Made by a program: the position numbers and the translations under genes. Positions 1 to 64,000 of a stretch of DNA of 64,000 nucleotides are shown here, piece after piece (positions within the stretch are counted from its first letter, which is position 1; each line of letters begins with the position of its first letter). Origin of the DNA: an uncultured Gammaproteobacteria bacterium (GTDB lineage: Bacteria; Patescibacteriota; Patescibacteriia; CAZSQN01); contig CAZSQN010000001.1 of assembly GCA_964609095.1 (NCBI GenBank), positions 86,117 to 150,116 of the forward strand, given 5' to 3'. The notes under the pieces were generated by a model that saw only the letters and a program-made list of their open reading frames with translations, did no database searches and was not told where the DNA came from.

Positions 1-871
1 GTTTGTTTTTGTCGCTGACTATCATTCCATAACAGCCGACTACAACCCTAAGGAAAAACAGGCGCAAGTATTGCTCCTTGCTTCAGAATTGCTGGCTTTG
101 GGAATTAATCCCAAAAAAGTTGTCTTGTATGTGCAATCAAAAGTTCCGGAAGTTACTGAATTGGCCTGGATTTTTAATACCGTGACGCCGATTTCCTTTT
201 TGGAGCGAATGACGCAGTTTAAGGATAAATCAGAAAGGCAAAAAGAAAATATCAATGTTGGCTTGTTTGATTACCCCGTGCTTCAAGCGGCGGATATTTT
301 AGTGATGAAAGGAATGGCAGTCCCGGTAGGCGCCGACCAGGTTCAGCACGTTGAGCTTACCCGCGATGTTGCCAGATTCTTTAATCGCAGATTCAGCGAA
401 ACATTTTTTGAACCAAAACCTCTTCTGGCTGAAGTGCCGCGCGTGATGTCGCTAATTGATCCGACAAAGAAGATGAGCAAATCCGTGTCGGGGTCTTTTA
501 TTTCGCTTGCCGACGAGCCCGCGGAGATTAGGAATAAACTGCGCGGCGCCGTGACGGATTTGGGGCCCAAAACCGACGGGATGAGCGCCGGCGTTAAGAA
601 TCTTTTTACTTTGCTTAAAGAATTTGGAAGCGGCGCAGACGTTAAAAAAATGGAATCGGCTTACAGCGGCGGGGCGTTAAAATACGTTGAGTTAAAAGAT
701 TTAATCGCGGAGAGAATCGCGGAACATTTTGCTGATTTCCGAAAGCAACGAGCGCAACTGTTAAAAAATCCAACAAAAATTAAAAAGATTTTGCGCGAAG
801 GCGCGGAGCGAGCGCGTCAGATTGCGAAGAAAACAATGGACGAAGTATTAAAAAAGACCGGACTTCGTTAA
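1..871 (+). CDS. trpS: tryptophanyl-tRNA synthetase (C-terminal part; 5' end lies upstream of the window)
   Basis: Open frame runs from base 2 through the listed ORF 71..871. KMSKS motif (PTKKMSKSV) and class I aaRS Rossmann-fold segments (YPVLQAADIL, GADQVQHVELTRDVARFFN) are typical of TrpRS. Confidence 0.85.
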   Translation, partial: FVFVADYHSITADYNPKEKQAQVLLLASELLALGINPKKVVLYVQSKVPEVTELAWIFNTVTPISFLERMTQFKDKSERQKENINVGLFDYPVLQAADILVMKGMAVPVGADQVQHVELTRDVARFFNRRFSETFFEPKPLLAEVPRVMSLIDPTKKMSKSVSGSFISLADEPAEIRNKLRGAVTDLGPKTDGMSAGVKNLFTLLKEFGSGADVKKMESAYSGGALKYVELKDLIAERIAEHFADFRKQRAQLLKNPTKIKKILREGAERARQIAKKTMDEVLKKTGLR

Positions 872-1083
872 TTGTTAGATTGTTGTATTGTCCCGCGTAC
901 GGGATCCCGCTTTGCGGTGATTATATTGGTTTTGCGTTAGATGGCCGGTAGATTGACAAACAGCTTATTTTTTGGTATTATATTTTGTGCATATTTCGTT
1001 CGTTTTCAATAGATTCCGAGTGAGTCGGATGGCTGCCCCCACACCAATCTTAACAACAACTGTGCTTAAAGCACGACTAAAGG

Positions 1084-1534
1084 CGAAGCCGACTTCGTCT
1101 TTATGGGTACTGATATATTAAGTATGTTGTAAAGAATGGTGTGGGGGAGGAAAGTCCGAACATCGCCCCGTAATATACGGGGAAAAGGCAGTCGCTAACG
1201 GCGACGGGCGCAAGGCAAGCGAGAAAAGAGAGGACAGCTGTTCTCTTTTCTCTCCTTGAACGAGGCCACGGATAGTGCAACAGAAAATATACCGCTTGAA
1301 CCCGAGCGAAAGCGAGGGTGAAATCTTGAGCGAAGTCGAAAGACTTCTTCAAGTCAAGTAAGGTTGAAATCGTGAGGTAAGAGCTCACGCGGGACTGTAA
1401 GTGATTACAGCCGTGGAAAACACCTGCCAGATGCAAGGCCAAGAATGGTAGGCCGCACGAGGTATTGAGCAATCAATACCCCAGAGAGATGGTCATCCTT
1501 CGCAGAAATGCGAAGACAGAATTCGGCTTATAGA
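1084..1534 (+). ncRNA. rnpB: RNase P RNA, bacterial type A
   Basis: Conserved blocks GGAGGAAAGTCCG (1146-1160), ACAGAAAATATACCGC, CGAGGGTGAAATC, GGTAAGAGCTCAC and 3' ACAGAATTCGGCTTAT. P1 pairing aagccga(1086-1092)/tcggctt(1521-1527). Overlapping ORF 1101..1472(-) is spurious. Confidence 0.85.
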
Positions 1535-1612
1535 CTCGCTTGGAATTTATTGAGAATGAAATGTGTTTCGCGTTTAGAGTTTTCTAAACCCCAAACCCTA
1601 AACCCTCTTACA

Positions 1613-3013
1613 ATGCGCCGATTAGAGCTTTTCTTTTTGGTAGCGCGCGTTCCGCTTGATTTTGCCGCCATTTTTTTAGCCGCCCTGTCGGCTTATTTTT
1701 TGCGTTTCGGCACCGTATTTGCCGATTGGCGTCCGGCCACGCAGATTATTTCTTTTTCAAATTATTTGGCCGTTTCTTTGTTTGTGTCCGTCATTTGGAC
1801 GGGGATTCTCGCGGCTTCCGGTATTTATGGAACTTCGCGTCCTAAATTTTTAAACGAAATTTTTAAAATCGTCGTCTCCCTTTCCACCGGATTCGCCGCC
1901 GTTATTTTCTTTTTATTTTTTAAGCGGGAATTTTTTGCTTCCAGATTCATACTGCTCGCCGGATGGCTATTGGCGATAATTTTTGTTGTTTTGGCGCACT
2001 TGGCTATGAGATCGGTAAGGAGATATTTTTACAGGCGCGGCATAGGCCTGCGCCGCGCCGCGCTCATCGGAGCCGGGCGCACAGCAGCGATACTCTTAGA
2101 ATCCTTTAAAGCTCATCCGGAGTTGGGAGTGGCCATTGCCTTTAATTTCGCGAAGATTTCCGACAGAGGGTTTTTGAGCGAGATTGATGAAATTATTTAC
2201 GCGGATGAGGTCTGGAACACGGATGCGTTTTCGGAGGTGGCGAAATTGGCGGAGGAAAAACACTTGTCTTTAAAATACGCCGCTGATTTTTGGGAAGGAC
2301 CGCGCTCAAGCGTGGATGTAACCGCGCTTTTTGGAGTTCCTTTGGTGGAGCTTAAAAAGACGCCGCTTGAAGGGTGGGCGCGGGTTGTAAAAAGAATTTT
2401 TGATCTTATTTTAAGCGCGTTTCTTTTAATTTTATTTTCGCCGCTTTTTTTACTTATCGTTCTGGCTGTAAAATTCGGCTCAAAAGGGCCTATAATTTTT
2501 AAGAATACGCGGGTCGGACAGTATGGGAGGATTTTTAATACGCTCAAGTTCCGCACCATGAAGAGCGAGTATTGCATCGGCCCGCAGTTTTCGGATTCAG
2601 AAAAGAATTTAGAATTAGAAAAAGAACTTATAAGCAAACAAGGGATAAAAAATGGGCCGGTTTACAAAATTAAAAATGACCCGCGCGTTACGATGCCCGG
2701 GCGCATGCTCCGCGCGACTTCATTGGATGAATTGCCCCAGCTCTGGAATGTTCTCCGCGGTGAGATGAGCTTGGTCGGCCCGAGGCCGCATCAGCCGCGG
2801 GAGGTGGAAAATTACAATCGCGACCAGAAAAGGATTTTTCTTATCAAGCCGGGCATTACCGGTTTGGCGCAGATTTCCGGGCGTTCGGATTTAAGTTTTG
2901 GCGAGGAATCAAGATTGGATATTTATTATATGGAGCACTGGAGGATTTCTCTTGATCTTATAATCATCTTCAAAACAATTTTAGCCGTTCTGCGCGGCCG
3001 CGGGGCGTATTGA
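1613..3013 (+). CDS. polyprenyl-phosphate glycosyl-1-phosphate transferase (bacterial sugar transferase, WbaP/EpsL-like)
   Basis: C-terminal bacterial sugar transferase domain (LDELPQLWNVLRGEMSLVGPRP ... ITGLAQISGRSDL) with N-terminal TM helices. Start placed at M36 (MRRLELFF) because the ORF's 5' end overlaps rnpB. Confidence 0.8.
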   Translation: MRRLELFFLVARVPLDFAAIFLAALSAYFLRFGTVFADWRPATQIISFSNYLAVSLFVSVIWTGILAASGIYGTSRPKFLNEIFKIVVSLSTGFAAVIFFLFFKREFFASRFILLAGWLLAIIFVVLAHLAMRSVRRYFYRRGIGLRRAALIGAGRTAAILLESFKAHPELGVAIAFNFAKISDRGFLSEIDEIIYADEVWNTDAFSEVAKLAEEKHLSLKYAADFWEGPRSSVDVTALFGVPLVELKKTPLEGWARVVKRIFDLILSAFLLILFSPLFLLIVLAVKFGSKGPIIFKNTRVGQYGRIFNTLKFRTMKSEYCIGPQFSDSEKNLELEKELISKQGIKNGPVYKIKNDPRVTMPGRMLRATSLDELPQLWNVLRGEMSLVGPRPHQPREVENYNRDQKRIFLIKPGITGLAQISGRSDLSFGEESRLDIYYMEHWRISLDLIIIFKTILAVLRGRGAY

Positions 3014-3099
3014 GCTTATAACTTACGGCTTTTAGCTTAAAACATTACCCAAAATCTGGGTTTTCTTTTTATTTACGAATTGTGATACATTTGAGAAGT

Positions 3100-4239
3100 A
3101 TGAAAATGGCTTTGGTTCACGACTACTTAATCCAGGACGGGGGAGCCGAGCGGGTGCTTATGGCCTTGCACGAGATTTGGCCGGAAGCGCCGGTTTATGT
3201 TTTGATGCACGACCGCGGCCGGGCTAATCCCGCCTTTCGTAGCTGGGATATAAGAACTTCTTTTCTGCAGAAGATTCCTTTTGGCATGAGGCGCTATCAA
3301 TGGCTCTTGCCTTTAATGCCTACGGCCACCGAATCGTACAATCTCTCGGAGTATGATGTTGTTATTTCTTCTTCCTCCGCTTTTGCCAAGGGCATCATCA
3401 CTAAGCCGGAAACGCTTCATATTTCCTATTGCCACACGCCAACGCGGTATTTGTGGACGGACAGTTTGAGTTATGTTGAGGAGCTGCGCGCGCCAAAAAT
3501 AATCAAAGGACTCCTGCCGCCAGTGCTCTCGTATCTGCGGCTGTGGGACCGTCTCTCCAGCGACAGGGTAGGGGTCTTTGTGGCTAATTCAGAAACCGTT
3601 GCCGATAGAATCAGAAAGTATTATGGCCGAGATTCGGTCGTGATCCATCCGCCGGTGGAGGTGGAATCGTTTTATGTTTCCAAAGATATTGGAAATTATT
3701 ATCTTATCGGCGGACGATTGGTTTCTTACAAACGGTTTGACATAGCGGTTAAGGCATTTTCGGAGCTGAATATCCCCCTAAAAATTTTTGGCGAAGGTCC
3801 GGAGTTAAATCATTTGCGTTCTCTTGCCAAAGCAAATGTGGAATTTTTGGGACGGATCAGCGAAGAAGAAAAGCGTCGGCTCTACAGCCGCTGCGTCGCC
3901 TTTCTCCATCCGCAGGTTGAGGATTTTGGCATTACGGCCGTTGAAGCCATGGCTTCCGGCAGGCCGGTTATTGCTTATCGCCGCGGCGGCGCGATGGAAA
4001 CGGTTCTTCCGGGCGTGACCGGCGTATTTTTTAACGAGCAGACCTGGGAAAATCTGGCTCATACCATTATCAGATTTAAGCCGGAATTGTTTAACGGAGA
4101 AATTATCCGGCAACACGCTTTTGCTTTTGGCCAAGCCCGTTTTGGGAGCGCTATGAAAGAATTGGTTCAGAAAGAGTGGGCTACTTTTTGCGCCAGACGC
4201 GGCATAGCGGCAGAAAAACAAATAAGCATGCCCGCCTAA
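3100..4239 (+). CDS. glycosyltransferase family 4 (GT-B fold)
   Basis: GT4 architecture with C-terminal E-x7-E-like motif region (FLHPQVEDFGITAVEAMASGRPVIAYRRGG). Start ambiguous between 3082 GTG, 3100 ATG and 3106 ATG. Confidence 0.75.
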   Translation: MKMALVHDYLIQDGGAERVLMALHEIWPEAPVYVLMHDRGRANPAFRSWDIRTSFLQKIPFGMRRYQWLLPLMPTATESYNLSEYDVVISSSSAFAKGIITKPETLHISYCHTPTRYLWTDSLSYVEELRAPKIIKGLLPPVLSYLRLWDRLSSDRVGVFVANSETVADRIRKYYGRDSVVIHPPVEVESFYVSKDIGNYYLIGGRLVSYKRFDIAVKAFSELNIPLKIFGEGPELNHLRSLAKANVEFLGRISEEEKRRLYSRCVAFLHPQVEDFGITAVEAMASGRPVIAYRRGGAMETVLPGVTGVFFNEQTWENLAHTIIRFKPELFNGEIIRQHAFAFGQARFGSAMKELVQKEWATFCARRGIAAEKQISMPA

Positions 4240-4252
4240 ATTTTTTTCGCTT

Positions 4253-5407
4253 ATGTGGATTTGCGTTGACGGACGGGTCTTGCAGGATAAAGTTGGCGGC
4301 GGCGTGCAAAAATACGCTAAGCATCTTATGGATGCTCTTTTTAATTTGGACAAAGAAAATAATTATATTATTTTTACCAATTCTTACGGAGCGAGCGGCA
4401 TCCCGCAATTTTCCTATCACAACGTATTTGAAGCCGCTTTTTCATATCCAAACAAGATTCTTAACGCCCTGATTTTATCGCGCCGGCTATATTTGGATGA
4501 TTTGATTGAAAAAGAAATATCCCGAAAGTTTGGAAAAAAGATTAAATTAGACGCGTTTTGGGCCCCGAATCTGAATTTTGTCAATCTCCGGCCGGAAACT
4601 AAATTTTTGCTCAGCGTTCACGATATCTCCTTTTTGATTGAACCGGAATTTTTTACGCTCAAAGAAAGGATTTGGCATAAATTGGTAAACCCAAAGCTAT
4701 TATTTAATCGGGCCAACGCGCTTTTGCCGGTTTCTTGTTCAACGGCCGCTGATTTAGATAGAATCGGCGCGGAAAAAAACAAAGTATCGGTTATTTATCC
4801 GGGCATAGAACAAAAATATTTTCAAGAAATCAGCGAAGCAGAATTAAAACGGGTTCGGAACAAATATAATTTGCCGGAGAAGTTTATCCTGACTCTGGCG
4901 GCGGCCGGCAAGAGGAAAAATTTTGAAGGAGCAATCAAGGCGTTTCAAAACGGCAATATCGGCAAAGACATAAAATTGGTTATTGCCGGTTTTGGCACGG
5001 GCATAGCGCGCGCTTCTCGCGAGAGAATTATTTTTTTAGGTTCGGTGGATGAAGATGACTTGGCCGCCTTATACAAATCAGCGCAAATTTTTATTTATCC
5101 GTCTTTTTACGAGGGTTTTGGCTTCCCGCCCCTTGAAGCGGCCGCAGTCGGGACGCCGGTCATCGCGGGAAACGCGACTTCTATGCCTGAGGTTTGCGCT
5201 GGAAGCGCGATGCTTGTTAATCCTCATGACGCAAATGAACTTTCTTCGGCCATAACCGCGCTCGCCAATGAGTCCGCGCGGCAAAGTTATCTGTTGAATC
5301 GCGGACAAAATCGCGTTGCTGATTTTTCTTGGGCTGAATCGGCCCGTCTTCTTTTGAAATCATTTGAGAATTTAAAAAAACCGTCTCTTTTTGAGACGGA
5401 ATCTTAA
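4253..5407 (+). CDS. glycosyltransferase family 4
   Basis: GT4 C-terminal motif IYPSFYEGFGFPPLEAAAVGTPVIAGNATSMPEV and the N-terminal GGVQKY motif typical of GT4. Confidence 0.75.
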   Translation: MWICVDGRVLQDKVGGGVQKYAKHLMDALFNLDKENNYIIFTNSYGASGIPQFSYHNVFEAAFSYPNKILNALILSRRLYLDDLIEKEISRKFGKKIKLDAFWAPNLNFVNLRPETKFLLSVHDISFLIEPEFFTLKERIWHKLVNPKLLFNRANALLPVSCSTAADLDRIGAEKNKVSVIYPGIEQKYFQEISEAELKRVRNKYNLPEKFILTLAAAGKRKNFEGAIKAFQNGNIGKDIKLVIAGFGTGIARASRERIIFLGSVDEDDLAALYKSAQIFIYPSFYEGFGFPPLEAAAVGTPVIAGNATSMPEVCAGSAMLVNPHDANELSSAITALANESARQSYLLNRGQNRVADFSWAESARLLLKSFENLKKPSLFETES

Positions 5408-5826
5408 TTTGCGGCCTGTTCTTCTTTTTGCAAAACTTTTAAAGTTTTTTGCAAAGTTTCCATAAGTGCGCGGATTTGCTTGATTTGCAGCTCAAGAGAC
5501 GCGACGGTTGCCTGTATTTTTGGCTCTTGCAGGCGATCCGCCGGATTTTTTTCAACCTTTTCATTCAAAGCCGGCATGGCGAGATCAAGCAAGAAAGTTT
5601 TAATGGCCGCCCCAAGGAGCGCGACTTGTTTTTTGTGTTTGGCTCTGATGTCGTCTATTTCCGTTGCCATCTTCCGGGAGTTGGTATTTCGTTGCCCGAC
5701 AGTTTCCAGGGTCTTGGTTGCGTTTAAAAAGAGCTGTTTTATGACCTGAAATTGCACAGATTCCAGCTTGGCCGATTCTTGGAGCAGAGTAAAATAAAGG
5801 TCAGTTATTCTTTCATATCTGGGCAT
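5404..5826 (-). CDS. hypothetical coiled-coil protein
   Basis: 140-aa ORF between glycosyltransferase genes with Q/K/E-rich heptad-like composition. No recognised domain. Confidence 0.4.
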   Translation of the reverse strand: MPRYERITDLYFTLLQESAKLESVQFQVIKQLFLNATKTLETVGQRNTNSRKMATEIDDIRAKHKKQVALLGAAIKTFLLDLAMPALNEKVEKNPADRLQEPKIQATVASLELQIKQIRALMETLQKTLKVLQKEEQAAN

Positions 5827-5871
5827 CTTTTATCTCCAATCCCATTCATTTTATCATTAAGGAGGAATGCT

Positions 5872-7017
5872 TTGTCAACCTTCACGGCCCTTGATATACT
5901 TTATTATATGATGCGAGTAGGCATTGACGCTCGGTTTTGGGGAACAAACACAGGCATAGGCCGTTATGTGGAAGAACTGGTAAAGGCAATGTTAAAGGAA
6001 GCGGCCGGAGCGGAATTTGTTCTTTTTTTAAGGAAAAATAACTGGGATATGGCTCCGGAGGGGGCGGAGCGCGTTTTGGCCGACTGCCGCTGGTACACCT
6101 TGGGCGAGCAGATTTTATTGCCGCGAATCTTTGACGGCGCGAAGTGCGATTTAATCCATTTTCCGCATTGGAATGTTCCGGTCGGAGTGCGCACGCCTTA
6201 TGTTTTGACGATTCACGACCTGCTCCTTCTTCGGCATCCGTCGGCGCGCGCCACTCTTTTAGGACCGTTGCGTTACGCCGTCAAGAAGATGGGTTTTAAC
6301 TTTGTTTTGCGCAAAGCCGTCTCTAATGCCCGCGCCATTATTTCGCCGTCGGAATTCTCGGCGCGGCGCGTCAGAGAGCATTTTCCAGGTTCGGCTTCAA
6401 AGATTAAGGTTGTTTACGAAGGCCTTCCCGCTCTTAAAAGCGGTCCGGAATTTTCCTCGCTGGAGCAAAGGGGCGCGCGGAAACCATACCTGTTTTATGT
6501 CGGCAACGCTTATCCGCACAAAAATTTGGAAACGCTGATTGCGGCCGCGATTAAATTGCGCGAGAGCGGAGAAGAAATCAATCTGGTTTTAGCCGGAAGA
6601 AAAGACGCTTTTTACGAACGTTTGGAAGATAAATTCGGTTCGGAGAAATCTGTGATTTTTTTTGGCGAGGCAACGGACGAAGAACTGGACACGTTGTACA
6701 AAAATGCCGAGGCCTATGTATTTCCGTCTTTGGAAGAAGGTTTTGGTCTGCCCGGGCTTGAAGCCGTGGCAAGAGGGATTCCGGTTATAGCTTCGGAACG
6801 CGGCGCCTTGCCGGAAATATATGGAAATGCCGCCCTGTATTTTAATCCTGATAAAGTCGGCGAGCTTGCCGGCGCCATTGCCAAAATAAGGCGCGAGAGC
6901 GAGTTTAGAATCAAAATGATTAGAGAGGGCAATGAACGGGTTAAAAGATTTCAGTGGGAAGAAGCGGCTCGCCAAACATTTGATATTTATAAAAACGCGT
7001 TAAATTTCAAACCCTGA
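5872..7017 (+). CDS. glycosyltransferase family 4
   Basis: GT4 motifs (GIGRYVEEL; VFPSLEEGFGLPGLEAVARGIPVIASERGALPE). In-frame TTG at 5872 sits 5 nt after a perfect SD AAGGAGGA (5859-5866). Alternative ATG at 5908. Confidence 0.7.
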   Translation: MSTFTALDILYYMMRVGIDARFWGTNTGIGRYVEELVKAMLKEAAGAEFVLFLRKNNWDMAPEGAERVLADCRWYTLGEQILLPRIFDGAKCDLIHFPHWNVPVGVRTPYVLTIHDLLLLRHPSARATLLGPLRYAVKKMGFNFVLRKAVSNARAIISPSEFSARRVREHFPGSASKIKVVYEGLPALKSGPEFSSLEQRGARKPYLFYVGNAYPHKNLETLIAAAIKLRESGEEINLVLAGRKDAFYERLEDKFGSEKSVIFFGEATDEELDTLYKNAEAYVFPSLEEGFGLPGLEAVARGIPVIASERGALPEIYGNAALYFNPDKVGELAGAIAKIRRESEFRIKMIREGNERVKRFQWEEAARQTFDIYKNALNFKP

Positions 7018-7021
7018 TTTT

Positions 7022-9568
7022 GTGAAGGAAACAAATAAAAAAAAGAACCAGCGGCTTGAGATAGTGGAAGAGGATGAGGCAATAACTCTTAAATTTGATT
7101 TGGGCCCACATGAGAGGTCGCCTCATCTTTTGGATCTTGATTCCATTTCGACCGCGGCGTTTCAGAGCCGCGATGAGCAGGTTAAGGATTTCTGGACGGG
7201 AGCAGTCAAGCCGCCAAGGCCCGGCAGAATGAAAAGATTTATCGCCAATCTGCGCGGCGTTTTTGAAAATGAGCGCGAGCACCGCTTGCTTGCGCCGGGT
7301 AAGCCGCGATTATTGGCCGATCTCTTCGATGAGCTTTTAATCTGCAATCTGTTCGAGATAATATTTATCGGAGCGCGGGCTGTTTTTACAGCTTATTTTT
7401 CGGCGTTGGTTTTTTGCGCCGGGCTTTTGCGCCGGGAAGACAAAATCCAGCCGGAGGCCTCGAGATTGGCAAAAGCGGAAAGTTTTGGGAAAGCGCGCGT
7501 TCCGGTTTTTCTGACCAAGGTTCCGCTTTTACCCGGACTTAGCAGCCGGGTTGTTCCTTTGGCGCGAAAAGATTTAAGTTTTTTGCGTTTTTCCCCTCCG
7601 GTCAGATTTGAACGGGCGCTTGTTTCTTTCGTGCTTCTGGCTTTTGTTTTTATTCTGCCTTTGCGCGTTGCTTCAACCTACGGCGAGGTAAACCGGACGA
7701 AATCAGTTCTGCTTCAAAAAAGCGTGGCCGCTTTTGAGTCGTTGAATAAATCCTGGAGCCAAGTGGGAAATCTTGAGGCCGCGGCCGCCGCTTTTGAAGA
7801 TGCCAGCGAAGGATTTGACGCCGTCCTAAAAGATATTGAAGAAACGCATCAAATTTTGCAGAAAGCCGCCTCTGTTCTGCCCGAAGGAGAACAGCTTGAT
7901 GCCGGAAAATCATTGCTTCTCGCCGGTTCTTTGGTGGCCGCTTCGGCAGAAGTGCTGGCCGGACGGCTCGCCGCTTTAAACGATTCTGCCCTGCCTCCGG
8001 CGGAGCGCGTGCATCAGCTTGGAGAAAGTTTGAATACGGCTTTGCCCTTGTTGCAGAACGCCAGAGAAAAGCTTGATTCAATTTCGGTTGAAGTGATACC
8101 TGCGGAATACAGGAACGGCGCCGCCGCGGCCATGGCTCTGTTGGATCAAGTGATAGAAGGAGTGGAAAGCTCGGAAGCGGCCACTTCTGTTTTAGAATAT
8201 ATCCTTGGCAGGACTGAACCGAGAAGATTTCTTGTTGTTTTTCAAAATAATGCGGAATTGCGGCCGACGGGCGGGTTTATCGGCTCGTTTGCCGAAATTG
8301 ATTTTGCCGCCGGCGATATTACCCGCATGTGGATGCCGGGCGGCGGCTCGTATGAGCTCCAGGGAGGTTTGCGGGCAACAGTCATTCCGCCCGAACCGCT
8401 GCAGCTTATTGCTTCGCGCTGGGAGTTCCAGGACGCCAACTGGTTTCCGGATTTCCCGTCTTCGGCCAGAAAGTTAATGTGGTTTTATGAAAAATCCGGC
8501 GGTCCGACCGTTGACGGCGTTATCGCGCTCACTACTTCCGTGGTTCAAAAATTATTGCAGGTGACCGGGCCGATTGAGATGCCCGAATACGGCAAGATAA
8601 TCACCGCGGATAATTTCTGGCTGGAGACGCAGAAGGCCGTGGAATTGGAATACGATAAGGAGGAAAACAGGCCCAAACAGTTTTTAGCCGATTTGGCGCC
8701 CAAGCTTATCGCGCGCCTTAAAAGCAATGACCCGAAAACATTTTTTGCTTTAGCCAAAGCTCTGGCCGAAACAATCGGAGAGAAACATTTTCAGATTTAT
8801 CTGCGGGACCAATCCGCGCAGGAGAAAATCACGCATTTGGGCTGGGGAGGCGAATGGCGGCCAACTTCCGGCGATTCCTTGGCTATTGTCAATACCAATG
8901 TGGCCGGCGGCAAAACAGATGGAATCATAAGCGAGCACATCAAGCATTCCGCCAAAGTTGATGAGGACGGCTCGACAGTGGTAACGGTTGAGGTAACACG
9001 CGCTCATCAAGGAGTCAAGAATGAACTTTTTAGAGGCGTGCGCAATGTTGATTACGTGAGAATTTATGTTCCCGAGGGTTCTACCCTGCTTGAATCAAGC
9101 GGCTGGAGAAAGCCGGTCCAGTCCCTTTTTAATATTATTGACGAGAACGCTAATCCGGATACGGATCTGATCTCGGCCGATGCCGGCTCGGCCGAAGAAC
9201 CGGCAACGGGCACTAAAATCAGCCATGAATTCGGCAGAACTGTTTTTGGAAATTGGATTATGGTTGATCCCGGAGAGACCGTCACTTACAAGCTGGCATA
9301 CCGTCTGCCGCAGAAGATAACTTTTAGCCAGGCAGAGAACGGATTTTTGGAAAAAATTGGTTTGCGCGAAAAGGATATTCCGCAAGCGTCTTACAGTTTA
9401 TTGCTTTTGAAGCAGGCCGGAACCGTCAATACCACTTTTGAACATTCGGTGGAGCTGCCGGCTGATTGGCAAGTTATTTGGCGCAACGCTCCGGAAGCCG
9501 GCAAGTCCCTGCCTTTGGACAGAGACAGGTTTTTCGGGGTTGTGGCCACGCCGGCCCACGGTTTATGA
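7022..9568 (+). CDS. DUF4012-like large membrane-anchored protein
   Basis: 848 aa, N-terminal TM segment, conserved LVVFQNNAELRPTGGFIGSFAEIDF block recalled from DUF4012 proteins that pair with DUF11-type surface proteins in CPR genomes. GTG start; 4-bp overlap with the next gene. Confidence 0.6.
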   Translation: MKETNKKKNQRLEIVEEDEAITLKFDLGPHERSPHLLDLDSISTAAFQSRDEQVKDFWTGAVKPPRPGRMKRFIANLRGVFENEREHRLLAPGKPRLLADLFDELLICNLFEIIFIGARAVFTAYFSALVFCAGLLRREDKIQPEASRLAKAESFGKARVPVFLTKVPLLPGLSSRVVPLARKDLSFLRFSPPVRFERALVSFVLLAFVFILPLRVASTYGEVNRTKSVLLQKSVAAFESLNKSWSQVGNLEAAAAAFEDASEGFDAVLKDIEETHQILQKAASVLPEGEQLDAGKSLLLAGSLVAASAEVLAGRLAALNDSALPPAERVHQLGESLNTALPLLQNAREKLDSISVEVIPAEYRNGAAAAMALLDQVIEGVESSEAATSVLEYILGRTEPRRFLVVFQNNAELRPTGGFIGSFAEIDFAAGDITRMWMPGGGSYELQGGLRATVIPPEPLQLIASRWEFQDANWFPDFPSSARKLMWFYEKSGGPTVDGVIALTTSVVQKLLQVTGPIEMPEYGKIITADNFWLETQKAVELEYDKEENRPKQFLADLAPKLIARLKSNDPKTFFALAKALAETIGEKHFQIYLRDQSAQEKITHLGWGGEWRPTSGDSLAIVNTNVAGGKTDGIISEHIKHSAKVDEDGSTVVTVEVTRAHQGVKNELFRGVRNVDYVRIYVPEGSTLLESSGWRKPVQSLFNIIDENANPDTDLISADAGSAEEPATGTKISHEFGRTVFGNWIMVDPGETVTYKLAYRLPQKITFSQAENGFLEKIGLREKDIPQASYSLLLLKQAGTVNTTFEHSVELPADWQVIWRNAPEAGKSLPLDRDRFFGVVATPAHGL

Positions 9569-11442
9569 ATCCAGAGGAAAGCCGCGGAAAATCTCAAAGA
9601 GGCCGCGCGCGCCGGCGCTCCGATGAAATAGAAAAAGGACTGCGGGAGATTTATGAAAATCCCGAAGTCGGGTCTCAAGATTTAACCACTTTTACCCGCG
9701 GCCCGGGATTGGGCAGGTGGCTAATGGCGGCGGGGATTATTTTTTTTGTTTTTTTGGCAGCGGCCGCTTGGGCCGGTTTTTATATTTTCCGGCCGGCGGA
9801 AAAATTTGCCGGAGAAAATATTGATTTAACCATTACCGCCGCCGAAGAGCTGACCTCCGGCGCTGTTTCTGAATTTGTCATAAATTACGGCAATCGCGAA
9901 ACAGTGCCGCTGGGCGCGGTGGAGATATCTCTTGCCTATTCCAAAGAATTTAAGCTGATTGAAACGGAACCGGCTTCGCCCGAAGCCAATAGCTGGAGGA
10001 TAGGCAGTCTGCCCAAGGGCGGAGAAGGACATATTAAGCTCTCCGGCGCCATCAATGCCCCCAAGGGAAAAGCAATTGCCGTCTCCGCCTATCTTACTTA
10101 CAAACCGGCGAATTTTAATTCTGAATTTCAAAAAGTGGCGAATGCCTCGTTTAATGTGGCCAAATCAATGCTCGCGCTGGAAGTAGAGGGGCCGGAGCGC
10201 GCCGTGCCCGGAGAAGAAATACAATATCTTGTTAAATATCAAAATAATTCCGGCGCAAAATTGGAAAGAACGGAGATCAGGGCTTTTTACGCGGAGAATT
10301 TTTTTCCAAAAAAGGCCGCGCCCGCTCCCGCGGAGGGGGAAGGGAGATGGCTTCTGCCGGCTCTTGCCGATGGAGAAAAAGGAGAAATTAAGATAACCGG
10401 AAGCTTTTCTTCAACGGCCGAGGGAACGCGCCAGTCCTCTTTTGAAGCGGGAAAGGCGAATGAGGATGGTATTTGGCTCCCTATGGAGAGAGTGGCTTCT
10501 TCGGCGGAGCTTGTTAAAAGCGAACTTAAACTGATTCTTGTCGGGAACGGAGGAGGTGGGGGCGCGGTTAATTTTGGCGACACATTGCGTTATTCTCTTT
10601 TTTTTGAAAATAGAAGCCAAATGGCCTTATCGGATATTATTCTTTCTCTGCGTTTGGAAGGAAGTCCGGCGGTCGGAGGCAGGTCGCCGCTTGTTTGGGA
10701 AACCATTTCCGACGAGGCGGGAGCAAAAAGGACAGGCGATACTCTGACTTGGACAAAAAAGCAAATCAGCGCTTTGGGCCGCCTTGAACCCGGGGAGCAG
10801 GGAACGGCGGATATTGCCATTGAGCTTGTCCCTGTTCCTTTTAGCAAAGGCGGAACCGATTATAAGGTCGTTGCTTTTGGCGAAGCCAAAATAGGAAAGA
10901 TAGGCGGCGCGCGTTCGGACAGAGTCGCGAGAAGCGAGCCGCTGGAGATGAAGCTGTTTTCTGATTTGGTTTTTATTGCCGAAGGCCGGTATTACGATGA
11001 CGATGACAATGCCGTTGGCGCGGGGCCGGCGCCGCCGCGCGTGGGAGAAACCACTTTCTACCGCATTTGGTGGACGCTCGCCAATACCCTGCATGATTTG
11101 GAGGAGCTTAAAGTTGAGAGCGTTTTGCCCCCAGGCGTTAATTTTACCGGCAGGTTTAATTCGGAAGACGCGGGCGAACTTTCGTATGATGAAAAAACGC
11201 GTAAAGTCGTTTGGAAAATAGAAAAATTAAAAGGCGCGAAAGAGCCGGTCCGCGCCGAGTTTGAGGTATCCATTACCCCGGCCGAAGACCAGCTTGGCTC
11301 GACGGTAGTTCTAACGGACCTGGCCAGCGCCTCCGGCCGCGACACGGCTTTGGACGCGCTTATTTTCCGCACGGTGCCGCAGATTACCTCCAACATTGAA
11401 ACCGACCCGAATCTTGCCGGTAAAGGAACAGTGAGGAGATAG
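9565..11442 (+). CDS. DUF11-like repeat surface protein
   Basis: ATGA overlap with the upstream stop. N-terminal TM helix (WLMAAGIIFFVFLAAAAWAGFYIF). Repeated beta-rich modules (GEEIQYLVKYQNNSG, GDTLRYSLFFENRS) resemble DUF11 conserved repeats. Intrinsic terminator follows at 11459-11490. Confidence 0.55.
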   Translation: MNPEESRGKSQRGRARRRSDEIEKGLREIYENPEVGSQDLTTFTRGPGLGRWLMAAGIIFFVFLAAAAWAGFYIFRPAEKFAGENIDLTITAAEELTSGAVSEFVINYGNRETVPLGAVEISLAYSKEFKLIETEPASPEANSWRIGSLPKGGEGHIKLSGAINAPKGKAIAVSAYLTYKPANFNSEFQKVANASFNVAKSMLALEVEGPERAVPGEEIQYLVKYQNNSGAKLERTEIRAFYAENFFPKKAAPAPAEGEGRWLLPALADGEKGEIKITGSFSSTAEGTRQSSFEAGKANEDGIWLPMERVASSAELVKSELKLILVGNGGGGGAVNFGDTLRYSLFFENRSQMALSDIILSLRLEGSPAVGGRSPLVWETISDEAGAKRTGDTLTWTKKQISALGRLEPGEQGTADIAIELVPVPFSKGGTDYKVVAFGEAKIGKIGGARSDRVARSEPLEMKLFSDLVFIAEGRYYDDDDNAVGAGPAPPRVGETTFYRIWWTLANTLHDLEELKVESVLPPGVNFTGRFNSEDAGELSYDEKTRKVVWKIEKLKGAKEPVRAEFEVSITPAEDQLGSTVVLTDLASASGRDTALDALIFRTVPQITSNIETDPNLAGKGTVRR

Positions 11443-11458
11443 AGAGTAAAAAGAAAAA

Positions 11459-11490
11459 GCCCCGCACTTATACATAAGTACGGGGTTTTT
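11459..11490 (+). terminator. rho-independent terminator
   Basis: Hairpin ccccgcactta-tacataagtacgggg followed by TTTTT. Confidence 0.7.
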
Positions 11491-11509
11491 AATAATGAGC
11501 AAGGTGGCT

Positions 11510-11992
11510 TTAGGCAGCTGTGCTTGTAGTCATGAGCGCTTTTAGATCCGCTGGATTTATAAGTTTGAATCGCAAGCCGTGCCATTCCGAGATTTTCTCT
11601 TTCAAGTCACCGAAACGGTCGACTTGATACAACTGGTTACGAGCGATGACATAGCTGGCGTGAGCCGCCACATACTCCGCGCCCGGCGCTTCCGCTTCGG
11701 GCTTTACGGCGCACATGCTGCCAATCGCGCCGTAGCGCGTGACAAAATTCCAGAAAGAGTCCTGTTCGCCAAGGGTGATGAAGAGTTCGCCGTCTTTCAA
11801 CCCTTTGGCAATGCGTCGGAAATCCTTAGCGGTCAGGTCGCCCCAGCCGAGTTTTTCGCCCAGCTTGTTGTACCAGCCGCTGTTGTGGGTCAGCTTGGTC
11901 TTGCCGCCGCGCATCTGCCCGCAATAAAGGCCGAACAGGCCGCCCGTCGGATTGGACTGACTCCCGTACATTCCCTTGGTCAGCTGTGCCAT
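11510..11992 (-). CDS. hypothetical protein (GC-rich islet)
   Basis: 160-aa ORF overlapping by 13 nt with the upstream HIT gene (translational coupling). Local GC is clearly above neighbouring genes. No recognised domain. The antisense ORF 11579..12217(+) is low-complexity and judged spurious. Confidence 0.5.
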   Translation of the reverse strand: MAQLTKGMYGSQSNPTGGLFGLYCGQMRGGKTKLTHNSGWYNKLGEKLGWGDLTAKDFRRIAKGLKDGELFITLGEQDSFWNFVTRYGAIGSMCAVKPEAEAPGAEYVAAHASYVIARNQLYQVDRFGDLKEKISEWHGLRFKLINPADLKALMTTSTAA

Positions 11993-12627
11993 AAGGCGCC
12001 TCCTTCAAGAGGCGGTTTGAGACGGTTAACGGTTTCCTGTCCCAGTTGTTTGTCCAGTTCCGGATCCATGTTGCGCCAATTTCCACGCTCGGGATGGCCA
12101 AGAAGTTCGGCTATGATGAGGCGCAGATATTGCGGCGGCGCTGGCGGATTCCAGCATACCATTGATTTGCCGCTAGGGACGGTCCAAAAAAGATATGGCT
12201 CCGGGCGCTTGCCGTAAAGTTCTTGTAAGTGCGCCGCATACTGCAGCTCTTCAAACTCGGATTCGGGAAAGTCCGCGCGTATCTTTGCGGTCAAGTCAAT
12301 AACTGTTGGCAAGAGATGAAGATGAGCGTGCTTGACGGTCTGTCCAATAATTCCATGTTCAAACACCGTAACGGGATAAGGAGCTGCTGAAGCGCTGTGC
12401 TGGTATTCCAACGAAAGCGCGCGGCACACTCTTTTTGTTATTTTGAGCATCGCTTCCGTTTCACTGCCAGTCAGCGCGCCCATGCACGAGATGTGCGCTT
12501 TTGGAATTACAAGGGCGTATCCACCGATTATTTGGCCAAGCGTAGCGGCTACATACCACCCGCTATTTTCAGCGATGAGACGGTCTCCAAGCTTAATTCG
12601 GTCGCAGAAAACGCAACTGTTGTCCAT
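11980..12627 (-). CDS. HIT (histidine triad) family nucleotide hydrolase/transferase
   Basis: Histidine triad motif HAHLHLLP. N-terminal CxxC (CVFCDRI) as in HIT/GalT-like proteins. ~90-aa C-terminal extension. Confidence 0.7.
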   Translation of the reverse strand: MDNSCVFCDRIKLGDRLIAENSGWYVAATLGQIIGGYALVIPKAHISCMGALTGSETEAMLKITKRVCRALSLEYQHSASAAPYPVTVFEHGIIGQTVKHAHLHLLPTVIDLTAKIRADFPESEFEELQYAAHLQELYGKRPEPYLFWTVPSGKSMVCWNPPAPPQYLRLIIAELLGHPERGNWRNMDPELDKQLGQETVNRLKPPLEGGALWHS

Positions 12628-12766
12628 ATTTTTCCTCCGATTTCAAGGTTCAACGATTCTAATTTAGAGATTAACAGTTCTAATGTTGGGTGTCAAACAA
12701 AAAAACAGCGTTTGGCGCTGTTAATATTAAAATTAAAAATTTTCTTTCTTTACTCCGCCCTTTCTC

Positions 12767-12838
12767 TGCCCCCGCCAAGAATCGAACTTGGATCCCAAGT
12801 TCCGGAAACTTGTATTCTATCCGTTGAACTACAGGGGC
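12767..12838 (-). tRNA. tRNA-Arg (anticodon CCG)
   Basis: Reverse complement folds as a cloverleaf: acceptor GCCCCTG/CGGGGGC, anticodon stem CAAGT/ACTTG with loop TTCCGGA, T-arm CCAAG-TTCGATT-CTTGG. CCA not encoded. Confidence 0.8.
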
Positions 12839-12853
12839 AAGGAAAGAGCGGGG

Positions 12854-12875
12854 TATCCAGCTGAGCTACGGGCGC
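12854..12875 (-). other. orphan 5' tRNA fragment (acceptor + D-arm, GCGCCCGTAGCTCAGCTGGATA)
   Basis: 22 nt identical to a canonical tRNA 5' end, followed by non-tRNA sequence, lying 15 nt from intact tRNA-Arg. Looks like a remnant of a disrupted tRNA gene. Confidence 0.5.
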
Positions 12876-12929
12876 AAGTGAGAAAAAAGTAAAAATTTAT
12901 TTTTATTTTTGGCGAACGCCGCGCCCGAA

Positions 12930-13931
12930 TCAAGCAGAGCGATGATACGGGCGCAGGCGCTTTAAGAGTGAATATATTTTATAAGAAATCGGCCGCAGAG
13001 GCAACTCTATTGCCTCCGGCAGAGCGACGATCTCTCCGCCTCCGCCCGAGGCGGATCCGCCTTGGGTGGAAAAGCCCTTCTTAAATCTAGTAATTCCCGC
13101 CCAGGCGTGACTTGATTCTTGATTCTTGATTCTTGATTCTAAAGGCGGTGCTATGCCCCAAAAATCATAAAAACCATATCCGGCAAATTTTGCGTTTTTC
13201 ATTATTTCCCAATGCAAAAGATACGGCGCCATCAAGTTTCTTTTTTCGTTGGAGGATGCGCCATGGAGGTAAGTGGCAGTATTCCCAAAGAAATTTATAA
13301 TAGCCGCGGCCAGCGGTTCGTTGTTTTGGTAGGCGACAAAGAGCTTAGTATTCGGCAGAATCCTAAGCATCTCGCGATAATAAGATTCCGAGTGAGCGGA
13401 GAATTTATCCCTCGCTGTTGTTTCTTTCATTAATTTTACAAAATCATCTGCAGGCGCGTTTTCTTTTATAGCGACGCCGTGGCGTTCTGCCAGGCGGATA
13501 TTATATCGTGTTTTTTCATGCATTTCAGCGAGCAGGGCTTCTTCATGTTTGCGGATATCAACGATTAGCGTGTGCTGGGGCTGCCTTGATTTAGCTTTTA
13601 GCTTATAGCTTATAGCTTTTAGCCCGTTATTAGATTCAAGGTGTAAAAATATTCCTTTTGTTTTTTTAAGATCGGAAATAATTGTTTCCATAATTCTTGA
13701 TTCTTGATTCTTGATTCCAATAGGTCCGCGATACAGGTTCCATCCAAACATACCGCCCGGCAGCGGATGTGAAACAATTTGCGCAAGCGCGTCCGGAGTT
13801 TCGTACCGTCGTACCTCGCGCCCGATTGATTTTTGAAACTCGCCCCAGCTCCATGATTGCAAAAATAGTCCCGATCGAGATCGGGAGCTATCATTTAATA
13901 TAAATTTATCCCAAGAGCTTTTGTCTGCCAT
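12930..13931 (-). CDS. FemAB-family peptidyltransferase (peptidoglycan interpeptide bridge formation)
   Basis: FemAB/FemX hallmarks (FLQSWSWGEFQK, YRGP, RYNIRLAERHGV, YLHGASSNEKRNLMAPYLLHWEIMKNAKFAGYGFYDFWGI, RFKKGF). Contains three in-frame heptamer-repeat insertions (see findings). Confidence 0.75.
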   Translation of the reverse strand: MADKSSWDKFILNDSSRSRSGLFLQSWSWGEFQKSIGREVRRYETPDALAQIVSHPLPGGMFGWNLYRGPIGIKNQESRIMETIISDLKKTKGIFLHLESNNGLKAISYKLKAKSRQPQHTLIVDIRKHEEALLAEMHEKTRYNIRLAERHGVAIKENAPADDFVKLMKETTARDKFSAHSESYYREMLRILPNTKLFVAYQNNEPLAAAIINFFGNTATYLHGASSNEKRNLMAPYLLHWEIMKNAKFAGYGFYDFWGIAPPLESRIKNQESSHAWAGITRFKKGFSTQGGSASGGGGEIVALPEAIELPLRPISYKIYSLLKRLRPYHRSA

Positions 13932-13955
13932 ATATTAGACATCTTCACAGGATTA

Positions 13956-13984
13956 TTGACAAAAAGCAAGATTTGTGATAAGTT
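13956..13984 (+). promoter_or_regulatory. sigma70-like promoter (TTGACA-N17-TAAGTT) plus conserved ~60-nt leader, copy A
   Basis: TTGACA at 13956-13961. The whole 13950-14043 block is ~85% identical to 22073-22170. Confidence 0.55.
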
Positions 13985-14040
13985 AACTTAATCGTTCCTT
14001 AACTTCAGAATAAGGAAAATCAAGCCAAAAAGGAGCGCAA

Positions 14041-14676
14041 ATGGACAGGAAGCAGGCAAAAACGCAGACAGGCGCATCGGACACTTCCGGCACTTTGGCC
14101 ATAGCTCGCCGCAACTGGTTCATGAACTGGTACCGCGAGCTTGGTTTTTCCCTTCAGATACCAGTTCCTCCTGTTCCAGATGAGGAGTACAAGAGTAGAA
14201 AGGAACAGGGTCAAGACCTGTTCTATCGTCCTCCAACCTCCGAGGTCTCTTACGAGGCCTTGATGAAGGCGGTTGGACAGGGCAAATGTTGGACTGTCGT
14301 GAACGGGAGCGACAGGAAGAAGATCAAGTGGGAACCTACCCAAACCGGCTACTGGTTCTGGGCCGAAGTTTCCCAAGATTGTCCCCGCCTGGGCACATCC
14401 TGGCATGGGCTCACCCGCACCAAAGAGCAGGGACTGGACTTGCTTTCCTTGCTTTCATTGGAAGAGTATGCGCTTGTCTGGTGGGCGCACAAAGCCGCAA
14501 CCAACGCCATACTTGATACCGGAAATTGGTCTTGGCTTCGTACCCGTTTCAGGGATAGCGCTTTGCATGCCAGCGACTGCTATGGCAGGGTCTGCGTGGA
14601 CGGGTGGGATGCGATCAGCATTGCGTACCCTTATGTCAACATGGGCGGCCGCTCCGCGGAAGTGGTCAAGATGTAA
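14041..14676 (+). CDS. hypothetical Trp-rich protein (GC-rich, foreign composition)
   Basis: 211 aa; SD AAAAAGGAG 8 nt upstream; 13 Trp; markedly higher GC than flanking genes. No recognised domain. Confidence 0.55.
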   Translation: MDRKQAKTQTGASDTSGTLAIARRNWFMNWYRELGFSLQIPVPPVPDEEYKSRKEQGQDLFYRPPTSEVSYEALMKAVGQGKCWTVVNGSDRKKIKWEPTQTGYWFWAEVSQDCPRLGTSWHGLTRTKEQGLDLLSLLSLEEYALVWWAHKAATNAILDTGNWSWLRTRFRDSALHASDCYGRVCVDGWDAISIAYPYVNMGGRSAEVVKM

Positions 14677-15390
14677 CTTGAGTCCTGATTGCTTGTTCCC
14701 CCAGTACTAGAACTTTCGAGTTCAGTACGGGGCTTCGCTTTTGCCCTCTTGTACCTTGTCCCGTTAGAAGCCACATTCTAAACGGGTACAACTTTAAAAT
14801 TTCGTAGGAGCTTTCTATGTTTAGAGCTTCTAACGGGACTCGTGTCCCTTCAACTTTGATTGAAGGGACTTTTAATTTATGTTGGGACTGTCGCCAAATA
14901 CCATTTCTACTGCAATTCTCAAATTTCAGCTGCAAATTTCTAAAAACTCCTCCGCTTATACTGCGTATAAACATCGTCGTTTTTATAAATTTTCGCTTTG
15001 AAATTTGAGAATTTCGTGACGAAAGCGCATTTGGCGACAGTCCCAGAATAGCGGAAAAATTTTTAGTTTCAAAAAATACGATTAAATACAATACTGCAAT
15101 ACTGGGAAGTATTGCAGTATTGTATTTCGGATGGTATTGATGGTCATCGGATGGTTGTCATCGGATGGTGTTGATGGTCAGTTGTCTCATGTGTCGGCAG
15201 GATTATGAGGGCAGGATATTGATACGACAAATTGATCCCGCCCCCGAGAATCGGGGGCCCGCACATGCCTCCAAAATTAAATAATAACAAAAATCAGCTA
15301 TAGCTTAAAATTGTTATTTTAAATATTTATGACATGGGCTTTTTTTTACAACAATTTCGCATCGGCCGCATATTTTTGTTGTAAGAGGGG

Positions 15391-15948
15391 TTAGGCACGT
15401 CGTCCAAGCAATTTTAAAGCCTCCCTTAGCCGCGCTTCCGAGGCGGAGAGAGACGGAGAGATTTTGCCGATAGCGCCTTTGGCTTCTTGTTTGGAATATC
15501 CCAGTCGAACTAAGGCGTCAACAACATCATCGCTACCTCCTGCCTCGTCAAACTCTATTTTTCCGCGCAGTTCCAGGATTATTTTTTGCGCGGTTTTGCC
15601 GCCGACGCCCTGCGCTTCGGAAAGAAATTCCGCCCGGCCGGAGGAAATGGCTTTTTTGATGTCAACAAGTTTGCCAAGGTCAAAAAGGCGCATCGCCATT
15701 TTTGGCCCGACGCCGGAGATAGAGATGAGCTTCTTAAAAAAATCCAATTCTTCCCGCGTCCTAAAACCGTAAAGCTCGCGCGAGTCCTCCCTGATGTATT
15801 CATGCGTCCAAAGACCTAAAACGGCTCCGGCGGAGAGTTCGCCGAGCAATGTTTTGGGAGCCGCTATTTCATATCCTATGCCGGTATTTTCTAAAATCAG
15901 CGAATCGCCGTCCACTGCTATAATTGTGCCTCTGATAAAGGAAATCAT
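15391..15948 (-). CDS. ruvA: Holliday junction branch-migration complex subunit RuvA
   Basis: N-terminal OB domain (MISFIRGTI...DGDSLILE), two HhH motifs (ISGVGPKMAMRL; AQGVGGKTAQKIILEL), C-terminal RuvB-interacting domain. Confidence 0.85.
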   Translation of the reverse strand: MISFIRGTIIAVDGDSLILENTGIGYEIAAPKTLLGELSAGAVLGLWTHEYIREDSRELYGFRTREELDFFKKLISISGVGPKMAMRLFDLGKLVDIKKAISSGRAEFLSEAQGVGGKTAQKIILELRGKIEFDEAGGSDDVVDALVRLGYSKQEAKGAIGKISPSLSASEARLREALKLLGRRA

Positions 15949-16087
15949 AGTTAGCTTTCAGCTTTTAGCTTACCAGGTAGTGAAACAAAGTTCTACTACC
16001 TGGCTTATAGCTTTTAGACGAGAGCGTCCAGCCCGACAAAATATAAAAATGCCCCGTACTTTGTTACAAGTACGGGGCAAAGAACAG

Positions 16088-16161
16088 TGGGCACTCCGAG
16101 ATTTGAACTCGGAACGACCCGGTTATGAGCCGGGGGCTCTGACCATTTGAGCTAAGTGCCC
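16088..16161 (-). tRNA. tRNA-Met (anticodon CAT)
   Basis: Reverse complement GGGCACTTAGCTCAAATGGTCAGAGCCCCCGGCTCATAACCGGG...TTCAAATCTCGGAGTGCCCA. Anticodon loop CTCATAA. Confidence 0.8.
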
Positions 16162-16162
16162 G

Positions 16163-16222
16163 GTGCCAGGAAAGGGAGTTGAACCCTCACGGTAGGTGTA
16201 CTACCACAGGATTTTACCTGCC
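16163..16222 (-). pseudogene. tRNA-Leu-like 3' half (anticodon 3' side + long variable arm + T-arm + acceptor 3' strand); no 5' half
   Basis: Aligns segment-by-segment to the 3' half of the adjacent tRNA-Leu(TAA) (AAAATCCTGTGGTAG...GAGGGTTCAACTCCCTT-TCCTGGC-A). The 5' half is replaced by a GC hairpin (16225-16259). Confidence 0.5.
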
Positions 16223-16288
16223 CCGTAGTGAAACGCAAAGCGTTCTACTACGGGGAGTCCCGCGCGCCCCGTACTGAATTTTGATTAG

Positions 16289-16372
16289 TGGGTGAGAAGG
16301 GGATCGAACCCTTACGGTATTGCTACCACGGGATTTTAAATCCCATGCGTCTGCCTATTTCGCCACTCACCC
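16289..16372 (-). tRNA. tRNA-Leu (anticodon TAA), class II with long variable arm
   Basis: Reverse complement GGGTGAGTGGCGAAATAGGCAGACGCATGGGATTTAAAATCCCGTGGTAGCAATACCGTAAGGGTTCGATCCCCTTCTCACCCA. Confidence 0.8.
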
Positions 16373-16474
16373 TTCGGTAAGTCCAAAAGCAAAATTAGTA
16401 CGGGGTAAATCTGCCTGCCTGTCCCGCACAAAGACGAGCTTTGTGCGGGGTTTCGCCATCCACCCTTTTCGCCG

Positions 16475-16753
16475 TTAACCGCTGGAATCAATATTTTGCT
16501 TCCACTTGACGAGCTTGCCATCCGGACCTTGGCGATACCAGACGTAGCCAAGGATGGGATGCTGGTAGTCGTAAACATCCATTATCTTCGCTTGGTGTGT
16601 CTGGACAAGATAATGAATACTGCGGAATCTGGCGGGAGAAGACGGACTGCCACGATACTTTCTCGGTTTGTAGGAAGCCAAGTTGAAGTTGCGCAGAGTT
16701 AGTGGTTTGACCCACTGGACCAATTCCAGGATTCTGATTTTTTCCTGTTCCAT
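16475..16753 (-). CDS. hypothetical small protein (92 aa)
   Basis: ATG preceded by AAGGAG SD (reverse complement of 16756-16761). Sits between the tRNA cluster and tmRNA. No recognised domain. Confidence 0.45.
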   Translation of the reverse strand: MEQEKIRILELVQWVKPLTLRNFNLASYKPRKYRGSPSSPARFRSIHYLVQTHQAKIMDVYDYQHPILGYVWYRQGPDGKLVKWKQNIDSSG

Positions 16754-16829
16754 GTTCGCTCCTTTTTTTGAACAGGTTGGAGGGCGGGGCAACAATCGTC
16801 CAAAATCCGAATTCTGACAATGTTTCGTT

Positions 16830-17170
16830 TGGTGGAGGCGCCGGGAGTCGAACCCGGGTCCAGAAGAAGTATAGCCAATGCCCTACGCGCGTATCCCGGA
16901 TTTATCAAGCCCGGGCGGCTCTAGTCCCGTCTTTCCGGAACAGCCAGGACAGCCGGTCTTGCCTTGGAGTAACTGCCCGACTCTCCAAGGCCAGCTTCCA
17001 TTTTCGTCGCCTGATTCAACCCCTAGGAAGCGGCGGGATTGGCAGACGTCCGCCTTAGGCGGAAAACGTGGCATTAAGCCGCGTTTCTCGGGTTGCCCGT
17101 TTTTACAAGGCCTCGGGCGCCTTGGCGCGCGCATTGGTGTAACTTCCCCTGTCGAAACCGTTTCGCCCCC
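16830..17170 (-). ncRNA. ssrA: tmRNA (transfer-messenger RNA)
   Basis: 5' GGGGGCGAAACGGTTTCGACAGGGG and 3' tRNA-like end GGGTTCGACTCCCGGCGCCTCCACCA. Internal tag ORF reads ...GNPRNAA* (ends Ala-Ala-TAA). Overlapping ORFs 16883..17134(-) and 16878..17228(+) are spurious. Confidence 0.85.
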
Positions 17171-17267
17171 TAAATTTCAGGAGTTTAGCATCTATCTTTA
17201 CTCTTCGTTGTTAACGAACAGTTCTTAGCTGATTTGTATCACAAATGTATTGTTTTGTCAATGACCA

Positions 17268-17296
17268 TTGACAAAATTTAGAAAATCTGATAAAGT
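17268..17296 (+). promoter_or_regulatory. sigma70-like promoter (TTGACA-N17-TAAAGT)
   Basis: Good -35/-10 spacing immediately upstream of small ORF 17316. Confidence 0.5.
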
Positions 17297-17315
17297 ATGT
17301 TTATCGGAGGTAAGA

Positions 17316-17537
17316 ATGGACCCAGGAGAATCAAAACGGCTATTTGAGACAAGCGGTGGTTCGGGCGGGGCCAGCGGTCCCAATGAGCAAATCGGCTCTG
17401 ATGGCTGTAATCATGGCAGAATAATGCTTGGCGCCGGCGGTCTCCATGCTCCAACGCAGGCAAAGATTCGTTTCCTTATTGTTCTTTCACTTCTCGTTGC
17501 TCTCTCGGCTTCGCGCGAAGCCGAGCCAAACGAATAA
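17316..17537 (+). CDS. hypothetical small protein (73 aa) with Gly-rich N-terminal half and C-terminal hydrophobic helix
   Basis: SD GGAGGT 6 nt upstream of ATG. Sequence GGSGGASGPNEQIGSDGCNHGRIMLGAGGLHAP then IRFLIVLSLLVALSA. Followed by a hairpin/T-rich terminator (17540-17600). Confidence 0.45.
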   Translation: MDPGESKRLFETSGGSGGASGPNEQIGSDGCNHGRIMLGAGGLHAPTQAKIRFLIVLSLLVALSASREAEPNE

Positions 17538-17627
17538 AAAAACCGGCCAGTGCGGTCGGGTTCAAATTCTCGGTCCGAACCTTTTACGGTATCGGACCTT
17601 TTTGTTTTCCAAATTAATAGCTAAAAG

Positions 17628-18377
17628 CTAAGAGCCGTATTTAGCTGCCGCTTCCCAGGCCAGTTCAAAAATGGCCCGCACGGTTTGCGCCAACTCCCTG
17701 CTTTCAATCAGCACGCCAACCAATTTGCCTCTGTATGAGAGAAGAGCAACCCTATCGCCATAAGTGGAGACCTCGCCGGAGAAGGGAAATTTGTCTTTTG
17801 GCACGCGCCGGCCCTCCCATTCTTTGGGAATATCGGTTGGAGGAGCGGAACTGGTATAAATAAATCTTTCTTTTGCTTTGCGCTCCAGAAGTTTTTTGCG
17901 GAACGGATCCACGTGCTCTTTATGCAGGACTTTTTGCGCGTCGTCGGCGGAGAAAATGGAAACAACATCAATATCGCTGACTTTGAGCAAATCTCCGTGG
18001 ATTGCTTCCAGTCCTTCGGCTCCCTCGTATAATCTGACCTTTGGCAATTCTGCCGCTCCGGAGAGAGCGCGCAATTCCGGCAAAATATCGTTCAGCCGGT
18101 GTTCCTTATCGTCAATCGCTCTCCTTTGCGAGTGGAAAAGGGCGCGCAGCCGCTCCGGCGCCTCCGCGATAAAATATCTCTTTTTTCCTTTTTCAAATGT
18201 GGAAATCAGCCCCTTTTTTGAAAGAGAGTCAACCATCACATAAGTCGTGGGGCGATTGATTTGCGCGCGTCTGGCAATCTGCTGGACAGAGGCGGGACCA
18301 AGCGCAAGCGAAGCAAGATAAACTCGCGCCTCTTTTGGCGACAGCCCGATTTCAATCAGTTTTTTATCCAATTCCAT
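17628..18377 (-). CDS. TrmB-family transcriptional regulator
   Basis: N-terminal wHTH of TrmB type (LSPKEARVYLASLALGPASVQQIARRAQINRPTTYVMVDSL) plus C-terminal TrmB-like domain. GTG at 18386 is an alternative start. Confidence 0.7.
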   Translation of the reverse strand: MELDKKLIEIGLSPKEARVYLASLALGPASVQQIARRAQINRPTTYVMVDSLSKKGLISTFEKGKKRYFIAEAPERLRALFHSQRRAIDDKEHRLNDILPELRALSGAAELPKVRLYEGAEGLEAIHGDLLKVSDIDVVSIFSADDAQKVLHKEHVDPFRKKLLERKAKERFIYTSSAPPTDIPKEWEGRRVPKDKFPFSGEVSTYGDRVALLSYRGKLVGVLIESRELAQTVRAIFELAWEAAAKYGS

Positions 18378-18540
18378 ACCCCGCACATAATTTGCTTAAC
18401 GCGGCACATAATTTATGTTATGCGCTGTGATAGTTAGACAAACTATATTTTATTATTCTTTTAAGATGTTCTGCCTCGCTTTTGAACTAATAAACGAAAA
18501 CATAAGCAAGTTATGTGCGGGGCATAATAATTACATCTTA

Positions 18541-21500
18541 TCATTTTTTAAGTACGCCGAGCCAGAGCGCTTCTTCGTCCAGTTCCATTTCCTTAAAATG
18601 TTCCGTCTGAATTTTCCCAAGAATTATTTGGGCGGCTTTGGTGTCCGCCTTTAGTTTATCGGAAAAATTTTCAAAAACGGCTAAGATGGCGGGACCGTCG
18701 GTTTCGTAGGCAAGCGCGATTTGGTCTTTGGGAGTCAGGCCGGCGGCTTTGCGCAGGTCGTTGATATGCCTTGATATTTCGCGGACCATTCCCTCCTGCC
18801 GCAGTTCCGGACTGATAACCGTGTCTAAGGCGATACCAAGCCCGTCGGTTTCCGTAAAGATAATTTCTTTTACGTTGATTTCGTTTTTAAGAATTTCCAA
18901 AAGTTCCGTATCCGGTTTTTTCTTTGTTTTTATCTCCAGCTTTGAGAGAATCTGGCGCACGGGAATTTTGGCCGCGGCGCGCTCTTCAAGAGCCATAGAA
19001 GCAAGGCGGCGGATTGTTTCCATTTCTTCAAGCAGAGTATCGTCTATCAGGCGAGCCTCGTAGTTTGGCCAGTCCTCCAAGTGCACGGAGGCCTTGTCGC
19101 GTTCCGTCTTTAGTTCAAGAAAAAGCGATTCGCTTAAAAACGGGACAAACGGCGCCATAATCTTAGAGACGGATATAAGAACCGTTCTTAACGTCGCGGC
19201 GGCTGATTCGTCTCCGGACTTAAATCTCTCCCGGCTTCTTCGCACATACCAGGTTGAAAGATCGGTGATAAAGTCGGATATGGCTCTGCAGGCCTCCGTT
19301 GGCCGATAGTTGTCTAAATCGGCGGTAACATTTTTGATCAGGCGATGAAGCTTGGAGACGATCCATTTGTCCAGCGCGTGAGCTGATTTGGCCTGCCTGG
19401 AGCCGTTTTTGGGCAAATAGGTTTTTCCAAAAATATGGACATTCCACAGAATTATAAATGTTTTTTTCACCATTTCATCCAAAATATTTTCGTCAAAACG
19501 TTTACTCTCCCCGGGATGATTTAGGGAATACATATACCAGCGGACGGCATCGGCGCCGTATTTGTTAATCACTTCCCACGGGTCAACGACATTGCCTTTG
19601 GATTTGGACATTTTTTGTCCAGCCGCATCCAGCACGTGTCCTAAAGAGACCACATTTTTATATGGCTTGCCCGTCTCCAGGGCGGTGGCGACGGCGAGAA
19701 GCGTGTAAAACCAGCCGCGGGTCTGGTCAATGGCCTCGGCAATGTAGTCGGCTGGAAATGATTCGCCTTTGTCTATTTTATTTTTGTTTTCAAACGGATA
19801 ATGCCATTGCGCAAAGGGCATGGCGCCGGAGTCAAACCAGACATCGGCCACCTCCGCCACCCGCGTCATAACTTTGCCGCACTTTTCACAATCAAGAACG
19901 ATAGAGTCAATGTAAGGGCGGTGCAAGTCAGCCAGGCCGTCGGCATTTCTTGGCAGGGTTTTGAGCTTAAGCGAGCGGACTTCGCCTGTTTTAATATAAT
20001 CGCCGGCGTAAAATCTCTGGACGATTTCGCGGTCTCCATAGCCGCGCAGCGCGCCTTCCAGAACCCAGAAGGGGTCGCCGTGTCCGACAAGCAGAATTTT
20101 TTTATCCCCGTATTTTTCTTCAAGTTCGTGGATAAGCCCCATATGGCGGCGTAGCACGTCGGCCAATGTCTCTCCTCCCTGCGGCGCACGGCTCCACCGC
20201 TCAAATTCTCCAAGCGGGAATTTGGACTTGAATTCGGCCACCGGCAGGCCGTCGTCTTCGCCAAATTCCATTTCGCGCAGGCGATGGTCGTAATTGATAT
20301 GGATGTTTAATTCGCGGGAAACAATCTCCGCCGTTTCTTTGGCGCGGGGGAAATCAGAAGCGATGATGAGGTCAATTTTTTCTTTTTTTAATTTTTTGGC
20401 CGCGGCTCCGGCTTCGGCCCGGCCCTGCTCAGTTAAATGGAAATCGCCGTGAATGTTAGAAGAGGCGATGTCGGCGACATTGGTATCCGCTTGGCCGTGG
20501 CGAAGGAAATAATAAGTGTTGCCCGAAGCCGTCTCCGGGAATTCTTCCAATCCGCCGATAACCTTTTTGTTGCCGCAGGAGCAGGTCCAAATGGGTAGCG
20601 GCGTGCCCCAGTAGCGTTCGCGGGAAAATGCCCAATCCTTAACTCCGCGGAGCCATTCGCCAAATCGCCCCTCCTTTATATATTCCGGAACCCAGTTTAT
20701 TTCGCTGTTGGCTTTAATCAGCTTGTCTTGAAGCTCGGACATCTTGATAAACCAGCTTAGGCGGGCGAAATAAAGGAGAGGCGTGTTGCATCTCCAGCAA
20801 AAAGGATATTCATGCTTGATTTCGCCGGATTTATACAAGAGCCCGCGATTTTGCAACTCGTTAATAATTTCCGGGTCGGCTGTTTTTACGAATTTTCCGG
20901 CCCAGGGACTGACTTCCTTGATAAATTTTCCTTCTTCGTCAACGGTTATGATTATTGGAAGTTTGTTTGCTTTGGCCGCAATCAAATCGTCCTCGCCAAA
21001 AGCCGGAGCGATATGCACCATGCCCGTGCCGTCCTCGGTAGAAACAAAATCAGCCGCAATAACGCGATGCGCCTTCTCAATTGGTTTAACGAAAGAATAA
21101 AGCGGCTCGTATTCCATGCCCGCAAGTTCGCGGCCCTTTTTAATCTCCATAATGTCATATTCTCCTTCCAGGACTTCCAGCCGGGATTTGGCCAAAATCA
21201 TAATTTCTTTTTCTGTTTTTACTTTGACATAATCAATATCTTCGCCAACCGCCAGAGCCACGTTCGCGGGCAGCGTCCATGGGGTTGTTGTCCAGACGAG
21301 GAAGAAGGCGGGCAGTTTGTCTTTGCCCTTAATTTTGAACCTTATATATATGGAAGGGTCTGATGTTTCTTTATATCCCTGCGCCACCTCATGCGAGGAA
21401 AGGGCGGTGCCGCAGCGGGCGCAATAAGGCACGATTTTAAAGTCCTGAAACAAAAGCTTCTTTTTCCATACTTCCTTGATAATCCACCACAAGGATTCAA

Positions 21501-21969
21501 TGTAAGGGGTTTCGTAAGTGATATAAGGATGGTCTAAATCAACCCAAAAGCCGACGCGCTTGGTCAGGCGCACCCATTCGTCAAGGTATTTCCAGACGGA
21601 TTCTTTGCACTTTTGGTTAAAGTAGGCGATGGATTCTTCGGGCGAGTCCTTAAGCTCTTCTATCTGCGGTTTGCCGGAAATGCCCAATTCTTTTTCCACT
21701 TGGAGCTCTACCGGCAGCCCATGCGTGTCCCAGCCGGCTTTGCGCTCTACCCTATAGCCAGCCATGGTCTTGTAGCGGGGGATTAAATCTTTAAAAGCGC
21801 GCGCTTCCACATGGTGGATGCCGGGCCTGCCGTTGGCGGTCGGAGGGCCTTCAAAAAACACAAAATTGCCCTTGGGCGCCTCTTTGGCCAAAGTTTGTTC
21901 AAAGATTTTTTCCTTTTCCCAGTATTCAAGCATTTCTTCTTCTTTTTTAGGAAATATTGATTTATTCAT
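18541..21969 (-). CDS. ileS: isoleucyl-tRNA synthetase with inserted histidine-phosphatase (PGAM-like) domain
   Basis: Class I motifs (PPTANGRPGIHHV; KMSKSKGN). CP1/editing and anticodon-binding regions are typical IleRS. About 200 aa (YYFLRHGQADTN ... LLVGHGDPFWVL) are inserted between the WTCSCG and DLHRPYID zinc-knuckle segments. Start ATG 21969 (MNKSIF); upstream in-frame TTG-initiated extension is unlikely. Confidence 0.85.
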   Translation of the reverse strand: MNKSIFPKKEEEMLEYWEKEKIFEQTLAKEAPKGNFVFFEGPPTANGRPGIHHVEARAFKDLIPRYKTMAGYRVERKAGWDTHGLPVELQVEKELGISGKPQIEELKDSPEESIAYFNQKCKESVWKYLDEWVRLTKRVGFWVDLDHPYITYETPYIESLWWIIKEVWKKKLLFQDFKIVPYCARCGTALSSHEVAQGYKETSDPSIYIRFKIKGKDKLPAFFLVWTTTPWTLPANVALAVGEDIDYVKVKTEKEIMILAKSRLEVLEGEYDIMEIKKGRELAGMEYEPLYSFVKPIEKAHRVIAADFVSTEDGTGMVHIAPAFGEDDLIAAKANKLPIIITVDEEGKFIKEVSPWAGKFVKTADPEIINELQNRGLLYKSGEIKHEYPFCWRCNTPLLYFARLSWFIKMSELQDKLIKANSEINWVPEYIKEGRFGEWLRGVKDWAFSRERYWGTPLPIWTCSCGNKKVIGGLEEFPETASGNTYYFLRHGQADTNVADIASSNIHGDFHLTEQGRAEAGAAAKKLKKEKIDLIIASDFPRAKETAEIVSRELNIHINYDHRLREMEFGEDDGLPVAEFKSKFPLGEFERWSRAPQGGETLADVLRRHMGLIHELEEKYGDKKILLVGHGDPFWVLEGALRGYGDREIVQRFYAGDYIKTGEVRSLKLKTLPRNADGLADLHRPYIDSIVLDCEKCGKVMTRVAEVADVWFDSGAMPFAQWHYPFENKNKIDKGESFPADYIAEAIDQTRGWFYTLLAVATALETGKPYKNVVSLGHVLDAAGQKMSKSKGNVVDPWEVINKYGADAVRWYMYSLNHPGESKRFDENILDEMVKKTFIILWNVHIFGKTYLPKNGSRQAKSAHALDKWIVSKLHRLIKNVTADLDNYRPTEACRAISDFITDLSTWYVRRSRERFKSGDESAAATLRTVLISVSKIMAPFVPFLSESLFLELKTERDKASVHLEDWPNYEARLIDDTLLEEMETIRRLASMALEERAAAKIPVRQILSKLEIKTKKKPDTELLEILKNEINVKEIIFTETDGLGIALDTVISPELRQEGMVREISRHINDLRKAAGLTPKDQIALAYETDGPAILAVFENFSDKLKADTKAAQIILGKIQTEHFKEMELDEEALWLGVLKK

Positions 21970-22077
21970 AACACAGATACGAATAACATCCGAATGAGAT
22001 ACGAATGACGCGAATATTCGGATTATTTGGATGCATTCGTATATAATTCGTATTTCTGTTGTATTGTCGCAAAAATA

Positions 22078-22106
22078 TTGACAAAAAGCAAGATTTGTGA
22101 TATTCT
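22078..22106 (+). promoter_or_regulatory. sigma70-like promoter plus conserved leader, copy B
   Basis: TTGACAAAAAGCAAGATTTGTGATA identical to copy A. Leader is conserved up to the SD. Confidence 0.55.
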
Positions 22107-22167
22107 GACTTATTCGTTCCTTAACCTCAAAACAGGGAAAATCAAACAAATAAGGAGGGTAAGAAAG

Positions 22168-22623
22168 ATGGCGCTAAAAGATTCCCCCGGGATCAGCCTC
22201 CCATTGTGGTTTTTCACATTTAGTAGGGCTGGAAATTCAGAGGACACAGAACATGCACGGCTTTTTGCAAATGGTTTTTGCTTTTGGTCCAACACAAACG
22301 ATACCCCGGAGGACATTGAACGATGCAAAACAATGGCCAAGGAAGAGGAAGCAGTGATATACGTTGTTAGTGTCGAATTTGCATCTGTCCTTAAAGAGCT
22401 TGAGCATAGGGTTTCTGAAGAGGCGAGACTGACAAGAAATCTTTTTTTGTACACCAAAGCTTGGAAAGAAAATCAGGCTAAATGGTGTGAAATTAAACAA
22501 CGAATCAAGATTGTTGCGCAAGATGTCGAAGTATGTGTATGCCAAACTGCTTATTCTCGTGGCCCAATGGGTTCCCTGTTGGAGGGATGGGTTTCTATCT
22601 GGGTAAAGGGGCTTTGCCCATAA
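22168..22623 (+). CDS. hypothetical protein (151 aa), foreign codon usage
   Basis: SD AAGGAGGG 7 nt upstream. Cys/Trp-rich. Followed by terminator 22661-22690. No recognised domain. Confidence 0.55.
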   Translation: MALKDSPGISLPLWFFTFSRAGNSEDTEHARLFANGFCFWSNTNDTPEDIERCKTMAKEEEAVIYVVSVEFASVLKELEHRVSEEARLTRNLFLYTKAWKENQAKWCEIKQRIKIVAQDVEVCVCQTAYSRGPMGSLLEGWVSIWVKGLCP

Positions 22624-22660
22624 AGAAGATGTTGTTTACTTTTTTGATTTGATTTCATTA

Positions 22661-22690
22661 TCCCCCGAGGCATATGCCGAGGGGGTTTTG
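22661..22690 (+). terminator. rho-independent terminator
   Basis: cccccgagg-catatg-ccgaggggg + TTTTG. Confidence 0.7.
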
Positions 22691-22819
22691 TAAATCAGGA
22701 AATATTTTATATACTATTAATCGGGCTTTTACAATCGGTTTTATTTTGAAAAGTTAGGAACACCAGTTACTGTTGTTAGGATTTTCTTTTTGTTAATTTT
22801 TCCTTTACAATGTTCATAT

Positions 22820-23266
22820 ATGAATATCTATCTTGGTTCGGACCATGCCGGATATAAATTAAAAGAAAAAGTTAAAGCCTATCTTCTTAAGCGCGGGTTT
22901 GGGGTAAAAGATTTTGGCGCCGATTCGGAGGCGCCGGTTGATTATCCGGATTTCATAATTCCGGCGGCCAAAGCCGCGGCTAAAAATAAGAAGGCCAGAG
23001 CGATTGTTTTCGGCGGTACCGGTTTGGGAGAGTGCGTGGCGGCAAATAAAGTCCGCGGGGCGCGGGCAACAAGTTGTTACGATGCTTATACCGCCAAGAT
23101 GAGCCGCGAGCATAATGACGCCAATGTGCTGTGCTTAGGCGGACGAACCGCAACCAAGAATTGGAATTTAGCCAAAAAGATTTTGGACATCTGGCTTAAG
23201 ACAAAATTTTCTGGCGAAGCAAGGCACGTGAGGAGATTAAAGAAGATTGCTAAAGCAGAAGATTAA
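22820..23266 (+). CDS. rpiB: ribose-5-phosphate isomerase B
   Basis: RpiB/LacAB signature (IYLGSDHAGYKLKE...GGTGLGECVAANKVRGARA...LCLGGR). Confidence 0.85.
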   Translation: MNIYLGSDHAGYKLKEKVKAYLLKRGFGVKDFGADSEAPVDYPDFIIPAAKAAAKNKKARAIVFGGTGLGECVAANKVRGARATSCYDAYTAKMSREHNDANVLCLGGRTATKNWNLAKKILDIWLKTKFSGEARHVRRLKKIAKAED

Positions 23267-23343
23267 AGGGTAAAGGGGACAGGGTATAGGGTATAGTTTT
23301 TAAAAACTATTTTCTAAACCCTAAACCCTAAACCCTAAACCCT

Positions 23344-23976
23344 ATGGTAAAGGTAATCCCTGCAATTCTGGCAAAGACAAAAGAGGAGTTTGAAAGCAAG
23401 GTTAAGACCGCGGCTGATTTTGCGAGCGAAATCCAGCTGGATATAATGGACGGGAAATTCGTGTCCAATATCACCTGGGGCGCGCCTGAAGAAATAAAAA
23501 AAATGAACCTGCCGCCATTTGAAGCGCATTTAATGATCCAAAATCCGGAGCGGGAAGTTAGCAAATGGGCAGAAGCCGGAGCTAAACGAATCATTGCCCA
23601 TATTGAAGCCATAACCGACCTTCCATTATATATAGAAGCGGTGAAAAAAGCGGGATGCGGGGCCGGAGTGGCCATAAACCCGGAAACATCGGTTGAAGCC
23701 GTCTCTGATTTTCTTTCCAATCTTGACGCCGTGTTGGTGATGGGCGTGAACCCCGGCTTTAGCGGGCAGGAATTTAATCCAACGGCGTTAATAAAAGTTG
23801 CGGAATTAAGAAAATTGAATCAGAATATATCTATAGAAGTTGATGGGGGCGTTTCTTTTGTCAACGCAAAAGAATTGGCCGAAGCCGGGGCTGATGGATT
23901 AGTTGTTGCCAACGCTATTTTTAAATCCGATACGCCAAAAGCGGCTTATGAAAAGCTTTTAACCGCGATTAAATAA
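23344..23976 (+). CDS. rpe: ribulose-phosphate 3-epimerase
   Basis: RPE motifs (IPAILAKT, QLDIMDGKFV, AHLMI, VMGVNPGFSGQ). Confidence 0.8.
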   Translation: MVKVIPAILAKTKEEFESKVKTAADFASEIQLDIMDGKFVSNITWGAPEEIKKMNLPPFEAHLMIQNPEREVSKWAEAGAKRIIAHIEAITDLPLYIEAVKKAGCGAGVAINPETSVEAVSDFLSNLDAVLVMGVNPGFSGQEFNPTALIKVAELRKLNQNISIEVDGGVSFVNAKELAEAGADGLVVANAIFKSDTPKAAYEKLLTAIK

Positions 23977-24017
23977 ATATAAATACTAATTTAGATAATT
24001 CGTATTTCGTAAAGCGT

Positions 24018-24236
24018 ATGAAAAACGTAAATTATAATTTAATAAAAATGCTTCACGCGGCCTTGGACGACGCCTGGCGCGTGGAAAAGCACTATCTTCG
24101 CGATGCGCGCGGCGCAAAGTGCAAGGAATGCGAAGCGCTGATGAAGAAACTTTGGAAAAACGCGCAGGAAGCAGCAGGTAATTTGCAAAAGGAGATGAGC
24201 AGGCACATGAAGGCAAGCAAAGGCAAGCTGCGGTAG
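24018..24236 (+). CDS. hypothetical small protein (72 aa)
   Basis: ORF followed by hairpin terminator gagggcattaagccctt + T-run (24254-24282). No domain recognised. Confidence 0.4.
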   Translation: MKNVNYNLIKMLHAALDDAWRVEKHYLRDARGAKCKECEALMKKLWKNAQEAAGNLQKEMSRHMKASKGKLR

Positions 24237-24322
24237 GATTGACAAATTAAAAATGAGGGCATTAAGCCCTTGTTTTTATTTTGGTATAATTCTTAACAGC
24301 TAACAGCTAACAGCTAACAGCG

Positions 24323-25183
24323 ATGCCTCACATCCATGACAAAAAAGTAAAAGAATTGGAAGACAAAGCGAACAGGGTTCGCCAGCTTATTATTGAAAGC
24401 TTGGTGGAAGCCAAGAGCGGGCATTCTGCCGGACCTTTAGGCATGGCCGATATTTTTGCCGCGTTTTATTTTCATCTTCTCCATCACAAGCCAAAGAATC
24501 CCAATTGGGCGGACCGCGACCGGCTGATACTTTCTAACGGCCATATTTGTCCAGTGCGTTACGCAACTATGGCTTTGGCCGGATATTTTCCCATAAAAGA
24601 GCTAAAGACGCTGCGCAAATTCGGTACTCGCCTTCAGGGGCATCCGGAGCGTCTGCGCCTGCCGGGAGTAGAAACAACTTCCGGCCCTTTGGGCTCCGGG
24701 CTTGGACAAGCGGCCGGCCTTGCTTATGCCAGCCGGATGGATGGCAAAAAATGGCGGACATACTGCCTGATGAGCGACGCCGAACAAGCGGCCGGCGTGC
24801 ACTATGAAGCAATGCTTTTTGCCGGACGAAACAAATTATCAAATCTTACCGGCGTAATTGACAGGAACAATATCCAGATTGACGGCGTGACCGAAGATAT
24901 TATGCCCTTGGAGCCGCTGCGCGCCAAATATGAGGCCTGCAATTGGGCCGTGTTGGAAGTCGGCGGGCATAACATTGAACAGTTTGTGGACGCGGTTGAG
25001 GAGGCAAAATCCATTTATGAAAAACCGACGGTGATAATAGCGCACACCATTCCCGGACGAGGCGTTTCCTTTATGGAAAAAAAGTACGAATGGCACGGCA
25101 TTCCGCCCAAACCGGAAGAAGCGGAAATCGCGTTAAAAGAATTAAGAACATTGGGAGGAAAAATAAAAAGCGAACACGAATAA
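24323..25183 (+). CDS. transketolase, N-terminal (thiamine-diphosphate-binding) subunit
   Basis: Split-transketolase N-terminal subunit motifs (GHSAGPLGMADI, LSNGHICPVRYA, GSGLGQAAGLAYA). Confidence 0.85.
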   Translation: MPHIHDKKVKELEDKANRVRQLIIESLVEAKSGHSAGPLGMADIFAAFYFHLLHHKPKNPNWADRDRLILSNGHICPVRYATMALAGYFPIKELKTLRKFGTRLQGHPERLRLPGVETTSGPLGSGLGQAAGLAYASRMDGKKWRTYCLMSDAEQAAGVHYEAMLFAGRNKLSNLTGVIDRNNIQIDGVTEDIMPLEPLRAKYEACNWAVLEVGGHNIEQFVDAVEEAKSIYEKPTVIIAHTIPGRGVSFMEKKYEWHGIPPKPEEAEIALKELRTLGGKIKSEHE

Positions 25184-25191
25184 GCAGAGCT

Positions 25192-25902
25192 ATGCCGGTA
25201 TCAAAGTTTAGAATCTTAAGGTATTTGCTGATAATTGCCGCCTCCATGGCTGCGGCGCTTCTTTTTCCCGTTTTGGAAGAAACGGAATCCAATCCCGATC
25301 CGGCGCTTTGGATTCTGGCTATTTTAATCGCCTTTTTAATTGACAGAGCCATGGAGAGAAAAAGGGCTTTGATGGCCAGCGTGGAAATAGAGCTCTCACG
25401 GATGCGGCGTTTAAGCCATCTTGTTCATGGCCTGGGCGCTTCCCAATGGCGTGAAAAGTTAGAATCCTCCATTTCTTTTTATCATAAAAAAGTCGCGGCA
25501 GATTTTTTTGATTACAAAAACGCGTTAACTGATTTTAGGAAAATAACTCATTTAATTTATAAATTTGAACCGCAAAACGGCCGCGAGGAAATATTGTGGG
25601 AGGAGCTGCTGCAAACCACCCGCGATTTGGCGCTGGAGCGGCAGAATATAAAAGAACATCTTGCAAGGCGGCTTTCATGGTACAGCTGGCTTATCGTGGC
25701 AACCATTGCTTTTTTTGTCGCAATTTTGCTTCTTCTTGGCAGAAGCGATATTTTGGCGTCTCGTTTGACTGCCGGATTGGGCATAGGCAGTTTGCTTTTG
25801 GCTTTGGATCTGCTTGCCTTGGTTAATAAAACATCAAAGATAGAACTTCTGGAGCTTCAGAAGATGTATGAAGACAATCTTTCGTCAATGGAGAGAAAAT
25901 AA
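25192..25902 (+). CDS. hypothetical membrane protein
   Basis: 236 aa with 3-4 predicted TM helices. Start at MPVSKF; the ORF's upstream extension overlaps the tkt N-subunit gene. Confidence 0.5.
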   Translation: MPVSKFRILRYLLIIAASMAAALLFPVLEETESNPDPALWILAILIAFLIDRAMERKRALMASVEIELSRMRRLSHLVHGLGASQWREKLESSISFYHKKVAADFFDYKNALTDFRKITHLIYKFEPQNGREEILWEELLQTTRDLALERQNIKEHLARRLSWYSWLIVATIAFFVAILLLLGRSDILASRLTAGLGIGSLLLALDLLALVNKTSKIELLELQKMYEDNLSSMERK

Positions 25903-26010
25903 ATTTTGAGCAATATGCCCCGTGCCACCATATTATATGGAAAATAGGCAGCACGGAGTAACCGGAGTAAATTATCAATATAATAAAATCTTAATTATTT
26001 AATAAAAATT

Positions 26011-27039
26011 GTGGCATGGGGTATGACAGGCATCAATCCAAAAATGAAACTTGTTTCCAACTGGAATGATTTATCCAAATTGGAGCAGAAGCCGACGCGC
26101 GACGGCTATGGCGAAGGCGTGGTTATTGCCGGAGAAGCTGACAAAAATATTGTCGTGCTCTGCTGCGACCTCACGGAATCAACCCGCTCGCTCGCTTTTA
26201 AGAAAAAATTTCCGGAACGGTTTATTCAGTTGGGTGTCTCCGAACAATCAATGGTGGTGATTGCCGGCGGTTTGGCTTTGGCCGGCAAAGTGCCGTGGAT
26301 TTCTTCTTACACTATGTTCTGCCCGGGCCGCGCTTGGGAGCAGGTGCGCACCAATCTCGCCTTGAATGAGGTCAATGTTAAAATCGCCGGCGCGCACTCC
26401 GGTGTTTCTGTCGGGCCGGATGGCGCCACGCATCAGGCAATAGAAGATATTGCCATTATGCGTTGCATTCCAAAGATGACCGTGGTGGCTCCTTGCGATA
26501 TGATAGAAACGCGAAAAGCCGTTGTCGCCCTCTCTAAGGCGATTGGTCCGGCGCATATCCGTTTTGCGCGGGAGAAGACGCCGGTATTTACGAGCGAAGA
26601 AACGCCATTTATTCTTGGCAAAGCAGAAATTTTCCGCGACCCTTCGATAAACTCAGGGCGAGCGGCAGATGTGGCTATAATTGCTTGCGGGCCGCTCGTA
26701 CATAACGCGCTGCTGGCGGCGGAAGAATTATCCAAAAAGAAAATCCAGTGTATGGTGGTGAATAACCACACCATCAAGCCGATGGATGAGAAAACGATTA
26801 TTTCTGTTGCCAAGCGTTGCGGCGCGGTAGTTACGGTGGAAGAGCATCAGATAATGGGCGGCTTGGGAGGAGCCGTGGCGGAAGTATTGGCGAAAAATTA
26901 TCCCGTGCCAATGGAATTTGTCGGCGTGCAAGACAGATTTGGCGAATCAGGCAACCCCAATGAATTGATTGAGTATTTCGGCATGGGAGTTAGCTCCATA
27001 GTTGAAGCGGTAAAAAAAGTATTAAAACGGAAAAAATAA
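26011..27039 (+). CDS. transketolase, C-terminal (pyrimidine-binding) subunit
   Basis: Transketolase pyrimidine-binding and C-terminal domains (GVSEQSMVVIAGGLALAGKVPW, GPDGATHQAIEDIAIMR). Confidence 0.85.
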   Translation: MAWGMTGINPKMKLVSNWNDLSKLEQKPTRDGYGEGVVIAGEADKNIVVLCCDLTESTRSLAFKKKFPERFIQLGVSEQSMVVIAGGLALAGKVPWISSYTMFCPGRAWEQVRTNLALNEVNVKIAGAHSGVSVGPDGATHQAIEDIAIMRCIPKMTVVAPCDMIETRKAVVALSKAIGPAHIRFAREKTPVFTSEETPFILGKAEIFRDPSINSGRAADVAIIACGPLVHNALLAAEELSKKKIQCMVVNNHTIKPMDEKTIISVAKRCGAVVTVEEHQIMGGLGGAVAEVLAKNYPVPMEFVGVQDRFGESGNPNELIEYFGMGVSSIVEAVKKVLKRKK

Positions 27040-27040
27040 T

Positions 27041-28027
27041 ATGGAAAATCAGCATCATATTCTCTCCATCGGAGATGCGACCATAGACAAATTCGTAAAA
27101 CTCAAAGACGCGAGCGTGCTTTGCACCCTGGAGCGCGAGAAGTGCATGCTCTGTTTGAGTTTTGCCGATAAAATTCCGATTATCCGGCTGGATGAAAAAG
27201 TGGCCGGCAACGCGCTTAATAACGCCGTTGGCTCCGCCCGGTTGGGCCTGGATGCCGCTCTTTATACCGTTTTGGGAAGCGATGATACCGCTAAAAAAGT
27301 GATTGACCGCATGGAAAAAGAAAAAGTCGCCGGAGATTATGTGGTTATCCAAAAAGGAACGAATTCAAATTATTCCGTGGTCCTAAACTATAAAGGAGAA
27401 AGAACGATTTTGGTTTATCATCATCCGCGGCAATATGTCCTGCCCAAGATTAATCATCCGCAATGGATTTATTACACCTCCGTCTGGGCCAAGGGAGCGG
27501 CCAAACTAAACCGGCAATTGGTTGAATACGTGAAAGAGAAAAAGAATTTTTTAACGTTTAATCCGGGCACGCACCAGATAAATGAAGGATTCCGCTCTCT
27601 CTCCCGTCTTCTTAAAGTGACTGATGTTTTTTTCGTAAATAAAGAAGAAGCGCAGGCGCTGATCGGCGACCACAAAAATATCAAGCTTTTAATGAAGGAT
27701 TTGAAACGGCATGTCCCAGGCCGGATTGTGGTTACGGACGGCAGCAAGGGCTCATACACTTACGACGGCGAAAAGTGTTATTTTCTGCCTATTTTTAAAG
27801 CAAGGGTGGTGGAGATGACCGGCGCCGGCGACGCTTATGCCACTGGTTTTATCGCCGCGCTTTTCCATGGCGAAAAGGCGCGGGAGGCCATGCGCTGGGG
27901 AGCCGCCAACAGCGCCAGCGTTATAGAAAAGATCGGACCTCAAGACGGCTTGCTTACTCTTTCCGGCATGAAAAAACGATTGGCTGAAAATAAGGAAATT
28001 AAGCCGCAAGTAATTTTTCGACGATGA
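27041..28027 (+). CDS. PfkB-family carbohydrate/nucleoside kinase
   Basis: Ribokinase-like fold. GG motif region and C-terminal TGAGDAYATGF anion-hole motif. Confidence 0.75.
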   Translation: MENQHHILSIGDATIDKFVKLKDASVLCTLEREKCMLCLSFADKIPIIRLDEKVAGNALNNAVGSARLGLDAALYTVLGSDDTAKKVIDRMEKEKVAGDYVVIQKGTNSNYSVVLNYKGERTILVYHHPRQYVLPKINHPQWIYYTSVWAKGAAKLNRQLVEYVKEKKNFLTFNPGTHQINEGFRSLSRLLKVTDVFFVNKEEAQALIGDHKNIKLLMKDLKRHVPGRIVVTDGSKGSYTYDGEKCYFLPIFKARVVEMTGAGDAYATGFIAALFHGEKAREAMRWGAANSASVIEKIGPQDGLLTLSGMKKRLAENKEIKPQVIFRR

Positions 28028-28030
28028 CAT

Positions 28031-28900
28031 ATGACGCGCTATGACCTCTCTGCTATTTTGCGGCAGGCGTCAACCGAACGCTGGGCGATGCCGCATTTTA
28101 ATGTTTCCAACCTTGAGCAGTTTAGGGGGGTTTGTTTGGCGGCCGCGGCTCTAAGGTCGCCGCTAATGGTGGGCACTTCTCTCGGGGAAAGACAGTTTAT
28201 CGGCTTGCGCCAGAGCGTGGCGTTGATTAAAGCATTTAGAGAGGAGTTTGGCATTCCTCTTTTTTTGAACGCGGATCATACCGCCTCGGTGGAAGCCGCT
28301 TACGCGGCAGTTGATGCGGGTTATGATTCAATCCATATTGATTTGTCTAAAAAATCATTTATGGAAAATATGGCCGGCACAAAAAAAGTCGTGGAATACG
28401 CGCGCAGGGCAAATCCGGCAATCAGCGTGGAAGGCGAGCTGGGATATCTGGTTACGGAATCATCAAAAGTATATAAAAAAAAGATAAAAGTTGACTCGGA
28501 AACATTTACTAAACCGGATGAGGCGGAAAGATTTGCGGAAGAAACCGGCGTGAATAGGTTTGCTCCGGCAGTTGGCAATTTGCACGGCATTGCCGCCAAT
28601 CGGCCGAAATTGGATTTCGCGCTGATTAAAAAGCTTAGAGAAACAATTCCCATGAGCGTGTCTTTGGTCTTGCATGGCGGCTCCGGCAACTCTCCGGCCG
28701 CTTTCAGAAAGAGCATTGATTTAGGGATTAACAATATCCATATTTCCACGGAATTGCGGCTGGCTTATTTTAAGGCGGTGAAGGCGGCGGTGAAAAAAGA
28801 AGAACTGGCTCCCTACAAGCTTATGTCGCCGGCCGTCGCGGCGGTGCAAAAAAAAGCTGAAGAGTTTATTAAAATTTTTCGGGCCAATAACAGGGTATAG
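28031..28900 (+). CDS. class II fructose/tagatose-bisphosphate aldolase family protein
   Basis: Class II aldolase signatures (LNADHT, ISVEGELG, HGGSG). Confidence 0.75.
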   Translation: MTRYDLSAILRQASTERWAMPHFNVSNLEQFRGVCLAAAALRSPLMVGTSLGERQFIGLRQSVALIKAFREEFGIPLFLNADHTASVEAAYAAVDAGYDSIHIDLSKKSFMENMAGTKKVVEYARRANPAISVEGELGYLVTESSKVYKKKIKVDSETFTKPDEAERFAEETGVNRFAPAVGNLHGIAANRPKLDFALIKKLRETIPMSVSLVLHGGSGNSPAAFRKSIDLGINNIHISTELRLAYFKAVKAAVKKEELAPYKLMSPAVAAVQKKAEEFIKIFRANNRV

Positions 28901-28966
28901 GGACTATGGTAAAGGGTATAGAAATTCACTAAACCCTAAACCCTAAACCCTAAACCCTAAACCCTA

Positions 28967-29935
28967 ATGTACGACATAATTACAATCGGCGCGGCAACCA
29001 AAGACGTTTTTTTGGAAAGCGGCAGTTTTAAATTTATCAAATCGCCGGAGTTTGCCGGAGGCACGGGCGAATGCCTTTCATTTGGTTCTAAAAATGAAGT
29101 CAGGAATATCTTTTTTTCAACCGGCGGCGGAGCCACTAATGCCGCCGTCACGTTTTCCCGCCTGGGCCTCTCTGTCGCGGCTCTTACCAGAGTGGGAAGA
29201 GATTCTTTCGGAGATGATATTATTGCCGCTTTAAAAAACGACAATGTTTCCGTAAAGCTGATTCAGCGCGATCCCGCGCTTAAAACCGCTTACTCAACCT
29301 TGCTTATGCAGGGGCCCGGCGAGAGAACGGTGCTTGTTTATCGCGGCTCGTCAGCAAAAATTAACGCGCGGGAGTTGCGGCAGGTGAGGACAAAGTGGAT
29401 TTACGTGACTTCTCTCGGAGGCCAGATTGATTTGCTTCGGAAAATATGGAGCTGGGCTCGTAAAAATAAAGTAAAAATCGCCTGGAATCCCGGAGGAGAA
29501 GAGCTAAAGTCGGGTTTGGAAAAACTTCTGCCTTTTATAAAACAGTGCGAAGTGTTCAATGTTAATCGCGAAGAAGCCGCTAGGGTTACCGGTTGCGGCT
29601 GGAGAGACAGGGAATGTTTGTTTGCCAATCTCTGCGGCAAGGCCACCTATGTTTTGATCACGGACGGAGAGCGCGGGGCGTATTGTTGCGGCGCCGGTGA
29701 GCGTTTTTTCGCTTCGTCGCTTGGCACCAAACCGAAAAATACGACAGGCGCCGGCGACGCCTTTGGCTCCGCCTTTGTGGCCGGCCTTATTTTAAGAAAC
29801 AGTGTTGATTTTGCTCTGCGGCTCGCCATTTTAAACGCCGACTCTGTTATCAGGCAGATGGGGGCTAAGACGGGAATTTTAAAAAAGTTGCCAAGCAAGG
29901 CAGTTTTATCTAAAATAGAAATAAAGAAACTGTAA
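28967..29935 (+). CDS. PfkB-family carbohydrate kinase (second copy)
   Basis: MYDIITIGAATKDVF N-terminus and TGAGDAFGSAF C-terminal motif. Confidence 0.75.
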   Translation: MYDIITIGAATKDVFLESGSFKFIKSPEFAGGTGECLSFGSKNEVRNIFFSTGGGATNAAVTFSRLGLSVAALTRVGRDSFGDDIIAALKNDNVSVKLIQRDPALKTAYSTLLMQGPGERTVLVYRGSSAKINARELRQVRTKWIYVTSLGGQIDLLRKIWSWARKNKVKIAWNPGGEELKSGLEKLLPFIKQCEVFNVNREEAARVTGCGWRDRECLFANLCGKATYVLITDGERGAYCCGAGERFFASSLGTKPKNTTGAGDAFGSAFVAGLILRNSVDFALRLAILNADSVIRQMGAKTGILKKLPSKAVLSKIEIKKL

Positions 29936-29937
29936 AT

Positions 29938-30921
29938 ATGTCAAAAATTTTTGTAACCAGGCCTATTCCCGATCAGGGCATCAAAATGCTTGAAGAAAAG
30001 CGGTATATGATTGATGTTTATGAAAAGGATGAGATTATTCCGCGCGGAGAACTCCTTAAAAGAGCGGCGGGCGTTGACGCGATTCTCTCCATTCTTACCG
30101 ATACCATTGATGAGGAAGTGTTGGGAGTCGCGGGGCCGCAATTAAAAATCGTTGCCAATTACGCCATCGGTTTTGACAATGTTAATGTGGAAGCGGCGAG
30201 AAAAAGAGGAGTAATGGTGGCTAATTCTCCCGGACCGGAGATTGTGGAATCGGTTGCCGAGCATACTTTTGCGCTGATGCTTACTCTTGCCCGGCGCATT
30301 TGCGAAGCGGACCGATTTACCAAAGGCGGGAAATACCGCGGCTGGGGCCCGCAGCTTCTTTTGGGAACCGATGTTTATGGAAAGACCTTGGGCATTGTGG
30401 GGCTGGGGCGGATCGGTTTTGCCGTGGCGCAACGCGCCGTCAAGGGATTTAGAATGAAACTTTTATACAATGACATTAAACAAAATGCCGATTTTGAAAG
30501 GGAATACGGAGCGGAATATGTTTCGCTTGAAGTGCTGCTTAAAAATTCCGACTTTGTTTCGCTTCATGTGCCGCTGCTTACTTCCACCAAGCACTTGATA
30601 TCCAGCGCGCAATTGCTATTAATGAAACGGAGCGCGTTTCTTATTAACACGGCGCGCGGGCCCATTGTTGACGAAAAGGCGCTGCTTAACGCCCTTAATG
30701 AAAAAATAATTGCCGGAGCCGCGCTGGACGTATTTGAATGCGAGCCAGCAATTGACTGCGATCCCTCCGACCATTTAGAATTAAAATCTATGCCCAATGT
30801 GGTGCTCACCCCGCACACGGCTTCCGCCACGATTGAAGCGCGGCAAGCCATGAGCCGGGCCGCGGCGACAAATATTATAGAAGCCCTTGAGGGCAGAACC
30901 CCGCCTAATTTAATTAAATAA
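29938..30921 (+). CDS. D-isomer-specific 2-hydroxyacid dehydrogenase (glycerate/phosphoglycerate dehydrogenase-like)
   Basis: NAD-binding GIVGLGRIGFAVAQRA. Catalytic R/E/H region (INTARG, VLTPH). Confidence 0.8.
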   Translation: MSKIFVTRPIPDQGIKMLEEKRYMIDVYEKDEIIPRGELLKRAAGVDAILSILTDTIDEEVLGVAGPQLKIVANYAIGFDNVNVEAARKRGVMVANSPGPEIVESVAEHTFALMLTLARRICEADRFTKGGKYRGWGPQLLLGTDVYGKTLGIVGLGRIGFAVAQRAVKGFRMKLLYNDIKQNADFEREYGAEYVSLEVLLKNSDFVSLHVPLLTSTKHLISSAQLLLMKRSAFLINTARGPIVDEKALLNALNEKIIAGAALDVFECEPAIDCDPSDHLELKSMPNVVLTPHTASATIEARQAMSRAAATNIIEALEGRTPPNLIK

Positions 30922-30996
30922 ACAATTAAAGCGTTTAGCGATTAGCGTATAGCGTTTAGTTTTTCTAAACCCTATACCCTAAAGTAGAAACTTGTT

Positions 30997-31464
30997 ATGG
31001 ATTTCAAAAAGAAGTGTTTTTGCAAAAAAAATGAAGAAGAATTTAGCTCTAATCGCGGACTGGGCGAGACGGTGGTGACTCAATTTTTTTGTCCGGATTG
31101 CTCTTATCGCGCGCCGGATGAGGCCACGTTGTTTGAAGTTGAAGACGTGCCGGGCAAACTCGGGGTCTACGGTATTGACTGGAATGAGTCGGAGCTGCGC
31201 CGGCTTGATCCGGATTTTAGAAAGGAGCTGGAATATTATGAAGATTTGATTATCTCCAACGGACTTACTTTGGAATGTTTGGCGAAAGAAGAAAAAACCC
31301 CGATATTTTGGGGTTGGAAAAGAGAAGATGACCTGACCGAGGCGCTGGGCGGACGGGATTATTTGCTCGCGGAAGAAGAAATGCCGACTAAATTGCCGAA
31401 GAAAACCAGAAACGGGCCGGATGAGAGCTATCACCCGAAGTCGGGGTATAAAGGACACAGATAA
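30997..31464 (+). CDS. hypothetical protein with CxxC...CxxC zinc-ribbon
   Basis: CFCKK...CPDC pairs. Acidic C-terminal half. No known domain. Confidence 0.45.
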   Translation: MDFKKKCFCKKNEEEFSSNRGLGETVVTQFFCPDCSYRAPDEATLFEVEDVPGKLGVYGIDWNESELRRLDPDFRKELEYYEDLIISNGLTLECLAKEEKTPIFWGWKREDDLTEALGGRDYLLAEEEMPTKLPKKTRNGPDESYHPKSGYKGHR

Positions 31465-31497
31465 AAAATCAGAAATCCGAAGCACGAAATCCGAAAT

Positions 31498-32286
31498 TTA
31501 TTTAATGCTAATCTTCAAACCGTCGTAGGCAAGCTGTACGGGAAACCGGCAGCTTTTTGTTTTAGCGATTTTTTTAAGTTCTCGCTGCGCTTTCTCATGC
31601 GGAGGATAGCTGTGGCCGGATTGAGTGATGAACAGCTTTTTAGGATGTAATTCTTTGGCAAAATTGATTGTGTCCGGAGCGGTAAAATGCCCGCGCAGCC
31701 GTTTTATATTCCAGAAGGCGCCGTCTAAAATAACCGTTTTTGTATTTTTGATTATCCGCCTTGCTCGAGCGGAAGCTCTGTCCATGTCTGAAGCGTAAAA
31801 AAGATCGCGGCCAAAAAGAAAGCCGTAGGTTGGAAGCGGAATCAGACCGTGCCGTACCGGGATAAAAGAAATTTTTTTGCCAAATAAAGTTGTTCGGCTG
31901 AATGGCCGGCTTGGCTTGGGTATGGCGGCGGAAGGAAGAAGCTTTTTTATGTATTTTAGGGTTGAAGAATGGGAAAATACGAGTATTGGCGGATGAGAGT
32001 TTCGGGCAAGCCATTTTTTAAGGTCGGACAGGCCGCCATAGGCATCGTCATGGCCATGGGTAATAAAGACGGCGTCTATCTTTTTAAGACGCGCGCGTTT
32101 TGCCTGTTCCAAAAAATCCGGGGAAACATCAATTAAGATATTTTTTCCGCCGAACTGAAGCATGGCCGAGCTCCTGTGCCTACGGCTTTTTGAACCGGGT
32201 TTGCGCGCCGCGCGGCAAAGCAAGTCCCGGTGCCCGGCTCTTGGTATGGCGCGCGACGGCCCAGAGCCAAGAAAAGTGAGCTGCAT
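31498..32286 (-). CDS. MBL-fold metallo-hydrolase
   Basis: HxHxDH motif (ITHGHDDAYGG). PhnP/ComEC-like beta-lactamase fold. Confidence 0.7.
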   Translation of the reverse strand: MQLTFLGSGPSRAIPRAGHRDLLCRAARKPGSKSRRHRSSAMLQFGGKNILIDVSPDFLEQAKRARLKKIDAVFITHGHDDAYGGLSDLKKWLARNSHPPILVFSHSSTLKYIKKLLPSAAIPKPSRPFSRTTLFGKKISFIPVRHGLIPLPTYGFLFGRDLFYASDMDRASARARRIIKNTKTVILDGAFWNIKRLRGHFTAPDTINFAKELHPKKLFITQSGHSYPPHEKAQRELKKIAKTKSCRFPVQLAYDGLKISIK

Positions 32287-32312
32287 ATCTAACTATTGTA
32301 CCATATGAATTT

Positions 32313-32345
32313 TGACAAAAGAGCAAAAAAATGATATTTTTAGAT
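32313..32345 (+). promoter_or_regulatory. sigma70-like promoter for tRNA-Ala (TTGACA-N17-TATTTT)
   Basis: TTGACAAAAGAGCAAAAAAATGATATTTT ends 8 nt upstream of the tRNA 5' end. Confidence 0.45.
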
Positions 32346-32352
32346 AGTTTAC

Positions 32353-32426
32353 GGGCCATTAGCTTAATGGCAGAGCACCCGGTTTGCATCCGGGAGATGA
32401 GAGTTCGATTCTCTCATGGTCCACCA
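32353..32426 (+). tRNA. tRNA-Ala (anticodon TGC), CCA encoded
   Basis: GGGCCATTAGCTTAATGGCAGAGCACCCGGTTTGCATCCGGGAGATGAGAGTTCGATTCTCTCATGGTCCACCA. Confidence 0.85.
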
Positions 32427-33920
32427 TTTCAGATTTGCCGAAGAAGTTGCCTCGGGGCTTCGCCCCTCGGCATTGGTTTCCGCCAAGAAATTCCAGGGGG
32501 TTTTGAATTCCGCCAAAAGAATTCCCGCCGCAAGTCGGCGGTTCGAGCCGATGGAAACAAGAAAATCTCTCATCAGTGAGGGATTTTCTTGTTTAGAGAG
32601 ATTTACGGCTTGGTTGGCTTCAATAATCCAGTTTCGCATGAGTTCGAGCCAATGATTACCTTTTCGCTCAAAATCAGATAATTTCTCCTCAATTGTTTTC
32701 TTTTCCGCCATTAAAACATTCTTTTTCTCTTGATACTCGGCAAGTTCCAACGCCTCGCCTAAATATGCGTCTGTCAGTCGCTCCAGTCGTATTTTAATGG
32801 CGGAAATACTATCGCGGAGATTTTGAGCGAAAAGGTCTGATGAGTGGCGGGATTCTTTGTTCTCATTTTCCAGTTTTGCCAAAAACTTTTCCCGCCACTC
32901 ATCGGGCAAAGAAACTTTTTGACAAAGATTTTTCACTTGTTCAGTTAGCACTTCTTCCCGCAAAAAGCGATTTTCAGTGCATTGAATAGTTTTGCTCTTG
33001 TGGGTGCAACGATAATAAATGAATTTCAAACCACTTTTCTTGATATGTCGCTCGGCGGTTATGGCGTAGCCACAAACCCCACAAGTAGCAAAACCTAAAA
33101 ACTGAAAATTCTTCGGTCCTCGCTTTTTGCGGGGTTTCCCATTCTGAACAAGCGCCTTTTGTATCTCGTCAAAAAGTTTCTTTGAAATCATTGGCTTATG
33201 CGAACCTTGATGCACCTCGCCACGATATTGAAAATGTCCGTAGTAAAAAGGATTTGTGAGTATGTGTTCAATACTGGCGAGGTGCAAAGGTTTGCCCGTC
33301 TTGCCAACCAAGCCAAGAGAAAACATTTTGCGCTGAATTGCCGTGAGCGTATATTGTCCCGTAGCAAAAGCCTCTAACGCTTCTTTTACTTTACCAAAGG
33401 TCTTTTTGTCTGGCTCAATCGTGCGAAGTCGTGGCTCGTTGAAATATCCGAGAGGGGCTTTTGCCGATAATTCACCACGCCTAATTTTTTGGCGAATACC
33501 ACGCAAAATGTTTTCTCTTAAATTGTCGGTGTAATACTTTGCTTGTCCGAAGGCGACACTCAACATAAATTTTCCTTGGGGTGTCGCCTCGAACCAGAAA
33601 GTAGGGAATTTTAGCGATTGGATTTTGAGTGTATCCACCAAGTAAATGACACGCCCGCCGTCAATCGAGTTACGAGCTAATCTATCGGGGTTCCACGCTA
33701 AAATTCCCTGTGCGGTGCCTTTTTCAATTTCGCCAAGCATTTCGTTAAAAATCTCTCGCCCTGGCTCTTTGGCGGTTTTTGATTCGTAGTATTCACGAGC
33801 AACGAAAAGAGAATTTTGCTTGGCGAAATCACGCAATTCTTGAAGTTGTGCCTCAATACTCAAAACTTGGCGTTCCTCATCCTCACTAGATTTACGACAA
33901 TAGATAAAGTATTTGATCAT
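32364..33920 (-). CDS. large serine recombinase (resolvase/invertase catalytic domain + recombinase domain + zinc ribbon)
   Basis: N-terminal serine-recombinase catalytic motif (YCRKSSEDEERQVLSIEAQ; catalytic Ser in RKSS). Central recombinase domain and Cys pairs (CGVCG...YYRCTH). ORF runs through repeat 'a' and terminates inside tRNA-Ala. Start MIKYF at 33920; the upstream TTG-initiated extension is encoded by repeat a'. Confidence 0.8.
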   Translation of the reverse strand: MIKYFIYCRKSSEDEERQVLSIEAQLQELRDFAKQNSLFVAREYYESKTAKEPGREIFNEMLGEIEKGTAQGILAWNPDRLARNSIDGGRVIYLVDTLKIQSLKFPTFWFEATPQGKFMLSVAFGQAKYYTDNLRENILRGIRQKIRRGELSAKAPLGYFNEPRLRTIEPDKKTFGKVKEALEAFATGQYTLTAIQRKMFSLGLVGKTGKPLHLASIEHILTNPFYYGHFQYRGEVHQGSHKPMISKKLFDEIQKALVQNGKPRKKRGPKNFQFLGFATCGVCGYAITAERHIKKSGLKFIYYRCTHKSKTIQCTENRFLREEVLTEQVKNLCQKVSLPDEWREKFLAKLENENKESRHSSDLFAQNLRDSISAIKIRLERLTDAYLGEALELAEYQEKKNVLMAEKKTIEEKLSDFERKGNHWLELMRNWIIEANQAVNLSKQENPSLMRDFLVSIGSNRRLAAGILLAEFKTPWNFLAETNAEGRSPEATSSANLKWWTMRESNSHLPDANRVLCH

Positions 33921-34409
33921 AGAATTGCGTGATTGAATTGCACCGCACTTACACCGACAATTTCTAAAATCTCTCATCGGCTCTTGCGCCTTTGGCGCAA
34001 TCCAAACTTTGTTTGGGAACCGCCGACTTTCGGCGGGAATGCTTTTGGCGGAATTCAAAACCCCCTGGAATTTCTTGGCGGAAACCAATGCCGAGGGGCG
34101 AAGCCCCGAGGCAACTTCTTCGGCAAATCTGAAATGGTGGTGTTTGTTTGAAAAAGTCAGAACCCATTTTGCGGAGAACCCTGAAAACTAATGCGGACTC
34201 GGCAGGGCGAAACATTTGACTGGGGATATGGATTCGCCCTGCCTCGGCTGATTTCCCGCCCGCAGGAGGGGTCTGGGGAGGAATGCGGGCGGGTTTCGGA
34301 CTGGGGGTTTTCGGAAAAAAATTCTCGGCTACAAAATTGATAAAAGTCCTCATATCTGTTAGTATAATACTACGAACGAAATCAAGCAACAGTTAAATGT
34401 TATCAATAT

Positions 34410-34613
34410 ATGGAAAGTAATCAACTGGGACTGAAAATAAGGAAATTGCGACAGAAACTAGGGCTTTCTCAAGACGATTTTGCTCGTAAGGCGGATGTTG
34501 CCTATACAACGCTTACCAAAATTGAAACTGGTGTTATTAAAAAGCCTTCTGTATTTGTTGTGAGCAAAATCGCCAAAGTCCTAGATGTCGCAATTGAGGA
34601 ATTGATAAAATAA
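34410..34613 (+). CDS. XRE-family helix-turn-helix transcriptional regulator
   Basis: LGLKIRKLRQKLGLSQDDFARKADVAYTTLTKIETG is a canonical HTH_XRE. Confidence 0.8.
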   Translation: MESNQLGLKIRKLRQKLGLSQDDFARKADVAYTTLTKIETGVIKKPSVFVVSKIAKVLDVAIEELIK

Positions 34614-34617
34614 TTTT

Positions 34618-35145
34618 ATGACAGGAACAAACAATAATTCAGTTTCGCTCGCCGGAGAATTTGCGGTTTTGTCGCAACTTGCTCTCCGAGGGTATGACGC
34701 AAATATGACACTTGGGCGAACGAAAAACGTTGATATTTTGGTATCCGATCCAAAGAATTTGAAAATGTATAAACTTGAAGTCAAAACTAATTATCAAAAT
34801 AGCCGAAATAAACCACAAGTTTCAAAAGTTCACGGCAAAATCGTAAGCGGTTGGATTATGAATAAGAAACACGAGGAAATAACAGACCCCGATCTTTTCT
34901 ATTGTTTCGTAAACATTGGAAAGCAAACAAACATTTTCAAATTCTACATTGTTCCAAGTAAAATCGTGGCAAAATATGTTAAGGAGGAACATCAAAATTG
35001 GCTTGAGGAAAAGAAAAAGGAAGCCAAAAAAGTTAAAGATTCAGAAATGAGGATTTTTCGTATCGGACTGAAAATTGAAAAATACGCGGTCAGCACACCG
35101 ACAGCAGAACAATATGAGGATAATTGGGAATTTAAGACATCATAA
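34618..35145 (+). CDS. PD-(D/E)xK nuclease-fold protein (YraN/Hjc-like core) with C-terminal extension
   Basis: Pattern GEFAVLSQLALRGY...VDILVSD...YKLEVKT parallels the bona fide YraN at 39771 (GEEMARKFLIKKGF...IDIVAA...HFVEVKA). 4-nt gap to the upstream HTH gene. Confidence 0.55.
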   Translation: MTGTNNNSVSLAGEFAVLSQLALRGYDANMTLGRTKNVDILVSDPKNLKMYKLEVKTNYQNSRNKPQVSKVHGKIVSGWIMNKKHEEITDPDLFYCFVNIGKQTNIFKFYIVPSKIVAKYVKEEHQNWLEEKKKEAKKVKDSEMRIFRIGLKIEKYAVSTPTAEQYEDNWEFKTS

Positions 35146-35149
35146 AATT

Positions 35150-35770
35150 ATGGAAAATAAAACCACTGATATAAATGATTTAGTTTTACAGCTTGCCGTT
35201 ATGGCAATGAAACCCGTGTTAAACGATGAGGTATGGCAATGCTACGGCTATAAAAAGAAACCGAAACATGGAAGTATATGGGATAAAATTTTCCCTAAAA
35301 TGTTTGCTTTGGATCATTTTATTTCAAAAGAAATTCTCACAATGGGGCTTATTGATGTGCTGAATGGAATTAAGAAATCGGCAGAAACCCCCGACACTAA
35401 ATTAGTAATTTCAATAGGAGTTGTTGATCAATTTCTATCTACCACAAAAAATATGTTTCCGTCAGATTTATTCATGGAAAATCTTTTTTCCACCTACGCT
35501 TCACATTTGAAAAGCGAAAAATCAAAAATCCACGAACCTGTAATATTAAAAGCCAAAGATATTTTGGATAAAAAAGATTTTGCGAAATTTATGGTCGGCA
35601 CTATTAGATTGCTTGCCATGGAACACACCGACGATTTTTTACTGAAAAGTGATTATATCAAGAGTTATGTCGAAAAATCTTCCAAAGACAACAAGCTAAA
35701 TATTTCTATGCCGAATGAAATTTATAAAAAATATTTACCTTTGATAGAGGAAAAAATATTGAAAGCTTAA
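35150..35770 (+). CDS. hypothetical protein (206 aa)
   Basis: Tightly linked (4-nt gap) member of the cargo operon. AT-rich codon usage. No recognised domain. Confidence 0.5.
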   Translation: MENKTTDINDLVLQLAVMAMKPVLNDEVWQCYGYKKKPKHGSIWDKIFPKMFALDHFISKEILTMGLIDVLNGIKKSAETPDTKLVISIGVVDQFLSTTKNMFPSDLFMENLFSTYASHLKSEKSKIHEPVILKAKDILDKKDFAKFMVGTIRLLAMEHTDDFLLKSDYIKSYVEKSSKDNKLNISMPNEIYKKYLPLIEEKILKA

Positions 35771-35780
35771 AATTTTTAAT

Positions 35781-36245
35781 ATGACAAACAACGAAAAAAT
35801 TTTAGAGCTTTCTTGGAACACGAACGACTTGCTATCTCAATATGTCGCAATTCACGATGATGTTTTCAAAACTTCAATTCGCCGCATAATTCCAATTCCA
35901 GGAATTTTTAAGGCGATTGATTTTGGCGAACATTTAAAAAAGATTGAAAACATCATTCCTGAATTAGAGAATTGCGACAAGGAAATAAAATCTATTATTG
36001 GCGATTTAACTAGTGATGAACGACAACACCTTGATTTATTATCCAAGTATGTTGGTGCATTGATTGAGACAGTAAGTCGTTTCAAAATAGTTCTCGGTGC
36101 GCTCTACGCCAAAAGCCAAAGTTTTGCTAATTCAAATTATGACTGGAAGAATTACAAAAATGACCTTGCAAGATACGAAGAGGCGGTACAAAATTATATG
36201 GCTTTTGGCGGGAAATTAAATGATTCTTTCCAGAAGATAAAATAA
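35781..36245 (+). CDS. hypothetical protein (154 aa)
   Basis: Last gene of the cargo operon. Its stop abuts inverted repeat b'. No recognised domain. Confidence 0.5.
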   Translation: MTNNEKILELSWNTNDLLSQYVAIHDDVFKTSIRRIIPIPGIFKAIDFGEHLKKIENIIPELENCDKEIKSIIGDLTSDERQHLDLLSKYVGALIETVSRFKIVLGALYAKSQSFANSNYDWKNYKNDLARYEEAVQNYMAFGGKLNDSFQKIK

Positions 36246-36542
36246 TAGCCGAGAATTTTTTTCCGAAAACCCCCAGTCCGAAACCCGCCCGCATTCCTCC
36301 CCAGACCCCTCCTGCGGGCGGGAAATCAGCCGAGGCAGGGCGAATCCATATCCCCAGTCAAATGTTTCGCCCTGCCGAGTCCGCATTAGTTTTCAGGGTT
36401 CTCCGCAAAATGGGTTCTGACTTTTTCAAACAAACACCACCAAATTGAATTAGTCGCCTCGCTCGGGGCTTCGCCGTTCTTGCGACAATTCAGAGATTGG
36501 CTGACAAGTTTGGCGTGTTAGTTGATGATCTAAAAAATTATT

Positions 36543-36983
36543 ATGGAAAAACAGCTTACAAAAATTGGAGATGGCGTAATCTGCCCGATTGCGGTGATGG
36601 TAAAAGACGGCAAAGTGCTTGCCGGTCACCGCCACTATACAAAAGACAAATGGAAAGATATTTCCGTCTGGACAATTCCTGGCGGCAGGTCTGACGCGGG
36701 CGAAATAATTGAGCAAACTCTGCGGCGAGAAGTCGCCGAGGAAGTCGGCATTACTGAATTTGAGATTGTAGATTTTATTGGTGAAGCGCCCGGGGCAAAG
36801 GATGGTGATACGGTTCTCGTGTTTTACTGCGCAACAAAGCAAGAGGCAAAGCTCATGGAGCCGGAAAAATTTTCCGAATGGCGTTGGGTTCCGATTAAGG
36901 ATTACATTATTGGAGAATCATATAGCGGCTTTAATCCTCTGGCGCGGAGAATGATTACTGATTATCTGTTGAATTTAAAATAA
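36543..36983 (+). CDS. NUDIX hydrolase
   Basis: Nudix box GGRSDAGEIIEQTLRREVAEEVGI. Confidence 0.8.
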   Translation: MEKQLTKIGDGVICPIAVMVKDGKVLAGHRHYTKDKWKDISVWTIPGGRSDAGEIIEQTLRREVAEEVGITEFEIVDFIGEAPGAKDGDTVLVFYCATKQEAKLMEPEKFSEWRWVPIKDYIIGESYSGFNPLARRMITDYLLNLK

Positions 36984-36985
36984 CA

Positions 36986-37750
36986 ATGAAACTTATATCA
37001 TTAAATACATGGGGCGGTCGTGCTGGAAAGGAAAAGCTTCTTGCGTTTTTCGCGAAACACAAAGACGCGGATATTTTTTGTTTGCAAGAAATATGGTCTG
37101 CTCCATATGAACATTTAGAAGGATATTCCGCGGGCGGAATTAATATTAGTCACTCTAATATAATGGTTTATGGAATGCAGGAGATATCCGCTTTACTTCA
37201 TAGCCACACAGCGTATTTTAAACCGCACCATCTGGATAATTACGGTTTAATGATGTTGGTCAAAAAGAATTTAGATGTAATTTCGGAAGGAGATGTGTTT
37301 GTCTATAAAGAAAAAGGACACATACCCGAAGAAGACGTCGGTTTCCATGCGCGGAATGTGCAATATGCGACTATCACAACCCAAAAAGGAAATAGATCGA
37401 TATTGAATTTCCACGGCCTTTGGAACGGCAGAGGAAAAAGCGATAGCGAGGACAGATTATTGCAGTCGGATAAGATCATTCGGTTTATGAAAACTCTATC
37501 CAACCCGTATGTTTTGTGCGGTGATTTTAACCTTTTACCTGATACGCAGAGCATTAAGAAACTGGAGGATTCCGGTCTCCGCAATCTTATTAAGGAATAT
37601 GGAATCACTTCAACGCGCACGAGTTTATACGGCAAAAAAGAGAAATTTGCTGATTATGCTTTGATTAGCGAGGGAATGGCAGTAAATGATTTTAAGGTGC
37701 TGCCAGATGAGGTTTCCGATCACTGTCCTCTTTATTTAGAATTTGAGTAG
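36986..37750 (+). CDS. endonuclease/exonuclease/phosphatase (EEP) family protein
   Basis: EEP motifs (ISLNTWGG, DIFCLQEI, GDFN, SDHCPLYLEF). Confidence 0.75.
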   Translation: MKLISLNTWGGRAGKEKLLAFFAKHKDADIFCLQEIWSAPYEHLEGYSAGGINISHSNIMVYGMQEISALLHSHTAYFKPHHLDNYGLMMLVKKNLDVISEGDVFVYKEKGHIPEEDVGFHARNVQYATITTQKGNRSILNFHGLWNGRGKSDSEDRLLQSDKIIRFMKTLSNPYVLCGDFNLLPDTQSIKKLEDSGLRNLIKEYGITSTRTSLYGKKEKFADYALISEGMAVNDFKVLPDEVSDHCPLYLEFE

Positions 37751-37840
37751 CAATATAAGACATACGGCAATAATCCACAAAAATAAATATCATCAAAACA
37801 AAAACCTCCCTATGGGGGTTTTTGTTTTTAATTATTTTCA

Positions 37841-38248
37841 TTAAAGCGACAAGACAAGCGCGCCGGGACCGGTTGTGAGGAGCGCTAAATTTGCCGCAAG
37901 AAGCATCAAATCAAATTCCCAACCGGTGGCGGTTTGACTGGTGAACGGCGCTTTCCATACTTTGATTTTAAAATAAAGCGCGCCAAGCATGATTATTGCC
38001 AGGCCAAGCGCGGCAAGCTGTGTCCAAAATCCAATAATTAAAGCCAGCGCGGCAAGCGGCTCCGCTATGGATAATAGTTTCATTGTGGAAAGCATTTGCG
38101 CCGGCATTTGCGGATTGGGCTGCATTTTCCACATCGCCCACTTTGCTTTGCCGTGGGCAAAGAAGATAACGCCGACCGCGAGCCGGAGCGCCAGCAGCCC
38201 CCAGTCGAAATAAGAAGTTAATGAGTTAAGAAAATCCATATTGCGCAT
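37841..38248 (-). CDS. DoxX-family membrane protein
   Basis: DoxX signature (LLALRLAVGVIFFAHGKAK). Four TM helices. Confidence 0.7.
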   Translation of the reverse strand: MRNMDFLNSLTSYFDWGLLALRLAVGVIFFAHGKAKWAMWKMQPNPQMPAQMLSTMKLLSIAEPLAALALIIGFWTQLAALGLAIIMLGALYFKIKVWKAPFTSQTATGWEFDLMLLAANLALLTTGPGALVLSL

Positions 38249-38329
38249 TAAACTTAATAATAGTTTCGTGCTATAATTATACCATATTGGGAAAAGCGGA
38301 TTTTGGCGCGAGTGCTATAATATAAGAGT

Positions 38330-38587
38330 ATGCGCATAATTTTGGGGATAATCGGGATAGTTGTCGGTTTTATTATTGTCTGGAAGAGCGAGTGGATGCT
38401 TCGCGCTTTTGGGCGCGTGCCCTGGGCCGAGGCGCATTTGGGATTTGAGGGCGGCTCGCGGCTTTTTTATAAACTTATTGGCGTTTTGGTAATAATCATC
38501 GGCGCTTTTGCCGCCACCAATCTTTTGGGCGGGATTTTGAACGCGATTTTAAGCCCGCTTTTCGGCGGCTTTACCGCAACAGAATAG
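38330..38587 (+). CDS. hypothetical small membrane protein
   Basis: 85 aa with two hydrophobic helices. Confidence 0.45.
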   Translation: MRIILGIIGIVVGFIIVWKSEWMLRAFGRVPWAEAHLGFEGGSRLFYKLIGVLVIIIGAFAATNLLGGILNAILSPLFGGFTATE

Positions 38588-38679
38588 CTTAGAGCTTGTG
38601 GCTCGTGGCTCGTGGCTCGTGGCTTGTGGCTTTTAGAAGTTTTAACTATAAGCTAAAAGCTAACAGCTAAAAGCTATTT

Positions 38680-39216
38680 ATGCCTTATATACCATCAGGC
38701 AGTGAAGTTCTAAATCCAAAGGCGCTTGCGGAAAAAATGGGCGTAGCCGAAGGAATGACCGTGGCCGACCTTGGCTGCGGCACGCAGGGGCATTTTGTAT
38801 TTCCGGCCGCCCACCTTGTCGGGTCCAAAGGAAAAGTGTATGCGGTTGATATTTTAAAATCCGCGCTCTCCGGAGTGGAGAGCCGGGCAAAAGTTGAGGA
38901 AGTGGATAATGTGGAAACCGTCTGGTCTGATTTGGAAGTGTACGGCGGAACAAAAGTGCCGGAACTTGATTTAGCCATGCTCATAAACAATTTGCCCAAA
39001 GAGCCGATGTTAAAAGAAGCGGCCAGAGTTGTTAAAAAGGGCGGCAAGCTCGTCGTGATTGATTGGAAGCCGTCAGCCGCGCCGCTCGGGCCTCCGTCAA
39101 AGGATCGCGTGGACAAAGACCGTATCAAAAATTTGCTGATTTCTTGGAGATTTAGATTAACGGAAGATTTTGAGGCCGGACCGTATCATTTTGGATTGGT
39201 ATTCGTCAAAGAATAG
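38680..39216 (+). CDS. class I SAM-dependent methyltransferase
   Basis: Motif I VADLGCGTQG. Acidic motif II KVYAVDIL. Confidence 0.75.
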   Translation: MPYIPSGSEVLNPKALAEKMGVAEGMTVADLGCGTQGHFVFPAAHLVGSKGKVYAVDILKSALSGVESRAKVEEVDNVETVWSDLEVYGGTKVPELDLAMLINNLPKEPMLKEAARVVKKGGKLVVIDWKPSAAPLGPPSKDRVDKDRIKNLLISWRFRLTEDFEAGPYHFGLVFVKE

Positions 39217-39350
39217 GCGGCATTGCCAAGAGAAAGGTTTTTGTGCTAAAAGAGTAGCAGACATTTTTGTCTGTTTTTATTTTAGCGGTTAGCGGTCAGC
39301 GTCAAGCGTTCAGTAAATTTCTAAACGCTATACGCTATACGCTTGAGATT

Positions 39351-39767
39351 ATGAATCTCGCGGGATACAAAGCATTTCTTACTTTGGGATATTGGTTCAA
39401 TGTCCGGCCTTTGCCTATGCCCAAAACTTGGATTATCGGTTTGGCCATTTTTTTCGCCGTTTATATCGCGGCCGGAATCGTTTTTAATATATTGGCAAAG
39501 CGGAGCGCGCCATTGCTTGCGCGCCGTTTTAAGCCGGTTTCCAGATTTTTCTGGGCCGCCGGGCTTTTGGGATATCTTTGGCTGTTTTTTTCCTACGAAG
39601 AGGCGATTTTGCTTGGCGCGAGATTTTGGTTTCTTTTGATTGCCGCGGCAACCATTGTCAGAGCGGTTTTCACGTTATTGGATTTTAAAAAGAATCTGCC
39701 CAAAGAAGCCGCGGCGCAGGAAGAAAAAAGAAGATTTGAAAGTTATTTGCCGAAAAAGAAAAAATAA
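39351..39767 (+). CDS. hypothetical membrane protein
   Basis: Start moved to ATG 39351 because the ORF's 5' extension covers a heptamer-repeat hairpin (39285-39345). 3-4 TM helices. Confidence 0.45.
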   Translation: MNLAGYKAFLTLGYWFNVRPLPMPKTWIIGLAIFFAVYIAAGIVFNILAKRSAPLLARRFKPVSRFFWAAGLLGYLWLFFSYEEAILLGARFWFLLIAAATIVRAVFTLLDFKKNLPKEAAAQEEKRRFESYLPKKKK

Positions 39768-39770
39768 TTT

Positions 39771-40136
39771 ATGTCAACTCGCGCGCGGGGAAATCTGGGC
39801 GAGGAGATGGCGCGGAAGTTTTTAATCAAAAAGGGCTTCAAGATATTGGAAAACCAGTTTTTCGCGCGCGTGGGCGAGATAGACATTGTGGCCGCCCGCC
39901 GCGGCCGTCTGCATTTTGTGGAGGTTAAGGCAAGAAGCTCGTCCGAGTTTGGCTATCCGGAAGAGGCCCTGACCCGTACTAAAAGCGAGCGCGTGCGCAA
40001 AGCGGTCGGGTTATATCTTCTTAAAAACAGAATAGCGCACCAAAATTATCAGATTGACTTAATAACCGTGGAGCTCGACTGGGTAACGCATCGGGCGCGC
40101 GTGCAATATATTGAAAACGCGGTGGGAGAATGGTAA
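39771..40136 (+). CDS. yraN: YraN-family (UPF0102) endonuclease
   Basis: GNLGEEMARKFLIKKGFKILENQFFARVGEIDIVAA...HFVEVKAR. Confidence 0.75.
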   Translation: MSTRARGNLGEEMARKFLIKKGFKILENQFFARVGEIDIVAARRGRLHFVEVKARSSSEFGYPEEALTRTKSERVRKAVGLYLLKNRIAHQNYQIDLITVELDWVTHRARVQYIENAVGEW

Positions 40137-40158
40137 GGTTGAAACGGAGGAGAAAGAA

Positions 40159-40455
40159 ATGCCCTTTTATATCCTTGGCGCGGTTGGAATGATTGTCGTT
40201 TCCTGGCTTTTGACCGGTTTTGCCGCCAGATGCCTTTTAAAAAATTTTGTTTACGAAATACGGAAAAGATACGGAGGACAATCCGATCCGCCGCCAAAGG
40301 AATTGTGGAGGCGATACGCGGGCAGAGAGCAGTGGAGGATAATTTTAAAGGGTTATTTCGGACTGGTGGAAGTGGAAGATATTTTAAAAGGCGCGGCTAA
40401 GAAAAATGACAACGAGGGCAATCTCCTGACTTGGGAAGACAAGTTCAAGCTTTAG
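40159..40455 (+). CDS. hypothetical small membrane protein
   Basis: SD GGAGGAG upstream. Single N-terminal TM helix. Confidence 0.45.
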   Translation: MPFYILGAVGMIVVSWLLTGFAARCLLKNFVYEIRKRYGGQSDPPPKELWRRYAGREQWRIILKGYFGLVEVEDILKGAAKKNDNEGNLLTWEDKFKL

Positions 40456-40638
40456 GAGCTTGACGATTCCGGTTCGTTGTGTTATAGTATAAATGCAATA
40501 AAGACCTGGGTTAAATACTCTGGTCTTTTTCATTTAATCAAATAAGAATATAATACGAATAATGGTTTTTATGCGAATTCGCGGATATGTGAATTTGCAT
40601 ATTCGCATCATTCGCAACTATTCGCAGATTCGTATCTT

Positions 40639-41913
40639 ATGCCATCAGCAATCATGCAAGCCATAAAACAGATTTCTGACGAAAAGGGGCTGCCATACGA
40701 GAGCGTGCTTGAAACCATTCAAGCCGCTTTGGCCGCCGCTTACAGAAAGGATTTTGGAAAGAAAAACCAAAATATAAGAGTTGAATTTGATCCGGAAACC
40801 AGCAATCTCCGGGCTTTTGACGTAAAAACGGTTGTTTCGGATGAGCTGGCCGCCGCGTACGCGGCCGAAGAGGAAGCCAGGCGTAAGGCCGCCGAAGAGG
40901 CCGCGGAAGAAAAAAGACCGCTGTTTAAAAAAGAAGAAGAAAAGTCAGTTGAGTCAGTTTTAGCGGAAGGCGAAGAAAAAGAGCTCAAATTTAATCCCAA
41001 GCTTCATATTTCTTTAACCGAGGCGCGAATCATAAAGCCGGATGCCGAGGTGGAGGAGGTTATCACCACGGAATTGGAGGTGCCCGGTTCTTTTGGCAGA
41101 ATGGCCGCGCAAACCGCCAAACAAGTAATAATTCAGCGTCTGCGCGAAGCGGAACGGCAGACCGTTTTTGACGAATTCAAAAGCAAAGAACACGAACTTA
41201 TAAACGGAGTAATTCAGCGCCGCGAGGGCAGGGTTGTTTTGGTTGATCTCGGGCGCGCGACCGGCGTCATACTTCCTGACGACCAGATTCCGGGCGAGGT
41301 CTACGCGCCCGGCGCGCGGATGAAAATGTATATTTCTTCCGTGCAAATTACTCAAAGAGGGCCGGAAGTTCTGGTTTCTCGTTCCAGCCCGGAAATGGTC
41401 AGAAAACTTTTTACTCTTGAGATTCCGGAAATTGTTTCCGGCGCGGTTATTATAAATAATATCGCCAGAGAGGCCGGTTCCAGAACCAAGGTGGCGGTTA
41501 GCGCCAGCGCGCCCAATGTTGACCCCATCGGTTCTTGCGTGGGGCAGAGAGGAACGCGCATCCAGACCGTCATTGGTGAACTTGGCGGAGAAAAAGTTGA
41601 TATCATCCAATATGAGGAGGATTACGCCAAATATGTCTCTAACGCGCTTTCGCCGGCCAAAGTCATTTCGGTTAAAGTTGACGAGGCCTCGCAGACCGCC
41701 AATGTGACTGTTTCCCCGGACCAGCTTTCATTGGCCATTGGCCGCGGCGGACAAAATGTGCGGCTCGCGGCCCGGCTTACGGGCTGGAAAATCAACGTGA
41801 TGGAAGCGGGAAAGCCGGAGATTGTCGAAGGCGGAGAAGCGGTTCCGGAAGAATCCGCAAAGGAGGAAATAACGGCAGAAGTTTTAGGAGAAACGGACAA
41901 AGCCAAAGAGTAA
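40639..41913 (+). CDS. nusA: transcription termination/antitermination factor NusA
   Basis: N-terminal NusA domain, S1 and tandem KH domains (VIGELGGEKVDIIQY; GRGGQNVRLAARLTGWKI). Acidic C-terminal tail. Confidence 0.85.
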   Translation: MPSAIMQAIKQISDEKGLPYESVLETIQAALAAAYRKDFGKKNQNIRVEFDPETSNLRAFDVKTVVSDELAAAYAAEEEARRKAAEEAAEEKRPLFKKEEEKSVESVLAEGEEKELKFNPKLHISLTEARIIKPDAEVEEVITTELEVPGSFGRMAAQTAKQVIIQRLREAERQTVFDEFKSKEHELINGVIQRREGRVVLVDLGRATGVILPDDQIPGEVYAPGARMKMYISSVQITQRGPEVLVSRSSPEMVRKLFTLEIPEIVSGAVIINNIAREAGSRTKVAVSASAPNVDPIGSCVGQRGTRIQTVIGELGGEKVDIIQYEEDYAKYVSNALSPAKVISVKVDEASQTANVTVSPDQLSLAIGRGGQNVRLAARLTGWKINVMEAGKPEIVEGGEAVPEESAKEEITAEVLGETDKAKE

Positions 41914-41977
41914 ATTCAGATTAAATTTTAGATTTCTGATTTAAGATTTGAAATCTGAGATTATAAATTTGAAATTC

Positions 41978-42700
41978 ATGAGCATTTACACGACAATTTT
42001 TTACCAGCCGATGTTTAACGCCCTGATCTGGTTTTATAATGTGGTCCCAGGGAAAGACATCGGTCTGGCGATTGTTCTTCTTACGGCGCTGCTTAAGATT
42101 TTGCTTTGGCCGTTTTCCATCCAATCTTTGAAATCGCAAAAGGCGATGACCGAGCTTCAGCCCAAGCTCAAGGAGCTTCAGGAAAAATATAAAGGGAAAA
42201 AAGAGGAGCTGGCCAAAGCCACGATGCTGCTTTATTCAAAAGAAAAGGTAAGCCCCTTTTCTTCCTGTCTGCCGCTTTTGGTTCAGCTTCCTTTTCTTAT
42301 AGCGCTCTATCAAGTGCTTCGCGACGGGCTGGCTTCAAAAAAGTTTGAACTGCTTTATTCTTTTATCAGCAATCCCGGGCAGGTTGACCCGACCTTTTTT
42401 GGGATCTTGAATTTGGCGGCCCCGAATTTTATTTTGGCGCTCTTAGCGGGAGGCGCTCAATTTTTGCAATCAAAAATGCTTTCCACCAGGCGCCCGCCGC
42501 GCTCCGTGGCCGGCAAAGAGGGAAGCAAGGACGAAGATACGATGGCGAGGATGAATAAGCAGATGACTTATATGATGCCGGCGATTACGGTTGTGATTTC
42601 CGCCGGGCTTCCGGCCGGACTCGCGCTTTACTGGCTTATTTCAAGTTTGCTCACCGTTGGCCAGCAGGCGCTCTTCTTAAGAACTCGCCATAAGCCGTAA
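41978..42700 (+). CDS. yidC: membrane protein insertase YidC/Oxa1 (short form)
   Basis: YidC core (LLKILLWPF, MTELQPKLKELQEKYK, MLLYSKEKVSPFSSCLPLLVQLPFLIALYQVL). Confidence 0.8.
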   Translation: MSIYTTIFYQPMFNALIWFYNVVPGKDIGLAIVLLTALLKILLWPFSIQSLKSQKAMTELQPKLKELQEKYKGKKEELAKATMLLYSKEKVSPFSSCLPLLVQLPFLIALYQVLRDGLASKKFELLYSFISNPGQVDPTFFGILNLAAPNFILALLAGGAQFLQSKMLSTRRPPRSVAGKEGSKDEDTMARMNKQMTYMMPAITVVISAGLPAGLALYWLISSLLTVGQQALFLRTRHKP

Positions 42701-42738
42701 GCCATAAGCATACAGCTTAAAGCTTACGGCAAAATATT

Positions 42739-42993
42739 ATGTTAATTCCCTTTCGTGATTTAAAAAAACTTCCCGTCTACACCAGAAGCGGAATTTTTTT
42801 GGGAAAGATTGTCGGTTTTGAACTGGAGGCGGAAGCGCATCTTGTGCGGGTTTATTTTGTCAGAAAGATATTGGGGCCGGAATTAGCCATTTCTCGCGAA
42901 CAAGTGGTTTCCATAACCGCGGAGAAAATGACGGTTGAAGATACTTTTATAAAAGAAACGGCTTATGTCTCCGCTGCGCCAAGCAATTCTTAA
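42739..42993 (+). CDS. hypothetical protein, possibly PRC-barrel-like
   Basis: 84 aa; pattern VYTRSGIFLGKIVGFELE resembles PRC-barrel/YlmC-like proteins. Weak call. Confidence 0.35.
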   Translation: MLIPFRDLKKLPVYTRSGIFLGKIVGFELEAEAHLVRVYFVRKILGPELAISREQVVSITAEKMTVEDTFIKETAYVSAAPSNS

Positions 42994-43864
42994 TACGCTC
43001 GCGTATTTTGACCTTTTTGATTATCCTTTAACCGCAATGGAAGTTTGGCGGTATCTTTACGCGCCGGGAATGGAAAGCATTGATTTTGAAAAGATTTTCG
43101 CCGAATTAAGCTCCCTTTTGGAAGAAAAAAAGATTGAAACCAAAAACGGTTTTTATTTTCTTTGCGGTCGGACGGAGATTGTTCAAATTCGCGCCGAGCG
43201 TTACGCTCTTTCATTTTATAAATATAGGCGCGCCCGATTTATTGCCAAGCTCCTTTCTTTTATTCCCGGAGTAAAAATGATTGCTCTGGGCAACACGGCT
43301 GCCTGGCGGCACAGCCGCAAAGAATCGGATATTGATTTTTTTATCATTACCGCTTCCGGAAGAATATGGACAACGCGGATGCTTTCCGTATTCCCGATTT
43401 CCGCGCTCGGGCTTCGTCCTCAAAAAACAAGTTCGGCAAACGCCGTTTGTTTAAGTTTTTACGCCAGCGAAGACGCGCTTAACCTGCGTCAGCTGATGGT
43501 AGAAGAAGATATCTATTTTCCGTATTGGACAGTAAGCATTGTTCCGCTTTGCGCCGCCTCCGGCATTTATGAAAAATTTAAGGAACAGAATGCGTGGGTT
43601 AGGCAATATCTGCCCAATGTTTCCTTTCGCGAGCCGGCCAAAGGCATAAAAAAAGCTTCTTTAGTTTCAGGGCTCATTATCCCGCAGATTTTTGAGGATA
43701 TGGCAAAAAGAATACAGGCAAAACTATTCCCGCCGCAAATTAAACGGCTTTCTTCCGGCGGCGGGACAGCCGTTATCGCCTCCGACCAATATCTTAAGTT
43801 TCACACGGACGACAGGAGGGCGGAGATTAGAGATAAGTGGAAAGAAAAAATAAATGCTTTTTAA
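42965..43864 (+). CDS. hypothetical protein (299 aa)
   Basis: Long ORF with conserved-looking blocks; possibly a nucleotidyltransferase-fold remnant. No confident domain. Confidence 0.45.
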   Translation: MSPLRQAILNTLAYFDLFDYPLTAMEVWRYLYAPGMESIDFEKIFAELSSLLEEKKIETKNGFYFLCGRTEIVQIRAERYALSFYKYRRARFIAKLLSFIPGVKMIALGNTAAWRHSRKESDIDFFIITASGRIWTTRMLSVFPISALGLRPQKTSSANAVCLSFYASEDALNLRQLMVEEDIYFPYWTVSIVPLCAASGIYEKFKEQNAWVRQYLPNVSFREPAKGIKKASLVSGLIIPQIFEDMAKRIQAKLFPPQIKRLSSGGGTAVIASDQYLKFHTDDRRAEIRDKWKEKINAF

Positions 43865-45140
43865 ACCGCAATTTTTTACCAATCTTCTTTTATTTCTCGT
43901 TTTTCTCCTGCCATGGCAGACGCGGGCTATTATTTCGCGCGCGCGCTTGGGGATTGGCACAAGCGAATACGGTACAATAGCCATCTACGCGGTTGAGGTC
44001 TTGCTTTGGATTGTTTTCGCGATATTTTTAGCAGCCGGCCGCCTGCGTCTGCCAAAAGACATAAAAGGCAGGCGGCTTATTTTAATTTTGTTTGCTTTTC
44101 TTCTTTTTTCTTTTTTTGAAGTTTTTATAAATCCTTTGCCGTTTCAGGGGTTTTTTTCATGGATAAGAATTATTGACGGAGTAATACTTTTTGCGTTGCT
44201 TGCTTTTGGAGGAGTTAAAAATAACCCGTTAATTTATTCGTTTTTGGCCGGCATTATAGTCCAGGCCGGAATCGGTATTTTTCAGTTTTCCGTTCAGGGC
44301 ATTTCTCCTTCAACCTTGTTTGGCATTGCCCGCCATGACCCGGCCTTTTTGGGCGACGCGGTAGTGGAAACAACCGCCGGCCGGTGGCTGCGCGCTTACG
44401 GCGCCCTGCCGCATCCGAACATTTTGGGCGGATACTTGGCAATTGCTTTAATTTTTTTGACAACCATAATCATCTGGCGTAAAAAAAATCAAAAAAAAGA
44501 CATTTTCGCGCTTTTTGGATTGCTTATACTTTCTGCCGCGCTTTTTTTCACTTTTTCGCGCGGAGCCATAATCGCCGCCGGAGCCGGCGGGCTTGTCTTT
44601 TTGTGGAACGCGTTTTTGAAAAATGGAGATGAGCGGTTTCACCGGATTATAAAATTCGGATTGCCGGTCGCGGTTTTGTGGGCAGTTTTAGGATTAACTT
44701 TTGTGCCGCTTCTCCAGGCCAGATTTATGGGTTTAGGGCGAGTGGAGCAAATATCAACGAATGAGAGAATGTATGAATATGGGCAGGCGTTTGAGCTTTT
44801 GCCGCGCTTTGCCGTAGTCGGCGCGGGGATAGGCGCGTACACTAAACGGTTGGAAGAAATTAGCCCCGGACTTCCGGGTTATGCTTACCAGCCGGTGCAC
44901 AATTTATATCTCCTTCTTTTTATAGAACTTGGATTGATTGGCGCTATACTTTTTCTTGTCCTGATTTTAAGTTTTATCCGCGCGCTTAATCCGACCGCGA
45001 GATGGGCCGCGTATCCTATTCTCGCGGCCCTTTTAACTTTGGGATTTTCTGACCATTACTTGTGGTCGCTTGAAGCCGGTATAATGTTATTTTGGACGAC
45101 TTTAGGATTGCTCTATAATTTCCGCGCGACTGAAATTTAA
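43854..45140 (+). CDS. O-antigen ligase-like (Wzy_C) polytopic membrane protein
   Basis: About 10-12 TM helices and a periplasmic loop with FSRGAIIAAGAGG...HNLYLLLF, as in the O-antigen ligase family. Confidence 0.5.
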   Translation: MLFKPQFFTNLLLFLVFLLPWQTRAIISRARLGIGTSEYGTIAIYAVEVLLWIVFAIFLAAGRLRLPKDIKGRRLILILFAFLLFSFFEVFINPLPFQGFFSWIRIIDGVILFALLAFGGVKNNPLIYSFLAGIIVQAGIGIFQFSVQGISPSTLFGIARHDPAFLGDAVVETTAGRWLRAYGALPHPNILGGYLAIALIFLTTIIIWRKKNQKKDIFALFGLLILSAALFFTFSRGAIIAAGAGGLVFLWNAFLKNGDERFHRIIKFGLPVAVLWAVLGLTFVPLLQARFMGLGRVEQISTNERMYEYGQAFELLPRFAVVGAGIGAYTKRLEEISPGLPGYAYQPVHNLYLLLFIELGLIGAILFLVLILSFIRALNPTARWAAYPILAALLTLGFSDHYLWSLEAGIMLFWTTLGLLYNFRATEI

Positions 45141-45291
45141 TTAGCGGTCTTTGACATTTGGAAGAGGGTATAATAAGCTTCATCGTGTTCTTTTGAAGAA
45201 ACCAACCGCGGGCGGGCGCCATGAGGGCAATCCGCTTTTAAACGCAAACCCCAACCCCCCGACTGCGCTCGGGGTAAACAAGGAGCAGGAC

Positions 45292-45534
45292 ATGAGAGTG
45301 GTTCTCGGCATTTTGATGGTTGTCGGCGGTATTGCGCTTGGCGTTTACGTCGGCATTTAGGTTTGTTTTGTCGGCGGCATTGTTGACATCATTGAGCAGG
45401 TTCAGGCCACTCATGTGACGGCAACTACGGTTGCTTGGGGCATTGCCAAGATCTTTTTTGCGGGTCTTTTGGGCTGGCTCTCGGCCCTTATTCTGGTTAT
45501 TCCCGGATTTGCTTTCATCGCCAGCCACGACTAA
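45292..45534 (+). CDS. small hydrophobic protein interrupted by an in-frame TAG (22 aa + 58 aa)
   Basis: SD AAGGAGCAGGA upstream of ATG 45292. TAG at 45358-45360 is in the same frame as the downstream hydrophobic ORF ending at 45534. Terminator 45544-45585 follows. Confidence 0.35.
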
Positions 45535-45543
45535 TTAGAAGCG

Positions 45544-45585
45544 CCCCGTACAAGAGATAAGCTCTTGTGCGGGGTTTTTGTTTTG
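45544..45585 (+). terminator. rho-independent terminator
   Basis: ccccgtacaagag-ataa-gctcttgtgcgggg + TTTTTGTTTT. Confidence 0.7.
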
Positions 45586-45754
45586 ATAAATTTCCATCTT
45601 CAATTGCGCGCTAGGGGCTGTTGTATTATTAGCACTCTTACTTGACAAGTGCTAATGGCCTGTTGTAAGGTTTAAGCAAACAAATGGCTCAGAGCCATTT
45701 TTGTTACCTTAATTATTAAGAGCTGAAAGTTAAAAGCTGACAGCTAATTATTAT

Positions 45755-46042
45755 ATGAATGTACGTCCTCTTGGAGACAGAGTGATTGTGCGGCCTATTA
45801 AGGAGGAAGAGGCCACCAAGGCCGGTATTATTCTCCCCGATACCGCCAAGGAAAAGCCGGAACGCGGCGAAGTTATCGCCGTTGGTCCTGGCAAAATGCT
45901 TGAAAACGGAACGCGCGTGGCGATTTCCGTTAAAGCGGGAGAGAAAGTATTGTTTAAAAAATACAGCCCTGACGAACTTAAGGTCGAAGGTCAGGAGGTC
46001 TATGTGCTGCGGGAGGAGGATTTACTCGCGGTAATCGAATAG
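45755..46042 (+). CDS. groES: co-chaperonin GroES
   Basis: MNVRPLGDRVIVRP...GIILPDTAKEKP. 95 aa. Confidence 0.9.
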   Translation: MNVRPLGDRVIVRPIKEEEATKAGIILPDTAKEKPERGEVIAVGPGKMLENGTRVAISVKAGEKVLFKKYSPDELKVEGQEVYVLREEDLLAVIE

Positions 46043-46106
46043 CCATAAGCCCTAAGCTATATGCCATAAGCATATAGCTTACAGCCTACGGCTTACAGCC
46101 AACACT

Positions 46107-47753
46107 ATGTCTGCTAAACAAATTTTATATGATGTGCACGCGCGGTCAGCTTTAAAGACCGGCGTGGATAAGCTCGCGAACGCGGTTAAAGTGACGCTTG
46201 GCCCAAAAGGCCGACAGGTTGTGATTGATAAAGGATATGGTTCGCCGATGGTAACCAAAGACGGAGTTTCCGTAGCCAAAGAAATTGAACTGGAAGATAA
46301 GATGGAAAATATCGGCGCGGAATTGGTCAAGGAAGTTGCCAGCAAAACCAATGATGTGGCCGGAGACGGCACTACTACCGCCACTCTTCTTGCCCAAGCT
46401 ATTGTTGGCGAGGGTTTGAAAAATGTGACTGCCGGCGCTAATCCGATGCTCTTGAAGCGCGGGCTGGAGCGAGCAGTGGAAGCGGTTGTGGCCGGACTTA
46501 AAAAGGTCTCAAAAGAAGTAAAAACACACGAAGAGATTGAACAGGTGGCGAGTATCTCCGCCAACGACGCGGAAATCGGCAAAACCATTGCCGAAGCAAT
46601 GAAAGAAATTTCCAAAGAAATGCGCGACATCAAGGATGTGGTGATTACGGTGGAAGAGTCGCAGTCATTCGGCTTTTCGCGCGAAGTAGTCAAGGGTATG
46701 CGCTTTGACAAGGGTTATTCTTCTCCTTATATGGTCACTAATGCCGAACGGATGGAAGCGGAATATGCCGACCCTTACATTTTGATTACCGATAAAAAGA
46801 TTTCTTCAGTGCAGGACATTGTGCCGCTTTTGGAAAAAGTGGTGGCTAGCGGCAAAAAGGAATTAGTGATTATTGCCGAAGAGGTTGAAGGCGAGGCCTT
46901 GGCCACGCTGGTGGTTAACAAGCTTCGCGGCACTTTTAACACGTTGGCCGTCAAGGCGCCGGGCTTTGGCGACAGGAGAAAAGAAATGTTAAAAGATATT
47001 GCCGTGCTCACCGGCGGCACAGTGATTACAGAAGAGCTGGGATTAAAGTTAGAAAACGCGTCTCTTAATGATCTTGGCCACGCCAGAAAAGTTGTTTCTA
47101 CCAAAGAGCACACTACGATTGTGGAAGGCGCCGGTGATGAGAAAAATGTTAAAGACCGCGTAGCACAGATTAAAAAAGAATTGGAAGCAGCCACCTCGGA
47201 ATTTGATAAGGAAAAGTTGCAGGAACGGCTGGCCAAGCTGGCCGGAGGCGTGGCTGTCATTAAAGTCGGCGCCGCCACCGAAACCGAAATGAAAGAGAAA
47301 AAGCAAAGGATTGAAGACGCGGTCAATGCCACCAAAGCGGCCGTGGAAGAGGGAATTGTGCCCGGAGGCGGAGTAGCGCTTTTACGCGCCGCCGCGCATA
47401 TTAAAGATTTGCATCTTGAAGGCGACGAGAAAGTCGGAGCTTCCATACTTCTGCGCGCGCTGGAATTCCCTATCCGCCAGATTGCCGAAAATGCCGGAGC
47501 TGACGGCTCCGTGATTGTTGAAGAAGTGAGAAAGCGTGAGGGCAATGTCGGTTACAATGCATTGGAAGACAAGTTTGAGGATATGGTTTCCGCCGGCATT
47601 ATTGACCCGACCAAAGTGACGAGGATCGCGCTCCAAAACGCCTCCTCTATCGCGGCGATGATTCTTACTACCGAGGCCGTAGTTGCCGAAAAGCCGGAGA
47701 AAAAGGAAAAAGCCGCTCACGGCGGACATGGAATGGAAGGAATGGAATACTAA
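46107..47753 (+). CDS. groEL: chaperonin GroEL
   Basis: [27 protein letters not shown]-terminal [10 protein letters not shown] tail. Confidence 0.9.
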
Positions 47754-47853
47754 TTTAGCTTATAGCTTTCAGCTGTTAGCTTTTAGAACAAAACACCTCC
47801 GACTTATCGGGGGTGTTTTTGGTTATGGGCGGGGTTTATGTTAAAATTAAAAT

Positions 47854-48777
47854 ATGAAAATTCTGATCAAACTGCTTGAGTCGTATGTTATCGTGCTGAT
47901 TTTGGCGTTATTTTCTGGGCTTGCGTTCCCCGATTTTGGTTTATATATAGCTCCGGCCAGCACTTTGTTTTTGCAAATCATCTTTTTTCTTTCTTCTCTT
48001 AAACTTGACGCCCGCGCTCTCGCGGTAGAGGCTAAAAGGAAAAGGACGATTGTCTTGGTAAACTTTTACATGCTTATCTTATTTCCCGCGACAGTTTTTT
48101 TGCTTGCTAAATTTTTGGCGCCCCAATACGCGCTTCCGCTCCTGCTTCTTGCGGCTATGCCTGCCGGAATGACTTCGCCGCTTCTCTCCGAGATAGTGGG
48201 AGGCTCGGTTGGGTTCGCGCTCGTTTTAACTATGACGACATCGCTTTTTTCCCCGATTACTATTCCTCTGATGATTAAATTGCTTGCCGGAGCAAGTGTC
48301 GTGGTGCCGATTATGGCGATGTTTAAATCTTTATTCTTTGTGATTGTCGTTCCGTTTGCTTTGGCACAGACCGTCAGGTTGTTTTTTCATGAAAAGATTA
48401 AAGCCACCTTTTTTACCTTTAAGCCGATTTCAATTCTGTTTCTCGGCTTGCTTATATTCGGCATTGTCGCGAAACAGGCGGGGGAGCTTCGCACGCATCT
48501 CGGTTTGTTTTTAGGAGCATTGACTGTTTTGTCAATCTTTTTCTTTCTTTTGCATTTGATCGGATATTGGGGCGTGCCGGGTTTGGCGCGCGCCGAACGT
48601 TTATCAGCAACAATCTGTCTTACTTATATGAACTTTACTCTGGCTATTTTTTTGGCAGGCAAATTTTTTCCACGGCCGGAAGTTCTTATTCCGGTTATTC
48701 TCTCCGTATTTCCTTGGAGCATCGGAATTATACCGTTTAAATTTTTGGCCAATCGCAGACAGAAAAATGGAACTTGA
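47854..48777 (+). CDS. polytopic membrane transporter (BASS/ACR3-like fold, putative)
   Basis: 307 aa with about 9-10 TM helices. Weak resemblance to the bile-acid:sodium symporter superfamily. Confidence 0.4.
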   Translation: MKILIKLLESYVIVLILALFSGLAFPDFGLYIAPASTLFLQIIFFLSSLKLDARALAVEAKRKRTIVLVNFYMLILFPATVFLLAKFLAPQYALPLLLLAAMPAGMTSPLLSEIVGGSVGFALVLTMTTSLFSPITIPLMIKLLAGASVVVPIMAMFKSLFFVIVVPFALAQTVRLFFHEKIKATFFTFKPISILFLGLLIFGIVAKQAGELRTHLGLFLGALTVLSIFFFLLHLIGYWGVPGLARAERLSATICLTYMNFTLAIFLAGKFFPRPEVLIPVILSVFPWSIGIIPFKFLANRRQKNGT

Positions 48778-48965
48778 AACATGGAACATGAAACACTCCC
48801 GCGTTGGGAGTGTTTTAAAGTTGAAAAGGATTTGTAAAAAAAGAGTTTACAACAAAAATAAGCGACCGCTTCAAATTGTTGTAAAATGCGAGATTTTAAT
48901 TTTTGGCCAGCCGTCGCTGCGTACAACCGCTTGCGAAAAGTGAAAATTTTTGGTATAATATAAAC

Positions 48966-49337
48966 ATGGAAAATGAAATGAGCCAGAATGTATTGCAAGA
49001 AGCAAAGCCGGCTCCAACTAAAGACAAAGATATTGAAGACAACAAAATTATTGCCGCCATCTCCTATTTGGGCGTTCTGGCTTTTATTCCTTTGCTTTTG
49101 AAAAAGGATAGTCCGTTTGCCCAGCACCACGCCAGGCAGGGCCTCGCGCTTTTTATGGTCTGGATAGCGTGGGGAATAGTTGGTTTGTTTTTTTCACTGG
49201 CGCAGCTTTCCGCGCTTGTTAATTTGGGCTATTTGACGCTTATCGTCATAATGATTATAGGAATTTCCAAGGCCTGGAAAGGCGAGCTCTGGCAGCTGCC
49301 TATAATCGGCGAGTACGCGAAAAAACTTAAATTTTGA
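48966..49337 (+). CDS. DUF4870-like small membrane protein
   Basis: IIAAISYLGVLAFIPLL...FAQHHARQGLALF is characteristic of the DUF4870 family. Confidence 0.55.
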   Translation: MENEMSQNVLQEAKPAPTKDKDIEDNKIIAAISYLGVLAFIPLLLKKDSPFAQHHARQGLALFMVWIAWGIVGLFFSLAQLSALVNLGYLTLIVIMIIGISKAWKGELWQLPIIGEYAKKLKF

Positions 49338-49446
49338 ACATAATGCGAATTTCGCGAATGAACGCGAATGCCGCAAATATGCAAATACGGTATTCGCACA
49401 TTCGTAGATTGGCATAAAATTCATATTATTCGCGTTATATTTTTTT

Positions 49447-50551
49447 ATGAAAGATCTTATTGCGAAATTAGAAACACTTAAGAGCCGCGTACTCCAAGGC
49501 AGGAGGTTACTTTGACCTGGATAAATTAAAAACAGAAATCAAGGCCTTGGAATGGCAAATGAACCAGAAGGATTTTTGGAACGATACGCGTGTGGCCAAA
49601 GAGGTCGCGACCAAGCACTCGGAGCTTTCCACCGAAGTTTCCAATTGGGAAGAGATACAAAAAAAGGTTGAAGACCTTTTGGAATTCTGCCGCGAAGCGG
49701 AAGAAACCGGCGAGACATCCATCCGTCCGGAAGCGGAAAAACAATACGAAGAATTATTAAAGAACTTTGAGCATTTGGAGTTCTTTCTTTTATTTTCGGA
49801 AAAATACGACGAGGGTAATTGTATCGTATCAATCCATGCCGGCACCGGGGGCACCGAGGCCATGGATTGGGCCGGAATGCTCGCGAGAATGATTTTGCGT
49901 TTTAGCGAACGTCAGGGGTTCCGCGCGGAAATTTTAGACGAGCATCGCGGCGCCGAAGCTGGGTACAAAAGCATAACTATAATGTTTGAAGGCCGATATG
50001 CTTATGGCTACCTTAAATCGGAACACGGCGTGCATCGGCTGGTGCGCATTTCTCCTTTTGACGCGGAAAAAATGCGCCATACTTCTTTCGCGCTTATAGA
50101 AGCGCTGCCGGTTTTGGCTGAAGTTGAAGAAATTAAAATAGACCCCAAGGACTTGCGCGTAGACACGTTTCTTTCTTCCGGACATGGAGGACAATCAGTG
50201 CAGACAACTTACTCGGCTGTGCGCGTCGTGCATCTTCCAACAGGCATTACCGTTTCCGTGCAAAATGAGCGAAGTCAGACGCAAAACAAAGAAACAGCAT
50301 TAAAGATATTGCAGGCCAAACTTCATGCTTTGGCCCAAGCTGAGCGGGCTGAAGAAAAGCAAAAAATCCGCGGTGAATATACGAGCGCCGAGTGGGGGAA
50401 CCAGGCGCGGTCTTATGTTCTGCATCCGTATAAATTGGTCAAAGACCATCGGACAAAATTTGAAACCTCCGATGCCGAATCTGTTTTGGAAGGAAAGTTG
50501 GAGGAGCTGGTGGAGAGTTATTTGAGATGGAAGAAGGTAAAATCAAAATAA
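49447..50551 (+). CDS. prfB: peptide chain release factor 2, with programmed +1 ribosomal frameshift (49447..49512 joined to 49514..50551)
   Basis: Frame-0 ORF MKDLIAKLETLKSRVLQGRRLL stops at TGA 49513. The classic site AGGAGG-TTA-CTT-TGA-C (internal SD + CUU UGA C) is at 49501-49516. The +1 frame continues into RF2 motifs including SPF (RISPFD). Confidence 0.85.
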
Positions 50552-50783
50552 CCAATCCCGAATACCGAAAAAATAACTAATACCCAATAAATATCTAATG
50601 TCTAATTGCTCTAGATAAAGATTAAAGATATAAATCCGAATATCGAAATTCGAAACTCGAAACAATGCTCAAAATCATAATTTTCAAATTCTCAAAACGT
50701 TTTGAACATTTGAACTTTAGATATTTGAATTTGTTTCGGATTTCGGGCTTCGGATTTCGAGTTTTAATTCTTTAAAGTGCGGT

Positions 50784-51374
50784 ATGTTAAAAAATGCTGA
50801 TATCGCTAAAGCAATTTTAATTTTGAGAAAAGGCGGTGTAGTTGCCATTCCCACCGAAACCGCTTATGGACTGGCGGCGGATTCAATGAACCCAAGCGCG
50901 GTTAAAAAGATTTTTTTGATAAAAGGACGTTCTAAAACAAAACCTTTGCCGCTTATCGCCGCCTCGCTTAAAATGGTTAAAAAGTTTTTTTATTTATCCA
51001 AAATTGAAGAAAAATTGGCGCGCGATTTTTGGCCCGGGCCTCTGACCATGCTCTTAAAATCCAAAAGGAAATTTCCTCCGGCGTTAATTCGCGGCAAAAA
51101 GAAAATTGCCGTCAGGGTTTCTTCCTCGCCAGTGGCGGCAGAAATATCCGCGCGTTTGGGACGGCCGATTACTTCCACCTCGGCCAATTTATCCGGCCGC
51201 AATGAGCTTTACAGCGCGGCGGCTGTAGCGGCTGAATTTAAGAATAAAAAGGCAAAACCTGATATGATATTGGATGGCGGCAGATTGCCGCGGAGGAAAC
51301 CGTCCACAATTATAGAATTTCAAAATGGCAGAATAATTATCTTAAGAAAAGGTCAAATAAAATTTAGGAATTAG
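50784..51374 (+). CDS. tsaC: L-threonylcarbamoyladenylate synthase (YrdC/TsaC type)
   Basis: YrdC fold motifs (GGVVAIPTETAYGLAAD; SANLSGR). Confidence 0.8.
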   Translation: MLKNADIAKAILILRKGGVVAIPTETAYGLAADSMNPSAVKKIFLIKGRSKTKPLPLIAASLKMVKKFFYLSKIEEKLARDFWPGPLTMLLKSKRKFPPALIRGKKKIAVRVSSSPVAAEISARLGRPITSTSANLSGRNELYSAAAVAAEFKNKKAKPDMILDGGRLPRRKPSTIIEFQNGRIIILRKGQIKFRN

Positions 51375-51401
51375 AAATTTGAAATTGGAAATTTTCGTGT
51401 T

Positions 51402-52562
51402 ATGCCTCTTCATCCCATAAATTTTTTGCAAAAACATTTTTTCGCCCATCATCTCGCGCGCGAGCTTAAAGAGCTTTACGCCTCTACCGCTATTTTAACT
51501 TTTGCCGCCGCGGCCATTGCCATTTTTGAACCGATTTATTTTATTACTATCGGCTTTACCCTCGCGCAGGTGCTTTTGTTTTACGGCACCGTGTACGTAC
51601 TTTACTTCTTTTTATTGCCGCTCGGCGCAAAGTTTGCTCGTTCCCGCGGCTATGAGCACGGCATTCTTTATTCTTCTCCATTTTTGATTTTGTATTACCT
51701 TTCTCTTTTTGCCATACCGCAGAGCAAGATTTTTGTCGGAGTAGCCGTGCTGGCTTTTGCCATTCAGAAGATTCTTTATTGGCCCAGCTTTCACGCCGAT
51801 ATGGCCCGGTTTGGCAACACCGAGGAGCGCGGGCGCGAATTGGGAGGCATAGAATTGCTTTTGGCCTTTGTCGCTATTTTGGCGCCGGCTTTTGGCGGCT
51901 TGATTATTTCTTTGTTCGGATTCAAGGTCCTTTTTGCCATCGTTTCCGTTTTGATTTTGGCTTCTAATATCCCCTTGCTTTTGACGCCGGAAAATTTTAC
52001 TCCGGTGCCGTTTTCTTATAAAGACGCGATGGCTGATTTGTTTAAAAAAGAAAACGCGAGAAAGACAATTTCCAGATTTGGTTTTGGCGAACAGCTCCTG
52101 ACCGCTATTGCTTGGCCAATTTTCATCTTTGCCATCGTGCCCCAGTTTAGGAAATTGGGCTTAATCGTGTCAGCCACGATTTTGTTCACTTCTCTGACGA
52201 TGCTTATTGTGGGGCGTCTGACCGATACCCGTTATAGAAATTTGCTTATCCGTCTTGGAACAATTTTTACGTTTTTTTCCCATCCGGTGCGTTTGATGGT
52301 TTTAACCCCCTTTGGCGTGCTGGCGGCTGACACTTTTTACGGCATTTCCCGTTCCGTTTTGGGCATACCTTTTACCGCTTCCGTTTACGACGAGGCAAAG
52401 AACGGGAGTATTATGCGCTCGCTTATGCGTCACGAAATGGCGCTGGCCGCCGGCAAGGCCCTGGCCTCTTTTGCCGGCATCGCCTTAATCTTTCTTTTCC
52501 CGCCGGGCTGGGCCGCGCTTTTTATCTTTGGCGCGTTTTTGACCCTGTTTTATTTTTTATAA
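51402..52562 (+). CDS. polytopic membrane protein (possible MFS-like transporter)
   Basis: 386 aa with about 10-12 TM helices. Confidence 0.4.
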   Translation: MPLHPINFLQKHFFAHHLARELKELYASTAILTFAAAAIAIFEPIYFITIGFTLAQVLLFYGTVYVLYFFLLPLGAKFARSRGYEHGILYSSPFLILYYLSLFAIPQSKIFVGVAVLAFAIQKILYWPSFHADMARFGNTEERGRELGGIELLLAFVAILAPAFGGLIISLFGFKVLFAIVSVLILASNIPLLLTPENFTPVPFSYKDAMADLFKKENARKTISRFGFGEQLLTAIAWPIFIFAIVPQFRKLGLIVSATILFTSLTMLIVGRLTDTRYRNLLIRLGTIFTFFSHPVRLMVLTPFGVLAADTFYGISRSVLGIPFTASVYDEAKNGSIMRSLMRHEMALAAGKALASFAGIALIFLFPPGWAALFIFGAFLTLFYFL

Positions 52563-53441
52563 ATGTCTATTCTCTCCTCTAAGAGAATAAAAGAGTTAGT
52601 CGCGGAACTTGGAATATCGCCCCAAAAAACTTTGGGGCAGAATTTTTTAATAGACGAAAATATTTTGCAGAAAATTATTTCCGTCGCCGAACTTACGGAC
52701 AAAGACACTATTTTAGAGATTGGCCCGGGATTGGGAATTTTAACTAAAGAATTAGCCGTTCGCGCGGGTAAAGTGATTGCTATTGAGAAAGACAAAAAGC
52801 TTGTTCATTATCTCCAATCAGCAATGAAGTCACCGCCAAGGCAGGATCCCGCCTTTTCCGCTTTAAATTTTAAAGAGGCGGCGGGACAATATAACAATAT
52901 AACAATCGTGGAGGAAGATTTTTTAAAAATTGATTTATCTAAATTGGGTTTGGGCAAGAGTTATAAGATTGTCGCCAATTTGCCGTATTCAATAACCTCT
53001 GACGCCATAAGAAAGATAATGGAGTCCGATCCGGCGCCAAGCGCGGCAGTGCTGATGGTGCAAAAAGAGGTGGCTGAACGCATCTGCGCCAAACCAGGGG
53101 ATATGAGCTTACTGGCGTTGTCCGTCCAATATTATGGAGTTCCAAGTTTAATGTTTCAGGTCTCAAGAGGAAGTTTTTGGCCAGTGCCCAAAGTTGACAG
53201 CGCGGTTATAAAAATACTTATAGACAAAAAACGCGACTTAAAAGTCGCAGAAGATTTTTTTAGAATCGCGCGCATCGGATTTTCCTCGCCCAGGAAACAA
53301 TTGCAAAATAATTTATCCTCGGGGCTGCATACTTCAAAAGAAAAAACAATTGAACTTTTGAATCGCGCCAAAATCAACCCCAAAGCCCGTCCGGAGGAGC
53401 TGGGAGTCGGCGATTGGGAAAGATTGGCGCAAATGGATTGA
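52563..53441 (+). CDS. rsmA: 16S rRNA (adenine1518/1519-N6)-dimethyltransferase
   Basis: LGQNFLIDENIL, EIGPGLGILT, NLPYSI motifs. Antisense ORF 53156..53818(-) is spurious. Confidence 0.85.
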   Translation: MSILSSKRIKELVAELGISPQKTLGQNFLIDENILQKIISVAELTDKDTILEIGPGLGILTKELAVRAGKVIAIEKDKKLVHYLQSAMKSPPRQDPAFSALNFKEAAGQYNNITIVEEDFLKIDLSKLGLGKSYKIVANLPYSITSDAIRKIMESDPAPSAAVLMVQKEVAERICAKPGDMSLLALSVQYYGVPSLMFQVSRGSFWPVPKVDSAVIKILIDKKRDLKVAEDFFRIARIGFSSPRKQLQNNLSSGLHTSKEKTIELLNRAKINPKARPEELGVGDWERLAQMD

Positions 53442-53527
53442 CGCCAGAAGTTTCTTATAGTATCTTGATTTAACCGTTGGTTCTTTAAATTCAAACAAGA
53501 TAAACCCAACAAACAAGGAGTTAAAAG

Positions 53528-53986
53528 ATGGCTGATAGCGGCTCTGAAAGATTTACTGTTTTCGTAAACTACGACGATCCCCGTTGGGGTAAGTTTGATA
53601 GTGGGCATTATGATTGTCACTTGCATCCAGATTTTGCCGTCGCGCATTTTCCAAGCAATGATCATGGTCTGGCTAAAGTGATCATGTGCTATGTAACTCC
53701 CGATCCCGCGAATCTGACAGATGCTAGAAAAGCTTTGAGTGAGATTAAACAACTTGGACTTCGTCGTCCTGACAGAGCAGAAGCCGAAATGTTTTTTGAA
53801 CAGTATCCCGAGGAGCAAAACAAGTTTCCAATCATTGCTTTGTGTGGATCAATTGTTGGCGATGGCGTTGATAGGCGCGTCGCTTATATCAGCGCACACA
53901 ATGACGAGTTTGCTGTAGGTGAAGTTAAGCTCGGACGCGACGGGTTTCTTAAGTATAGATTTCTCGCCGTCCGCAAGTCCGTCTAA
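53528..53986 (+). CDS. hypothetical protein (152 aa), foreign composition
   Basis: SD CAAGGAG upstream. His/Cys/Asp-rich. No domain recognised. Confidence 0.5.
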   Translation: MADSGSERFTVFVNYDDPRWGKFDSGHYDCHLHPDFAVAHFPSNDHGLAKVIMCYVTPDPANLTDARKALSEIKQLGLRRPDRAEAEMFFEQYPEEQNKFPIIALCGSIVGDGVDRRVAYISAHNDEFAVGEVKLGRDGFLKYRFLAVRKSV

Positions 53987-54133
53987 ATTCTGCAAAGCAA
54001 AACTTTGGTGGACAAGTAACGTTCTTTGAATTTTCGTGCCCTTCCGGCAAATGTCGGAAGGGTTTTATATTTAACACTCATCTTTTTGTCTTGTTGTTAA
54101 ACATATATGTAATACACCGCCGTCTATTTAAAG

Positions 54134-54313
54134 ATGGGAAAATGGTATGTCGGATGTATAGAAGTTCCGGGTGTGAATACACAGGGAAGGACGCTTAAAG
54201 AATTAAAGAATAATCTTAAGGAGGCCTTAGTTTTGGTTTTAAAAGTAGGCAGGTCTATTCTCGCGAAAGAACGGCCTCGGGGAAAAGTCGTTCGTGAGCG
54301 CATTAGACTCTAA
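54134..54313 (+). CDS. HicB-like (UPF0150) antitoxin-fold small protein, orphan
   Basis: 59-aa ORF (below ORF-track cutoff): MGKWYVGCIEVPGVNTQGRTLKELKNNLKEALVLVLKV. No hicA partner found on either strand within 300 bp. Confidence 0.5.
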   Translation: MGKWYVGCIEVPGVNTQGRTLKELKNNLKEALVLVLKVGRSILAKERPRGKVVRERIRL

Positions 54314-54336
54314 AACTTTCTTTAAAACTCTTAAAG

Positions 54337-54370
54337 TCCCTATTACTTGCTATAGCAAGTAATAGGGACT
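54337..54370. promoter_or_regulatory. perfect 34-bp palindrome (GTCCCTATTACTTGCTA|TAGCAAGTAATAGGGAC), putative operator
   Basis: Exact dyad. The same core (ATTACTTGCTATAGCAAGTAAT) recurs at 55061-55082 on the other side of the PaaX-like gene. Confidence 0.55.
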
Positions 54371-54422
54371 ATGATTGTTTTAGCAAATTTGATGTTTAAT
54401 CATTCATATATGATTATGATTT

Positions 54423-54971
54423 ATGACCAAGAAAGGCGAAATCGCATTTAAGATTTTGGCGGCGGTAGGTTTGGCAGGGGTGGTATGCGCGGCAGTTGTC
54501 GCGCCAAATGTTTTCCAATTTCTGCCAAATCCGTACAAAAGAAAATACCCTAAAAGATCTTTAGATAAAGCTCTTCAACGATTGAAAGATCGCGGACTGT
54601 TGAAATTCGCCGCCGGTTCTAATGGCTGGAGAGTTGAACTTACGGAAAAAGGCCGTGAAGAACTTTTTGCGTATGAGACGTGTGAAAAAATGTTTAAGAA
54701 GCCCAAACGATGGGATGGCAAATGGCGGCTTCTCGTGTTTGATATTGAGGAGAAAAGAAAAAGCATCAGAGAAATGGTGCGACAAACACTTGTGCGGCTG
54801 GGATTTTATCGTTTGCAGGATAGCGTTTGGGCACATCCTTATGAATGCGAGGATGTGTTGGAACTTTTGCGCGCTAAATACCGCGTTCGCCATGAGGCGT
54901 TGTATTTACGCGCGGAGTATTTGGCTAAAGATCATTGGCTGCGTAAGCACTTTAATCTTCCTTTAGATTAA
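54423..54971 (+). CDS. PaaX-like transcriptional regulator (short form; N-terminal wHTH, C-terminal WDGKW...LGF...SVW domain)
   Basis: C-terminal block WDGKWRLLVFDIEEKRKSIREMVRQTLVRLGFYRLQDSVWAHP matches my recollection of the PaaX_C signature; it also resembles the Cas2/VapD sequence pattern (similarity noted, fold relationship uncertain). N-terminal LKDRGLLKFAAGSNGWRVELTEKGREEL is wHTH-like. Confidence 0.5.
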   Translation: MTKKGEIAFKILAAVGLAGVVCAAVVAPNVFQFLPNPYKRKYPKRSLDKALQRLKDRGLLKFAAGSNGWRVELTEKGREELFAYETCEKMFKKPKRWDGKWRLLVFDIEEKRKSIREMVRQTLVRLGFYRLQDSVWAHPYECEDVLELLRAKYRVRHEALYLRAEYLAKDHWLRKHFNLPLD

Positions 54972-55060
54972 ATTCGTTTATTTCGTGCAGCTTGCTGCGC
55001 GGAGGTTCATTGCGTTTGAATTAAAAATAATTTTGGAAGGAAAAGATTGTTTGTCCCCCA

Positions 55061-55082
55061 TTACTTGCTATAGCAAGTAATA
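55061..55082. promoter_or_regulatory. second copy of palindromic core ATTACTTGCTATAGCAAGTAAT
   Basis: 22-bp perfect dyad identical to the centre of 54337-54370. Confidence 0.55.
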
Positions 55083-55214
55083 GGAGTATTGGGAATGAAG
55101 TTAATTCTATAAGAAGCGCGGCAATTTTTGATGTTATATAGAAATGATCATGAGGTTAATTTTTTTGATTGTGTTTTAATTGCAAATGAGATAGATTATT
55201 TAATGAATATGTCC

Positions 55215-55988
55215 ATGATTAAAACAGCCGAAGAAATAGAGATAATGCGCCAAGGGGGCGCTATTTTGTCGCGTGTTTTGGGTGAAGTTGTCGCTCGCAT
55301 CGTGCCTGGAGCGATAACATTGGAACTGGACGAATTGGCAGAGCGTAGAATGCGCGAGGCCGGCGGCGAGCCGTCGTTTAAGGGATATAAGACGCGCGGA
55401 GCCAAGACGGCGTTTCCTTCTTCTCTTTGCATATCTATAAATGACGAGGTGGTGCATGCGCCGGCAACTCCGAGCCGCGCGCTTAAAGAAGGTGACATAA
55501 CCGGATTGGATATCGGCGTTCGTTATAAAGGGTATTGCACGGACATGGCCGTAACTATTGGCGTTGGCAAAGTTTCCCGCGAAGCAAAGAGATTAATGTC
55601 CGTGACCCGCGACTCGCTTATGCGCGGGGTCTCCGCGGTCAAGCCGGGGAATTTCGTTTCCGATATCGGCAAAGCCGTGCAGGGCTATGCAGAAAAAAAT
55701 GGATTTTCCATTGTCAGGGATTTGGTCGGGCATGGCGTAGGAAAGGGAGTTCACGAAGAGCCAAAGGTGCCGAATTATTTTGACGAGGATTTGCCGCCGG
55801 TTGAACTTAAACCGGGACTGGTTATTGCCATTGAACCGATGGTGAATGTTGGAGATTGCGAAGTGAGGACTCTTGGCGACGGCTGGACGATAGTCACATC
55901 CGACTGCTCGCTTTCGGCGCATTTTGAAATGACGGTGGCGGTGACAGATATTGGGTATGAGATTTTAACGCCACTACCAAGGTTATAG
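55215..55988 (+). CDS. map: methionine aminopeptidase, type I
   Basis: MIKTAEEIEIMRQGGAIL; metal ligands in the DIGVRYKGYCTDMA, HGVG and EPM motifs. Alternative starts at 55203/55209. Confidence 0.85.
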   Translation: MIKTAEEIEIMRQGGAILSRVLGEVVARIVPGAITLELDELAERRMREAGGEPSFKGYKTRGAKTAFPSSLCISINDEVVHAPATPSRALKEGDITGLDIGVRYKGYCTDMAVTIGVGKVSREAKRLMSVTRDSLMRGVSAVKPGNFVSDIGKAVQGYAEKNGFSIVRDLVGHGVGKGVHEEPKVPNYFDEDLPPVELKPGLVIAIEPMVNVGDCEVRTLGDGWTIVTSDCSLSAHFEMTVAVTDIGYEILTPLPRL

Positions 55989-56033
55989 GGTTTAGGGTAA
56001 ATCTAAACGCTATACGCTAACCGCTAAACGCTT

Positions 56034-56432
56034 ATGAAGTATCTAGGAATTGACCATGGCGGAAAAAGAATAGGTTTAGCCATTGGCGATGACGAAACGC
56101 GCGTCGCCAGCCCGTTAGAAGTGGTTGAAGCGGATTCTAACGAGGAGGCCGTTGCCGCAATTGGTTTGATTATAAAAGAAGAAGGAATTGATAAAATAAT
56201 TTTGGGTCTGCCTCTATCCCTCAAAGGAGAAGAAGGAGCGCAGGCGGCTCGCGTGCGCGAGTTTGGAAACGGATTGAGCAAGCTGTCCAAGATTGACGTT
56301 ATCTATGAGGACGAACGGCTTTCTTCCAAAATGGCAGACGCGCTCCTAAAAGAAGCGTTGCCGGAGAAGCGGGACGCCGTGGCGGCGATGGTGATACTGC
56401 AATCTTATTTAGATAAATTGCGTAAAGTATAA
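56034..56432 (+). CDS. ruvX: Holliday junction resolvase RuvX (YqgF)
   Basis: MKYLGIDHGGKRIGLAIGD...GLPL is RNase H-like YqgF. Confidence 0.8.
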   Translation: MKYLGIDHGGKRIGLAIGDDETRVASPLEVVEADSNEEAVAAIGLIIKEEGIDKIILGLPLSLKGEEGAQAARVREFGNGLSKLSKIDVIYEDERLSSKMADALLKEALPEKRDAVAAMVILQSYLDKLRKV

Positions 56433-56491
56433 AACATGAAACCTGAAACATGATTTGTGTTCTATGTTTCATGCTTCATGCCGTGTGAAAT

Positions 56492-57244
56492 ATGACTTAC
56501 CGAACACTGGGTATTGTCTTGCGCCGCCGCGATGTGCGCGAAGCCGACCGACTTTATACTATTTATACCCGCGAACACGGCAAGATTGAGGCCATCGCGC
56601 GAGGCGGCAGAAAGATGGCCTCAAAATTATCTCCGCATTTGGAAACATTTGCCACGGTGGATTTGTTAATTGCCCGGGGAAGATTGTGGGACCATGTTGC
56701 CGGCGCGGAATGCGCTTTGCGTTTTGGCGAAATCAGCTCACGCTATTTACCCACTGTTGCCGCGTGCTACGGTCTGGAAGCGATTGACGTTTTTACAAAG
56801 CACGGAGCTCGCGATCTCGGGCTTTGGAATTTGCTTCTTGAATATCTGCGCGCGCTGAATACCATCCCCGGCGGCTCATCGGCCGGAATTCTTTTTGGAA
56901 TCACCAGAGCTTACTCTTGCCAGCTGCTTGCCCGTTTGGGAGTCGCGCCGGAATTGGGCAGATGCCATAATTGCAAGACGACGGATTCTCCGTCTTGGGA
57001 ACTTGCTTCCGCCGGGATTCTTTGCTACGGTTGTTCCGGGATAAAGATGAACGAACCGTCAATGCCGCTTGGAAAAGAAGCTCTTTTACTTTTAAAGGCA
57101 TATTGCCAAGAGCCGCTGGATAAATTTCTTTCGCCCTTGGAGGATGGTGGCGGCAATAAGGCGGCTTGGGGAGCCGTTGATTTTCTTTTAAGGACGCAGC
57201 TCGGAGCCAATCTTAAAAGCGAAAAATTTTTGAGCGTCAATTAG
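56492..57244 (+). CDS. recO: DNA repair protein RecO
   Basis: N-terminal OB fold (GIVLRRRDVREADRLYTIYT). C-terminal Cys4 zinc motif (CHNCKT...CYGC). Confidence 0.8.
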   Translation: MTYRTLGIVLRRRDVREADRLYTIYTREHGKIEAIARGGRKMASKLSPHLETFATVDLLIARGRLWDHVAGAECALRFGEISSRYLPTVAACYGLEAIDVFTKHGARDLGLWNLLLEYLRALNTIPGGSSAGILFGITRAYSCQLLARLGVAPELGRCHNCKTTDSPSWELASAGILCYGCSGIKMNEPSMPLGKEALLLLKAYCQEPLDKFLSPLEDGGGNKAAWGAVDFLLRTQLGANLKSEKFLSVN

Positions 57245-57259
57245 CCGGAGGAGAGAGAA

Positions 57260-57550
57260 TTGGGGCAAAAGCCGTCGCGCGTAACCAAGCATGCGATTAA
57301 ACGGTATATGGGCCGCGTGCATAAGGGCCGGAGATTGAGGGAGCGCCACATTGTGGAGCGGATTCGGCAGATGCTAAAGCGCGGCTATCCAGTCGCGACA
57401 ACGCGGAGAAATCAGGCGGTGCTGGAAAGCAAGCTTCACGATGGGCGGGTATTTTACCTTATCTACGGCAATGATTCCGTTATCACTATAGTAACCGCCT
57501 CCATGTTTGAAGAAAGCCTGCGCCGGAGCGACTATCGCCTCATTTCATAA
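57260..57550 (+). CDS. hypothetical small protein (96 aa)
   Basis: Basic N-terminus. No confident domain; loosely DUF4258-like. Confidence 0.4.
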   Translation: MGQKPSRVTKHAIKRYMGRVHKGRRLRERHIVERIRQMLKRGYPVATTRRNQAVLESKLHDGRVFYLIYGNDSVITIVTASMFEESLRRSDYRLIS

Positions 57551-57625
57551 TTCTCGCCTTCCCAAAAGGCGAGATTTTTTTTGGCCGCTTTACTACGGCG
57601 GATATTTGGTATAAATTATTCTTAT

Positions 57626-59017
57626 ATGATTAAAACCAGAACAACCGTGTTAGACGCCGTTTCGCGCGTCGGCGAAGAAATATTGCTCAAAGGATGGGTG
57701 CGCGGCAGGCGAGATATGGGCAAGATTATTTTTATTGATTTGCGCGACCGAAGCGGAATTATGCAAGTGATTTGCGCCGCGCCGGAGGTTGTGGCGACGG
57801 CAAACCAGCTTAGAAGCGAATACGCGGTTGCCATCCGCGGTTTGGTTAAAGAGCGCAGCGCGAAGCAAATAAACGAAAAATTGCCATCCGGCCGGGTGGA
57901 AGTTGAAGCTCTGGAAGTCATCATAATCAATCCCGCAAAAACGCCTCCTTTTGAATTGGACAAAGACACTCGTTTTGTAAATGAGGAAACCAGATTAAGA
58001 TACCGTTATCTTGATTTGAGAAGTGAAAGAATGTTAAAAAATCTGGAATTGCGGCACAGAGTAATTAAATTTTTCCGCGATTTCTTGTCGGACAGAGGAT
58101 TTTTGGAAGTGGAGACCCCGATTTTAACCAAGGGCACGCCGGAGGGGGCGCGCGAATTTATTGTTCCCTCGCGGCTTCATGCGGGCAAGGCCTATGTTTT
58201 GCCGCAATCGCCCCAGCAGTTTAAGCAGCTTCTGATGGTCGCCGGCGTTGAAAAATATTTTCAGGTGGCCAAGGCCTTCCGGGACGAGGACCAGCGCGGA
58301 GACCGCCAGCCGGAGTTTACCCAACTTGATATTGAAATGAGTTTTGTGGAGCAGGAAGATATTTTAAAATTGGGCGAAGAGATGATGAACGCGCTCATTG
58401 ACGCGCTAAACGATGCGGGCGGTGGCTATCGCGTTTCCAAAAATCCGTGGCCGCGCCTTACTTATGCCGAGGCGATGGAAAAATATAAAACCGACAAGCC
58501 GGATTTGCGGGAAGATAAAAATAATCCAAAAGAGCTTGCTTTCGCCTGGGTGGTTGATTTTCCAATGTATGAGCAAGACGCCGAAGGGGCGCTGGCCGCC
58601 GCGCACCATCCTTTTACCAGGCCGCATTCGGAAGACGAGCATTTATTGGAATTGGATCCGTTAAAAGTAAGAGCGCGGTCGTATGATATTGTTTTGAACG
58701 GATATGAAATTTCGTCGGGGTCCATCCGCATCCATGAGCGCGAACTGCAGAACAGGATATTTAAAATTTTAGGGCTCTCGCAGGAAGAAATTAACGCTAA
58801 ATTCGGCCATATGCTGGAAGCGTTTGAATACGGCGCTCCGCCGCACGGCGGATTTGCTCCCGGGTTGGACAGGTTAGTGATGATTTTGGCGGACGAGCCC
58901 AATATCCGCGAAGTTATGGCCTTTCCCAAAACCGGCGACGCGCGCGACCCGATGATGGGCTCTCCCTCTCTAATCGGCGCGAAACAAATGAAAGACGCGC
59001 ATATAAAATGGACTTAA
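57626..59017 (+). CDS. aspS: aspartyl-tRNA synthetase (compact archaeal/CPR-type)
   Basis: N-terminal OB anticodon-binding domain. Class II motifs (FRDEDQRGDRQPEFTQLDIEMSF; GGFAPGLDRLVMIL). Confidence 0.85.
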   Translation: MIKTRTTVLDAVSRVGEEILLKGWVRGRRDMGKIIFIDLRDRSGIMQVICAAPEVVATANQLRSEYAVAIRGLVKERSAKQINEKLPSGRVEVEALEVIIINPAKTPPFELDKDTRFVNEETRLRYRYLDLRSERMLKNLELRHRVIKFFRDFLSDRGFLEVETPILTKGTPEGAREFIVPSRLHAGKAYVLPQSPQQFKQLLMVAGVEKYFQVAKAFRDEDQRGDRQPEFTQLDIEMSFVEQEDILKLGEEMMNALIDALNDAGGGYRVSKNPWPRLTYAEAMEKYKTDKPDLREDKNNPKELAFAWVVDFPMYEQDAEGALAAAHHPFTRPHSEDEHLLELDPLKVRARSYDIVLNGYEISSGSIRIHERELQNRIFKILGLSQEEINAKFGHMLEAFEYGAPPHGGFAPGLDRLVMILADEPNIREVMAFPKTGDARDPMMGSPSLIGAKQMKDAHIKWT

Positions 59018-59049
59018 ATTTTTAACTTTTAACTTTTAATTTAAATTGT

Positions 59050-59565
59050 ATGGCGGCTTCAAAAAAAATTCTAACTCATCTTAAAGCCGGCAAAGTCAAG
59101 TTTGACGTGGTTGAGCACAAGAAAGTTTATACTGCTTATGATTTAGCGCGGACGCTTGGCGAAAAACTGGAAAAAATCGCCAAAACGCTTCTGGTGGAGG
59201 CGGAACTGCCCAAACTGCAGAAAAAAGGAAAAAATTATTTCGTCGTGGTGTTGCCGGCGTCTTACCGACTGGATTTGCAGAAATTAAAAAAAGAATTAAA
59301 GGCAAAAAGCGCGGTTTTGGCGCCGGAGCGCGTGATGAAAAAATTCGGCATCAAGCCGGGAGAGCTGACCCCGTTTGGCTCTTTGCACAAACTTGAGGTG
59401 CTTTTGGACAAGGGATTGGCCAAAACCAAAGAAGTGATTCTTTCCGCCGGAAGTCTAACTGACGCTGTCAGAATGAAGGTAAAAGATTTGCACAAATTGG
59501 AGGGCGCGCGCCTTGTCGGCGCCGGCGCCAAAATTGCGGCCAAAAAAGCTAAAAAAAGAAAATAA
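59050..59565 (+). CDS. YbaK/ProX-like aminoacyl-tRNA deacylase domain protein
   Basis: Pattern VEHKKVYTAYDLA...IAKTLLV...VVVLPASYRLDL...TPFG matches the YbaK/ProRS-associated trans-editing domain. Lys-rich C-terminal tail. Confidence 0.65.
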   Translation: MAASKKILTHLKAGKVKFDVVEHKKVYTAYDLARTLGEKLEKIAKTLLVEAELPKLQKKGKNYFVVVLPASYRLDLQKLKKELKAKSAVLAPERVMKKFGIKPGELTPFGSLHKLEVLLDKGLAKTKEVILSAGSLTDAVRMKVKDLHKLEGARLVGAGAKIAAKKAKKRK

Positions 59566-59573
59566 CCGGGTCA

Positions 59574-60269
59574 ATGCCGTACAAAGTCAGATTGGAAAAA
59601 TTTGAAGGTCCGCTGGATTTATTGCTCCAGCTGATTGAATCGGAAGAGCTGCCCATAACGGAGGTGTCGCTGGCCGAAGTTGCCGAACAATATGTGGCGC
59701 ATCTTCAGGCGATTGAAGAAAAAAATCCGGAGGAACTGGCCGATTTTCTTCTTGTCGCCGCCAAGCTCCTGCTTATAAAATCGCGCGTTCTTTTGCCGTC
59801 TCTGGATTTGAATCTGGAAGAAGATGGCATCAGCTTGGAAGACCAGCTGAAGTTATATAAGGAATACGCCCAAGCGTCAAAAACGGTCCAGGCAATTATC
59901 GGCAAGCGCGCTTTTAGCTGGCCAAGGCAGAAGGCGCCTCTTCAAGCGGGGATATTCACCCCCCCCAAGGGGCTTAATCCCGGGAAATTAGCCGCGGTAT
60001 TTAGGGATATTTTGCGCGCGCTTGCGCCCGTCTCCAAGCTTCCCGGCGCCGCCATTTCCCGCGCCATCTCCATAAAAGAAAAGATAGAAGAGCTGCGTCG
60101 GCTGATTTTGTCTAAAGCGCAGATTAATTTTTCTCAGATTATGCGCGGAGCCAAAAGCAAGACGGAAGTGATTGTCAGCTTTTTGGCTCTTTTGGAGCTT
60201 ATCAAGCAAAAAATAGTCAATGTGTCGCAGAAAGAATTGTTTGAAGATATCAGCGTAAAAAGAATATAG
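59574..60269 (+). CDS. scpA: segregation and condensation protein A
   Basis: LEKFEGPLDLLLQLIESEELPITEVSLAEVAEQY. Confidence 0.8.
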   Translation: MPYKVRLEKFEGPLDLLLQLIESEELPITEVSLAEVAEQYVAHLQAIEEKNPEELADFLLVAAKLLLIKSRVLLPSLDLNLEEDGISLEDQLKLYKEYAQASKTVQAIIGKRAFSWPRQKAPLQAGIFTPPKGLNPGKLAAVFRDILRALAPVSKLPGAAISRAISIKEKIEELRRLILSKAQINFSQIMRGAKSKTEVIVSFLALLELIKQKIVNVSQKELFEDISVKRI

Positions 60270-60293
60270 ATAATACCAATTTAATTCGTTTTT

Positions 60294-60872
60294 GTGGCAA
60301 ATCTGAAACAGAAAATTGAAAGCATTATGTTTGTGGCGACGCATCCCCTGCATCTTAAAAAGATGGCGGAGTTTTTGGACGCGAATGTTTCCAAAGTTGA
60401 AGAGGCAATGGAAGAGCTAAGGCAATACTACAAAGAACGCGGCGGCGGAATGCAGATTTTAAAAAATGGAAAAGAGTATCAGATGGTCACCTCCCCCGAG
60501 TGCTCAAAGACCGTTGAAGAATATGTGCGCAAGGAGGAGACGGGCGAGCTGACGCGCCCCCAGCTTGAAACGCTCACGGTCATTGCTTACCGCGGACCCA
60601 TTAGCAAGCCGGAATTGGACCAGGTCAGGGGCATAAATTCGGCTTTAATTTTGCGCAATTTGATGATCCGCGGACTGGTGCAGGAGGAAGAAGATAAAAA
60701 AACGGGAATGTCCAATTATGCCATCACTATGGATTTTCTCCGGTTTCTGGGTTTGCGGGAGGTAGGGGAACTTCCCGATTATGAGCGGCTTCGCGGAGAT
60801 AAAACAATCAGCGACTTGCTTGAACAGATGAAAAAAAATAAAATCGCGGGAGGCGGCGCGGCGCCGGTATGA
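60294..60872 (+). CDS. scpB: segregation and condensation protein B
   Basis: IESIMFVATHPL...LETLTVIAYRGPISKPELDQVRG. Tandem wHTH. Confidence 0.8.
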   Translation: MANLKQKIESIMFVATHPLHLKKMAEFLDANVSKVEEAMEELRQYYKERGGGMQILKNGKEYQMVTSPECSKTVEEYVRKEETGELTRPQLETLTVIAYRGPISKPELDQVRGINSALILRNLMIRGLVQEEEDKKTGMSNYAITMDFLRFLGLREVGELPDYERLRGDKTISDLLEQMKKNKIAGGGAAPV

Positions 60873-61840
60873 CCGCCATATTGTTTTTTCAAGTTATTTT
60901 TTCTATTATTTTGGCGGCGCTGACGGGGAATCTGCCTTTGTCTTTTTTAGAATCAAAGGCGCGAATGGGCAAATTGGGATTTTTTGAAAAAAGAGACGCT
61001 TCTTTAGAATCCAATTACCTGCCCGCTTCCGCCGACAAGCCGTCTCCGCCAAAGAGAAAGCCAGGAAGCCGTTCCGTGGGCATAGAAATATCAGCCAATG
61101 TGGCCGCGGCGGTTGATATGGTAAGCGGCAAAACGCTTTTTGAAAAAAAAGCCGATTTTGCCATGCCTTTGGCGTCGCTTACCAAACTGATGACCGCGCT
61201 CGTGGCGCTGGAGGCGCCGCCGGAGTGGGAGCGTGAAGTAGTGATAATGGAAAGCGACTTGCGGGAAGGGCCGCGTTCTATGAATGCGGGGGATAAAATT
61301 ACGATTAAAGACCTTTTTTATTCGGCGCTTGTCGCTTCTGAAAATACGGCCGCCGTGGCTCTTAGCCGATCAATGGACATTGCTCCGGATGAATTTATTT
61401 TAAGGATGAACGCAAAGGCGGAAGAATTGGGCATGCTTAATTCAAGCTTTAAGGATGTCACCGGCCTTGATCCCGGCAATATCGCTAACGCGCTTGACGT
61501 GGCGGTTTTGGCGCGCGCCGCTTTTAAGGAAGAAAAAATAAAAAATGCTCTGATGACAAGCTCGTATGAAATAGTGAAATCAAATACGGGCGAGAAGAAG
61601 AATATCAAGAATACCGACCGGTTGCTGGATGGAGTGCTTAATCGCGAACCGTTTAAGATTCAGGGCGGAAAAACAGGCTATATTGACGAAAGCGGATATA
61701 ATTTTGTTTTTGAAGTTAAAGGCGGCAAAAAACAGGATTTGGTGGTTGTTGTTTTTGGCAGCGAAAGCGCGGAGGCGCGCTTCGAAGATGCGAAAAATCT
61801 GGCTTTGTGGGCTTTTGAAAATTTTGATTGGGAAAAATAA
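60869..61840 (+). CDS. D-alanyl-D-alanine carboxypeptidase (serine-type, S11 family)
   Basis: SxxK (ASLTK), SxN (SEN), KTG (GGKTGY). N-terminal signal/TM anchor. Confidence 0.8.
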   Translation: MTAILFFQVIFSIILAALTGNLPLSFLESKARMGKLGFFEKRDASLESNYLPASADKPSPPKRKPGSRSVGIEISANVAAAVDMVSGKTLFEKKADFAMPLASLTKLMTALVALEAPPEWEREVVIMESDLREGPRSMNAGDKITIKDLFYSALVASENTAAVALSRSMDIAPDEFILRMNAKAEELGMLNSSFKDVTGLDPGNIANALDVAVLARAAFKEEKIKNALMTSSYEIVKSNTGEKKNIKNTDRLLDGVLNREPFKIQGGKTGYIDESGYNFVFEVKGGKKQDLVVVVFGSESAEARFEDAKNLALWAFENFDWEK

Positions 61841-61846
61841 TTTTTT

Positions 61847-62329
61847 ATGTTTTTTGAATGGCTTAACAATTTGCCGCACGAGCTTGGAACCGTCGTCATT
61901 GCCATGACGCCGATTTTGGAATTACGCGCTTCCATACCGATAGCGCTCGGCGTTTATAAAATGTCAATTCCTTCGGCGATATTTTTTTCCGCTATCGGCG
62001 ACATGATTCCGGCCGTCATCATCCTTCGCTACGCGGGCGTTATCTCGGAACTGATGAGCAAACATTCGCGATTTTTTGATAACGCGATGAAATGGTGGGC
62101 TAAAAGGACGGAGAAAAAATTTCTGGACGGGTTTGCCAAATACGGTTTGGCGGCGCTTTTTATTTTTGTGGCTGTGCCATTGCCCGGCACCGGCAGCTGG
62201 AGCGGAGCTTTGGCGGCGTTTTTGTTCCGTCTTCCGTTTTTGCCGTCGCTTCTGGCCATAGCCGCGGGAGTGTTTGTCGCGGCTTTTATTGTTGCCGGAG
62301 CCAGCGCCGGAGCGCTTGCTATTTTTTAG
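61847..62329 (+). CDS. small membrane protein (COG2426-like putative small export protein)
   Basis: 160 aa with 4 TM helices. Confidence 0.4.
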   Translation: MFFEWLNNLPHELGTVVIAMTPILELRASIPIALGVYKMSIPSAIFFSAIGDMIPAVIILRYAGVISELMSKHSRFFDNAMKWWAKRTEKKFLDGFAKYGLAALFIFVAVPLPGTGSWSGALAAFLFRLPFLPSLLAIAAGVFVAAFIVAGASAGALAIF

Positions 62330-62401
62330 AATTTAATAGATATTGAAAAATAAAAAGCGGCCATATGCGGCGCTTTTTAGCTGTAAATAATTGTGTTTAA
62401 T

Positions 62402-62478
62402 TGGTAGCGGGGGCCGGAATCGAACCGGCGACCTAGGGCTTATGAGTCCCTCGCTCTAACCGACTGAGCTACCCCGCC
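62402..62478 (-). tRNA. tRNA-Met/fMet (anticodon CAT), CCA encoded
   Basis: Reverse complement GGCGGGGTAGCTCAGTCGGTTAGAGCGAGGGACTCATAAGCCCTAGGTCGCCGGTTCGATTCCGGCCCCCGCTACCA. Three G-C pairs in the anticodon stem suggest the initiator. Confidence 0.75.
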
Positions 62479-62642
62479 GTGCGCTCGCTTACCGACCGCA
62501 CTCTCGTTCATGCTCAATGCTTCGCCTTCACTTTCGTGCAGTCGCCGCTCGCTGTTGCGTCTGTACAACAGAAGCAGCTATATTAGGGTGATTTTAAATT
62601 CTCTGCCCACAACTGTACACACAACGCTGGTTTTGTGCACGG

Positions 62643-62660
62643 TTGCGGGGGTGGGATTTC
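62643..62660 (-). other. orphan copy of a tRNA 3' end (GAAATCCCACCCCCGCAA)
   Basis: Matches T-stem 3' strand + acceptor 3' strand of the tRNA at 62804-62875, 143 bp away, in the same orientation. Confidence 0.45.
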
Positions 62661-62803
62661 TTTCGCTCCGACTCAAGTCCGGGCGCTGCGTACCAGCCCG
62701 ATAACATCGGGCTTACTCGCGTCCTTCAAATCCCGTCCTTGATCCGCGCAACACTGTACAGAAGAAATAGCTTCTGTCCACTGTTGCGGGGGTGGGATTT
62801 GAA

Positions 62804-62875
62804 CCCACGACCTCCAGGTTATGGGCCTGGCGAGCTGCCACTGCTCTACCCCGCTGTATTTACAGTAAATATTAT
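62804..62875 (-). tRNA. tRNA with anticodon CAT (Met or Ile2/lysidine type)
   Basis: Reverse complement AGCGGGGTAGAGCAGTGGCAGCTCGCCAGGCCCATAACCTGGAGGTCGTGGGTTCAAATCCCACCCCCGCA. A1xA72 mismatch; C at position 33. Confidence 0.65.
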
Positions 62876-62912
62876 CATAATTTAGATTTGTTGTCAATTT
62901 GAAAATTTTCTC

Positions 62913-63860
62913 ATGTATATTTCTCTTTTTTACGATGTCATCATCATGGGTTTTCTGCTTTTGACCGGCGCGGGAATTATTTTTCTTGTTTTTTTTAAAT
63001 CAGCGCGCAGCCGCTTTTGGGTGAGGCATAAAAAGCTTTTTGCGGCTGCGCTCTCCGCGCTCGGCCTCATATGGTTTGTTGTTTTTTACGGGTCGTTTAT
63101 CGAACCGCGATTGATAGTTCTGGCAAATTACGAATTTAATTCAAAAAAGGTCAGCCGACCCATGCGCATAGCGGTGGTGTCAGACACGCATGCCGGACCG
63201 GCAAAAGGGAAAAGATTTATTAAAAGATTGGCAAATAAAATAGAGCGCGCTAAACCCGATGCCGTTTTTTTGCTGGGCGATTTAATCTCCGATGATGAAA
63301 GCAATATTCCTTTGCTTGAACCATTGCTGGCGCTCTCCGCGAACACGCCTACTTTTGCCATTTTGGGAAATCATGATTACTTGGGCGTGCCCAATCAGGG
63401 ACAGGTTGTAAAATCATTTTCGCCGCTTGAGCCGTATTTACGCCGATACGGAGTTACGGCGCTCAAAAATGAAAATACTCAAATTGAGCTGAATGGGAAT
63501 AAACTGGCCATTGCCGGAATTGACGATCTTGCTTCCGGAGCGCCGGATATGCGAGCCGCACTTATGGGAATGCCGCCGGAAGCATTGCGCGTTCTTTTAT
63601 CGCACAGTCCCGACGCGGTTTTATATTTAAAACCGGGCGAAGTTGATATGGTTATGTCAGGGCATACGCATGGCGGCCAGATTCGGCTTCCTTTTATCGG
63701 TCCGATTGCGCCAGAACCAACTGTTTTGGGAAGGAAGTTCACGCGCGGATTTTATGTCATAAATAATATCACCCTTTTTATTACCTCCGGGGCTGGGGAA
63801 AGCGGGCCGCGCGCCAGATTGTTTGTGCCGCCGGAGATTGCCATATTTGAAATAAAATAA
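62913..63860 (+). CDS. membrane-anchored metallophosphoesterase (calcineurin-like)
   Basis: Two N-terminal TM helices. Motifs VSDTHAG, GDLISD, GNHDY, GHTHGGQIR. Confidence 0.8.
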   Translation: MYISLFYDVIIMGFLLLTGAGIIFLVFFKSARSRFWVRHKKLFAAALSALGLIWFVVFYGSFIEPRLIVLANYEFNSKKVSRPMRIAVVSDTHAGPAKGKRFIKRLANKIERAKPDAVFLLGDLISDDESNIPLLEPLLALSANTPTFAILGNHDYLGVPNQGQVVKSFSPLEPYLRRYGVTALKNENTQIELNGNKLAIAGIDDLASGAPDMRAALMGMPPEALRVLLSHSPDAVLYLKPGEVDMVMSGHTHGGQIRLPFIGPIAPEPTVLGRKFTRGFYVINNITLFITSGAGESGPRARLFVPPEIAIFEIK

Positions 63861-63885
63861 CCCCGACAAATCGTCGAGGTTGTTT

Positions 63886-64000
63886 TTATTTAGCTTTTGG
63901 TTTGGCGAATTTGGCGGAAACAACGGCTTTGAGGTTGTCTTCGCGAGACGGGTTTGGATTCATGCCATAAATATTCACGTCTACCCAAATCCATCTGGCG
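63886..64000 (-). CDS. 3' end of an unidentified gene (continues beyond the window)
   Basis: Open minus-strand frame ending ...FAKPKAK-TAA at 63886. Only 38 codons visible. Confidence 0.3.
   Translation of the reverse strand, partial: ARWIWVDVNIYGMNPNPSREDNLKAVVSAKFAKPKAK

Follow-up and report, generated by a model that had tools for sequence, protein, structure and literature searches.

An apparently active histidine phosphatase domain embedded in the type-2 isoleucyl-tRNA synthetase of Parcubacteria

Few enzymes have been studied as closely as the aminoacyl-tRNA synthetases (aaRSs), in which an accessory domain is usually a sign of editing, regulation, or a moonlighting role. For isoleucyl-tRNA synthetase (IleRS), the gain of a domain is already known from the ileS_w_GNAT family (NF040702), whose members carry an extra N-acetyltransferase catalytic domain. 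Among the type-2 enzymes (IleRS2), a GXHH form of the class I signature has been described as an accepted variant (Brkic et al. 2023, PMC10485003). A zinc motif has been described in the CP3 subdomain of Thermus-type IleRS, and CP3 structure varies between IleRS lineages (PMC7191050); no functional role for CP3 is given in the IleRS literature examined. Neither full-text literature searches nor a 2024 catalogue of aaRS domains contained a description of an aaRS with an embedded histidine phosphatase, in agreement with a preliminary description of the present locus, whose author knew of no such enzyme with a PGAM-type domain. An aaRS with an accessory catalytic domain is accordingly known as a kind of case, while the phosphatase variant reported here is undescribed in the literature searched, even though sequence databases already contain many copies under automatic Pfam labels.

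The window (the whole 64-kb stretch of DNA that was analyzed) originates from a tiny uncultured bacterium of the CPR/Parcubacteria. Its minus strand contains an uninterrupted single ORF at 18541..22149, and the likeliest start of ileS is the ATG at 21969, which yields a product of 1142 aa plus a stop. This product is identical to an NCBI protein (P0001) of Candidatus Uhrbacteria. The embedded phosphatase domain also explains why the NCBI name of the insert-bearing proteins goes no further than "class I tRNA ligase family protein". The features of the locus are as follows.

18541..21969, minus strand: ileS, type-2 isoleucyl-tRNA synthetase with insert (ORF, identity to P0001, TIGR00392, closest structures 8c8u-w and 1ile)
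21811..21822, minus strand: class I signature G-I-H-H, the non-canonical GXHH form of HXGH (translation; H53 invariant and G50, I51, and H52 at least 90% conserved among 77 homologues)
20803..21378, minus strand: CP1 editing domain, aa 198-389, with WTTTPWT and GTG..H...P..G..D motifs (matches editing-domain structures 1wk8 and 1wny)
20572..20589, minus strand: first half of the CP3 zinc knuckle, WTCSCG, with Cys463 and Cys465 (translation; C463 invariant, C465 at least 90% conserved)
19936..20529, minus strand: inserted histidine phosphatase domain plus short linkers, aa 481-678, ~198 residues (alignment with insert-less orthologues, Pfam, AF2, Foldseek)
20497..20502, minus strand: R490-H491 of the RHG motif, phosphate-binding Arg and nucleophilic His (translation; invariant in 114 of 114 homologues)
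20344..20346, minus strand: R542, second Arg of the phosphate pocket (invariant, 114 of 114)
20272..20274, minus strand: E566, putative proton donor (E in 87 of 114, D in 27 of 114, no other residue)
20080..20082, minus strand: H630, second catalytic His, in VGHGDPFW (invariant, 114 of 114)
19876..19929, minus strand: return into CP3, DLHRPYIDSIVLDCEKCG, with the second zinc-knuckle half, Cys694 and Cys697 (translation; conservation)
19600..19614, minus strand: KMSKS loop (translation; K786, M787, S788, and K789 invariant)
18952..19371, minus strand: anticodon-binding helical domain, aa 867-1006 (Pfam Anticodon_1, E=4.4e-29)
18547..18894, minus strand: C-terminal IleRS2-type domain DUF5915, aa 1026-1141 (Pfam PF19302, E=5.9e-19)

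Judged by its sequence, the host protein is a complete and probably housekeeping type-2 (GXHH) IleRS, and no second ileS was found within the 64-kb window, the span over which its only-copy status was checked. The ileS equivalog model TIGR00392 matches with 901.8 bits (cut-off 621.4), in two stretches split by the insert. Likewise, Pfam divides tRNA-synt_1 in two and places His_Phos_1, Anticodon_1, and DUF5915 on the same protein. The GIHH and KMSKS signatures are accompanied by WTTTPWT and the conserved D328; within the editing domain, T227-T229, W231, and D328 are invariant among the 77 homologues. Thus, the editing, KMSKS, and anticodon-binding parts proposed in the preliminary description are all present, and its "HIGH-like PGIHH" is indeed the class I signature, although the motif corresponds to the GXHH form already described for type-2 enzymes. 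The models for the mupirocin-resistance enzymes MupA and MupB (NF000257, NF000258) give 785-789 bits vs a cut-off of 1900, which leaves the protein outside both families.

The interruption itself was delimited by alignment with six insert-less orthologues, which have a linker of 10-25 residues where the window protein has aa ~481-678. A phosphatase insert had been suggested for 19914-20529 (aa 481-686), and it is found exactly there, in frame; the quoted motifs WTCSCG, RH, H630, and KMSKS all occur at the positions listed above, as do DLHRPY (19912-19929) and DCEKCG (19876-19893) of the return segment. In this segment, D681, H683, D688, C694, and C697 are invariant among the 77 homologues. His_Phos_1 (PF00300; cut-off 21.7 bits) matches aa 487-643 of the full protein (E=1.4e-36, 126.5 bits) and the excised insert (E=5.9e-38, 130.9 bits), and the RHG motif reads R490-H491-G492. 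The AF2 model of the insert is confident (pLDDT 96.4, pTM 0.92) and has the alpha/beta fold of phosphoglycerate mutase-like proteins, with Foldseek probabilities of 1.00 and TM 0.75-0.78 to 6s2q, 4qih, 1h2e, and 2a6p. The whole-protein AlphaFold model is similarly well defined (pLDDT 92.0, pTM 0.85), including the junction blocks (93-96). On these data, the insert is a complete branch-1 histidine phosphatase domain placed in frame within the peripheral zinc-binding CP3 subdomain. The two zinc-knuckle halves clamp its base, and the domain is predicted to pack rigidly on CP3. With its full catalytic set retained, the phosphatase is apparently active.

It is evident that this architecture extends far beyond a single contig. 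Of the 120 best-matching protein clusters, 114 contain the insert, and so do 78 of 80 loci of GTDB species genomes, some of which are complete; the latter scan used a query alignment of five close sequences. An exhaustive profile search matched 911 cluster representatives to the insert profile at E<=1e-30, while a word-indexed protein search with the insert alone recovered no IleRS-embedded copies. A phosphatase domain within IleRS is therefore common to hundreds of related species. We considered whether an assembly chimera, a frameshifted gene pair, or a recent mobile insertion might have produced it. The insert does have a GC content slightly above that of the remaining ileS (0.532 vs 0.482; GC3 0.58 vs 0.55). 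However, the ORF is uninterrupted, the same junctions recur in independent assemblies (78 species genomes and >100 protein clusters), and divergence of the insert follows that of its host, with a correlation between insert and IleRS core identity of r=0.73. An artefact is consequently rejected as practically impossible, and the recurrence in 78 independent species genomes identifies a true domain insertion, as the preliminary description had maintained. The insert is an old one that the Parcubacteria/Paceibacteria have inherited vertically and that one clade has lost: the insert-less sequences are nested inside insert-bearing ones and their ileS genes are syntenic with the window. The loss in this group of close orthologues shows that IleRS can function without the phosphatase domain in cis.

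As for the type of phosphatase, the term "PGAM-like" holds at the level of the histidine phosphatase superfamily, but the mutase models fall short: dPGM (TIGR01258) scores 41.3 vs 81.7 bits with just insert residues 17-124 aligned, and the archaeal short dPGM (NF038349) 83.4 vs 225. The same is true of the alpha-ribazole phosphatase CobC equivalog (TIGR03162, 85.7 vs 162.9 bits) and of PspA (71 vs 350). Assignment of the insert to phosphoglycerate mutase, CobC, or PspA was rejected on these curated cut-offs. Both HMM and Foldseek comparisons point to PhoE (1h2e/1ebb), GpgP, iPSP1, and CobC as relatives; the insert is a PhoE/CobC-like phosphatase rather than a mutase. The nearest characterized relatives are all enzymes of small phosphomonoesters, including the nucleotide-like alpha-ribazole-5'-P.

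The subfamily of the insert also exists as a large free-standing family of ~190 aa, encoded by genes referred to here as hp, and the arrangement of these genes is informative. In sister lineages, the typical order is argS-hp-ileS-recO, with hp directly upstream of ileS and often overlapping its start. Among 64 informative metagenome loci with free hp, 50 (78%) have the gene directly against, or running into, the start of an ileS without insert, six of them in the order hp-hp-ileS; in the remaining 14 (22%) it lies elsewhere with variable neighbors. The adjacency is likewise found in loci L001-L004 and L086/L087 and in all four of the long contigs. Other lineages encode HP at two further IleRS sites, about aa 727 and about aa 855; some IleRS contain tandem inserts, and one ValRS has four HP copies. 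Six independent contigs, the longest of 1.06 Mb, carry a double-insert IleRS cluster, and the extra copies of multi-copy proteins all retain RH[GA] and the second His. Taken together, the free hp-ileS adjacency, the additional sites, the tandem and ValRS copies, and the loss in one clade indicate that the association of phosphatase and IleRS is ancient and selected. An NJ tree of the HP domain is poorly resolved and gives neither the direction nor the number of transitions between free and embedded forms.

One reading of these arrangements is that a general small-molecule phosphatase, which the reduced cells require for something unrelated to aminoacylation, merely shares an operon with ileS, and that in-frame internal fusions arose neutrally by duplication and deletion as the genome was streamlined and were kept since both activities are needed. 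The broad or metabolic nature of the closest relatives is compatible with this, as are the 22% of free hp genes having unrelated neighbors. The insert-less close orthologues, which have no hp gene within 6 kb and thus no adjacent replacement, also favor a hitch-hiking enzyme and speak against a coupling of the two activities. On the other hand, hp-ileS adjacency with overlap of stop and start is kept in 78% of informative loci even though identity between the HP sequences has fallen to about 40-50%, and insertion has happened repeatedly: IleRS has at least three internal sites, tandem copies occur, and a ValRS carries the domain too. Simple loss of a stop codon would be expected to generate N-terminal HP-IleRS fusions, yet none was seen among 160 loci, and the predicted rigid packing on CP3 also weighs against this reading. 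We consider such hitch-hiking rather unlikely.

Partners other than IleRS and ValRS are also encountered. Gene adjacency accounts for an ArgRS-HP fusion, argS-(hp)-ileS being the general synteny, and a TsaC-HP fusion, present on a single 3.7-kb contig together with one case of hp adjacent to a Sua5/TsaC gene (locus L137), is plausibly the same adjacency-driven kind of event; both explanations would suit a hitch-hiking phosphatase as well. A GMP-synthase ATP-PPase domain is similarly fused or adjacent to hp. The notion that the ArgRS and TsaC fusions reveal a general "adenylating enzyme" partner was rejected, the former being attributable to synteny and the latter being too few in loci. Since IleRS, ArgRS, TsaC, and the GMP-synthase ATP-PPase domain all convert ATP to AMP and PPi, the domain might instead be a tethered pyrophosphatase that hydrolyzes the PPi of amino acid activation, pulls the reaction forward, and replaces a missing soluble pyrophosphatase. 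Some branch-2 histidine phosphatases do cleave phosphoanhydrides. However, the TsaC and GMP-synthase links comprise one or two loci each, and PPi is not known to be a substrate of the close homologues of the insert. Furthermore, locus L081 has a canonical family-I ppa (PF00719, 185.7 bits) that extends over the beginning of its HP-bearing ileS; that a genome has both genes weakens the case for a missing pyrophosphatase. Literature searches combining Parcubacteria and pyrophosphatase returned nothing relevant. The domain is probably not the pyrophosphatase of the cell, and we consider this role highly improbable.

The host enzyme binds the CCA end of tRNA, which raises a further possibility, that the attached domain clears a 2'/3'-phosphate, a phosphate derived from a cyclic phosphate, or a pyrophosphate from A76 of tRNA(Ile), so that the bound tRNA becomes chargeable, as a built-in form of repair or quality control. 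Toxins are known to pyrophosphorylate tRNA CCA ends. The hp genes reside in a neighborhood of translation genes (argS, infC-rpmI-rplT, smpB, and recO), and the gene of a more distant relative (P0124) precedes a 2H/CPDase-family gene by 782 bp, with a single gene intervening. Against this, the closest homologues act on small substrates, and a need confined to IleRS (and rarely ValRS) would have no explanation; no characterized branch-1 histidine phosphatase among the recovered close relatives acts on RNA ends, and none is known elsewhere to do so. Such tRNA-end processing seems decidedly improbable. In a bolder and wider reading, to which we assign a low but somewhat greater likelihood, the phosphatase might perform an unrecognized step within tRNA(Ile) charging in Parcubacteria, acting on the tRNA 3' end or removing a blocking phospho-adenosine, and the free hp product would be an obligate IleRS subunit in the sister lineages. 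If true, aminoacylation in a major bacterial radiation would depend upon an aaRS-embedded or aaRS-bound histidine phosphatase.

It is also conceivable that the domain has no turnover and senses a phospho-metabolite, that it dephosphorylates IleRS or a partner to tune charging, or that it simply takes the place of the CP3 core as a scaffold. The structural variability of CP3 between lineages and the predicted rigid packing of the insert would be consistent with a regulatory or structural module, and some family members, such as SixA, act on phosphoproteins. However, the match of the insert to SixA is weak and far under the cut-off (36 vs 74.5 bits), and full conservation of the catalytic residues throughout the 114 homologues, and in the free family as well, is in better accord with an enzyme than with a scaffold. 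We thus deem a noncatalytic or tuning role very unlikely.

The explanation we favor, and consider reasonably probable, is that a PhoE/CobC-like phosphatase resides in CP3 of IleRS2, is active and coupled to its host, and originated by duplication and deletion. Several inferences follow from this proposal. Firstly, the inserted domain would be a catalytically active phosphomonoesterase, in which His491 would attack a phosphate held by R490, R542, and H630 while E566 would protonate the leaving group. Secondly, its job is somewhat more probably coupled to IleRS than independent of it, as suggested by 1) the hp-ileS adjacency, 2) the independent insertion sites, 3) the tandem inserts, and 4) the ValRS copies. 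Tethering could then provide local clearance of a product or inhibitor. Our best guess for the substrate, which is tentative, is a small phosphomonoester of the adenosine-nucleotide type made or bound at the synthetic site, such as AMP, another NMP, or a 2'/3'-phosphorylated adenosine. Hydrolysis of AMP would, however, look wasteful in CPR organisms, which depend on nucleotide salvage, and nothing in it is isoleucine-specific. The preliminary description had offered hydrolysis of a nucleotide or phospho-intermediate, or moonlighting in signalling, as conjectures. Thirdly, the most economical origin would be a tandem duplication of the hp-ileS unit followed by deletions to leave ileS-N / hp / ileS-C; such an origin would explain the differing insertion points between lineages.

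What gives these findings broader interest is that an essential synthetase has a whole phosphatase, evidently under selection, either built into it or translationally coupled to it in hundreds of species from a major radiation of uncultured bacteria. By Rosetta-stone reasoning, this predicts a physical and functional partnership between IleRS and the phosphatase. The free gene, the insertion at three sites, the tandem copies, and the secondary loss also make up a natural series that illustrates how domains enter enzymes, and the case possibly opens a window on how translation in reduced episymbiotic cells copes with inhibitors, damaged tRNA, or by-products of nucleotides.

When compared with known systems, the host enzyme is closest to the IleRS2 of Priestia megaterium (8C8U-8C8W) and Thermus thermophilus (1ILE), with full-length homology at E about 1e-249 and TM 0.79-0.88 normalized to the target. 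It shares with them the Zn-binding CP core and CP3, the editing domain, KMSKS, GIHH, and the IleRS2-type C-terminal domain, whereas CP3 of the solved or described enzymes is just a small beta/alpha element and here accommodates a ~190-aa phosphatase fold between the zinc-knuckle halves. Among solved structures, the best sequence match of the insert is PhoE (YhfR) of Geobacillus stearothermophilus (1EBB/1H2E, E=3e-30). PhoE, CobC, GpgP, and iPSP1 resemble the insert in fold (TM about 0.77), in the R-H-R-E-H set, and in the short form that lacks the mutase C-terminal tail, but they are free-standing metabolic enzymes, unlike the insert subfamily, which is embedded in or operonic with IleRS. The top NCBIfam match of the excised insert is the bifunctional RNase H/acid phosphatase (PRK07238, Rv2228c type; 89.2 bits, far under the cut-off of 326), in which a CobC/PhoE-like histidine phosphatase is similarly joined to a nucleic-acid enzyme, although by terminal fusion with RNase H rather than internally. 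Finally, the ileS_w_GNAT proteins differ from the window protein, which scores 347 bits with their model (cut-off 1999), in both the fold and the chemistry of their accessory domain.

The region at 19914-20529, for which the preliminary description had proposed an isoleucyl-tRNA synthetase (IleRS) carrying an inserted, PGAM-like histidine phosphatase domain, falls within a single long ORF (18541..22149, minus strand) and corresponds to residues 481-686 of its product, with every quoted motif found where it had been placed. The biologically sensible start of this ileS gene is the ATG at 21969, giving a protein of 1142 aa identical to P0001, which NCBI lists for a Candidatus Uhrbacteria MAG (contig of 112,823 bp) under no more specific name than "class I tRNA ligase family protein". 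Pfam resolves the protein into a split tRNA-synt_1 domain, His_Phos_1 at aa 487-643 (E=1.4e-36), Anticodon_1, and DUF5915. Outside the insert, it is a normal type-2 IleRS and, as had been claimed, a complete one: it scores 901.8 bits with the NCBIfam ileS model TIGR00392 (cut-off 621.4), its core has P. megaterium IleRS2 and T. thermophilus IleRS as the nearest solved structures, and an alignment of 77 sequences shows no variation in the editing-site residues, the KMSKS motif, or the zinc cysteines. The class I signature, initially described as HIGH-like, is GIHH (21811-21822, minus strand), which is nearly invariant across the aligned Parcubacteria IleRS family and has the non-canonical GXHH form reported in IleRS2, where it is tied to mupirocin hyper-resistance (PMC10485003).

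The insert was delimited by aligning the 120 best homologues of the query, six of which lack it and have a linker of 10-25 residues in its place. Alignment with these six places the insertion at aa ~481-678, flanked by WTCSCG (Cys463, Cys465) and DLHRPYIDSIVLDCEKCG (Cys694, Cys697). According to the study of the Candida IleRS structure, CP3 is the subdomain that runs from CP2 to the second half of the Rossmann fold; it bears a zinc motif in Thermus-type IleRS and varies in topology by lineage (PMC7191050). The site of the phosphatase is thus internal to the zinc-binding CP3. The full-length model (pLDDT 92.0, pTM 0.85) suggests a fixed packing of the insert on CP3, since both junctions are predicted at pLDDT 93-96.

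The excised insert matches PF00300 at 130.9 bits and, with a 31-sequence alignment as input, folds at pLDDT 96.4 and pTM 0.92. Its best structural matches (TM ~0.77) are GpgP (Rv2419c), PhoE, iPSP1, CobC, and a riboflavin-pathway histidine phosphatase, and its best solved relative by sequence is PhoE (1EBB/1H2E, E=3e-30). The R/H/R/H catalytic set is intact, with R490, H491, R542, and H630 invariant in 114/114 insert-bearing homologues, all 114 of which also have E or D at residue 566. The insert scores far under every cut-off of the curated models for dPGM, CobC, PspA, and SixA. The term "PGAM-like" is accordingly better replaced by PhoE/CobC-like: the insert is no mutase but a generic short phosphatase of branch 1 of the histidine phosphatases, and probably an active phosphomonoesterase.

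It is evident that the insert is broadly distributed, old, and vertically inherited, rather than an artefact. PF00133 and PF00300 occur together in 114 of the 120 best protein clusters, and GTDB species genomes, scanned with the insert alignment, yielded at least 357 relatives; among the best 80 of these loci, 78 encode N-core, insert, and C-core in one ORF, several of them in complete genomes. An exhaustive search of the insert profile against 1.84 billion cluster representatives yielded 911 matches at E<=1e-30. Record titles of the loci include Uhr-, Colwell-, Taylor-, Wolfe-, Nomura-, Yonath-, Lloyd-, Terry-, Wildermuth-, Jorgensen-, and Giovannonibacteria, Paceibacterota, and Minisyncoccia; the titles "uncultured Gammaproteobacteria" and "Candidatus Saccharibacteria", from automated bins, are probably unreliable as organism names. 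Homologues whose insert is closer to that of the query (mean identity 40%) also tend to have a closer core (62%; r=0.73), and the insert departs little in GC from the remainder of the gene. The six sequences without the insert group in a single clade, sister to that of the query and nested among insert-bearing sequences, and their ileS shares the synteny of the window (rpiB-rpe-transketolase upstream and divergent, ruvA-FemAB downstream), which indicates that the insert was lost secondarily in this clade.

Between ileS and ruvA, where the insert-less relatives have no called genes, the window holds a TrmB-like regulator (17628-18386, minus strand), tmRNA, and tRNAs. The RNA genes of the window are:

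1080-1546, plus strand, RNase P RNA (class A)
16830-17170, minus strand, tmRNA
16088-16372, minus strand, two tRNA genes

Transketolase (24323-27039, plus strand) is split into an N-terminal gene (24323-25183) and a C-terminal gene (26011-27039) with a bestrophin-like ORF (25090-25902) between them; it is split in the insert-less relatives too, one having a DUF4349 gene between the halves. The AT-rich ileS-rpiB divergent intergenic region (22150-22790, GC 0.33-0.39; ~0.8 kb counted from the ATG at 21969) contains solely unsupported ORFs, and an Rfam gathering scan gave no match within it.

Both the insertion sites and the copy numbers are multiple. In the IleRS P0324, the domain follows the SGxMPYAxxHYPF loop (query aa ~727) and scores inside the range of the phosphatase subfamily; in P0219, P0248, and P0315, it lies at ~aa 855-860, where the anticodon-binding domain joins; and P0235, P0285, P0323, and P0333 carry two tandem copies in CP3. 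The double-insert cluster recurs on six independent contigs, the longest of 1.06 Mb. P0215, a truncated ValRS (NF004349, 411 bits) from ENA contigs of at most 3.9 kb, contains four His_Phos_1 domains, one within the N-terminal core and three in tandem further on, with RHG in all four. Copies in multi-copy proteins are more divergent (~100-120 bits each) and all keep the catalytic motifs; the phylogeny of the domain is weakly resolved. The same subfamily is also fused C-terminally to ArgRS and to a Sua5/YrdC (TsaC) domain (P0256, P0300). As argS usually lies next upstream of ileS, in lineages with embedded and free domains alike, we read the ArgRS case as a fusion of neighbouring genes. At locus L096, the argS stop codon is 2 nt away from the start of the free phosphatase gene (hp). 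The TsaC case, a singleton plus one adjacency (hp, then an Ogt-Sua5 gene, at L137), is probably another fusion of this kind; L097 is a further locus of this set.

The closest free protein to the insert is P0121 (43% identity, full length), whose gene lies directly upstream of an insert-less ileS with a 10-nt overlap on four contigs. A free-form profile matched 2184 clusters at E<=1e-20, and the 120 highest-ranking are without exception single-domain proteins of ~190 aa. Among the cluster representatives, some "free" proteins of ~190-260 aa may be fragments from short contigs. Adjacency of free hp to ileS is strongly conserved. On long contigs, 4/4 free hp genes adjoin or run into an insert-less ileS, the gene order being argS-(x)-hp-ileS-(x)-recO, and two Moraniibacteriota genomes likewise have hp directly before ileS. 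A metagenome sample of 80 loci comprised 7 embedded and 73 free forms, 64 of the latter informative: ileS starts within ~25 nt of the hp stop in 44 and follows an hp-hp pair in six (L138, L148, L166, L168, L170, L174), for an ileS-associated total of 50/64 (78%); downstream of the remaining 14, ileS is absent for at least 1 kb. The tandem free genes mirror the tandem double inserts of some IleRS. At L001 (1-1336) and also L002-L004, a bAvd-like ORF and a reverse transcriptase, resembling a diversity-generating retroelement, lie directly upstream of hp-ileS.

Because translationally coupled adjacency persists at ~40-50% identity and internal insertions are repeated, we lean towards a function of the phosphatase that is coupled to IleRS. 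The main rival, a housekeeping phosphatase merely hitch-hiking with ileS, is rather doubtful, although the 22% of free hp genes that sit elsewhere and the one clade that lost its insert without a nearby replacement both favor it. The best single guess at a substrate, and a tentative one, would be a small phosphomonoester of the adenosine-nucleotide type, located at the synthetic site, by analogy with the broad-specificity PhoE, whose range extends to nucleotides, and with CobC, which acts on a nucleotide-like compound. A role as tRNA-end phosphatase seems improbable and a regulatory role still more so. Pyrophosphate is an unlikely target as well, given that a canonical family-I pyrophosphatase gene (4061-4543 at L081, a Patescibacteria genome) overlaps the start of a phosphatase-bearing ileS by ~15 nt. 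The N-terminal fusion expected from simple read-through was seen in none of 160 loci. With regard to origin, an economical route would be that an hp-ileS unit was duplicated in tandem and then trimmed by deletions to ileS-N, hp, and ileS-C, which would also explain the differing insertion points.

In agreement with the preliminary description, full-text literature searches found no account of an aaRS that contains a histidine phosphatase, and none is mentioned in the domain catalogue of AARS Online; insert-bearing sequences are already public with automatic Pfam labels. The function of the embedded phosphatase is experimentally tractable. In terms of known systems, the host belongs to the GXHH subclass of IleRS2 and the guest to the PhoE/CobC-like branch-1 histidine phosphatases. 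Extra catalytic domains in IleRS already exist, as in the GNAT-bearing IleRS described by an NCBIfam model, and PRK07238, a CobC-like phosphatase fused to RNase H, is a known precedent for fusion of such a phosphatase.

Follow-up and report, generated by a model that had tools for sequence, protein, structure and literature searches.

A serine-recombinase element at tRNA-Ala in a Patescibacteria genome carries a seemingly mosaic four-gene operon with a homing-endonuclease-like protein in a variable slot

At 34410-36245, a four-gene operon makes up the cargo and regulatory arm of an integrative element of 4.0 kb (32427-36442) in the genome of a member of the Patescibacteria (CPR), within the 64,000-nt stretch of DNA analysed here and referred to as the window. 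Patescibacteria have tiny genomes, in which few mobile elements or defence systems have been recognised. Judging from sequence comparison, the four genes appear to form a mosaic and not one fixed system. In the reading that we favour, to which we give about an even chance, the operon of this serine-recombinase element of ~4.0 kb at tRNA-Ala combines three parts that move independently, namely an XRE repressor at its head, the P3-P4 pair at its tail and a variable gene slot between them. The slot would serve as an accessory hotspot against incoming DNA or competing elements, its occupant P2 would be a metal-dependent DNA endonuclease, and the P3-P4 pair would serve the element. The first-pass annotation had described a repeat-bounded operon on a mobile backbone and had interpreted it as a candidate defence or toxin module; the observation was confirmed, and the interpretation was supported in part. 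The locus illustrates how accessory genes may be traded in CPR bacteria by a minimal serine-integrase tRNA element with a fixed regulator, a two-protein backbone and a swapping slot.

The operon consists of four open reading frames with spacers of 4, 4 and 10 nt (Table 1). Its AT-rich character, already noted in the first pass, is evident from a GC content of 0.32-0.38 for the cargo genes vs 0.40-0.52 for the neighbouring host genes and 0.466 for the whole window. We placed the start of P3 at ATG 35150 (MENK), as in 30 of 30 homologues; the ORF lister's TTG start at 35075 differs. The same four-gene block was also present in an independent assembly contig (L139; L numbers designate the loci and contigs compared). 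Because dN/dS relative to the closest relatives is 0.055-0.094 (0.055 for P2 and 0.08-0.09 for P4), P2, P3 and P4 are genes under purifying selection. The gene at the operon head proved to be an XRE regulator, as proposed, transcribed divergently from the recombinase gene across an internal attP-like region. Its likeness to control proteins of restriction-modification systems, to capH and to antitoxin-type HTH proteins is at the domain level only, and PADLOC matched generic HTH models only. A promoter-like site lies upstream of the XRE gene, overlapped by the perfect palindrome TAGTATAATACTA as a candidate XRE operator, and a similar motif, TTGTAGTAT, occurs upstream of the XRE genes in L005 and L009. 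The XRE repressor would most likely autoregulate this promoter just inside arm B. The operon does not fit integron gene cassettes, which have an attC site after each cassette and a tyrosine IntI, the 4-10-nt spacers being devoid of attC and the recombinase being of the serine type.

Table 1. Features of the integrative element and its target in the window
Feature	Position	Strand	Basis
tRNA-Ala(UGC), integration target	32353..32426	+	ARAGORN; Rfam tRNA, 69 bits
Large serine recombinase, 518 aa from the first Met of the conserved N-terminus	32364..33920	-	Pfam, PHROGs
Left copy of the crossover core, CCACCA, last 6 nt of tRNA-Ala	32421-32426		sequence
Arm A, 124 nt, left element end	32421..32544	.	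inverted repeat I2, 98%
Arm A', inverted copy of A, upstream of the recombinase gene	34017..34140	.	inverted repeat I2
Arm B, 197 nt, starting with TGGTGG 34135-34140 (inverted middle core)	34135..34331	.	inverted repeat I1
Promoter-like site TTGATA-17-TAGTAT	34337..34365	+	consensus scan; putative function
Perfect 6+1+6 palindrome TAGTATAATACTA, candidate XRE operator	34360-34372		sequence; putative function
XRE-family HTH regulator, 67 aa, operon head	34410..34613	+	HTH_3, 1.3e-16
P2, 175 aa, predicted PD-(D/E)xK endonuclease, variable slot	34618..35145	+	motif, AF2, Foldseek
P3, 206 aa, all-alpha protein	35150..35770	+	
P4, 154 aa, helical protein, last operon gene	35781..36245	+	homologue family, no Pfam match
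Arm B', 197 nt, right element end	36246..36442	.	inverted repeat I1; fold z-score -4.06
Right copy of the core, CCACCA, closing arm B'	36437-36442		sequence

The mobile backbone suggested by the first-pass annotation is borne out by a large serine recombinase, by insertion at tRNA-Ala and by the foreign base composition. All three domains of large serine recombinases are present, namely the catalytic domain (Resolvase, PF00239, 1.3e-18), the Recombinase domain (PF07508, 1.6e-11) and the zinc ribbon (Zn_ribbon_recom, PF13408, 1.2e-7), and the protein matched the integrase family phrog_95 (1.5e-71), with XisF/CcrB-like matches below the cut-off. Phage collections contained N-terminal fragments of it only, and we found no record with the exact sequence of the product. 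The recombinase reading frame runs through arm A into the antisense strand of the tRNA, such that arm A doubles as coding DNA for the final ~41 codons on the minus strand and the stop codon is host DNA within the tRNA gene. Both junctions share a short core with foreign DNA between them, as expected of an integrative element, and the recombinase probably inserted the element through a crossover within the CCACCA that ends tRNA-Ala. There is no second copy of the tRNA 3' end elsewhere in the window. The predicted empty attB reads …GGTCCACCA followed directly by AATTGAATTAG…; it was not found among the contigs encoding the identical NUDIX protein, all of which break in arm B'. The NUDIX (PF00293, 3e-20) and EEP (PF03372, 2e-19) genes do directly follow the operon, as had been annotated, but we rejected them as cargo since both lie beyond the right core and outside the element.

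The inverted repeats reported to bound the operon were confirmed. Arms B and B' are 100% complementary over 197 nt with no further copy in the window; the right arm begins 1 base past the P4 stop codon, and the left arm ends 78 nt upstream of the XRE start. Arm B' contains two strong hairpins, at 36284-36322 (10-bp GC stem with a C-rich 19-nt loop) and 36334-36376. The segment 34017-34331, comprising A', the core and B, is the reverse complement of the excision junction B'-CCACCA-A predicted for the element (98% for arm A and 100% for arm B), and the sequence of the excised-circle junction would be indistinguishable from it. In its integrated state, the element thus appears to retain its own attP in full, as an inverted copy. 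The three sites relate as attL, inverted attP and attR, with half-sites shared pairwise only and full sites that are not identical. This frame is the most unusual feature of the locus. Standard serine-integrase models do not predict an internal inverted attP, and literature searches that were not targeted at this design did not find a serine-integrase element with a double inverted attP. If functional, the internal site might interest developers of recombinase tools, for instance for cassette exchange. The same double-repeat design was found in an independent element (L087) at tRNA-Arg, where the recombinase is 43% identical and the arms measure 112 nt (100%) and 167 nt (98.8%).

An assembly artefact, in which a chimeric or fold-back join would have created the repeats and with them the exactly bounded cargo, is extremely improbable. 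Public assemblies do break at the arms, as the NCBI contig L134 begins within B' and the Logan contig L139 consists of the cargo with 30 nt of each arm, and the arm length of 124-197 nt is close to short-read length. However, Logan assemblies use k=31 (assumed here), and in such a graph a true inverted repeat yields contig ends 30 nt inside each arm. The arm boundaries also fall on the end of the tRNA and on the hexamer of the core, and the right junction of arm B' is present in the independent contigs L134-L136. Furthermore, the two-pair design was assembled independently, with different sequences, in L087/L086 from another study, and cargo-flanking arms also occur in L005, L009, L081/82, L084 and L093.

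Invertible or flip-flop systems are known from the G segment of phage Mu and the C segment of P1 (Gin/Cin) and from the yeast 2-micron plasmid (FLP). Our element resembles them in having a site-specific recombinase gene beside segments with inverted repeats on either side. Its long repeats bear the putative crossover cores at their outer ends, an arrangement shared with P1, and, as in the 2-micron plasmid, the predicted excised circle would consist of two unique regions split by two inverted repeats of ~320 bp. In contrast to these systems, the recombinase is of the large serine integrase type and not a small invertase or the tyrosine recombinase FLP, and the sites are attL, inverted attP and attR without replication functions. 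The small invertase (~190 aa, with a C-terminal HTH) and the identical full inverted sites of a serine-invertase switch of the Gin/Hin/Cin kind do not fit the 518-aa recombinase with integrase-type domains and the pairwise shared half-sites. In the window, in L087 and in L046, which has no arms, the recombinase is on the minus and the cargo on the plus strand relative to the tRNA, and no inverted isomer was seen, although short contigs cannot separate isomers. We consider it a rather doubtful extension that Patescibacteria harbour a family of ~4-kb elements whose large serine integrase and XRE-headed operon each lie within long, concertedly evolving inverted repeats owing to two inverted attP copies. 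Such elements would be flip-flop or cassette-exchange platforms with two invertible modules, whose cargo is swapped via the shared arms and includes an undescribed module of P3-P4 or of a six-transmembrane (6-TM) protein with P4.

Tycheposons of Prochlorococcus likewise insert at tRNA genes of streamlined genomes, with cargo that varies; large serine recombinases are used by a minority of them, and degenerate, integrase-less remnants and tandem accretions occur (bioRxiv 10.1101/2020.12.28.424599). The present family shows the same features in a recombinase-deleted remnant (L009) and in tandem arrays (L007 and L088). The element differs from tycheposons in its size of only ~4 kb, the lack of replication genes, a core repeat of only 4-6 bp, a recombinase reading frame that enters the tRNA, and long inverted repeats around the recombinase as well as around the cargo.

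P2 satisfies both the motif and the fold expected of the PD-(D/E)xK nuclease superfamily, to which we assign it on the basis of alignment and a predicted structure. All 31 homologues aligned, of 65-90% identity, share residues E14, D39, E54 and K56, in the order E...D...ExK with E54-x-K56. The AF2 model (pLDDT 86) has a helix-strand-strand-strand-helix-strand order, and every significant Foldseek match was a PD-(D/E)xK nuclease. The best PDB fold match over the full length was the homing endonuclease I-Ssp6803I (2ost; E 4e-5, TM to target 0.56-0.63), followed by SPARDA nuclease domains, EcoRV and Hjc (E about 5e-3, TM to query 0.33-0.36). Among the 31 relatives, 8 matched the PDDEXK_5 profile (PF11645; best 2.6e-5), with which P2 of the window itself had no match at E<1. 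Sequence searches of the PDB with P2 alone and with a P2 profile returned only noise (5mlp; ribosomal uL23), and in PHROGs only families of unknown function were matched.

The nuclease assignment of the first-pass annotation stands, together with a GE...D(I)L...E-V-K motif that does not vary among the 31 homologues, whereas the C-terminal extension, given as ~80 aa, is a conserved region of ~60 aa (residues 114-175), and the description as YraN/Hjc-like did not hold. P2 had no match to UPF0102 (PF02021), with which the window's own YraN (39771-40136) scores 5.5e-24, and hhalign gave a probability of 0.2% for P2 against that YraN, in an alignment covering the D-I...E-V-K stretch. YraN and Hjc share the superfamily and the order of catalytic motifs with P2, but P2 appears to be closest to the homing endonucleases of the I-Ssp6803I/PDDEXK_5 family. 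The structures nearest to that of I-Ssp6803I are those of Hjc and of type II restriction enzymes (PMC3384342). Like P2, I-Ssp6803I is a small single-domain PD-(D/E)xK nuclease with E...D...ExK. The two are only 11-12% identical, and I-Ssp6803I is the nuclease of the group I intron in Synechocystis tRNA-fMet, whereas P2 is free-standing in an operon and has the C-terminal extension. With E14, D39, E54 and K56 as catalytic residues, P2 would cut foreign DNA or a specific target, and the extension may mediate DNA binding or oligomerisation.

P2 probably moves on its own, as suggested by the sequences of its copies. A 564-nt P2 module, 94% identical in nucleotides to that of the window, adjoins HicA (L013) or a 107-aa protein and Mrr_cat (L014), inserted ORF-to-ORF with 4-nt spacers between unrelated flanks, and the copies in L013-15 retain 21 nt from the 3' end of an XRE gene. 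At least 980 homologues were found in more than 10 phyla, including Patescibacteria, Acidobacteriota, Omnitrophota, Proteobacteria, Cyanobacteria and one archaeon, with 50-87% identity between phyla, and several copies lie directly downstream of tRNA genes. Such single-gene mobility, the identity across phyla, the position of several copies next to tRNA genes and the fold match would all agree with P2 being a selfish free-standing endonuclease of the homing type, which cuts P2-less alleles of a specific site and is copied in by repair without benefit to host or element. We nevertheless regard this explanation as unlikely. No intron or intein context exists, and Rfam found the tRNA as the only match in 32000-37000 and no intron RNA; the flanks of P2 differ widely and show no evident single target site; and the XRE 3'-end remnant with microhomology at the start/stop junction in L013-15 points to ordinary gene-boundary recombination. 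Moreover, free-standing homing genes are common in phages, where P2 is very rare: phage collections yielded only distant Burkholderia-phage matches and one IMG/VR contig.

A homing endonuclease as the best structural relative fits a purely selfish role equally well. P2 does not fit a type II restriction-modification system, as the element contains no cognate methyltransferase; no immunity gene accompanies P2 there either, and methyltransferases occur near P2 in only ~7 of 55 loci. A non-specific nuclease without regulation would be toxic. As a compact I-Ssp6803I-like nuclease family spread over more than 10 phyla, the P2 relatives offer a testable subject.

In the sister elements, XRE and the P3-P4 pair are constant while the gene or genes between them vary; most of the contexts compared come from short metagenome contigs. 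The minimal version (L092) is XRE-P3-P4 without a slot gene. Elsewhere the slot encodes a 229-aa protein (L084), proteins of 57, 51 and 218 aa including a lipoprotein with an Ltp domain (PF07553, 1.8e-22; L081/82), a 321-aa protein (L089), proteins of 237 and 115 aa (L093) or a 202-aa protein (L007). The slot genes thus range from the nuclease and the Ltp-type superinfection-exclusion lipoprotein to membrane proteins and unknowns, most of them without a recognisable domain. The fragment L014 with the same arm carries the P2 nuclease next to an Mrr_cat restriction nuclease (4.8e-10), and the inner arm B of L084, L081/82 and L014 is 96-100% identical to that of the window over the 69-93 nt matched. 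Since L009 derives from an L087-type element by deletion of the recombinase, we rejected the integrase-less islands L005 and L009 as a separate kind of TIR transposon.

These comparisons bear on the single module implied by the first-pass annotation. One obligate defence, abortive-infection or toxin-antitoxin system, with XRE as regulator or antitoxin, the nuclease as effector and P3 and P4 as accessory subunits, would account for the tight operon with its 4-10-nt spacers, the domain-level likeness of XRE to antitoxin and control-protein HTH domains, the mobile context and the contiguity of the block in independent assemblies. We consider such a system very unlikely, however. The combination of P2 with XRE-P3-P4 was found only in the lineage of the window, 55 unique loci revealed no conserved neighbour of P2, the element L092 does without P2, other genes take its position elsewhere, and P2 occurs in other loci without P3-P4. 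A match to a known defence or toxin-antitoxin system was not supported either, as P2, P3 and P4 of the window matched no model in PADLOC-DB 2.0, Pfam or NCBIfam.

Returning to the favoured mosaic, the slot between XRE and P3-P4 would be a hotspot for genes acting on incoming DNA or rival elements. Conserved genes of mobile elements are known to flank accessory or defence hotspots, for instance in P2/P4-like phages. Similarly, the fixed position between XRE and P3 holds different genes in close relatives, such as the Ltp lipoprotein and the P2 nuclease; the difference is that most slot genes have no recognisable domain and that no known defence system was matched. Since none of the window's P2, P3 and P4 is matched by a PADLOC, Pfam or NCBIfam model, any defence or addiction role would have its only basis in context. 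A defence-type role is plausible for the variable slot only, as suggested by Ltp in sister elements and by Mrr on the fragment with the same arm.

P3 and P4 belong to no housekeeping family and were not recognised by any Pfam, NCBIfam or PADLOC model. P3 is all-helical; its only fold relative was a Cbp3-type chaperone domain, Foldseek against the PDB gave no match (best E 0.9), and phage collections contained no P3. A HEPN Rx4-6H motif in P3 was rejected, its residues not being conserved. P4 has 74 close homologues and 727 clusters at E<=1e-3, with the invariant motif IHxxxFxxSxR..PxP. Pfam returned only coiled-coil noise (PigL_N, Psu, ZapB) for all members of the family and nothing for ten proteins with fused P4 domains. 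P4 is the first member of an extensive domain family without a Pfam match.

P3 lies directly upstream of P4 in every element locus examined. The partner of P4 is P3 in 9 loci and a 317-aa 6-TM protein in 5 loci, and the P4 domain also occurs fused to TM segments. Kinship between P3 and the 317-aa partner was rejected, as BLASTP found nothing. With regard to a toxin-antitoxin pair, P3-P4 and the 6-TM protein with P4 are conserved adjacent pairs and an HTH gene stands at the operon head; neither matched a toxin or antitoxin family. We propose that the tail pair is the backbone of the element family and not optional cargo, and that it forms a two-protein module serving the element, in which P4 would be constant and the upstream protein, P3 or the 6-TM protein, exchangeable.

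A different assignment would make XRE-P3-P4 the life-cycle module of the element instead of cargo, consisting of a switch regulator with a recombination directionality factor or with proteins for excision, replication or maintenance. The constancy of XRE-P3-P4 beside a variable slot and the divergent orientation of XRE and recombinase across the attP-like region would suit this assignment. Known directionality factors for serine integrases show no relationship to each other (Bxb1 gp47, phiC31 gp3 and TP901-1 Orf7), so that absent homology would be expected. Yet P4 persists in L009, which has lost the recombinase, and at a recombinase-free locus on a contig assigned to a Zixibacteria bin, its pairing with a 6-TM protein or fusion to TM segments would be odd for a DNA-recombination cofactor, and the sole fold relative of P3 is a chaperone domain, which leaves a life-cycle module improbable in our estimate. 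The constancy of P3-P4 could also reflect the life cycle of the element, for example excision control, without any link to defence. P3 and the P4 domain represent two widespread families with no function assigned and under strong purifying selection, and as such they, too, are open to direct testing.

The element (32427-36442, ~4.0 kb) is small and integrative, and its cargo forms an accessory hotspot. Its four open reading frames exist as the first-pass annotation had described them, with spacers of 4, 4 and 10 nt, and their AT-rich composition unlike the host was borne out by a GC content of 0.32-0.38, compared with 0.40-0.52 in the flanking genes and 0.466 in the whole window. The start of P3 was placed at its ATG rather than at an upstream TTG because all aligned homologues start with MENK or MDNK there. 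The dN/dS values against the nearest relatives were 0.055 for P2, 0.07 for P3 and 0.08-0.09 for P4, which identifies each of them as a real gene under purifying selection. The bounding inverted repeats were also confirmed: 197-nt arms (B/B', 100% identity), without a further copy within the window, enclose the cargo, the right arm starting with the base directly after the P4 stop codon. An independent assembly (Logan contig L139, 1974 nt) contains the identical four-gene block, and the right junction is identical in the independent assemblies L134 (GCA_016181485.1 JACOZF010000007.1), L135 and L136.

The gene content is combinatorial, and XRE heads the operon with its own promoter-like site, which overlaps the perfect palindrome TAGTATAATACTA. 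XRE presumably acts on this palindrome, which lies at the -10 region, to repress the operon; the divergent recombinase gene may be a further target. A conserved GC-rich hairpin was observed 3' of the last cargo gene; it matched no Rfam family. Its C-rich, nearly mirror-symmetric, TTCCTCCCCAGACCCCTCCT-like loop resembles an anti-Shine-Dalgarno sequence and remains C-rich on the coding strand, with the stem halves swapped between lineages.

The mobile backbone proposed for the cargo turned out to be a serine-integrase element at the 3' end of tRNA-Ala(UGC) (32426), with a 6-bp core at both ends. The 518-aa large serine recombinase, encoded on the minus strand upstream of the cargo, contains Resolvase, Recombinase and Zn_ribbon_recom domains, matches the phrog_95 integrase (1.5e-71) and is flanked by its own 124-nt inverted repeat (A/A', 98%). 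The core complement lies exactly where A' and B meet, giving the order tRNA-c-A-rec(-)-A'-c'-B-cargo-B'-c-chromosome (c, core; rec, recombinase). From the order and orientation of the cores, the outer sites therefore resemble attL and attR. A'-c'-B, the middle site, reads in reverse complement as B'-c-A (arm A 98%, arm B 100%); judging from the sequence, B'-c-A would be the attP that excision regenerates, and the middle site its complete inverted copy. With an inverted attP between recombinase and cargo, each module ends up between long, nearly identical inverted repeats. No second copy of the tRNA 3' end was found in the window. The NUDIX and EEP genes, described earlier as directly following the block, are flanking genes and not cargo: they are located beyond the last core on the right, and their composition resembles that of the host.

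The recombinase reading frame runs through arm A into the tRNA antisense strand, and such read-through into the target tRNA also occurs in L087, L067, L025, L056 and L046 (L handles denote contigs or loci from other assemblies); none of these six frames has its own stop codon ahead of the att core. The 3' end of the recombinase gene thus falls within attP, arm A codes for protein, and integration alters the C-terminal tail of the recombinase. A terminator-like hairpin lies inside this tail.

The double inverted-repeat design is not an assembly artefact. L087, a 7485-nt metagenome contig from another study, has the window's layout with different sequences and tRNA-Arg as target: its recombinase, which shares only 43% identity with that of the window, is enclosed by 112-nt arms (100%), a second pair of 167 nt (98.8%) surrounds XRE, a 317-aa protein and a P4 homologue, and the core GCAC is present at all three sites. 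XRE-headed cargo with long arms was also found in L005, L009, L081/L082, L084, L086 and L093. L009 is a recombinase-less deletion derivative of an L087-type element, in which the deletion starts 35 nt inside A and stops 60 nt inside B, and L007 and L088 carry two tandem cassettes with a B'-type repeat after each. Arms are 98.8-100% identical within one element, and from one element to another the same arms diverge by 3-18%. In L084, L081/L082 and L014, arm B is 96-100% identical to the window's over its inner part; the inner 93 nt are the same in the window and L084, while the adjacent genes show dS of 0.26-0.29. The arms form strong GC hairpins (z = -4.06), of which one has a C-rich loop that is conserved; over the length of the arms, each junction equals its own reverse complement. 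Public assemblies break at the arms, as is expected of true inverted repeats. In L081 and L082, the arms flanking the cargo are at least 408 nt long and include an additional palindrome built around a CACC core, suggesting that copies of this frame are nested or have decayed.

In a predicted excised circle, two inverted ~320-bp repeats would divide two unique regions of 1472 and 1914 nt. It would formally resemble the 2-micron plasmid, with two unique regions and two inverted repeats, or the P1 C segment. In the latter, crossover sites sit at the outer ends of the long repeats. Alternatively, the arms could provide homology for cassette exchange or act as insulators of the terminator type.

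The four genes had been put forward as a candidate defence or toxin module; the sister elements do not support their forming one defence system. Their order is constant (XRE, a variable stretch, P3-P4), the content of this slot varies, and XRE-P3-P4 stand alone in L092. The constant genes, the changing slot and the common arms therefore define XRE and P3-P4 as the backbone. P2 sits in the exchangeable slot, whose recognisable occupants (nuclease, Ltp exclusion) would act on incoming DNA or phage. The L014 fragment, framed by a window-type arm, carries an Mrr-type restriction nuclease together with P2. The defence models of PADLOC matched none of P2, P3 and P4. As for synteny, the XRE...P3-P4 order was kept in sister elements, whereas P2 had no conserved neighbour among 55 unique loci. 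N4/N6 methyltransferases formed the largest cluster of neighbours (5 loci), ahead of Cas4-like nucleases (4) and serine recombinases (4).

P2 occurs at 50-87% identity in Patescibacteria, Acidobacteriota, Omnitrophota, Gammaproteobacteria, Cyanobacteria, Elusimicrobia and one archaeal bin, often in small islands adjoining tRNA genes or between direct repeats, and very rarely in phages. A 564-nt P2 module, 94% identical to the window's, adjoins a HicA toxin gene in L013 and precedes a 107-aa protein and the Mrr-type nuclease in L014/15. These modules retain the last 21 nt of an XRE gene upstream and share TAAAATTATGGAA at the downstream boundary, and thus genes were reshuffled at start/stop junctions. 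Near-identical stop/start junctions (…ATAAAATAA-N1-4-ATG…, TAAAATTATGGAA) without a Shine-Dalgarno sequence recur between cassettes, and breakpoints of between-cassette recombination coincide with them. In a Patescibacteria contig (L003), a P2 homologue lies between a tRNA-Ser gene and ruvA-ruvB; this placement would fit a junction-resolving role and may be chance at a tRNA integration hotspot.

P2 has at least 980 homologues (identities of 65-96% refer to the best 120) and carries an intact nuclease catalytic motif, with E14, D39, E54 and K56 invariant. The best PDB match of its confident AlphaFold model (pLDDT 86) is, over the full length, the homing endonuclease I-Ssp6803I (E 4e-5), followed by SPARDA nuclease domains, EcoRV, Hjc and DpnI; Hjc and type II enzymes are themselves structural neighbours of I-Ssp6803I (PMC3384342). 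The I-Ssp6803I family, Pfam PDDEXK_5, was matched by 8 of 31 P2 relatives (best 2.6e-5) and not by the window's P2. P2 did not match UPF0102, and hhalign gave a probability of 0.2% against the window's YraN, so the earlier assignment as a PD-(D/E)xK nuclease is right, and YraN/Hjc-like was overly specific. We see an even chance that P2 is an active endonuclease directed at foreign DNA; despite the I-Ssp6803I match, a selfish homing-type enzyme seems unlikely.

The element is of interest chiefly for its conserved frame of two inverted-repeat pairs, and also for the P3 and P4 families, neither of which has been characterised. Close homologues of P4 number 74, and its profile recovers 727 clusters at E<=1e-3; the N-terminal motif Y-x3-H-x3-F-x2-S...P-x-P is invariant, and Pfam returned only coiled-coil noise. 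In relatives, the fusion partner is either a set of 2-4 transmembrane helices or a small beta-rich domain, with a Pfam domain in none of ten fusion proteins. Directly 5' of close P4 homologues stands P3 (9 unique loci) or an unrelated protein of 304-317 aa with six predicted membrane helices (5); a Patescibacteria genome and a Zixibacteria-binned contig share this membrane-protein/P4 pair at 72-74% identity. P3-P4 would be a two-protein module serving the element and could act, with an exchangeable partner, in addiction or exclusion; a life-cycle function such as excision control is a doubtful alternative for the same module. In L104-L107, a truncated P4 homologue (54% identical) directly follows a tRNA-Ser gene and is enclosed by direct repeats of the gene, each 81 nt long, with a ~1.5-kb array of ~93-nt tandem repeats downstream.

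Elsewhere in the window, a 96-nt direct repeat (81%) includes a promoter-like region (TTGACA…) together with a Shine-Dalgarno sequence; it probably marks where the regions upstream of two host operons are paralogous. Short intergenic tandem runs of the heptamer TAAACCC (variants TAAACGC/TATACGC) recur across the window; they resemble plant-type telomere repeats and are probably a host intergenic signal.

Features of the element, its relatives and the surrounding DNA
Feature	Source	Coordinates	Remark
XRE gene	window	34410-34613	+, cargo ORF 1
P2 gene	window	34618-35145	+, cargo ORF 2
P3 gene	window	35150-35770	+, cargo ORF 3
P4 gene	window	35781-36245	+, cargo ORF 4
Arms B/B'	window	34135-34331 / 36246-36442	around cargo
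Arms A/A'	window	32421-32544 / 34017-34140	around recombinase
Core	window	32421-26; 36437-42	CCACCA; first at tRNA end
Core complement	window	34135-40	TGGTGG
Promoter-like site	window	34337-34365	TTGATA-17-TAGTAT, after left arm B
Recombinase read-through	window	32364-32544	minus strand
Terminator-like hairpin	window	32541-32525	minus strand
Post-cargo hairpin	window	36284-36322	
Post-cargo hairpin	L009	~7515-7565	
Post-cargo hairpin	L007	~6110-6160, ~8160-8205	
Arms	L087	3593-3704 / 5134-5245 / 5242-5407 / 7248-7414	
Long arms	L081	2575-2982	
Long arms	L082	2522-2929	
Slot	window		P2 nuclease
Slot	L092		empty
Slot	L084		229-aa protein
Slot	L081/L082		57 + 51 + 218 aa; last with two Ltp domains, 1.8e-22
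Slot	L089		321-aa membrane protein
Slot	L093		237 + 115 aa
Slot	L007		202 aa
Common junctions	window	34592-34617, 35143-35155	
Common junction	L013	1830-1853	
Common junctions	L014	99-122, 648-660	
Common junction	L092	470-500	
P2 homologue region	L003	5852-8541	
tRNA-Ser direct repeats	L104	3091-3171 / 3675-3755	
Tandem-repeat array	L104	4897-6448	
96-nt direct repeat	window	13945-14040 / 22067-22162	
TAAACCC-type runs	window	1579-1614, 23295-23344, 28924-28973, 30960-30995	related at 38641, 39316, 55998

Follow-up and report, generated by a model that had tools for sequence, protein, structure and literature searches.

Gene boundaries in the window, that is, in the whole stretch of 64,000 nt that was analyzed, carry arrays of tandem 7-nt units. 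On balance, these arrays are probably STRR-like heptanucleotide elements, namely REPIN-like hairpin modules that were copied to gene boundaries and that grow by 7-nt slippage. They belong to the known bacterial heptamer repeat phenomenon, of which this clade is a new example. The host of the arrays is a groundwater CPR bacterium.

The abundance of the arrays was determined with TRF (score of at least 30; background of 20 Markov-2 shuffles). Period-7 rows numbered 32 in the 64-kb window versus 1.85 in the shuffles, and periods other than 7 were near background level. Array density was 3.9 per 10 kb in the window versus 0.37 in the control loci (160 loci, 2.2 Mb). As shown by autocorrelation, identity in the intergenic DNA peaked at lag 7 (0.319) and lag 14 (0.293), with neighboring lags at 0.26–0.29, while the coding DNA of the window was flat at both. 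The TRF rows place the arrays above shuffled-sequence expectation, in agreement with the first-pass annotation, which had described pervasive period-7 arrays; each of the array positions that it gave contains the array named. The arrays are also not restricted to the window: the trait runs on for 10 kb past it, and arrays were seen over the 64 kb, over these further 10 kb and on all relatives' contigs examined. The distinction from CRISPR drawn earlier stands as well, given that the units are 7 nt long and head-to-tail, versus CRISPR repeats of 25–50 nt with unique spacers. The only Rfam matches in the window were RNase P, tmRNA and six tRNAs, and no family at or above the gathering threshold fitted the arrays.

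At least eight heptad families were found in the window. Together they make up a repetitive, non-coding DNA population specific to the clade. Its small vocabulary typically consists of three T/A positions plus a 4-nt G/C-containing core, with TTTAGCG, TTTAGGG, TTTAGCT, TTTCATG, TTTCGGA and CTTGATT as units, and many families carry a TTTAG/CTAAA core and lie one mutation apart. In a related family, the core is the 7-nt ATTCGCA and is joined to a linker. Seven of the 24 arrays were perfect. Variation within arrays was not significantly confined to a few columns (30 variable columns versus 31.2 expected); variable positions were adjacent within units in 7 of 11 cases versus ∼3 expected, a mild enrichment hinting at a constrained core of the unit.

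A reverse-complement partner lay within 100 nt for 15 of 24 distinct arrays, versus 1.6 expected, and about 60% of the elements consist of two imperfectly complementary arms, so that a ladder hairpin is possible on either strand. Paired arrays folded as such hairpins on both strands (z −4.4 to −7.4). The flagged element (50625–50768, no strand assigned) lies between prfB and tsaC and is a ladder hairpin of ∼140 nt, with a 5′ arm of AAATCCG AATATCG AAATTCG AAACTCG AAAC followed by an inner palindrome, and a 3′ arm of GTTTCGG ATTTCGG GCTTCGG ATTTCGA GTTTT. The ∼130-nt hairpin that had been proposed for its TCGAAAn/nTTTCGA site (50635–50765) was recovered: positions 50628–50768 folded at −39.3 kcal/mol (z −5.3), none of 200 dinucleotide shuffles was as good, and the other strand folded equally well (z −5.05).

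The rpiB–rpe spacer (23267–23343, plus strand) is made entirely of heptads and reaches the ATG, in the order AGGGTAA AGGGGAC AGGGTAT AGGGTAT, loop, (CTAAACC)x4.4; its fold (z −4.4/−4.9) contains a 7-nt, one-unit bulge. The fba–ribokinase spacer (28901–28966, plus) holds a short GGTAAAGGGTATAG arm and a perfect (CTAAACC)x5.6 reaching the ATG, and this element and 23314–23344 represent one family with different copy numbers. Module A occupies a convergent spacer (30922–30983, no strand assigned; z −4.6/−5.6) in the order AGCGTTT AGCGATT AGCGTAT AGCGTTT AG, TTTTT, CTAAACC CTATACC. Its inverted copy in the map–ruvX spacer (55989–56033, plus) reads GGTTTAGGGTAAAT followed by CTAAACG CTATACG CTAACCG CTAAACG CTT and then the ATG. 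A module-A-like hairpin lies 5′ of the hyp138 gene (39275–39350, plus; TTAGCGG TTAGCGG TCAGCGT CAAGCGT, loop, CTAAACG CTATACG CTATACG), directly after a canonical terminator-like hairpin at 39256–39275. In the hyp85–methyltransferase spacer (38588–38679, plus; z −3.2 on the sense strand), a (GTGGCTC)x5.4 arm is followed by the second arm CTATAAG CTAAAAG CTAACAG CTAAAAG. The groES–groEL spacer (46043–46106, plus; z −5.9/−7.4) contains nine nnnnAGC heptads with an 11-bp central palindrome, the nusA–yidC spacer (41914–41977, plus) an AGATTTn/AAATCTn hairpin of degenerate heptads, and the ruvX–recO junction (56433–56491, plus) a CATGTTT-type hairpin ordered AACATGA AACCTGA AACATGA, loop, ATGTTTC ATGCTTC ATGCC.

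Arrays had also been placed in the 5′ regions of ileS, nusA and prfB, and ladder hairpins were indeed found in all three leaders: CGAAT.../ATTCG... cores spaced by 9–11 nt in ileS (21973–22065, minus), where the ladder reaches the ATG at about 21972; GCGAAT/ATTCGCA cores spaced by 8–10 nt in nusA (40545–40638, plus); and GCGAAT/ATTCGC cores spaced by 8–11 nt in prfB (49338–49446, plus). The period of 7 ascribed to this GCGAAT/ATTCGC type has to be withdrawn, since a 7-nt core is joined to a linker of 1–4 nt and the spacing is really 8–11 nt. A T-box or riboswitch in the three leaders was rejected, with no Rfam match and with the leaders absent in relatives. In the ruvA leader (15949–16035, minus), AGCTAAA-type heptads flank a G+C hairpin.

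Further arrays were located in the groES leader (45722–45754, plus; AGCTGAA AGTTAAA AGCTGAC AGCTAAT to the ATG), after the groEL stop codon (47754–47790, plus; TTTAGCT TATAGCT TTCAGCT GTTAGCT TTTAG), with a separate canonical terminator 3′ of it at ∼47795–47826, and across the SBF transporter gene end (48762–48795, plus; GAAACAT/GGAACAT), again followed by a separate canonical terminator. The tsaC–MFS array (51364–51401, plus) reads TAGAAAT TTGAAAT TGGAAAT TTT, the first unit of which includes the stop codon. A direct (TTTTAAC)x2.9 fills the spacer between the aspS/asnS-like gene and tRNA_edit (59014–59049, plus); a TCCGAAA-family array (AAATCAG AAATCCG AAGCACG AAATCCG) lies in the spacer of two minus-strand genes (31466–31497, no strand assigned), and CTAAACC CCAAACC CTAAACC lies on the 3′ side of the RNase P RNA (1584–1606, plus). 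A perfect (TAACAGC)x4 (24294–24321, plus), running from the TGGTATAAT −10 box to the ATG, constitutes the entire tktN 5′ leader; it has no partner arm and is unstructured (z −0.8).

Fold stability showed no preference for the sense strand, the antisense strand being more stable in 16 of 25 cases. The comparison of G·U with C·A mismatches likewise gave no consistent difference between sense and antisense, which speaks neither for nor against an RNA function. At least four G3 tracts per strand, the number expected of G-quadruplex-forming heptamers (GGGNNNN)n, were present at 23267–23296 (plus), 23314–23344 (minus) and 28929–28967 (minus), as well as in modules of the relatives L170 and L166, and the other families have no G tracts. 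The sequences (GGGTTTA)4 and AGGGTATAGGGG... are candidates for G-quadruplex formation.

The arrays are mainly intergenic, as had been stated, but only about 32% of the spacers are occupied rather than most of them: 1 of 16 below 25 nt, 13 of 30 at 25–120 nt, 5 of 13 at 121–300 nt and 2 of 6 above 300 nt. Eighteen of 24 arrays lie in spacers, and the exceptions lie in frame in femAB or at gene termini. Elements are placed exactly from stop to start, in the part of a leader that runs from the −10 box to the ATG, or, with the frame kept, in protein loops or termini that tolerate them; convergent spacers also hold elements. First units often include the stop codon (TAGAAAT TTGAAAT TGGAAAT; TGAGGAA TAAGGAA; TAGGGTT TAGGGT). 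The arm that faces a downstream ATG is nearly always G-poor and A/C-rich (p = 0.008 for the depletion of G beside the ATG), the 3′ arm often exceeds the 5′ arm in length, which leaves free A/C-rich units before the ATG, and each family has a fixed orientation with respect to transcription, including the minus-strand ileS leader. SD motifs were present in only ∼7 of 48 genes. Rare use of SD sites and many near-leaderless genes characterize the clade; arrays as an SD replacement were rejected, as SD motifs are rare throughout the genome.

Three arrays lie in frame within femAB (all on the minus strand), and another enters the 3′ end of yidC. The array at 13590–13623 (sense GCTAAAA GCTATAA GCTATAA GCTAAAA GCTAAA) encodes LKAISYKLKAK, and the same site holds (TTTCGGA)x4.7 in L168, (TACAAGC)x4 in L169 and (AGCTAAA)x5 in L166. 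At 13693–13717, (AATCAAG)x3.6 specifies IKNQESRI, which belongs to a loop of variable length that follows the RGP motif, and at 13111–13140 a perfect (AATCAAG)x4.3 forms an insertion of seven residues (21 nt, three units) relative to most homologs (alignment columns 312–318). The yidC array (42680–42738, plus; GCCATAA GCCGTAA GCCATAA GCATACA GCTTAAA GCTTACG GC) encodes the last residues of the product, ...RTRHKP, together with its stop codon. Within genes, only stop-free versions that keep the frame would survive.

The junctions were compared with those of seven syntenic relatives, Uhrbacteria-like Patescibacteria (L166 and L168–L173) that came from a large protein database; by GroEL, nothing closer than 69% identity was found in GTDB genome contigs and JGI metagenome contigs. 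At orthologous junctions, some genomes have 0–9 nt or an ATGA overlap, and others have elements of 27–232 nt, often of other heptad families. The window, L170 and L172 are rich in elements, and L171, L173 and L168 have a low load. Filled versus empty sites were found at 12 of 14 junctions in 36–57 kb, and further at tktN–tktC, rpiB–rpe, the tktN leader and the ileS leader. The prfB–tsaC spacer measures 6 nt in L170, L171 and L172 versus 232 nt in the window genome. The rpiB–rpe junction is empty (4 nt) in L169 and holds a CATGTTT-type module in L166; an ATGA overlap joins map to ruvX in L171 and L173, and ruvX to recO in L171 and L172. The hyp85–methyltransferase spacer is 19 nt in L171 and carries a GGAATTA-type module in L170, and the nusA–yidC spacer is 9 nt in L171 and carries an AGGGTAT/CCTAAAT module in L170. 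Between groES and groEL, where the window has its AGC-type element, L170 carries a GCGAAT ladder and L172 carries module A, and the spacer of L171 and L173 measures 4 nt; the yidC 3′ spacer is 4 nt in L171 and L172. The tktN leader is 10 nt in L169 and a ∼130-nt heptad hairpin in L166, and the ileS leader is 9 nt without a ladder in L169 and has an ATCCGCA/GCGGAT version in L166. The nusA ladder is absent from L170 and L171, while prfB has a similar ladder in L170 and a leader of 1–10 nt in L171–L173. At tsaC–MFS, L171 has an orthologous array about one unit shorter, L172 a CATGTTT module and L170 1 nt. Elements are retained at orthologous sites in the ruvA leader (17 nt in common with the array of L169), at tsaC–MFS and at the femAB sites. 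No target-site duplications or terminal inverted repeats were found at six junctions compared base by base; a short ancestral spacer had been replaced, and the empty sites (TAA-ATAT-ATG, ATGA overlaps) contain no seed for the inserted unit. Relative to these close relatives, the elements are thus shown to be recent, lineage-specific insertions.

Whole modules recur between loci and species. Positions 30929–30959 are the reverse complement of 56003–56033 with an identical order of variant units, and the array at 55989–56033, noted earlier as roughly the reverse complement of the first, matches over 31 nt with one mismatch. Similarly, 38653–38677 is the reverse complement of 47762–47786 (25 nt, one mismatch), and 42701–42730 resembles 46063–46092 (30 nt, three mismatches). 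Within the 64 kb, each family shows only two to four copies. Module A is also present at another locus in L166 (189–263), with 27–29 nt identical. Over a module of ∼60 nt, this identity of 27–29 nt spans species that are close to saturation at synonymous sites; third positions of groEL are only 48–65% identical. Three loci in two species have in common 25–31-nt stretches whose variant units follow one order, and their loops and partner arms are alike over ∼55 nt. The vocabulary recurring across loci and species includes TTTAGCG, TTTAGGG, AGCTAAA, CATGTTT, AATCAAG and TTTCGGA; window vocabulary was also found in L166 and L168–L173, the CATGTTT module family at other junctions in L172, in L166 and outside the window, and identical AGGGACA/AGAAACA arrays in two genes of one genome. 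Similar arrays, together with SD-like 9-mer arrays directly 5′ of ORFs, were observed in the phage fragment L182. A broad viral link was rejected: most 17-mer matches were unrelated phage coding sequence, and perfect three-unit matches lay in contigs of unrelated G+C content. Given the many heptad arrays expected in the collection, only L182 counts among the viral matches, and it is suggestive.

Further signatures of probable slippage are copy numbers of 4.4, 5.6 and 3.3 for one unit and the one-unit bulge in the 23264–23346 hairpin. The earlier proposal of slippage-generated satellites therefore stands in part: perfect arrays, differences in unit number, the 21-nt in-frame insertion and the one-unit difference between orthologs speak for it, and the recurrence of whole modules with the same variant-unit order across loci and species against it as the full account. 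No variation in array length was found between the NCBI assembly and five Logan assemblies from different runs, which were 100% identical over all arrays; these are consensus assemblies, probably of one population, and the five to seven compared were selected by an exact GroES or Metallophos protein. With 100% identity among five to seven assemblies made independently, the arrays are not an assembly artefact. The window ORFs and precomputed Pfam annotations of the relatives' contigs were searched for Y1_Tnp. No mobilizing enzyme (Y1 transposase/RAYT, IS or RT) was found in the 64-kb window or in ∼150 kb of relatives' contigs, except an RT in L173, which was set aside as a generic RT without a link to the arrays. 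The serine recombinase at 32364–34088 was likewise rejected as a mobilizer, being part of a separate IR-flanked element.

Under the preferred reading, hairpin modules would be copied to new sites in a REPIN/MITE-like manner by some activity, and the arrays would then lengthen or shorten locally in 7-nt steps through strand slippage. MutS repair covers loops of up to ∼4 nt; slippage would be favored by periodic arms, which can pair out of register, and by loops of 7 nt, which exceed this range. The elements would be tolerated and persist because the clade rarely uses SD sites and has many near-leaderless genes, so that its spacers are information-poor. The visible filter would be orientation, in which the A/C-rich, G-poor arm toward the ATG keeps the initiation region unstructured. 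Formerly overlapping genes would be uncoupled, and the added intercistronic RNA hairpins may stabilize the upstream mRNA; overall, the cell is probably little affected. Several observations sit uneasily with this reading: no mobilizing enzyme, target-site duplication or terminal inverted repeat was found in the sequence examined, array length did not vary among the assemblies compared, unpaired direct arrays such as (TAACAGC)x4 are unlike transposed modules, the adjacent variable positions hint at a constrained core, and cross-species module conservation, orthologous retention and fixed orientation could equally reflect function.

Roles in the transcript were weighed against this reading. The lineage-specific terminator grammar suggested earlier is highly improbable. 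Although many elements lie directly 3′ of stop codons and form stable hairpins, both the G+C-rich stem and the T-tract are absent, unpaired arrays are unstructured, and elements lie in 5′ leaders or separate genes whose counterparts in relatives overlap and are hence co-transcribed. Canonical terminators are separate (37795–37828, 39256–39275, 45543–45575 and 54038–54063); some adjoin arrays, and 0 of 49 terminator-like sites in 37.5–57.4 kb coincided with one. Because close relatives lack the elements at the same junctions, the arrays are read as insertions and not as terminators. Functional cis-acting RNA elements kept by selection, in which ladder hairpins and A/C-rich heptad leaders would influence gene expression as ribosome standby sites or unstructured leader platforms for SD-independent initiation, as thermosensitive or processing hairpins between cistrons or as mRNA stabilizers, are possible but rather unlikely. 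The G-poor arm abutting the ATG (p = 0.008), the longer 3′ arm with its free units and the fixed orientation, in the minus-strand ileS leader too, point to such a function, as do module conservation above the synonymous-site level, orthologous retention at the ruvA leader and tsaC–MFS, the L182 arrays directly 5′ of ORFs and the translational role proposed for TAACTGA repeats (PMC4679880). Nevertheless, groEL, tsaC, ruvX, recO, tktC, rpe and ileS have no element or one of an unrelated family in sister genomes, sense-strand preference is lacking (16 of 25 more stable antisense), and elements also occur in convergent spacers, before real terminators after stop codons and within coding regions.

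Other readings concern the 7-nt unit itself. Pure in-situ slippage, in which local 7-nt seeds are duplicated, similar words are convergent and partners arise via quasi-palindrome template switching, is unlikely. Seeds (TAA/TAG plus an A/T-rich spacer) and mutational biases would be alike at different loci, the first unit often includes the stop codon, perfect arrays differ in unit number, many families are a single mutation apart in the TTTAG/CTAAA core, and the same heptads appear in unrelated viral contigs; in many bacteria, no long SSR is more over-represented than heptamers, for which polymerase slippage was proposed (Mrazek et al., 2007, as outlined in PMC4679880 and PMC4692102). However, independent seeding does not fit the 25–31-nt same-order stretches with their loops and arms over ∼55 nt at three loci in two species, the empty sites without a seed, or the identical AGGGACA/AGAAACA arrays in two different genes of one genome. 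Binding arrays for a heptad-reading protein, one of the candidates named earlier, are very unlikely; such a protein would recognize nucleic acid with a 7-nt step, either through cooperative binding of cold-shock-domain/OB-fold proteins to single strands, as suggested for TAACTGA repeats, or as a DNA-binding regulator such as ToxR at its TTTTGAT heptads: more than eight different cores with period-8–11 variants, presence/absence variation next to housekeeping genes and arrays within coding sequence speak against it, and the strict 7-nt register across many sequence families, the shared W3 + 4-nt core design with clustered variable positions and the CSP-per-heptamer precedent as cited in PMC4679880 speak for it. 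For the TAG-containing families, a HutP-like (NAG-N4)n reading was rejected, since other families are without AG. Finally, the arrays might be the footprint of a dedicated, largely sequence-independent heptad-writing activity at gene boundaries and hairpins, an idea that is improbable as it stands. An enzyme of the host or of a mobile partner would, for example, make repeated 7-nt staggered cuts and fill-ins or copy a 7-nt template, with phage DNA that replicates in the cells as a further substrate. Such an activity would account for 7-nt units of different sequence in cyanobacteria, Xanthomonas, Beggiatoaceae, Acidobacteria (L056), CPR (L007 and L112) and phage L182, for the swapping of different heptads at one femAB in-frame site with the length unchanged, and for heptamers as the most over-represented long SSR in bacteria.

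The cyanobacterial, Xanthomonas and Beggiatoaceae heptameric repeats, to which the first-pass annotation drew no link, provide the nearest comparisons. Heptanucleotide unit sequences of the cyanobacterial STRR (short tandemly repeated repetitive) elements were reportedly given by Mazel et al. in 1990. Heptameric long SSRs were noted by Mrazek et al. (2007), as summarized in PMC4692102 and PMC4679880; the class is treated in these two papers and in PMC2700814 and PMC3116915. Intergenic heptanucleotide over-representation has been noted since 1990 (STRR) and 2007 (genome survey), and the 2015 papers state that no detailed study exists. Like STRR, as these are outlined in PMC4692102 and PMC4679880, the present arrays consist of tandem 7-nt units (here a few to ∼6 copies per array), with several families per genome that are overwhelmingly intergenic, in both orientations, conserved among related taxa and phylogenetically patchy. 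They differ in occurring in Patescibacteria with a small genome, in their imperfect units (core plus variable positions), in the hairpin pairing of most arrays, in insertion exactly at stop/start junctions and in their in-frame coding copies. The Xanthomonas GGGAATC and Nostoc GGGGA(T/C)T repeats (Rehm et al., 2015, PMC4692102) are likewise intergenic heptamers with G3 tracts, often in convergent inverted pairs that could form stem-loops; related species have them at the same gene junctions, with extensive differences in length and sequence. Four G3 tracts are present in the AGGGTAT/TTTAGGG arms of three genomes here, but this is one G-tract family of at least eight, versus one dominant unit per genome there. 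TAACTGA repeats of marine Beggiatoaceae, cyanobacteria and Bacteroidetes (MacGregor, 2015, PMC4679880) also contain stop codons in their units, are mixed with other heptamers in Microcystis and are missing from the shorter spacers of related strains; however, they have a single dominant unit, almost only direct (one indirect in 170 sets), whereas here many units occur and 15 of 24 arrays are hairpin-paired.

The statement that the arrays do not look like REP/BIME holds for the period-7 substructure and fails for their behavior, which is REPIN-like: extragenic, with inverted hairpin doublets and dispersed cross-species families. RAYT-mobilized REPs/REPINs are short and extragenic, with the inverted doublet as the replicative unit forming a hairpin in ssDNA or RNA, and with several families per genome, conserved across species at differing locations, and singlet remnants (Bertels and Rainey, 2011, PMC3116915). 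REPs are not internally tandem-periodic, whereas arm length here varies by whole units, with no RAYT found in the sequence examined and no conserved GTAG-like 5′ tetranucleotide. MITEs differ by their terminal inverted repeats and target-site duplications, both absent from the six junctions. Contingency repeats in promoters or coding sequence, such as the V. cholerae ctxAB TTTTGAT heptads (ToxR) and the H. influenzae hmw 7-bp repeats, likewise place tandem 7-bp units close to gene starts, and slippage can alter the number of units. Each of them is a single locus linked to a defined regulator or a phase-variable phenotype, whereas the present arrays lie at many loci by housekeeping genes, with no length variation among assemblies.

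The clade offers a clean natural experiment, with tiny genomes, minimal spacers, sister junctions that are empty, filled or filled by another family, in-frame copies and several independent metagenomic assemblies. Slippage, mobility and function become directly testable with existing read sets. The finding also matters for annotation, since arrays lead to mis-called starts and ends of genes. In their behavior, the repeats are invasive DNA prone to turnover, and they separate genes that once overlapped, which bears on how streamlined CPR genomes acquire non-coding DNA. If a specific activity does underlie the 7-nt unit, it would represent a new mutational or mobile mechanism.

Tandem Repeats Finder with a permissive score returned 61 rows in the window, 32 of them with period 7, compared with a mean of 1.85 period-7 rows in 20 Markov-2 shuffles; other periods were at background. 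Under a strict filter (at least 3 copies and at least 3 different bases), 25 rows representing 24 distinct arrays were retained (3.9 per 10 kb), and the control density was 0.37 per 10 kb (160 GroEL-centred loci, 2.2 Mb, many phyla). Intergenic base identity peaked at lag 7 (0.319) and lag 14 (0.293), compared with 0.26–0.29 at neighbouring lags, and coding DNA was flat across lags. The excess over shuffled expectation and the lag-7 signal proposed in the first-pass annotation were thus confirmed, and the arrays were not restricted to the window, given that they extend through 10 kb outside it and occur on contigs of relatives. The earlier statement that they fill most intergenic regions held for their location in spacers but not for “most”, as about a third of spacers are occupied (13/30 of 25–120 nt, 5/13 of 121–300 nt, 2/6 of >300 nt and 1/16 of <25 nt). 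The three GCGAAT/ATTCGC elements, described as strict period 7, have 7-nt cores that are 8–11 nt apart; they are ladder hairpins, with two imperfectly complementary arms, upstream of ileS, nusA and prfB.

A reverse-complement partner (at least 10/12 bases, within 100 nt) was found for 15 of the 24 arrays, compared with 1.6 expected from shuffled flanks. On both strands, folding of the paired elements was far beyond that of dinucleotide shuffles: the element at 50628–50768 reached −39.3 kcal/mol (z −5.3), and the others had z values of −4.4 to −7.4, with 0/200 shuffles equally stable. The predicted ladders consist of 4–6 bp helices with a small symmetric internal loop every 7 nt, and some have a 7-nt bulge where the arms differ by one unit; no structure was predicted for direct arrays that lack a partner, for instance (TAACAGC)x4. 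Neither strand was favoured in fold stability (16/25 more stable as antisense, p=0.54), which makes the palindromy a DNA-level property. Hairpins of a second family, G+C-rich and not built from heptads, have CCCCG(T/C)AC…GT(A/G)CGGGG stems (16040–16460, 18520–18535 and 45543–45575; ∼11030–11075 in the relative L166) and cluster between tRNA genes and at terminator positions. A PaaX-like regulator gene (54423–54971) has a perfect palindrome of ∼30 nt (…CCCTATTACTTGCTATAGCAAGTAATAGGG…) on either side, at 54335–54370 and 55055–55090, which may be an operator or terminator pair.

All covered arrays were 100% identical in the NCBI assembly GCA_016181485.1 and five Logan assemblies from different runs, so they are not an assembly artefact; no array length polymorphism was seen among these consensus assemblies, probably of one population, and phase-variable loci were not demonstrable. 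The organism belongs to the Patescibacteria (CPR), close to Candidatus Uhrbacteria, and the genes of the window are housekeeping genes (rpiB, rpe, split transketolase, fba, nusA, yidC, groES/EL, prfB with a +1 frameshift site, tsaC, ksgA, map, ruvX, recO, ileS, ruvA and femAB). Window-wide, Shine-Dalgarno (SD) motifs were present upstream of only ∼7/48 genes, and in several genes (starts at, e.g., 38330, 48978, 45193 and 24323) a TATAAT box lies at most ∼10 nt from the ATG, a sequence pattern that suggests widespread leaderless or SD-independent initiation in the clade. The absence of SD motifs beside arrays thus reflects the genome as a whole rather than the arrays. The RNase P RNA (1080–1546, plus strand) matched over 467 nt against a 367-position model, which implies sizeable insertions, and the longest-ORF start (1508) of the downstream sugar transferase overlaps this RNA and was probably mis-called. 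In isoleucyl-tRNA synthetase (18541–21972, minus strand), a His_Phos_1 (PF00300) histidine-phosphatase domain splits the catalytic domain at residues ∼547–703, an insertion kept in L166 (3549–6998) and L169 (3692–7141).

Uhrbacteria-like relatives (contigs L166, L168, L169 and L170–L173) were retrieved from a large protein database via FemAB (62–71% identity) and GroEL (91–94%). They are syntenic and well diverged (groEL third-position identity 0.48–0.65). At 12 of the 14 orthologous stop-to-start junctions (36–57 kb), a minimal spacer (0–9 nt or a 4-nt ATGA overlap) was found in at least one genome and an element (27–232 nt, heptad or ladder) in another. Between groES and groEL, the window has 64 nt of AGC-type sequence, L170 a 97-nt GCGAAT ladder, L172 a 73-nt AGCGTTC/CTAAACG module, and L171 and L173 4 nt each. 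The prfB–tsaC spacer is 232 nt in the window, 53 nt in L173 and 6 nt each in L170, L171 and L172. Between map and ruvX, the window carries 45 nt (55989–56033) with an inverted copy of the AGCGTTT-type hairpin module found at 30922–30983, L172 33 nt of non-heptad sequence, and L171 and L173 an ATGA overlap; between ruvX and recO, a 59-nt CATGTTT module in the window corresponds to 43 nt of CTTGTCG heptads in L173 and an ATGA overlap in L171 and L172 (L170 provided no data for these two junctions). Where L169 reads GAATAA-T-ATG between the transketolase halves tktN and tktC, L166 has a 74-nt hairpin exactly between TAA and ATG. In the window, tktN (24323–25183) and tktC (26011–27039) are separated by a Bestrophin-like membrane protein gene (25090–25902); in L169 (1-nt spacer) and L166, no gene lies between them. 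Of the rpiB–rpe spacers, that of L169 measures 4 nt, that of the window is a CCCTAAA-type hairpin of 77 nt, and L166 carries a hairpin of the CATGTTT type. In the tktN leader, 3′ of TGGTATAAT, L169 has 10 nt, the window (TAACAGC)x4 and L166 a ∼130-nt heptad hairpin. In the ileS leader, 3′ of the conserved promoter, L169 has 9 nt, L166 an ATCCGCA/GCGGAT ladder and the window an ATTCGCA/GCGAAT ladder, both arms being altered in concert. No target-site duplication was visible at filled versus empty junctions, where a short ancestral spacer was replaced, and MITEs with such duplications were rejected on this ground. The element load was unequal among sister genomes, with 5.2 period-7 rows per 10 kb in L172, 5.0 in the window, 4.5 in L170, 3.8 in L166, 3.6 in L169, 2.9 in L171, 2.1 in L173 and 0.9 in L168.

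Arrays of the window include mutual copies in which the order of variant units is kept: 38653–38677 matches 47786–47762 over 25 nt with 1 mismatch, and 42701–42730 matches 46063–46092 over 30 nt with 3 mismatches. An inverted 31-nt match with 1 mismatch (30929–30959 versus 56033–56003) bears out the earlier reading of 55985–56035 as roughly the reverse complement of 30930–30985. Two window loci and L166 189–263, at another junction, share a ∼60-nt module (AGCGTTT AGCGrTT AGCGTAT AGCGTTT AG – loop – CTAAACC CTATACC) that could be aligned over ∼55 columns, with an identical run of 27–29 nt. Its conservation despite synonymous sites near saturation points to ongoing copying or constraint; a similar pattern is known for REP families, whose sequence is conserved across species. 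The families TTTAGCG, TTTAGGG/CCCTAAA, AGCTAAA, CATGTTT, AATCAAG, TTTCGGA and the GCGAAT ladder were found at differing junctions across genomes. That units have been gained and lost locally is suggested by perfect arrays (7/24), by one unit seen with 3.3, 4.4 and 5.6 copies at different window arrays, by one-unit bulges between hairpin arms, by a difference of about one unit between the orthologous tsaC–MFS arrays of the window and L171, and by first units that often include the stop codon.

The arrays had been described as intergenic, which holds for the lag-7 signal but not for all copies, as they also occur in the femAB coding sequence and at gene ends. Three in-frame arrays were found in femAB (12930–13931, minus strand). 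When 14 homologs were aligned, the perfect (AATCAAG)x4.3 was seen to be an insertion of three units (21 nt, 7 residues). At a second site lies a 7-residue direct repeat that differs per relative (LKAISYK, LQATSHK, LYPMPYT, ILNSKFQ, FRISDFG, NLKSKIL); its DNA is (AGCTAAA)x5 in L166, perfect (TTTCGGA)x4.7 in L168 and (TACAAGC)x4 in L169, and thus one site of one length carries different heptad arrays. The YidC C-terminus of the window (...RTRHKP*) is made of GCCATAA/GCCGTAA units, and relatives end in ...FFRKK*. The RuvX end of L173 consists of AGGGACA/AGAAACA units, which also occur within femAB of L169, a contig from the same sample. On inspection, variant units in coding arrays move TAA out of frame.

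Across the clade, 25 co-directional spacers that hold an element were compared: in the 21 nt that follow the stop codon the G fraction was 0.234, and in the 21 nt that lead up to the ATG it was 0.135 (Wilcoxon p=0.008), with C showing the opposite trend. Each family has one fixed orientation relative to transcription, the minus-strand ileS leader included: TTTAG[G/C]G comes first with CTAAAC[C/G] beside the ATG, GCGAAT precedes ATTCGC, and AAACATG precedes CATGTTT. On the simplest reading, this orientation would be the outcome of filtering for initiation regions that are G-poor and unstructured.

We lean towards reading the arrays as heptanucleotide elements similar to the short tandemly repeated repetitive (STRR) sequences of cyanobacteria, with the behaviour of REPINs (REP-derived inverted doublets). 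New copies of hairpin modules from a clade-wide vocabulary would be placed at gene boundaries and wherever else they are tolerated, and would then expand or contract by 7-nt slippage. Of this picture, the comparisons establish that the elements are insertions, share families, can form hairpins, have a polarity and are not terminators. No copying enzyme was found in the window or the relatives' contigs. Slippage as the growth process is suggested by array anatomy and by the loop-size limit of MutS, which repairs loops only up to ∼4 nt, and the elements would be nearly neutral. Growth purely by slippage in situ would account for the unit gain and loss, and is quite unlikely when the mutual copies and shared families are considered. 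A role as functional RNA elements is unlikely but somewhat less so; the folds favour neither strand. Rfam matches in the window (RNase P RNA, tmRNA and tRNAs only) included none on arrays.

Two further candidates came from the first-pass annotation. Arrays serving a heptad-reading protein, an idea prompted by the period itself, are improbable, considering the many heptad families, the period-8–11 variants and the variable presence of elements beside housekeeping genes. A lineage-specific terminator grammar, suggested by hairpins downstream of genes, is very improbable: 0/49 terminator-like sites in 37.5–57.4 kb coincide with an array, clear terminators with a G+C stem and T tail are present elsewhere in the window, three spacers have a canonical terminator adjoining the array (39256–39275, ∼47795–47826 and ∼48795–48820), and many elements are located in 5′ leaders or at junctions where, in relatives, the two genes overlap. 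CRISPR identity was rejected, in agreement with the earlier reading.

The IMG/VR phage fragment L182, with tail protein and DNA ligase genes, has arrays upstream of ORFs (CTAAACG-CTATACG-CTATACG twice, (ACGCTAA)x4, ATAGCTG arrays and SD-like 9-mer arrays). The tandem 9-mers (AAAGGTGTG)x7.6 and (TGAAAGGTG)x5.6, at 7716–7783 and 12808–12857, lie directly 5′ of ORFs, beside heptad arrays identical to clade words. Other viral matches were rejected as a link, being single arrays in unrelated G+C backgrounds or unrelated coding sequence. Because the viral collection must hold many heptad arrays, only L182 is suggestive of a host–phage connection, as a lead and not as evidence. Separately, a perfect 197-nt inverted repeat (34135–34331 and 36246–36442) surrounds ∼1.9 kb of sequence that holds a small HTH-like ORF and three further ORFs lacking a Pfam match, adjoining a large serine recombinase gene (32364–34088) and a tRNA (32353–32423). 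The NCBI contig L081 breaks exactly at this repeat, starting at window position 36348 with its first 95 nt also matching 34229–34135 inverted; the region resembles a mobile segment that is either invertible or integrated. In L173 only, a 303-aa reverse transcriptase gene (861–1772; generic RT/DRT-like matches) lies just 5′ of groES.

Mrazek et al. (2007), as cited in PMC4679880 and PMC4692102, reported intergenic heptameric repeats as over-represented in many bacteria with patchy phylogeny, and proposed polymerase slippage for them. STRR heptamers are known from heterocystous cyanobacteria (PMC4692102, PMC4679880). Xanthomonas GGGAATC repeats, often convergent inverted pairs, lie between the same gene pairs with variable length in related species, and Nostoc GGGGAYT belongs to the same class (PMC4692102). 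TAACTGA lies directly 5′ of start codons in SD-poor Beggiatoaceae, cyanobacteria and Bacteroidetes, with related strains lacking the repeats (PMC4679880); Geobacter has GGGACCG x4 elements (PMC2700814), and REPINs are a behavioural analogue of the window elements (PMC3116915). In the control set, the same grammar was sporadic, in loci L007 (CPR), L056 (Vicinamibacterales), L013 and L112. L056 has GGGATTA/CCCTAAT and GGTAGCT/GCTACCA units, in both orientations (7036–7067, 13811–13845 and 17525–17613). In L007, hairpins of AAGTCAA/ACTTTTG units occur twice, and the groES–groEL spacer carries GTCTTTA/TAAAGAC (88–163, 9930–9990 and 13164–13240). No description of such arrays in CPR/Patescibacteria was found in the literature. 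Intergenic heptamer repeats are already known and unexplained, and the window arrays are a further case, from CPR, which contributes filled and empty sites at single junctions, the swapping of families within one site, copies that lie in frame, and a hairpin vocabulary of several families.
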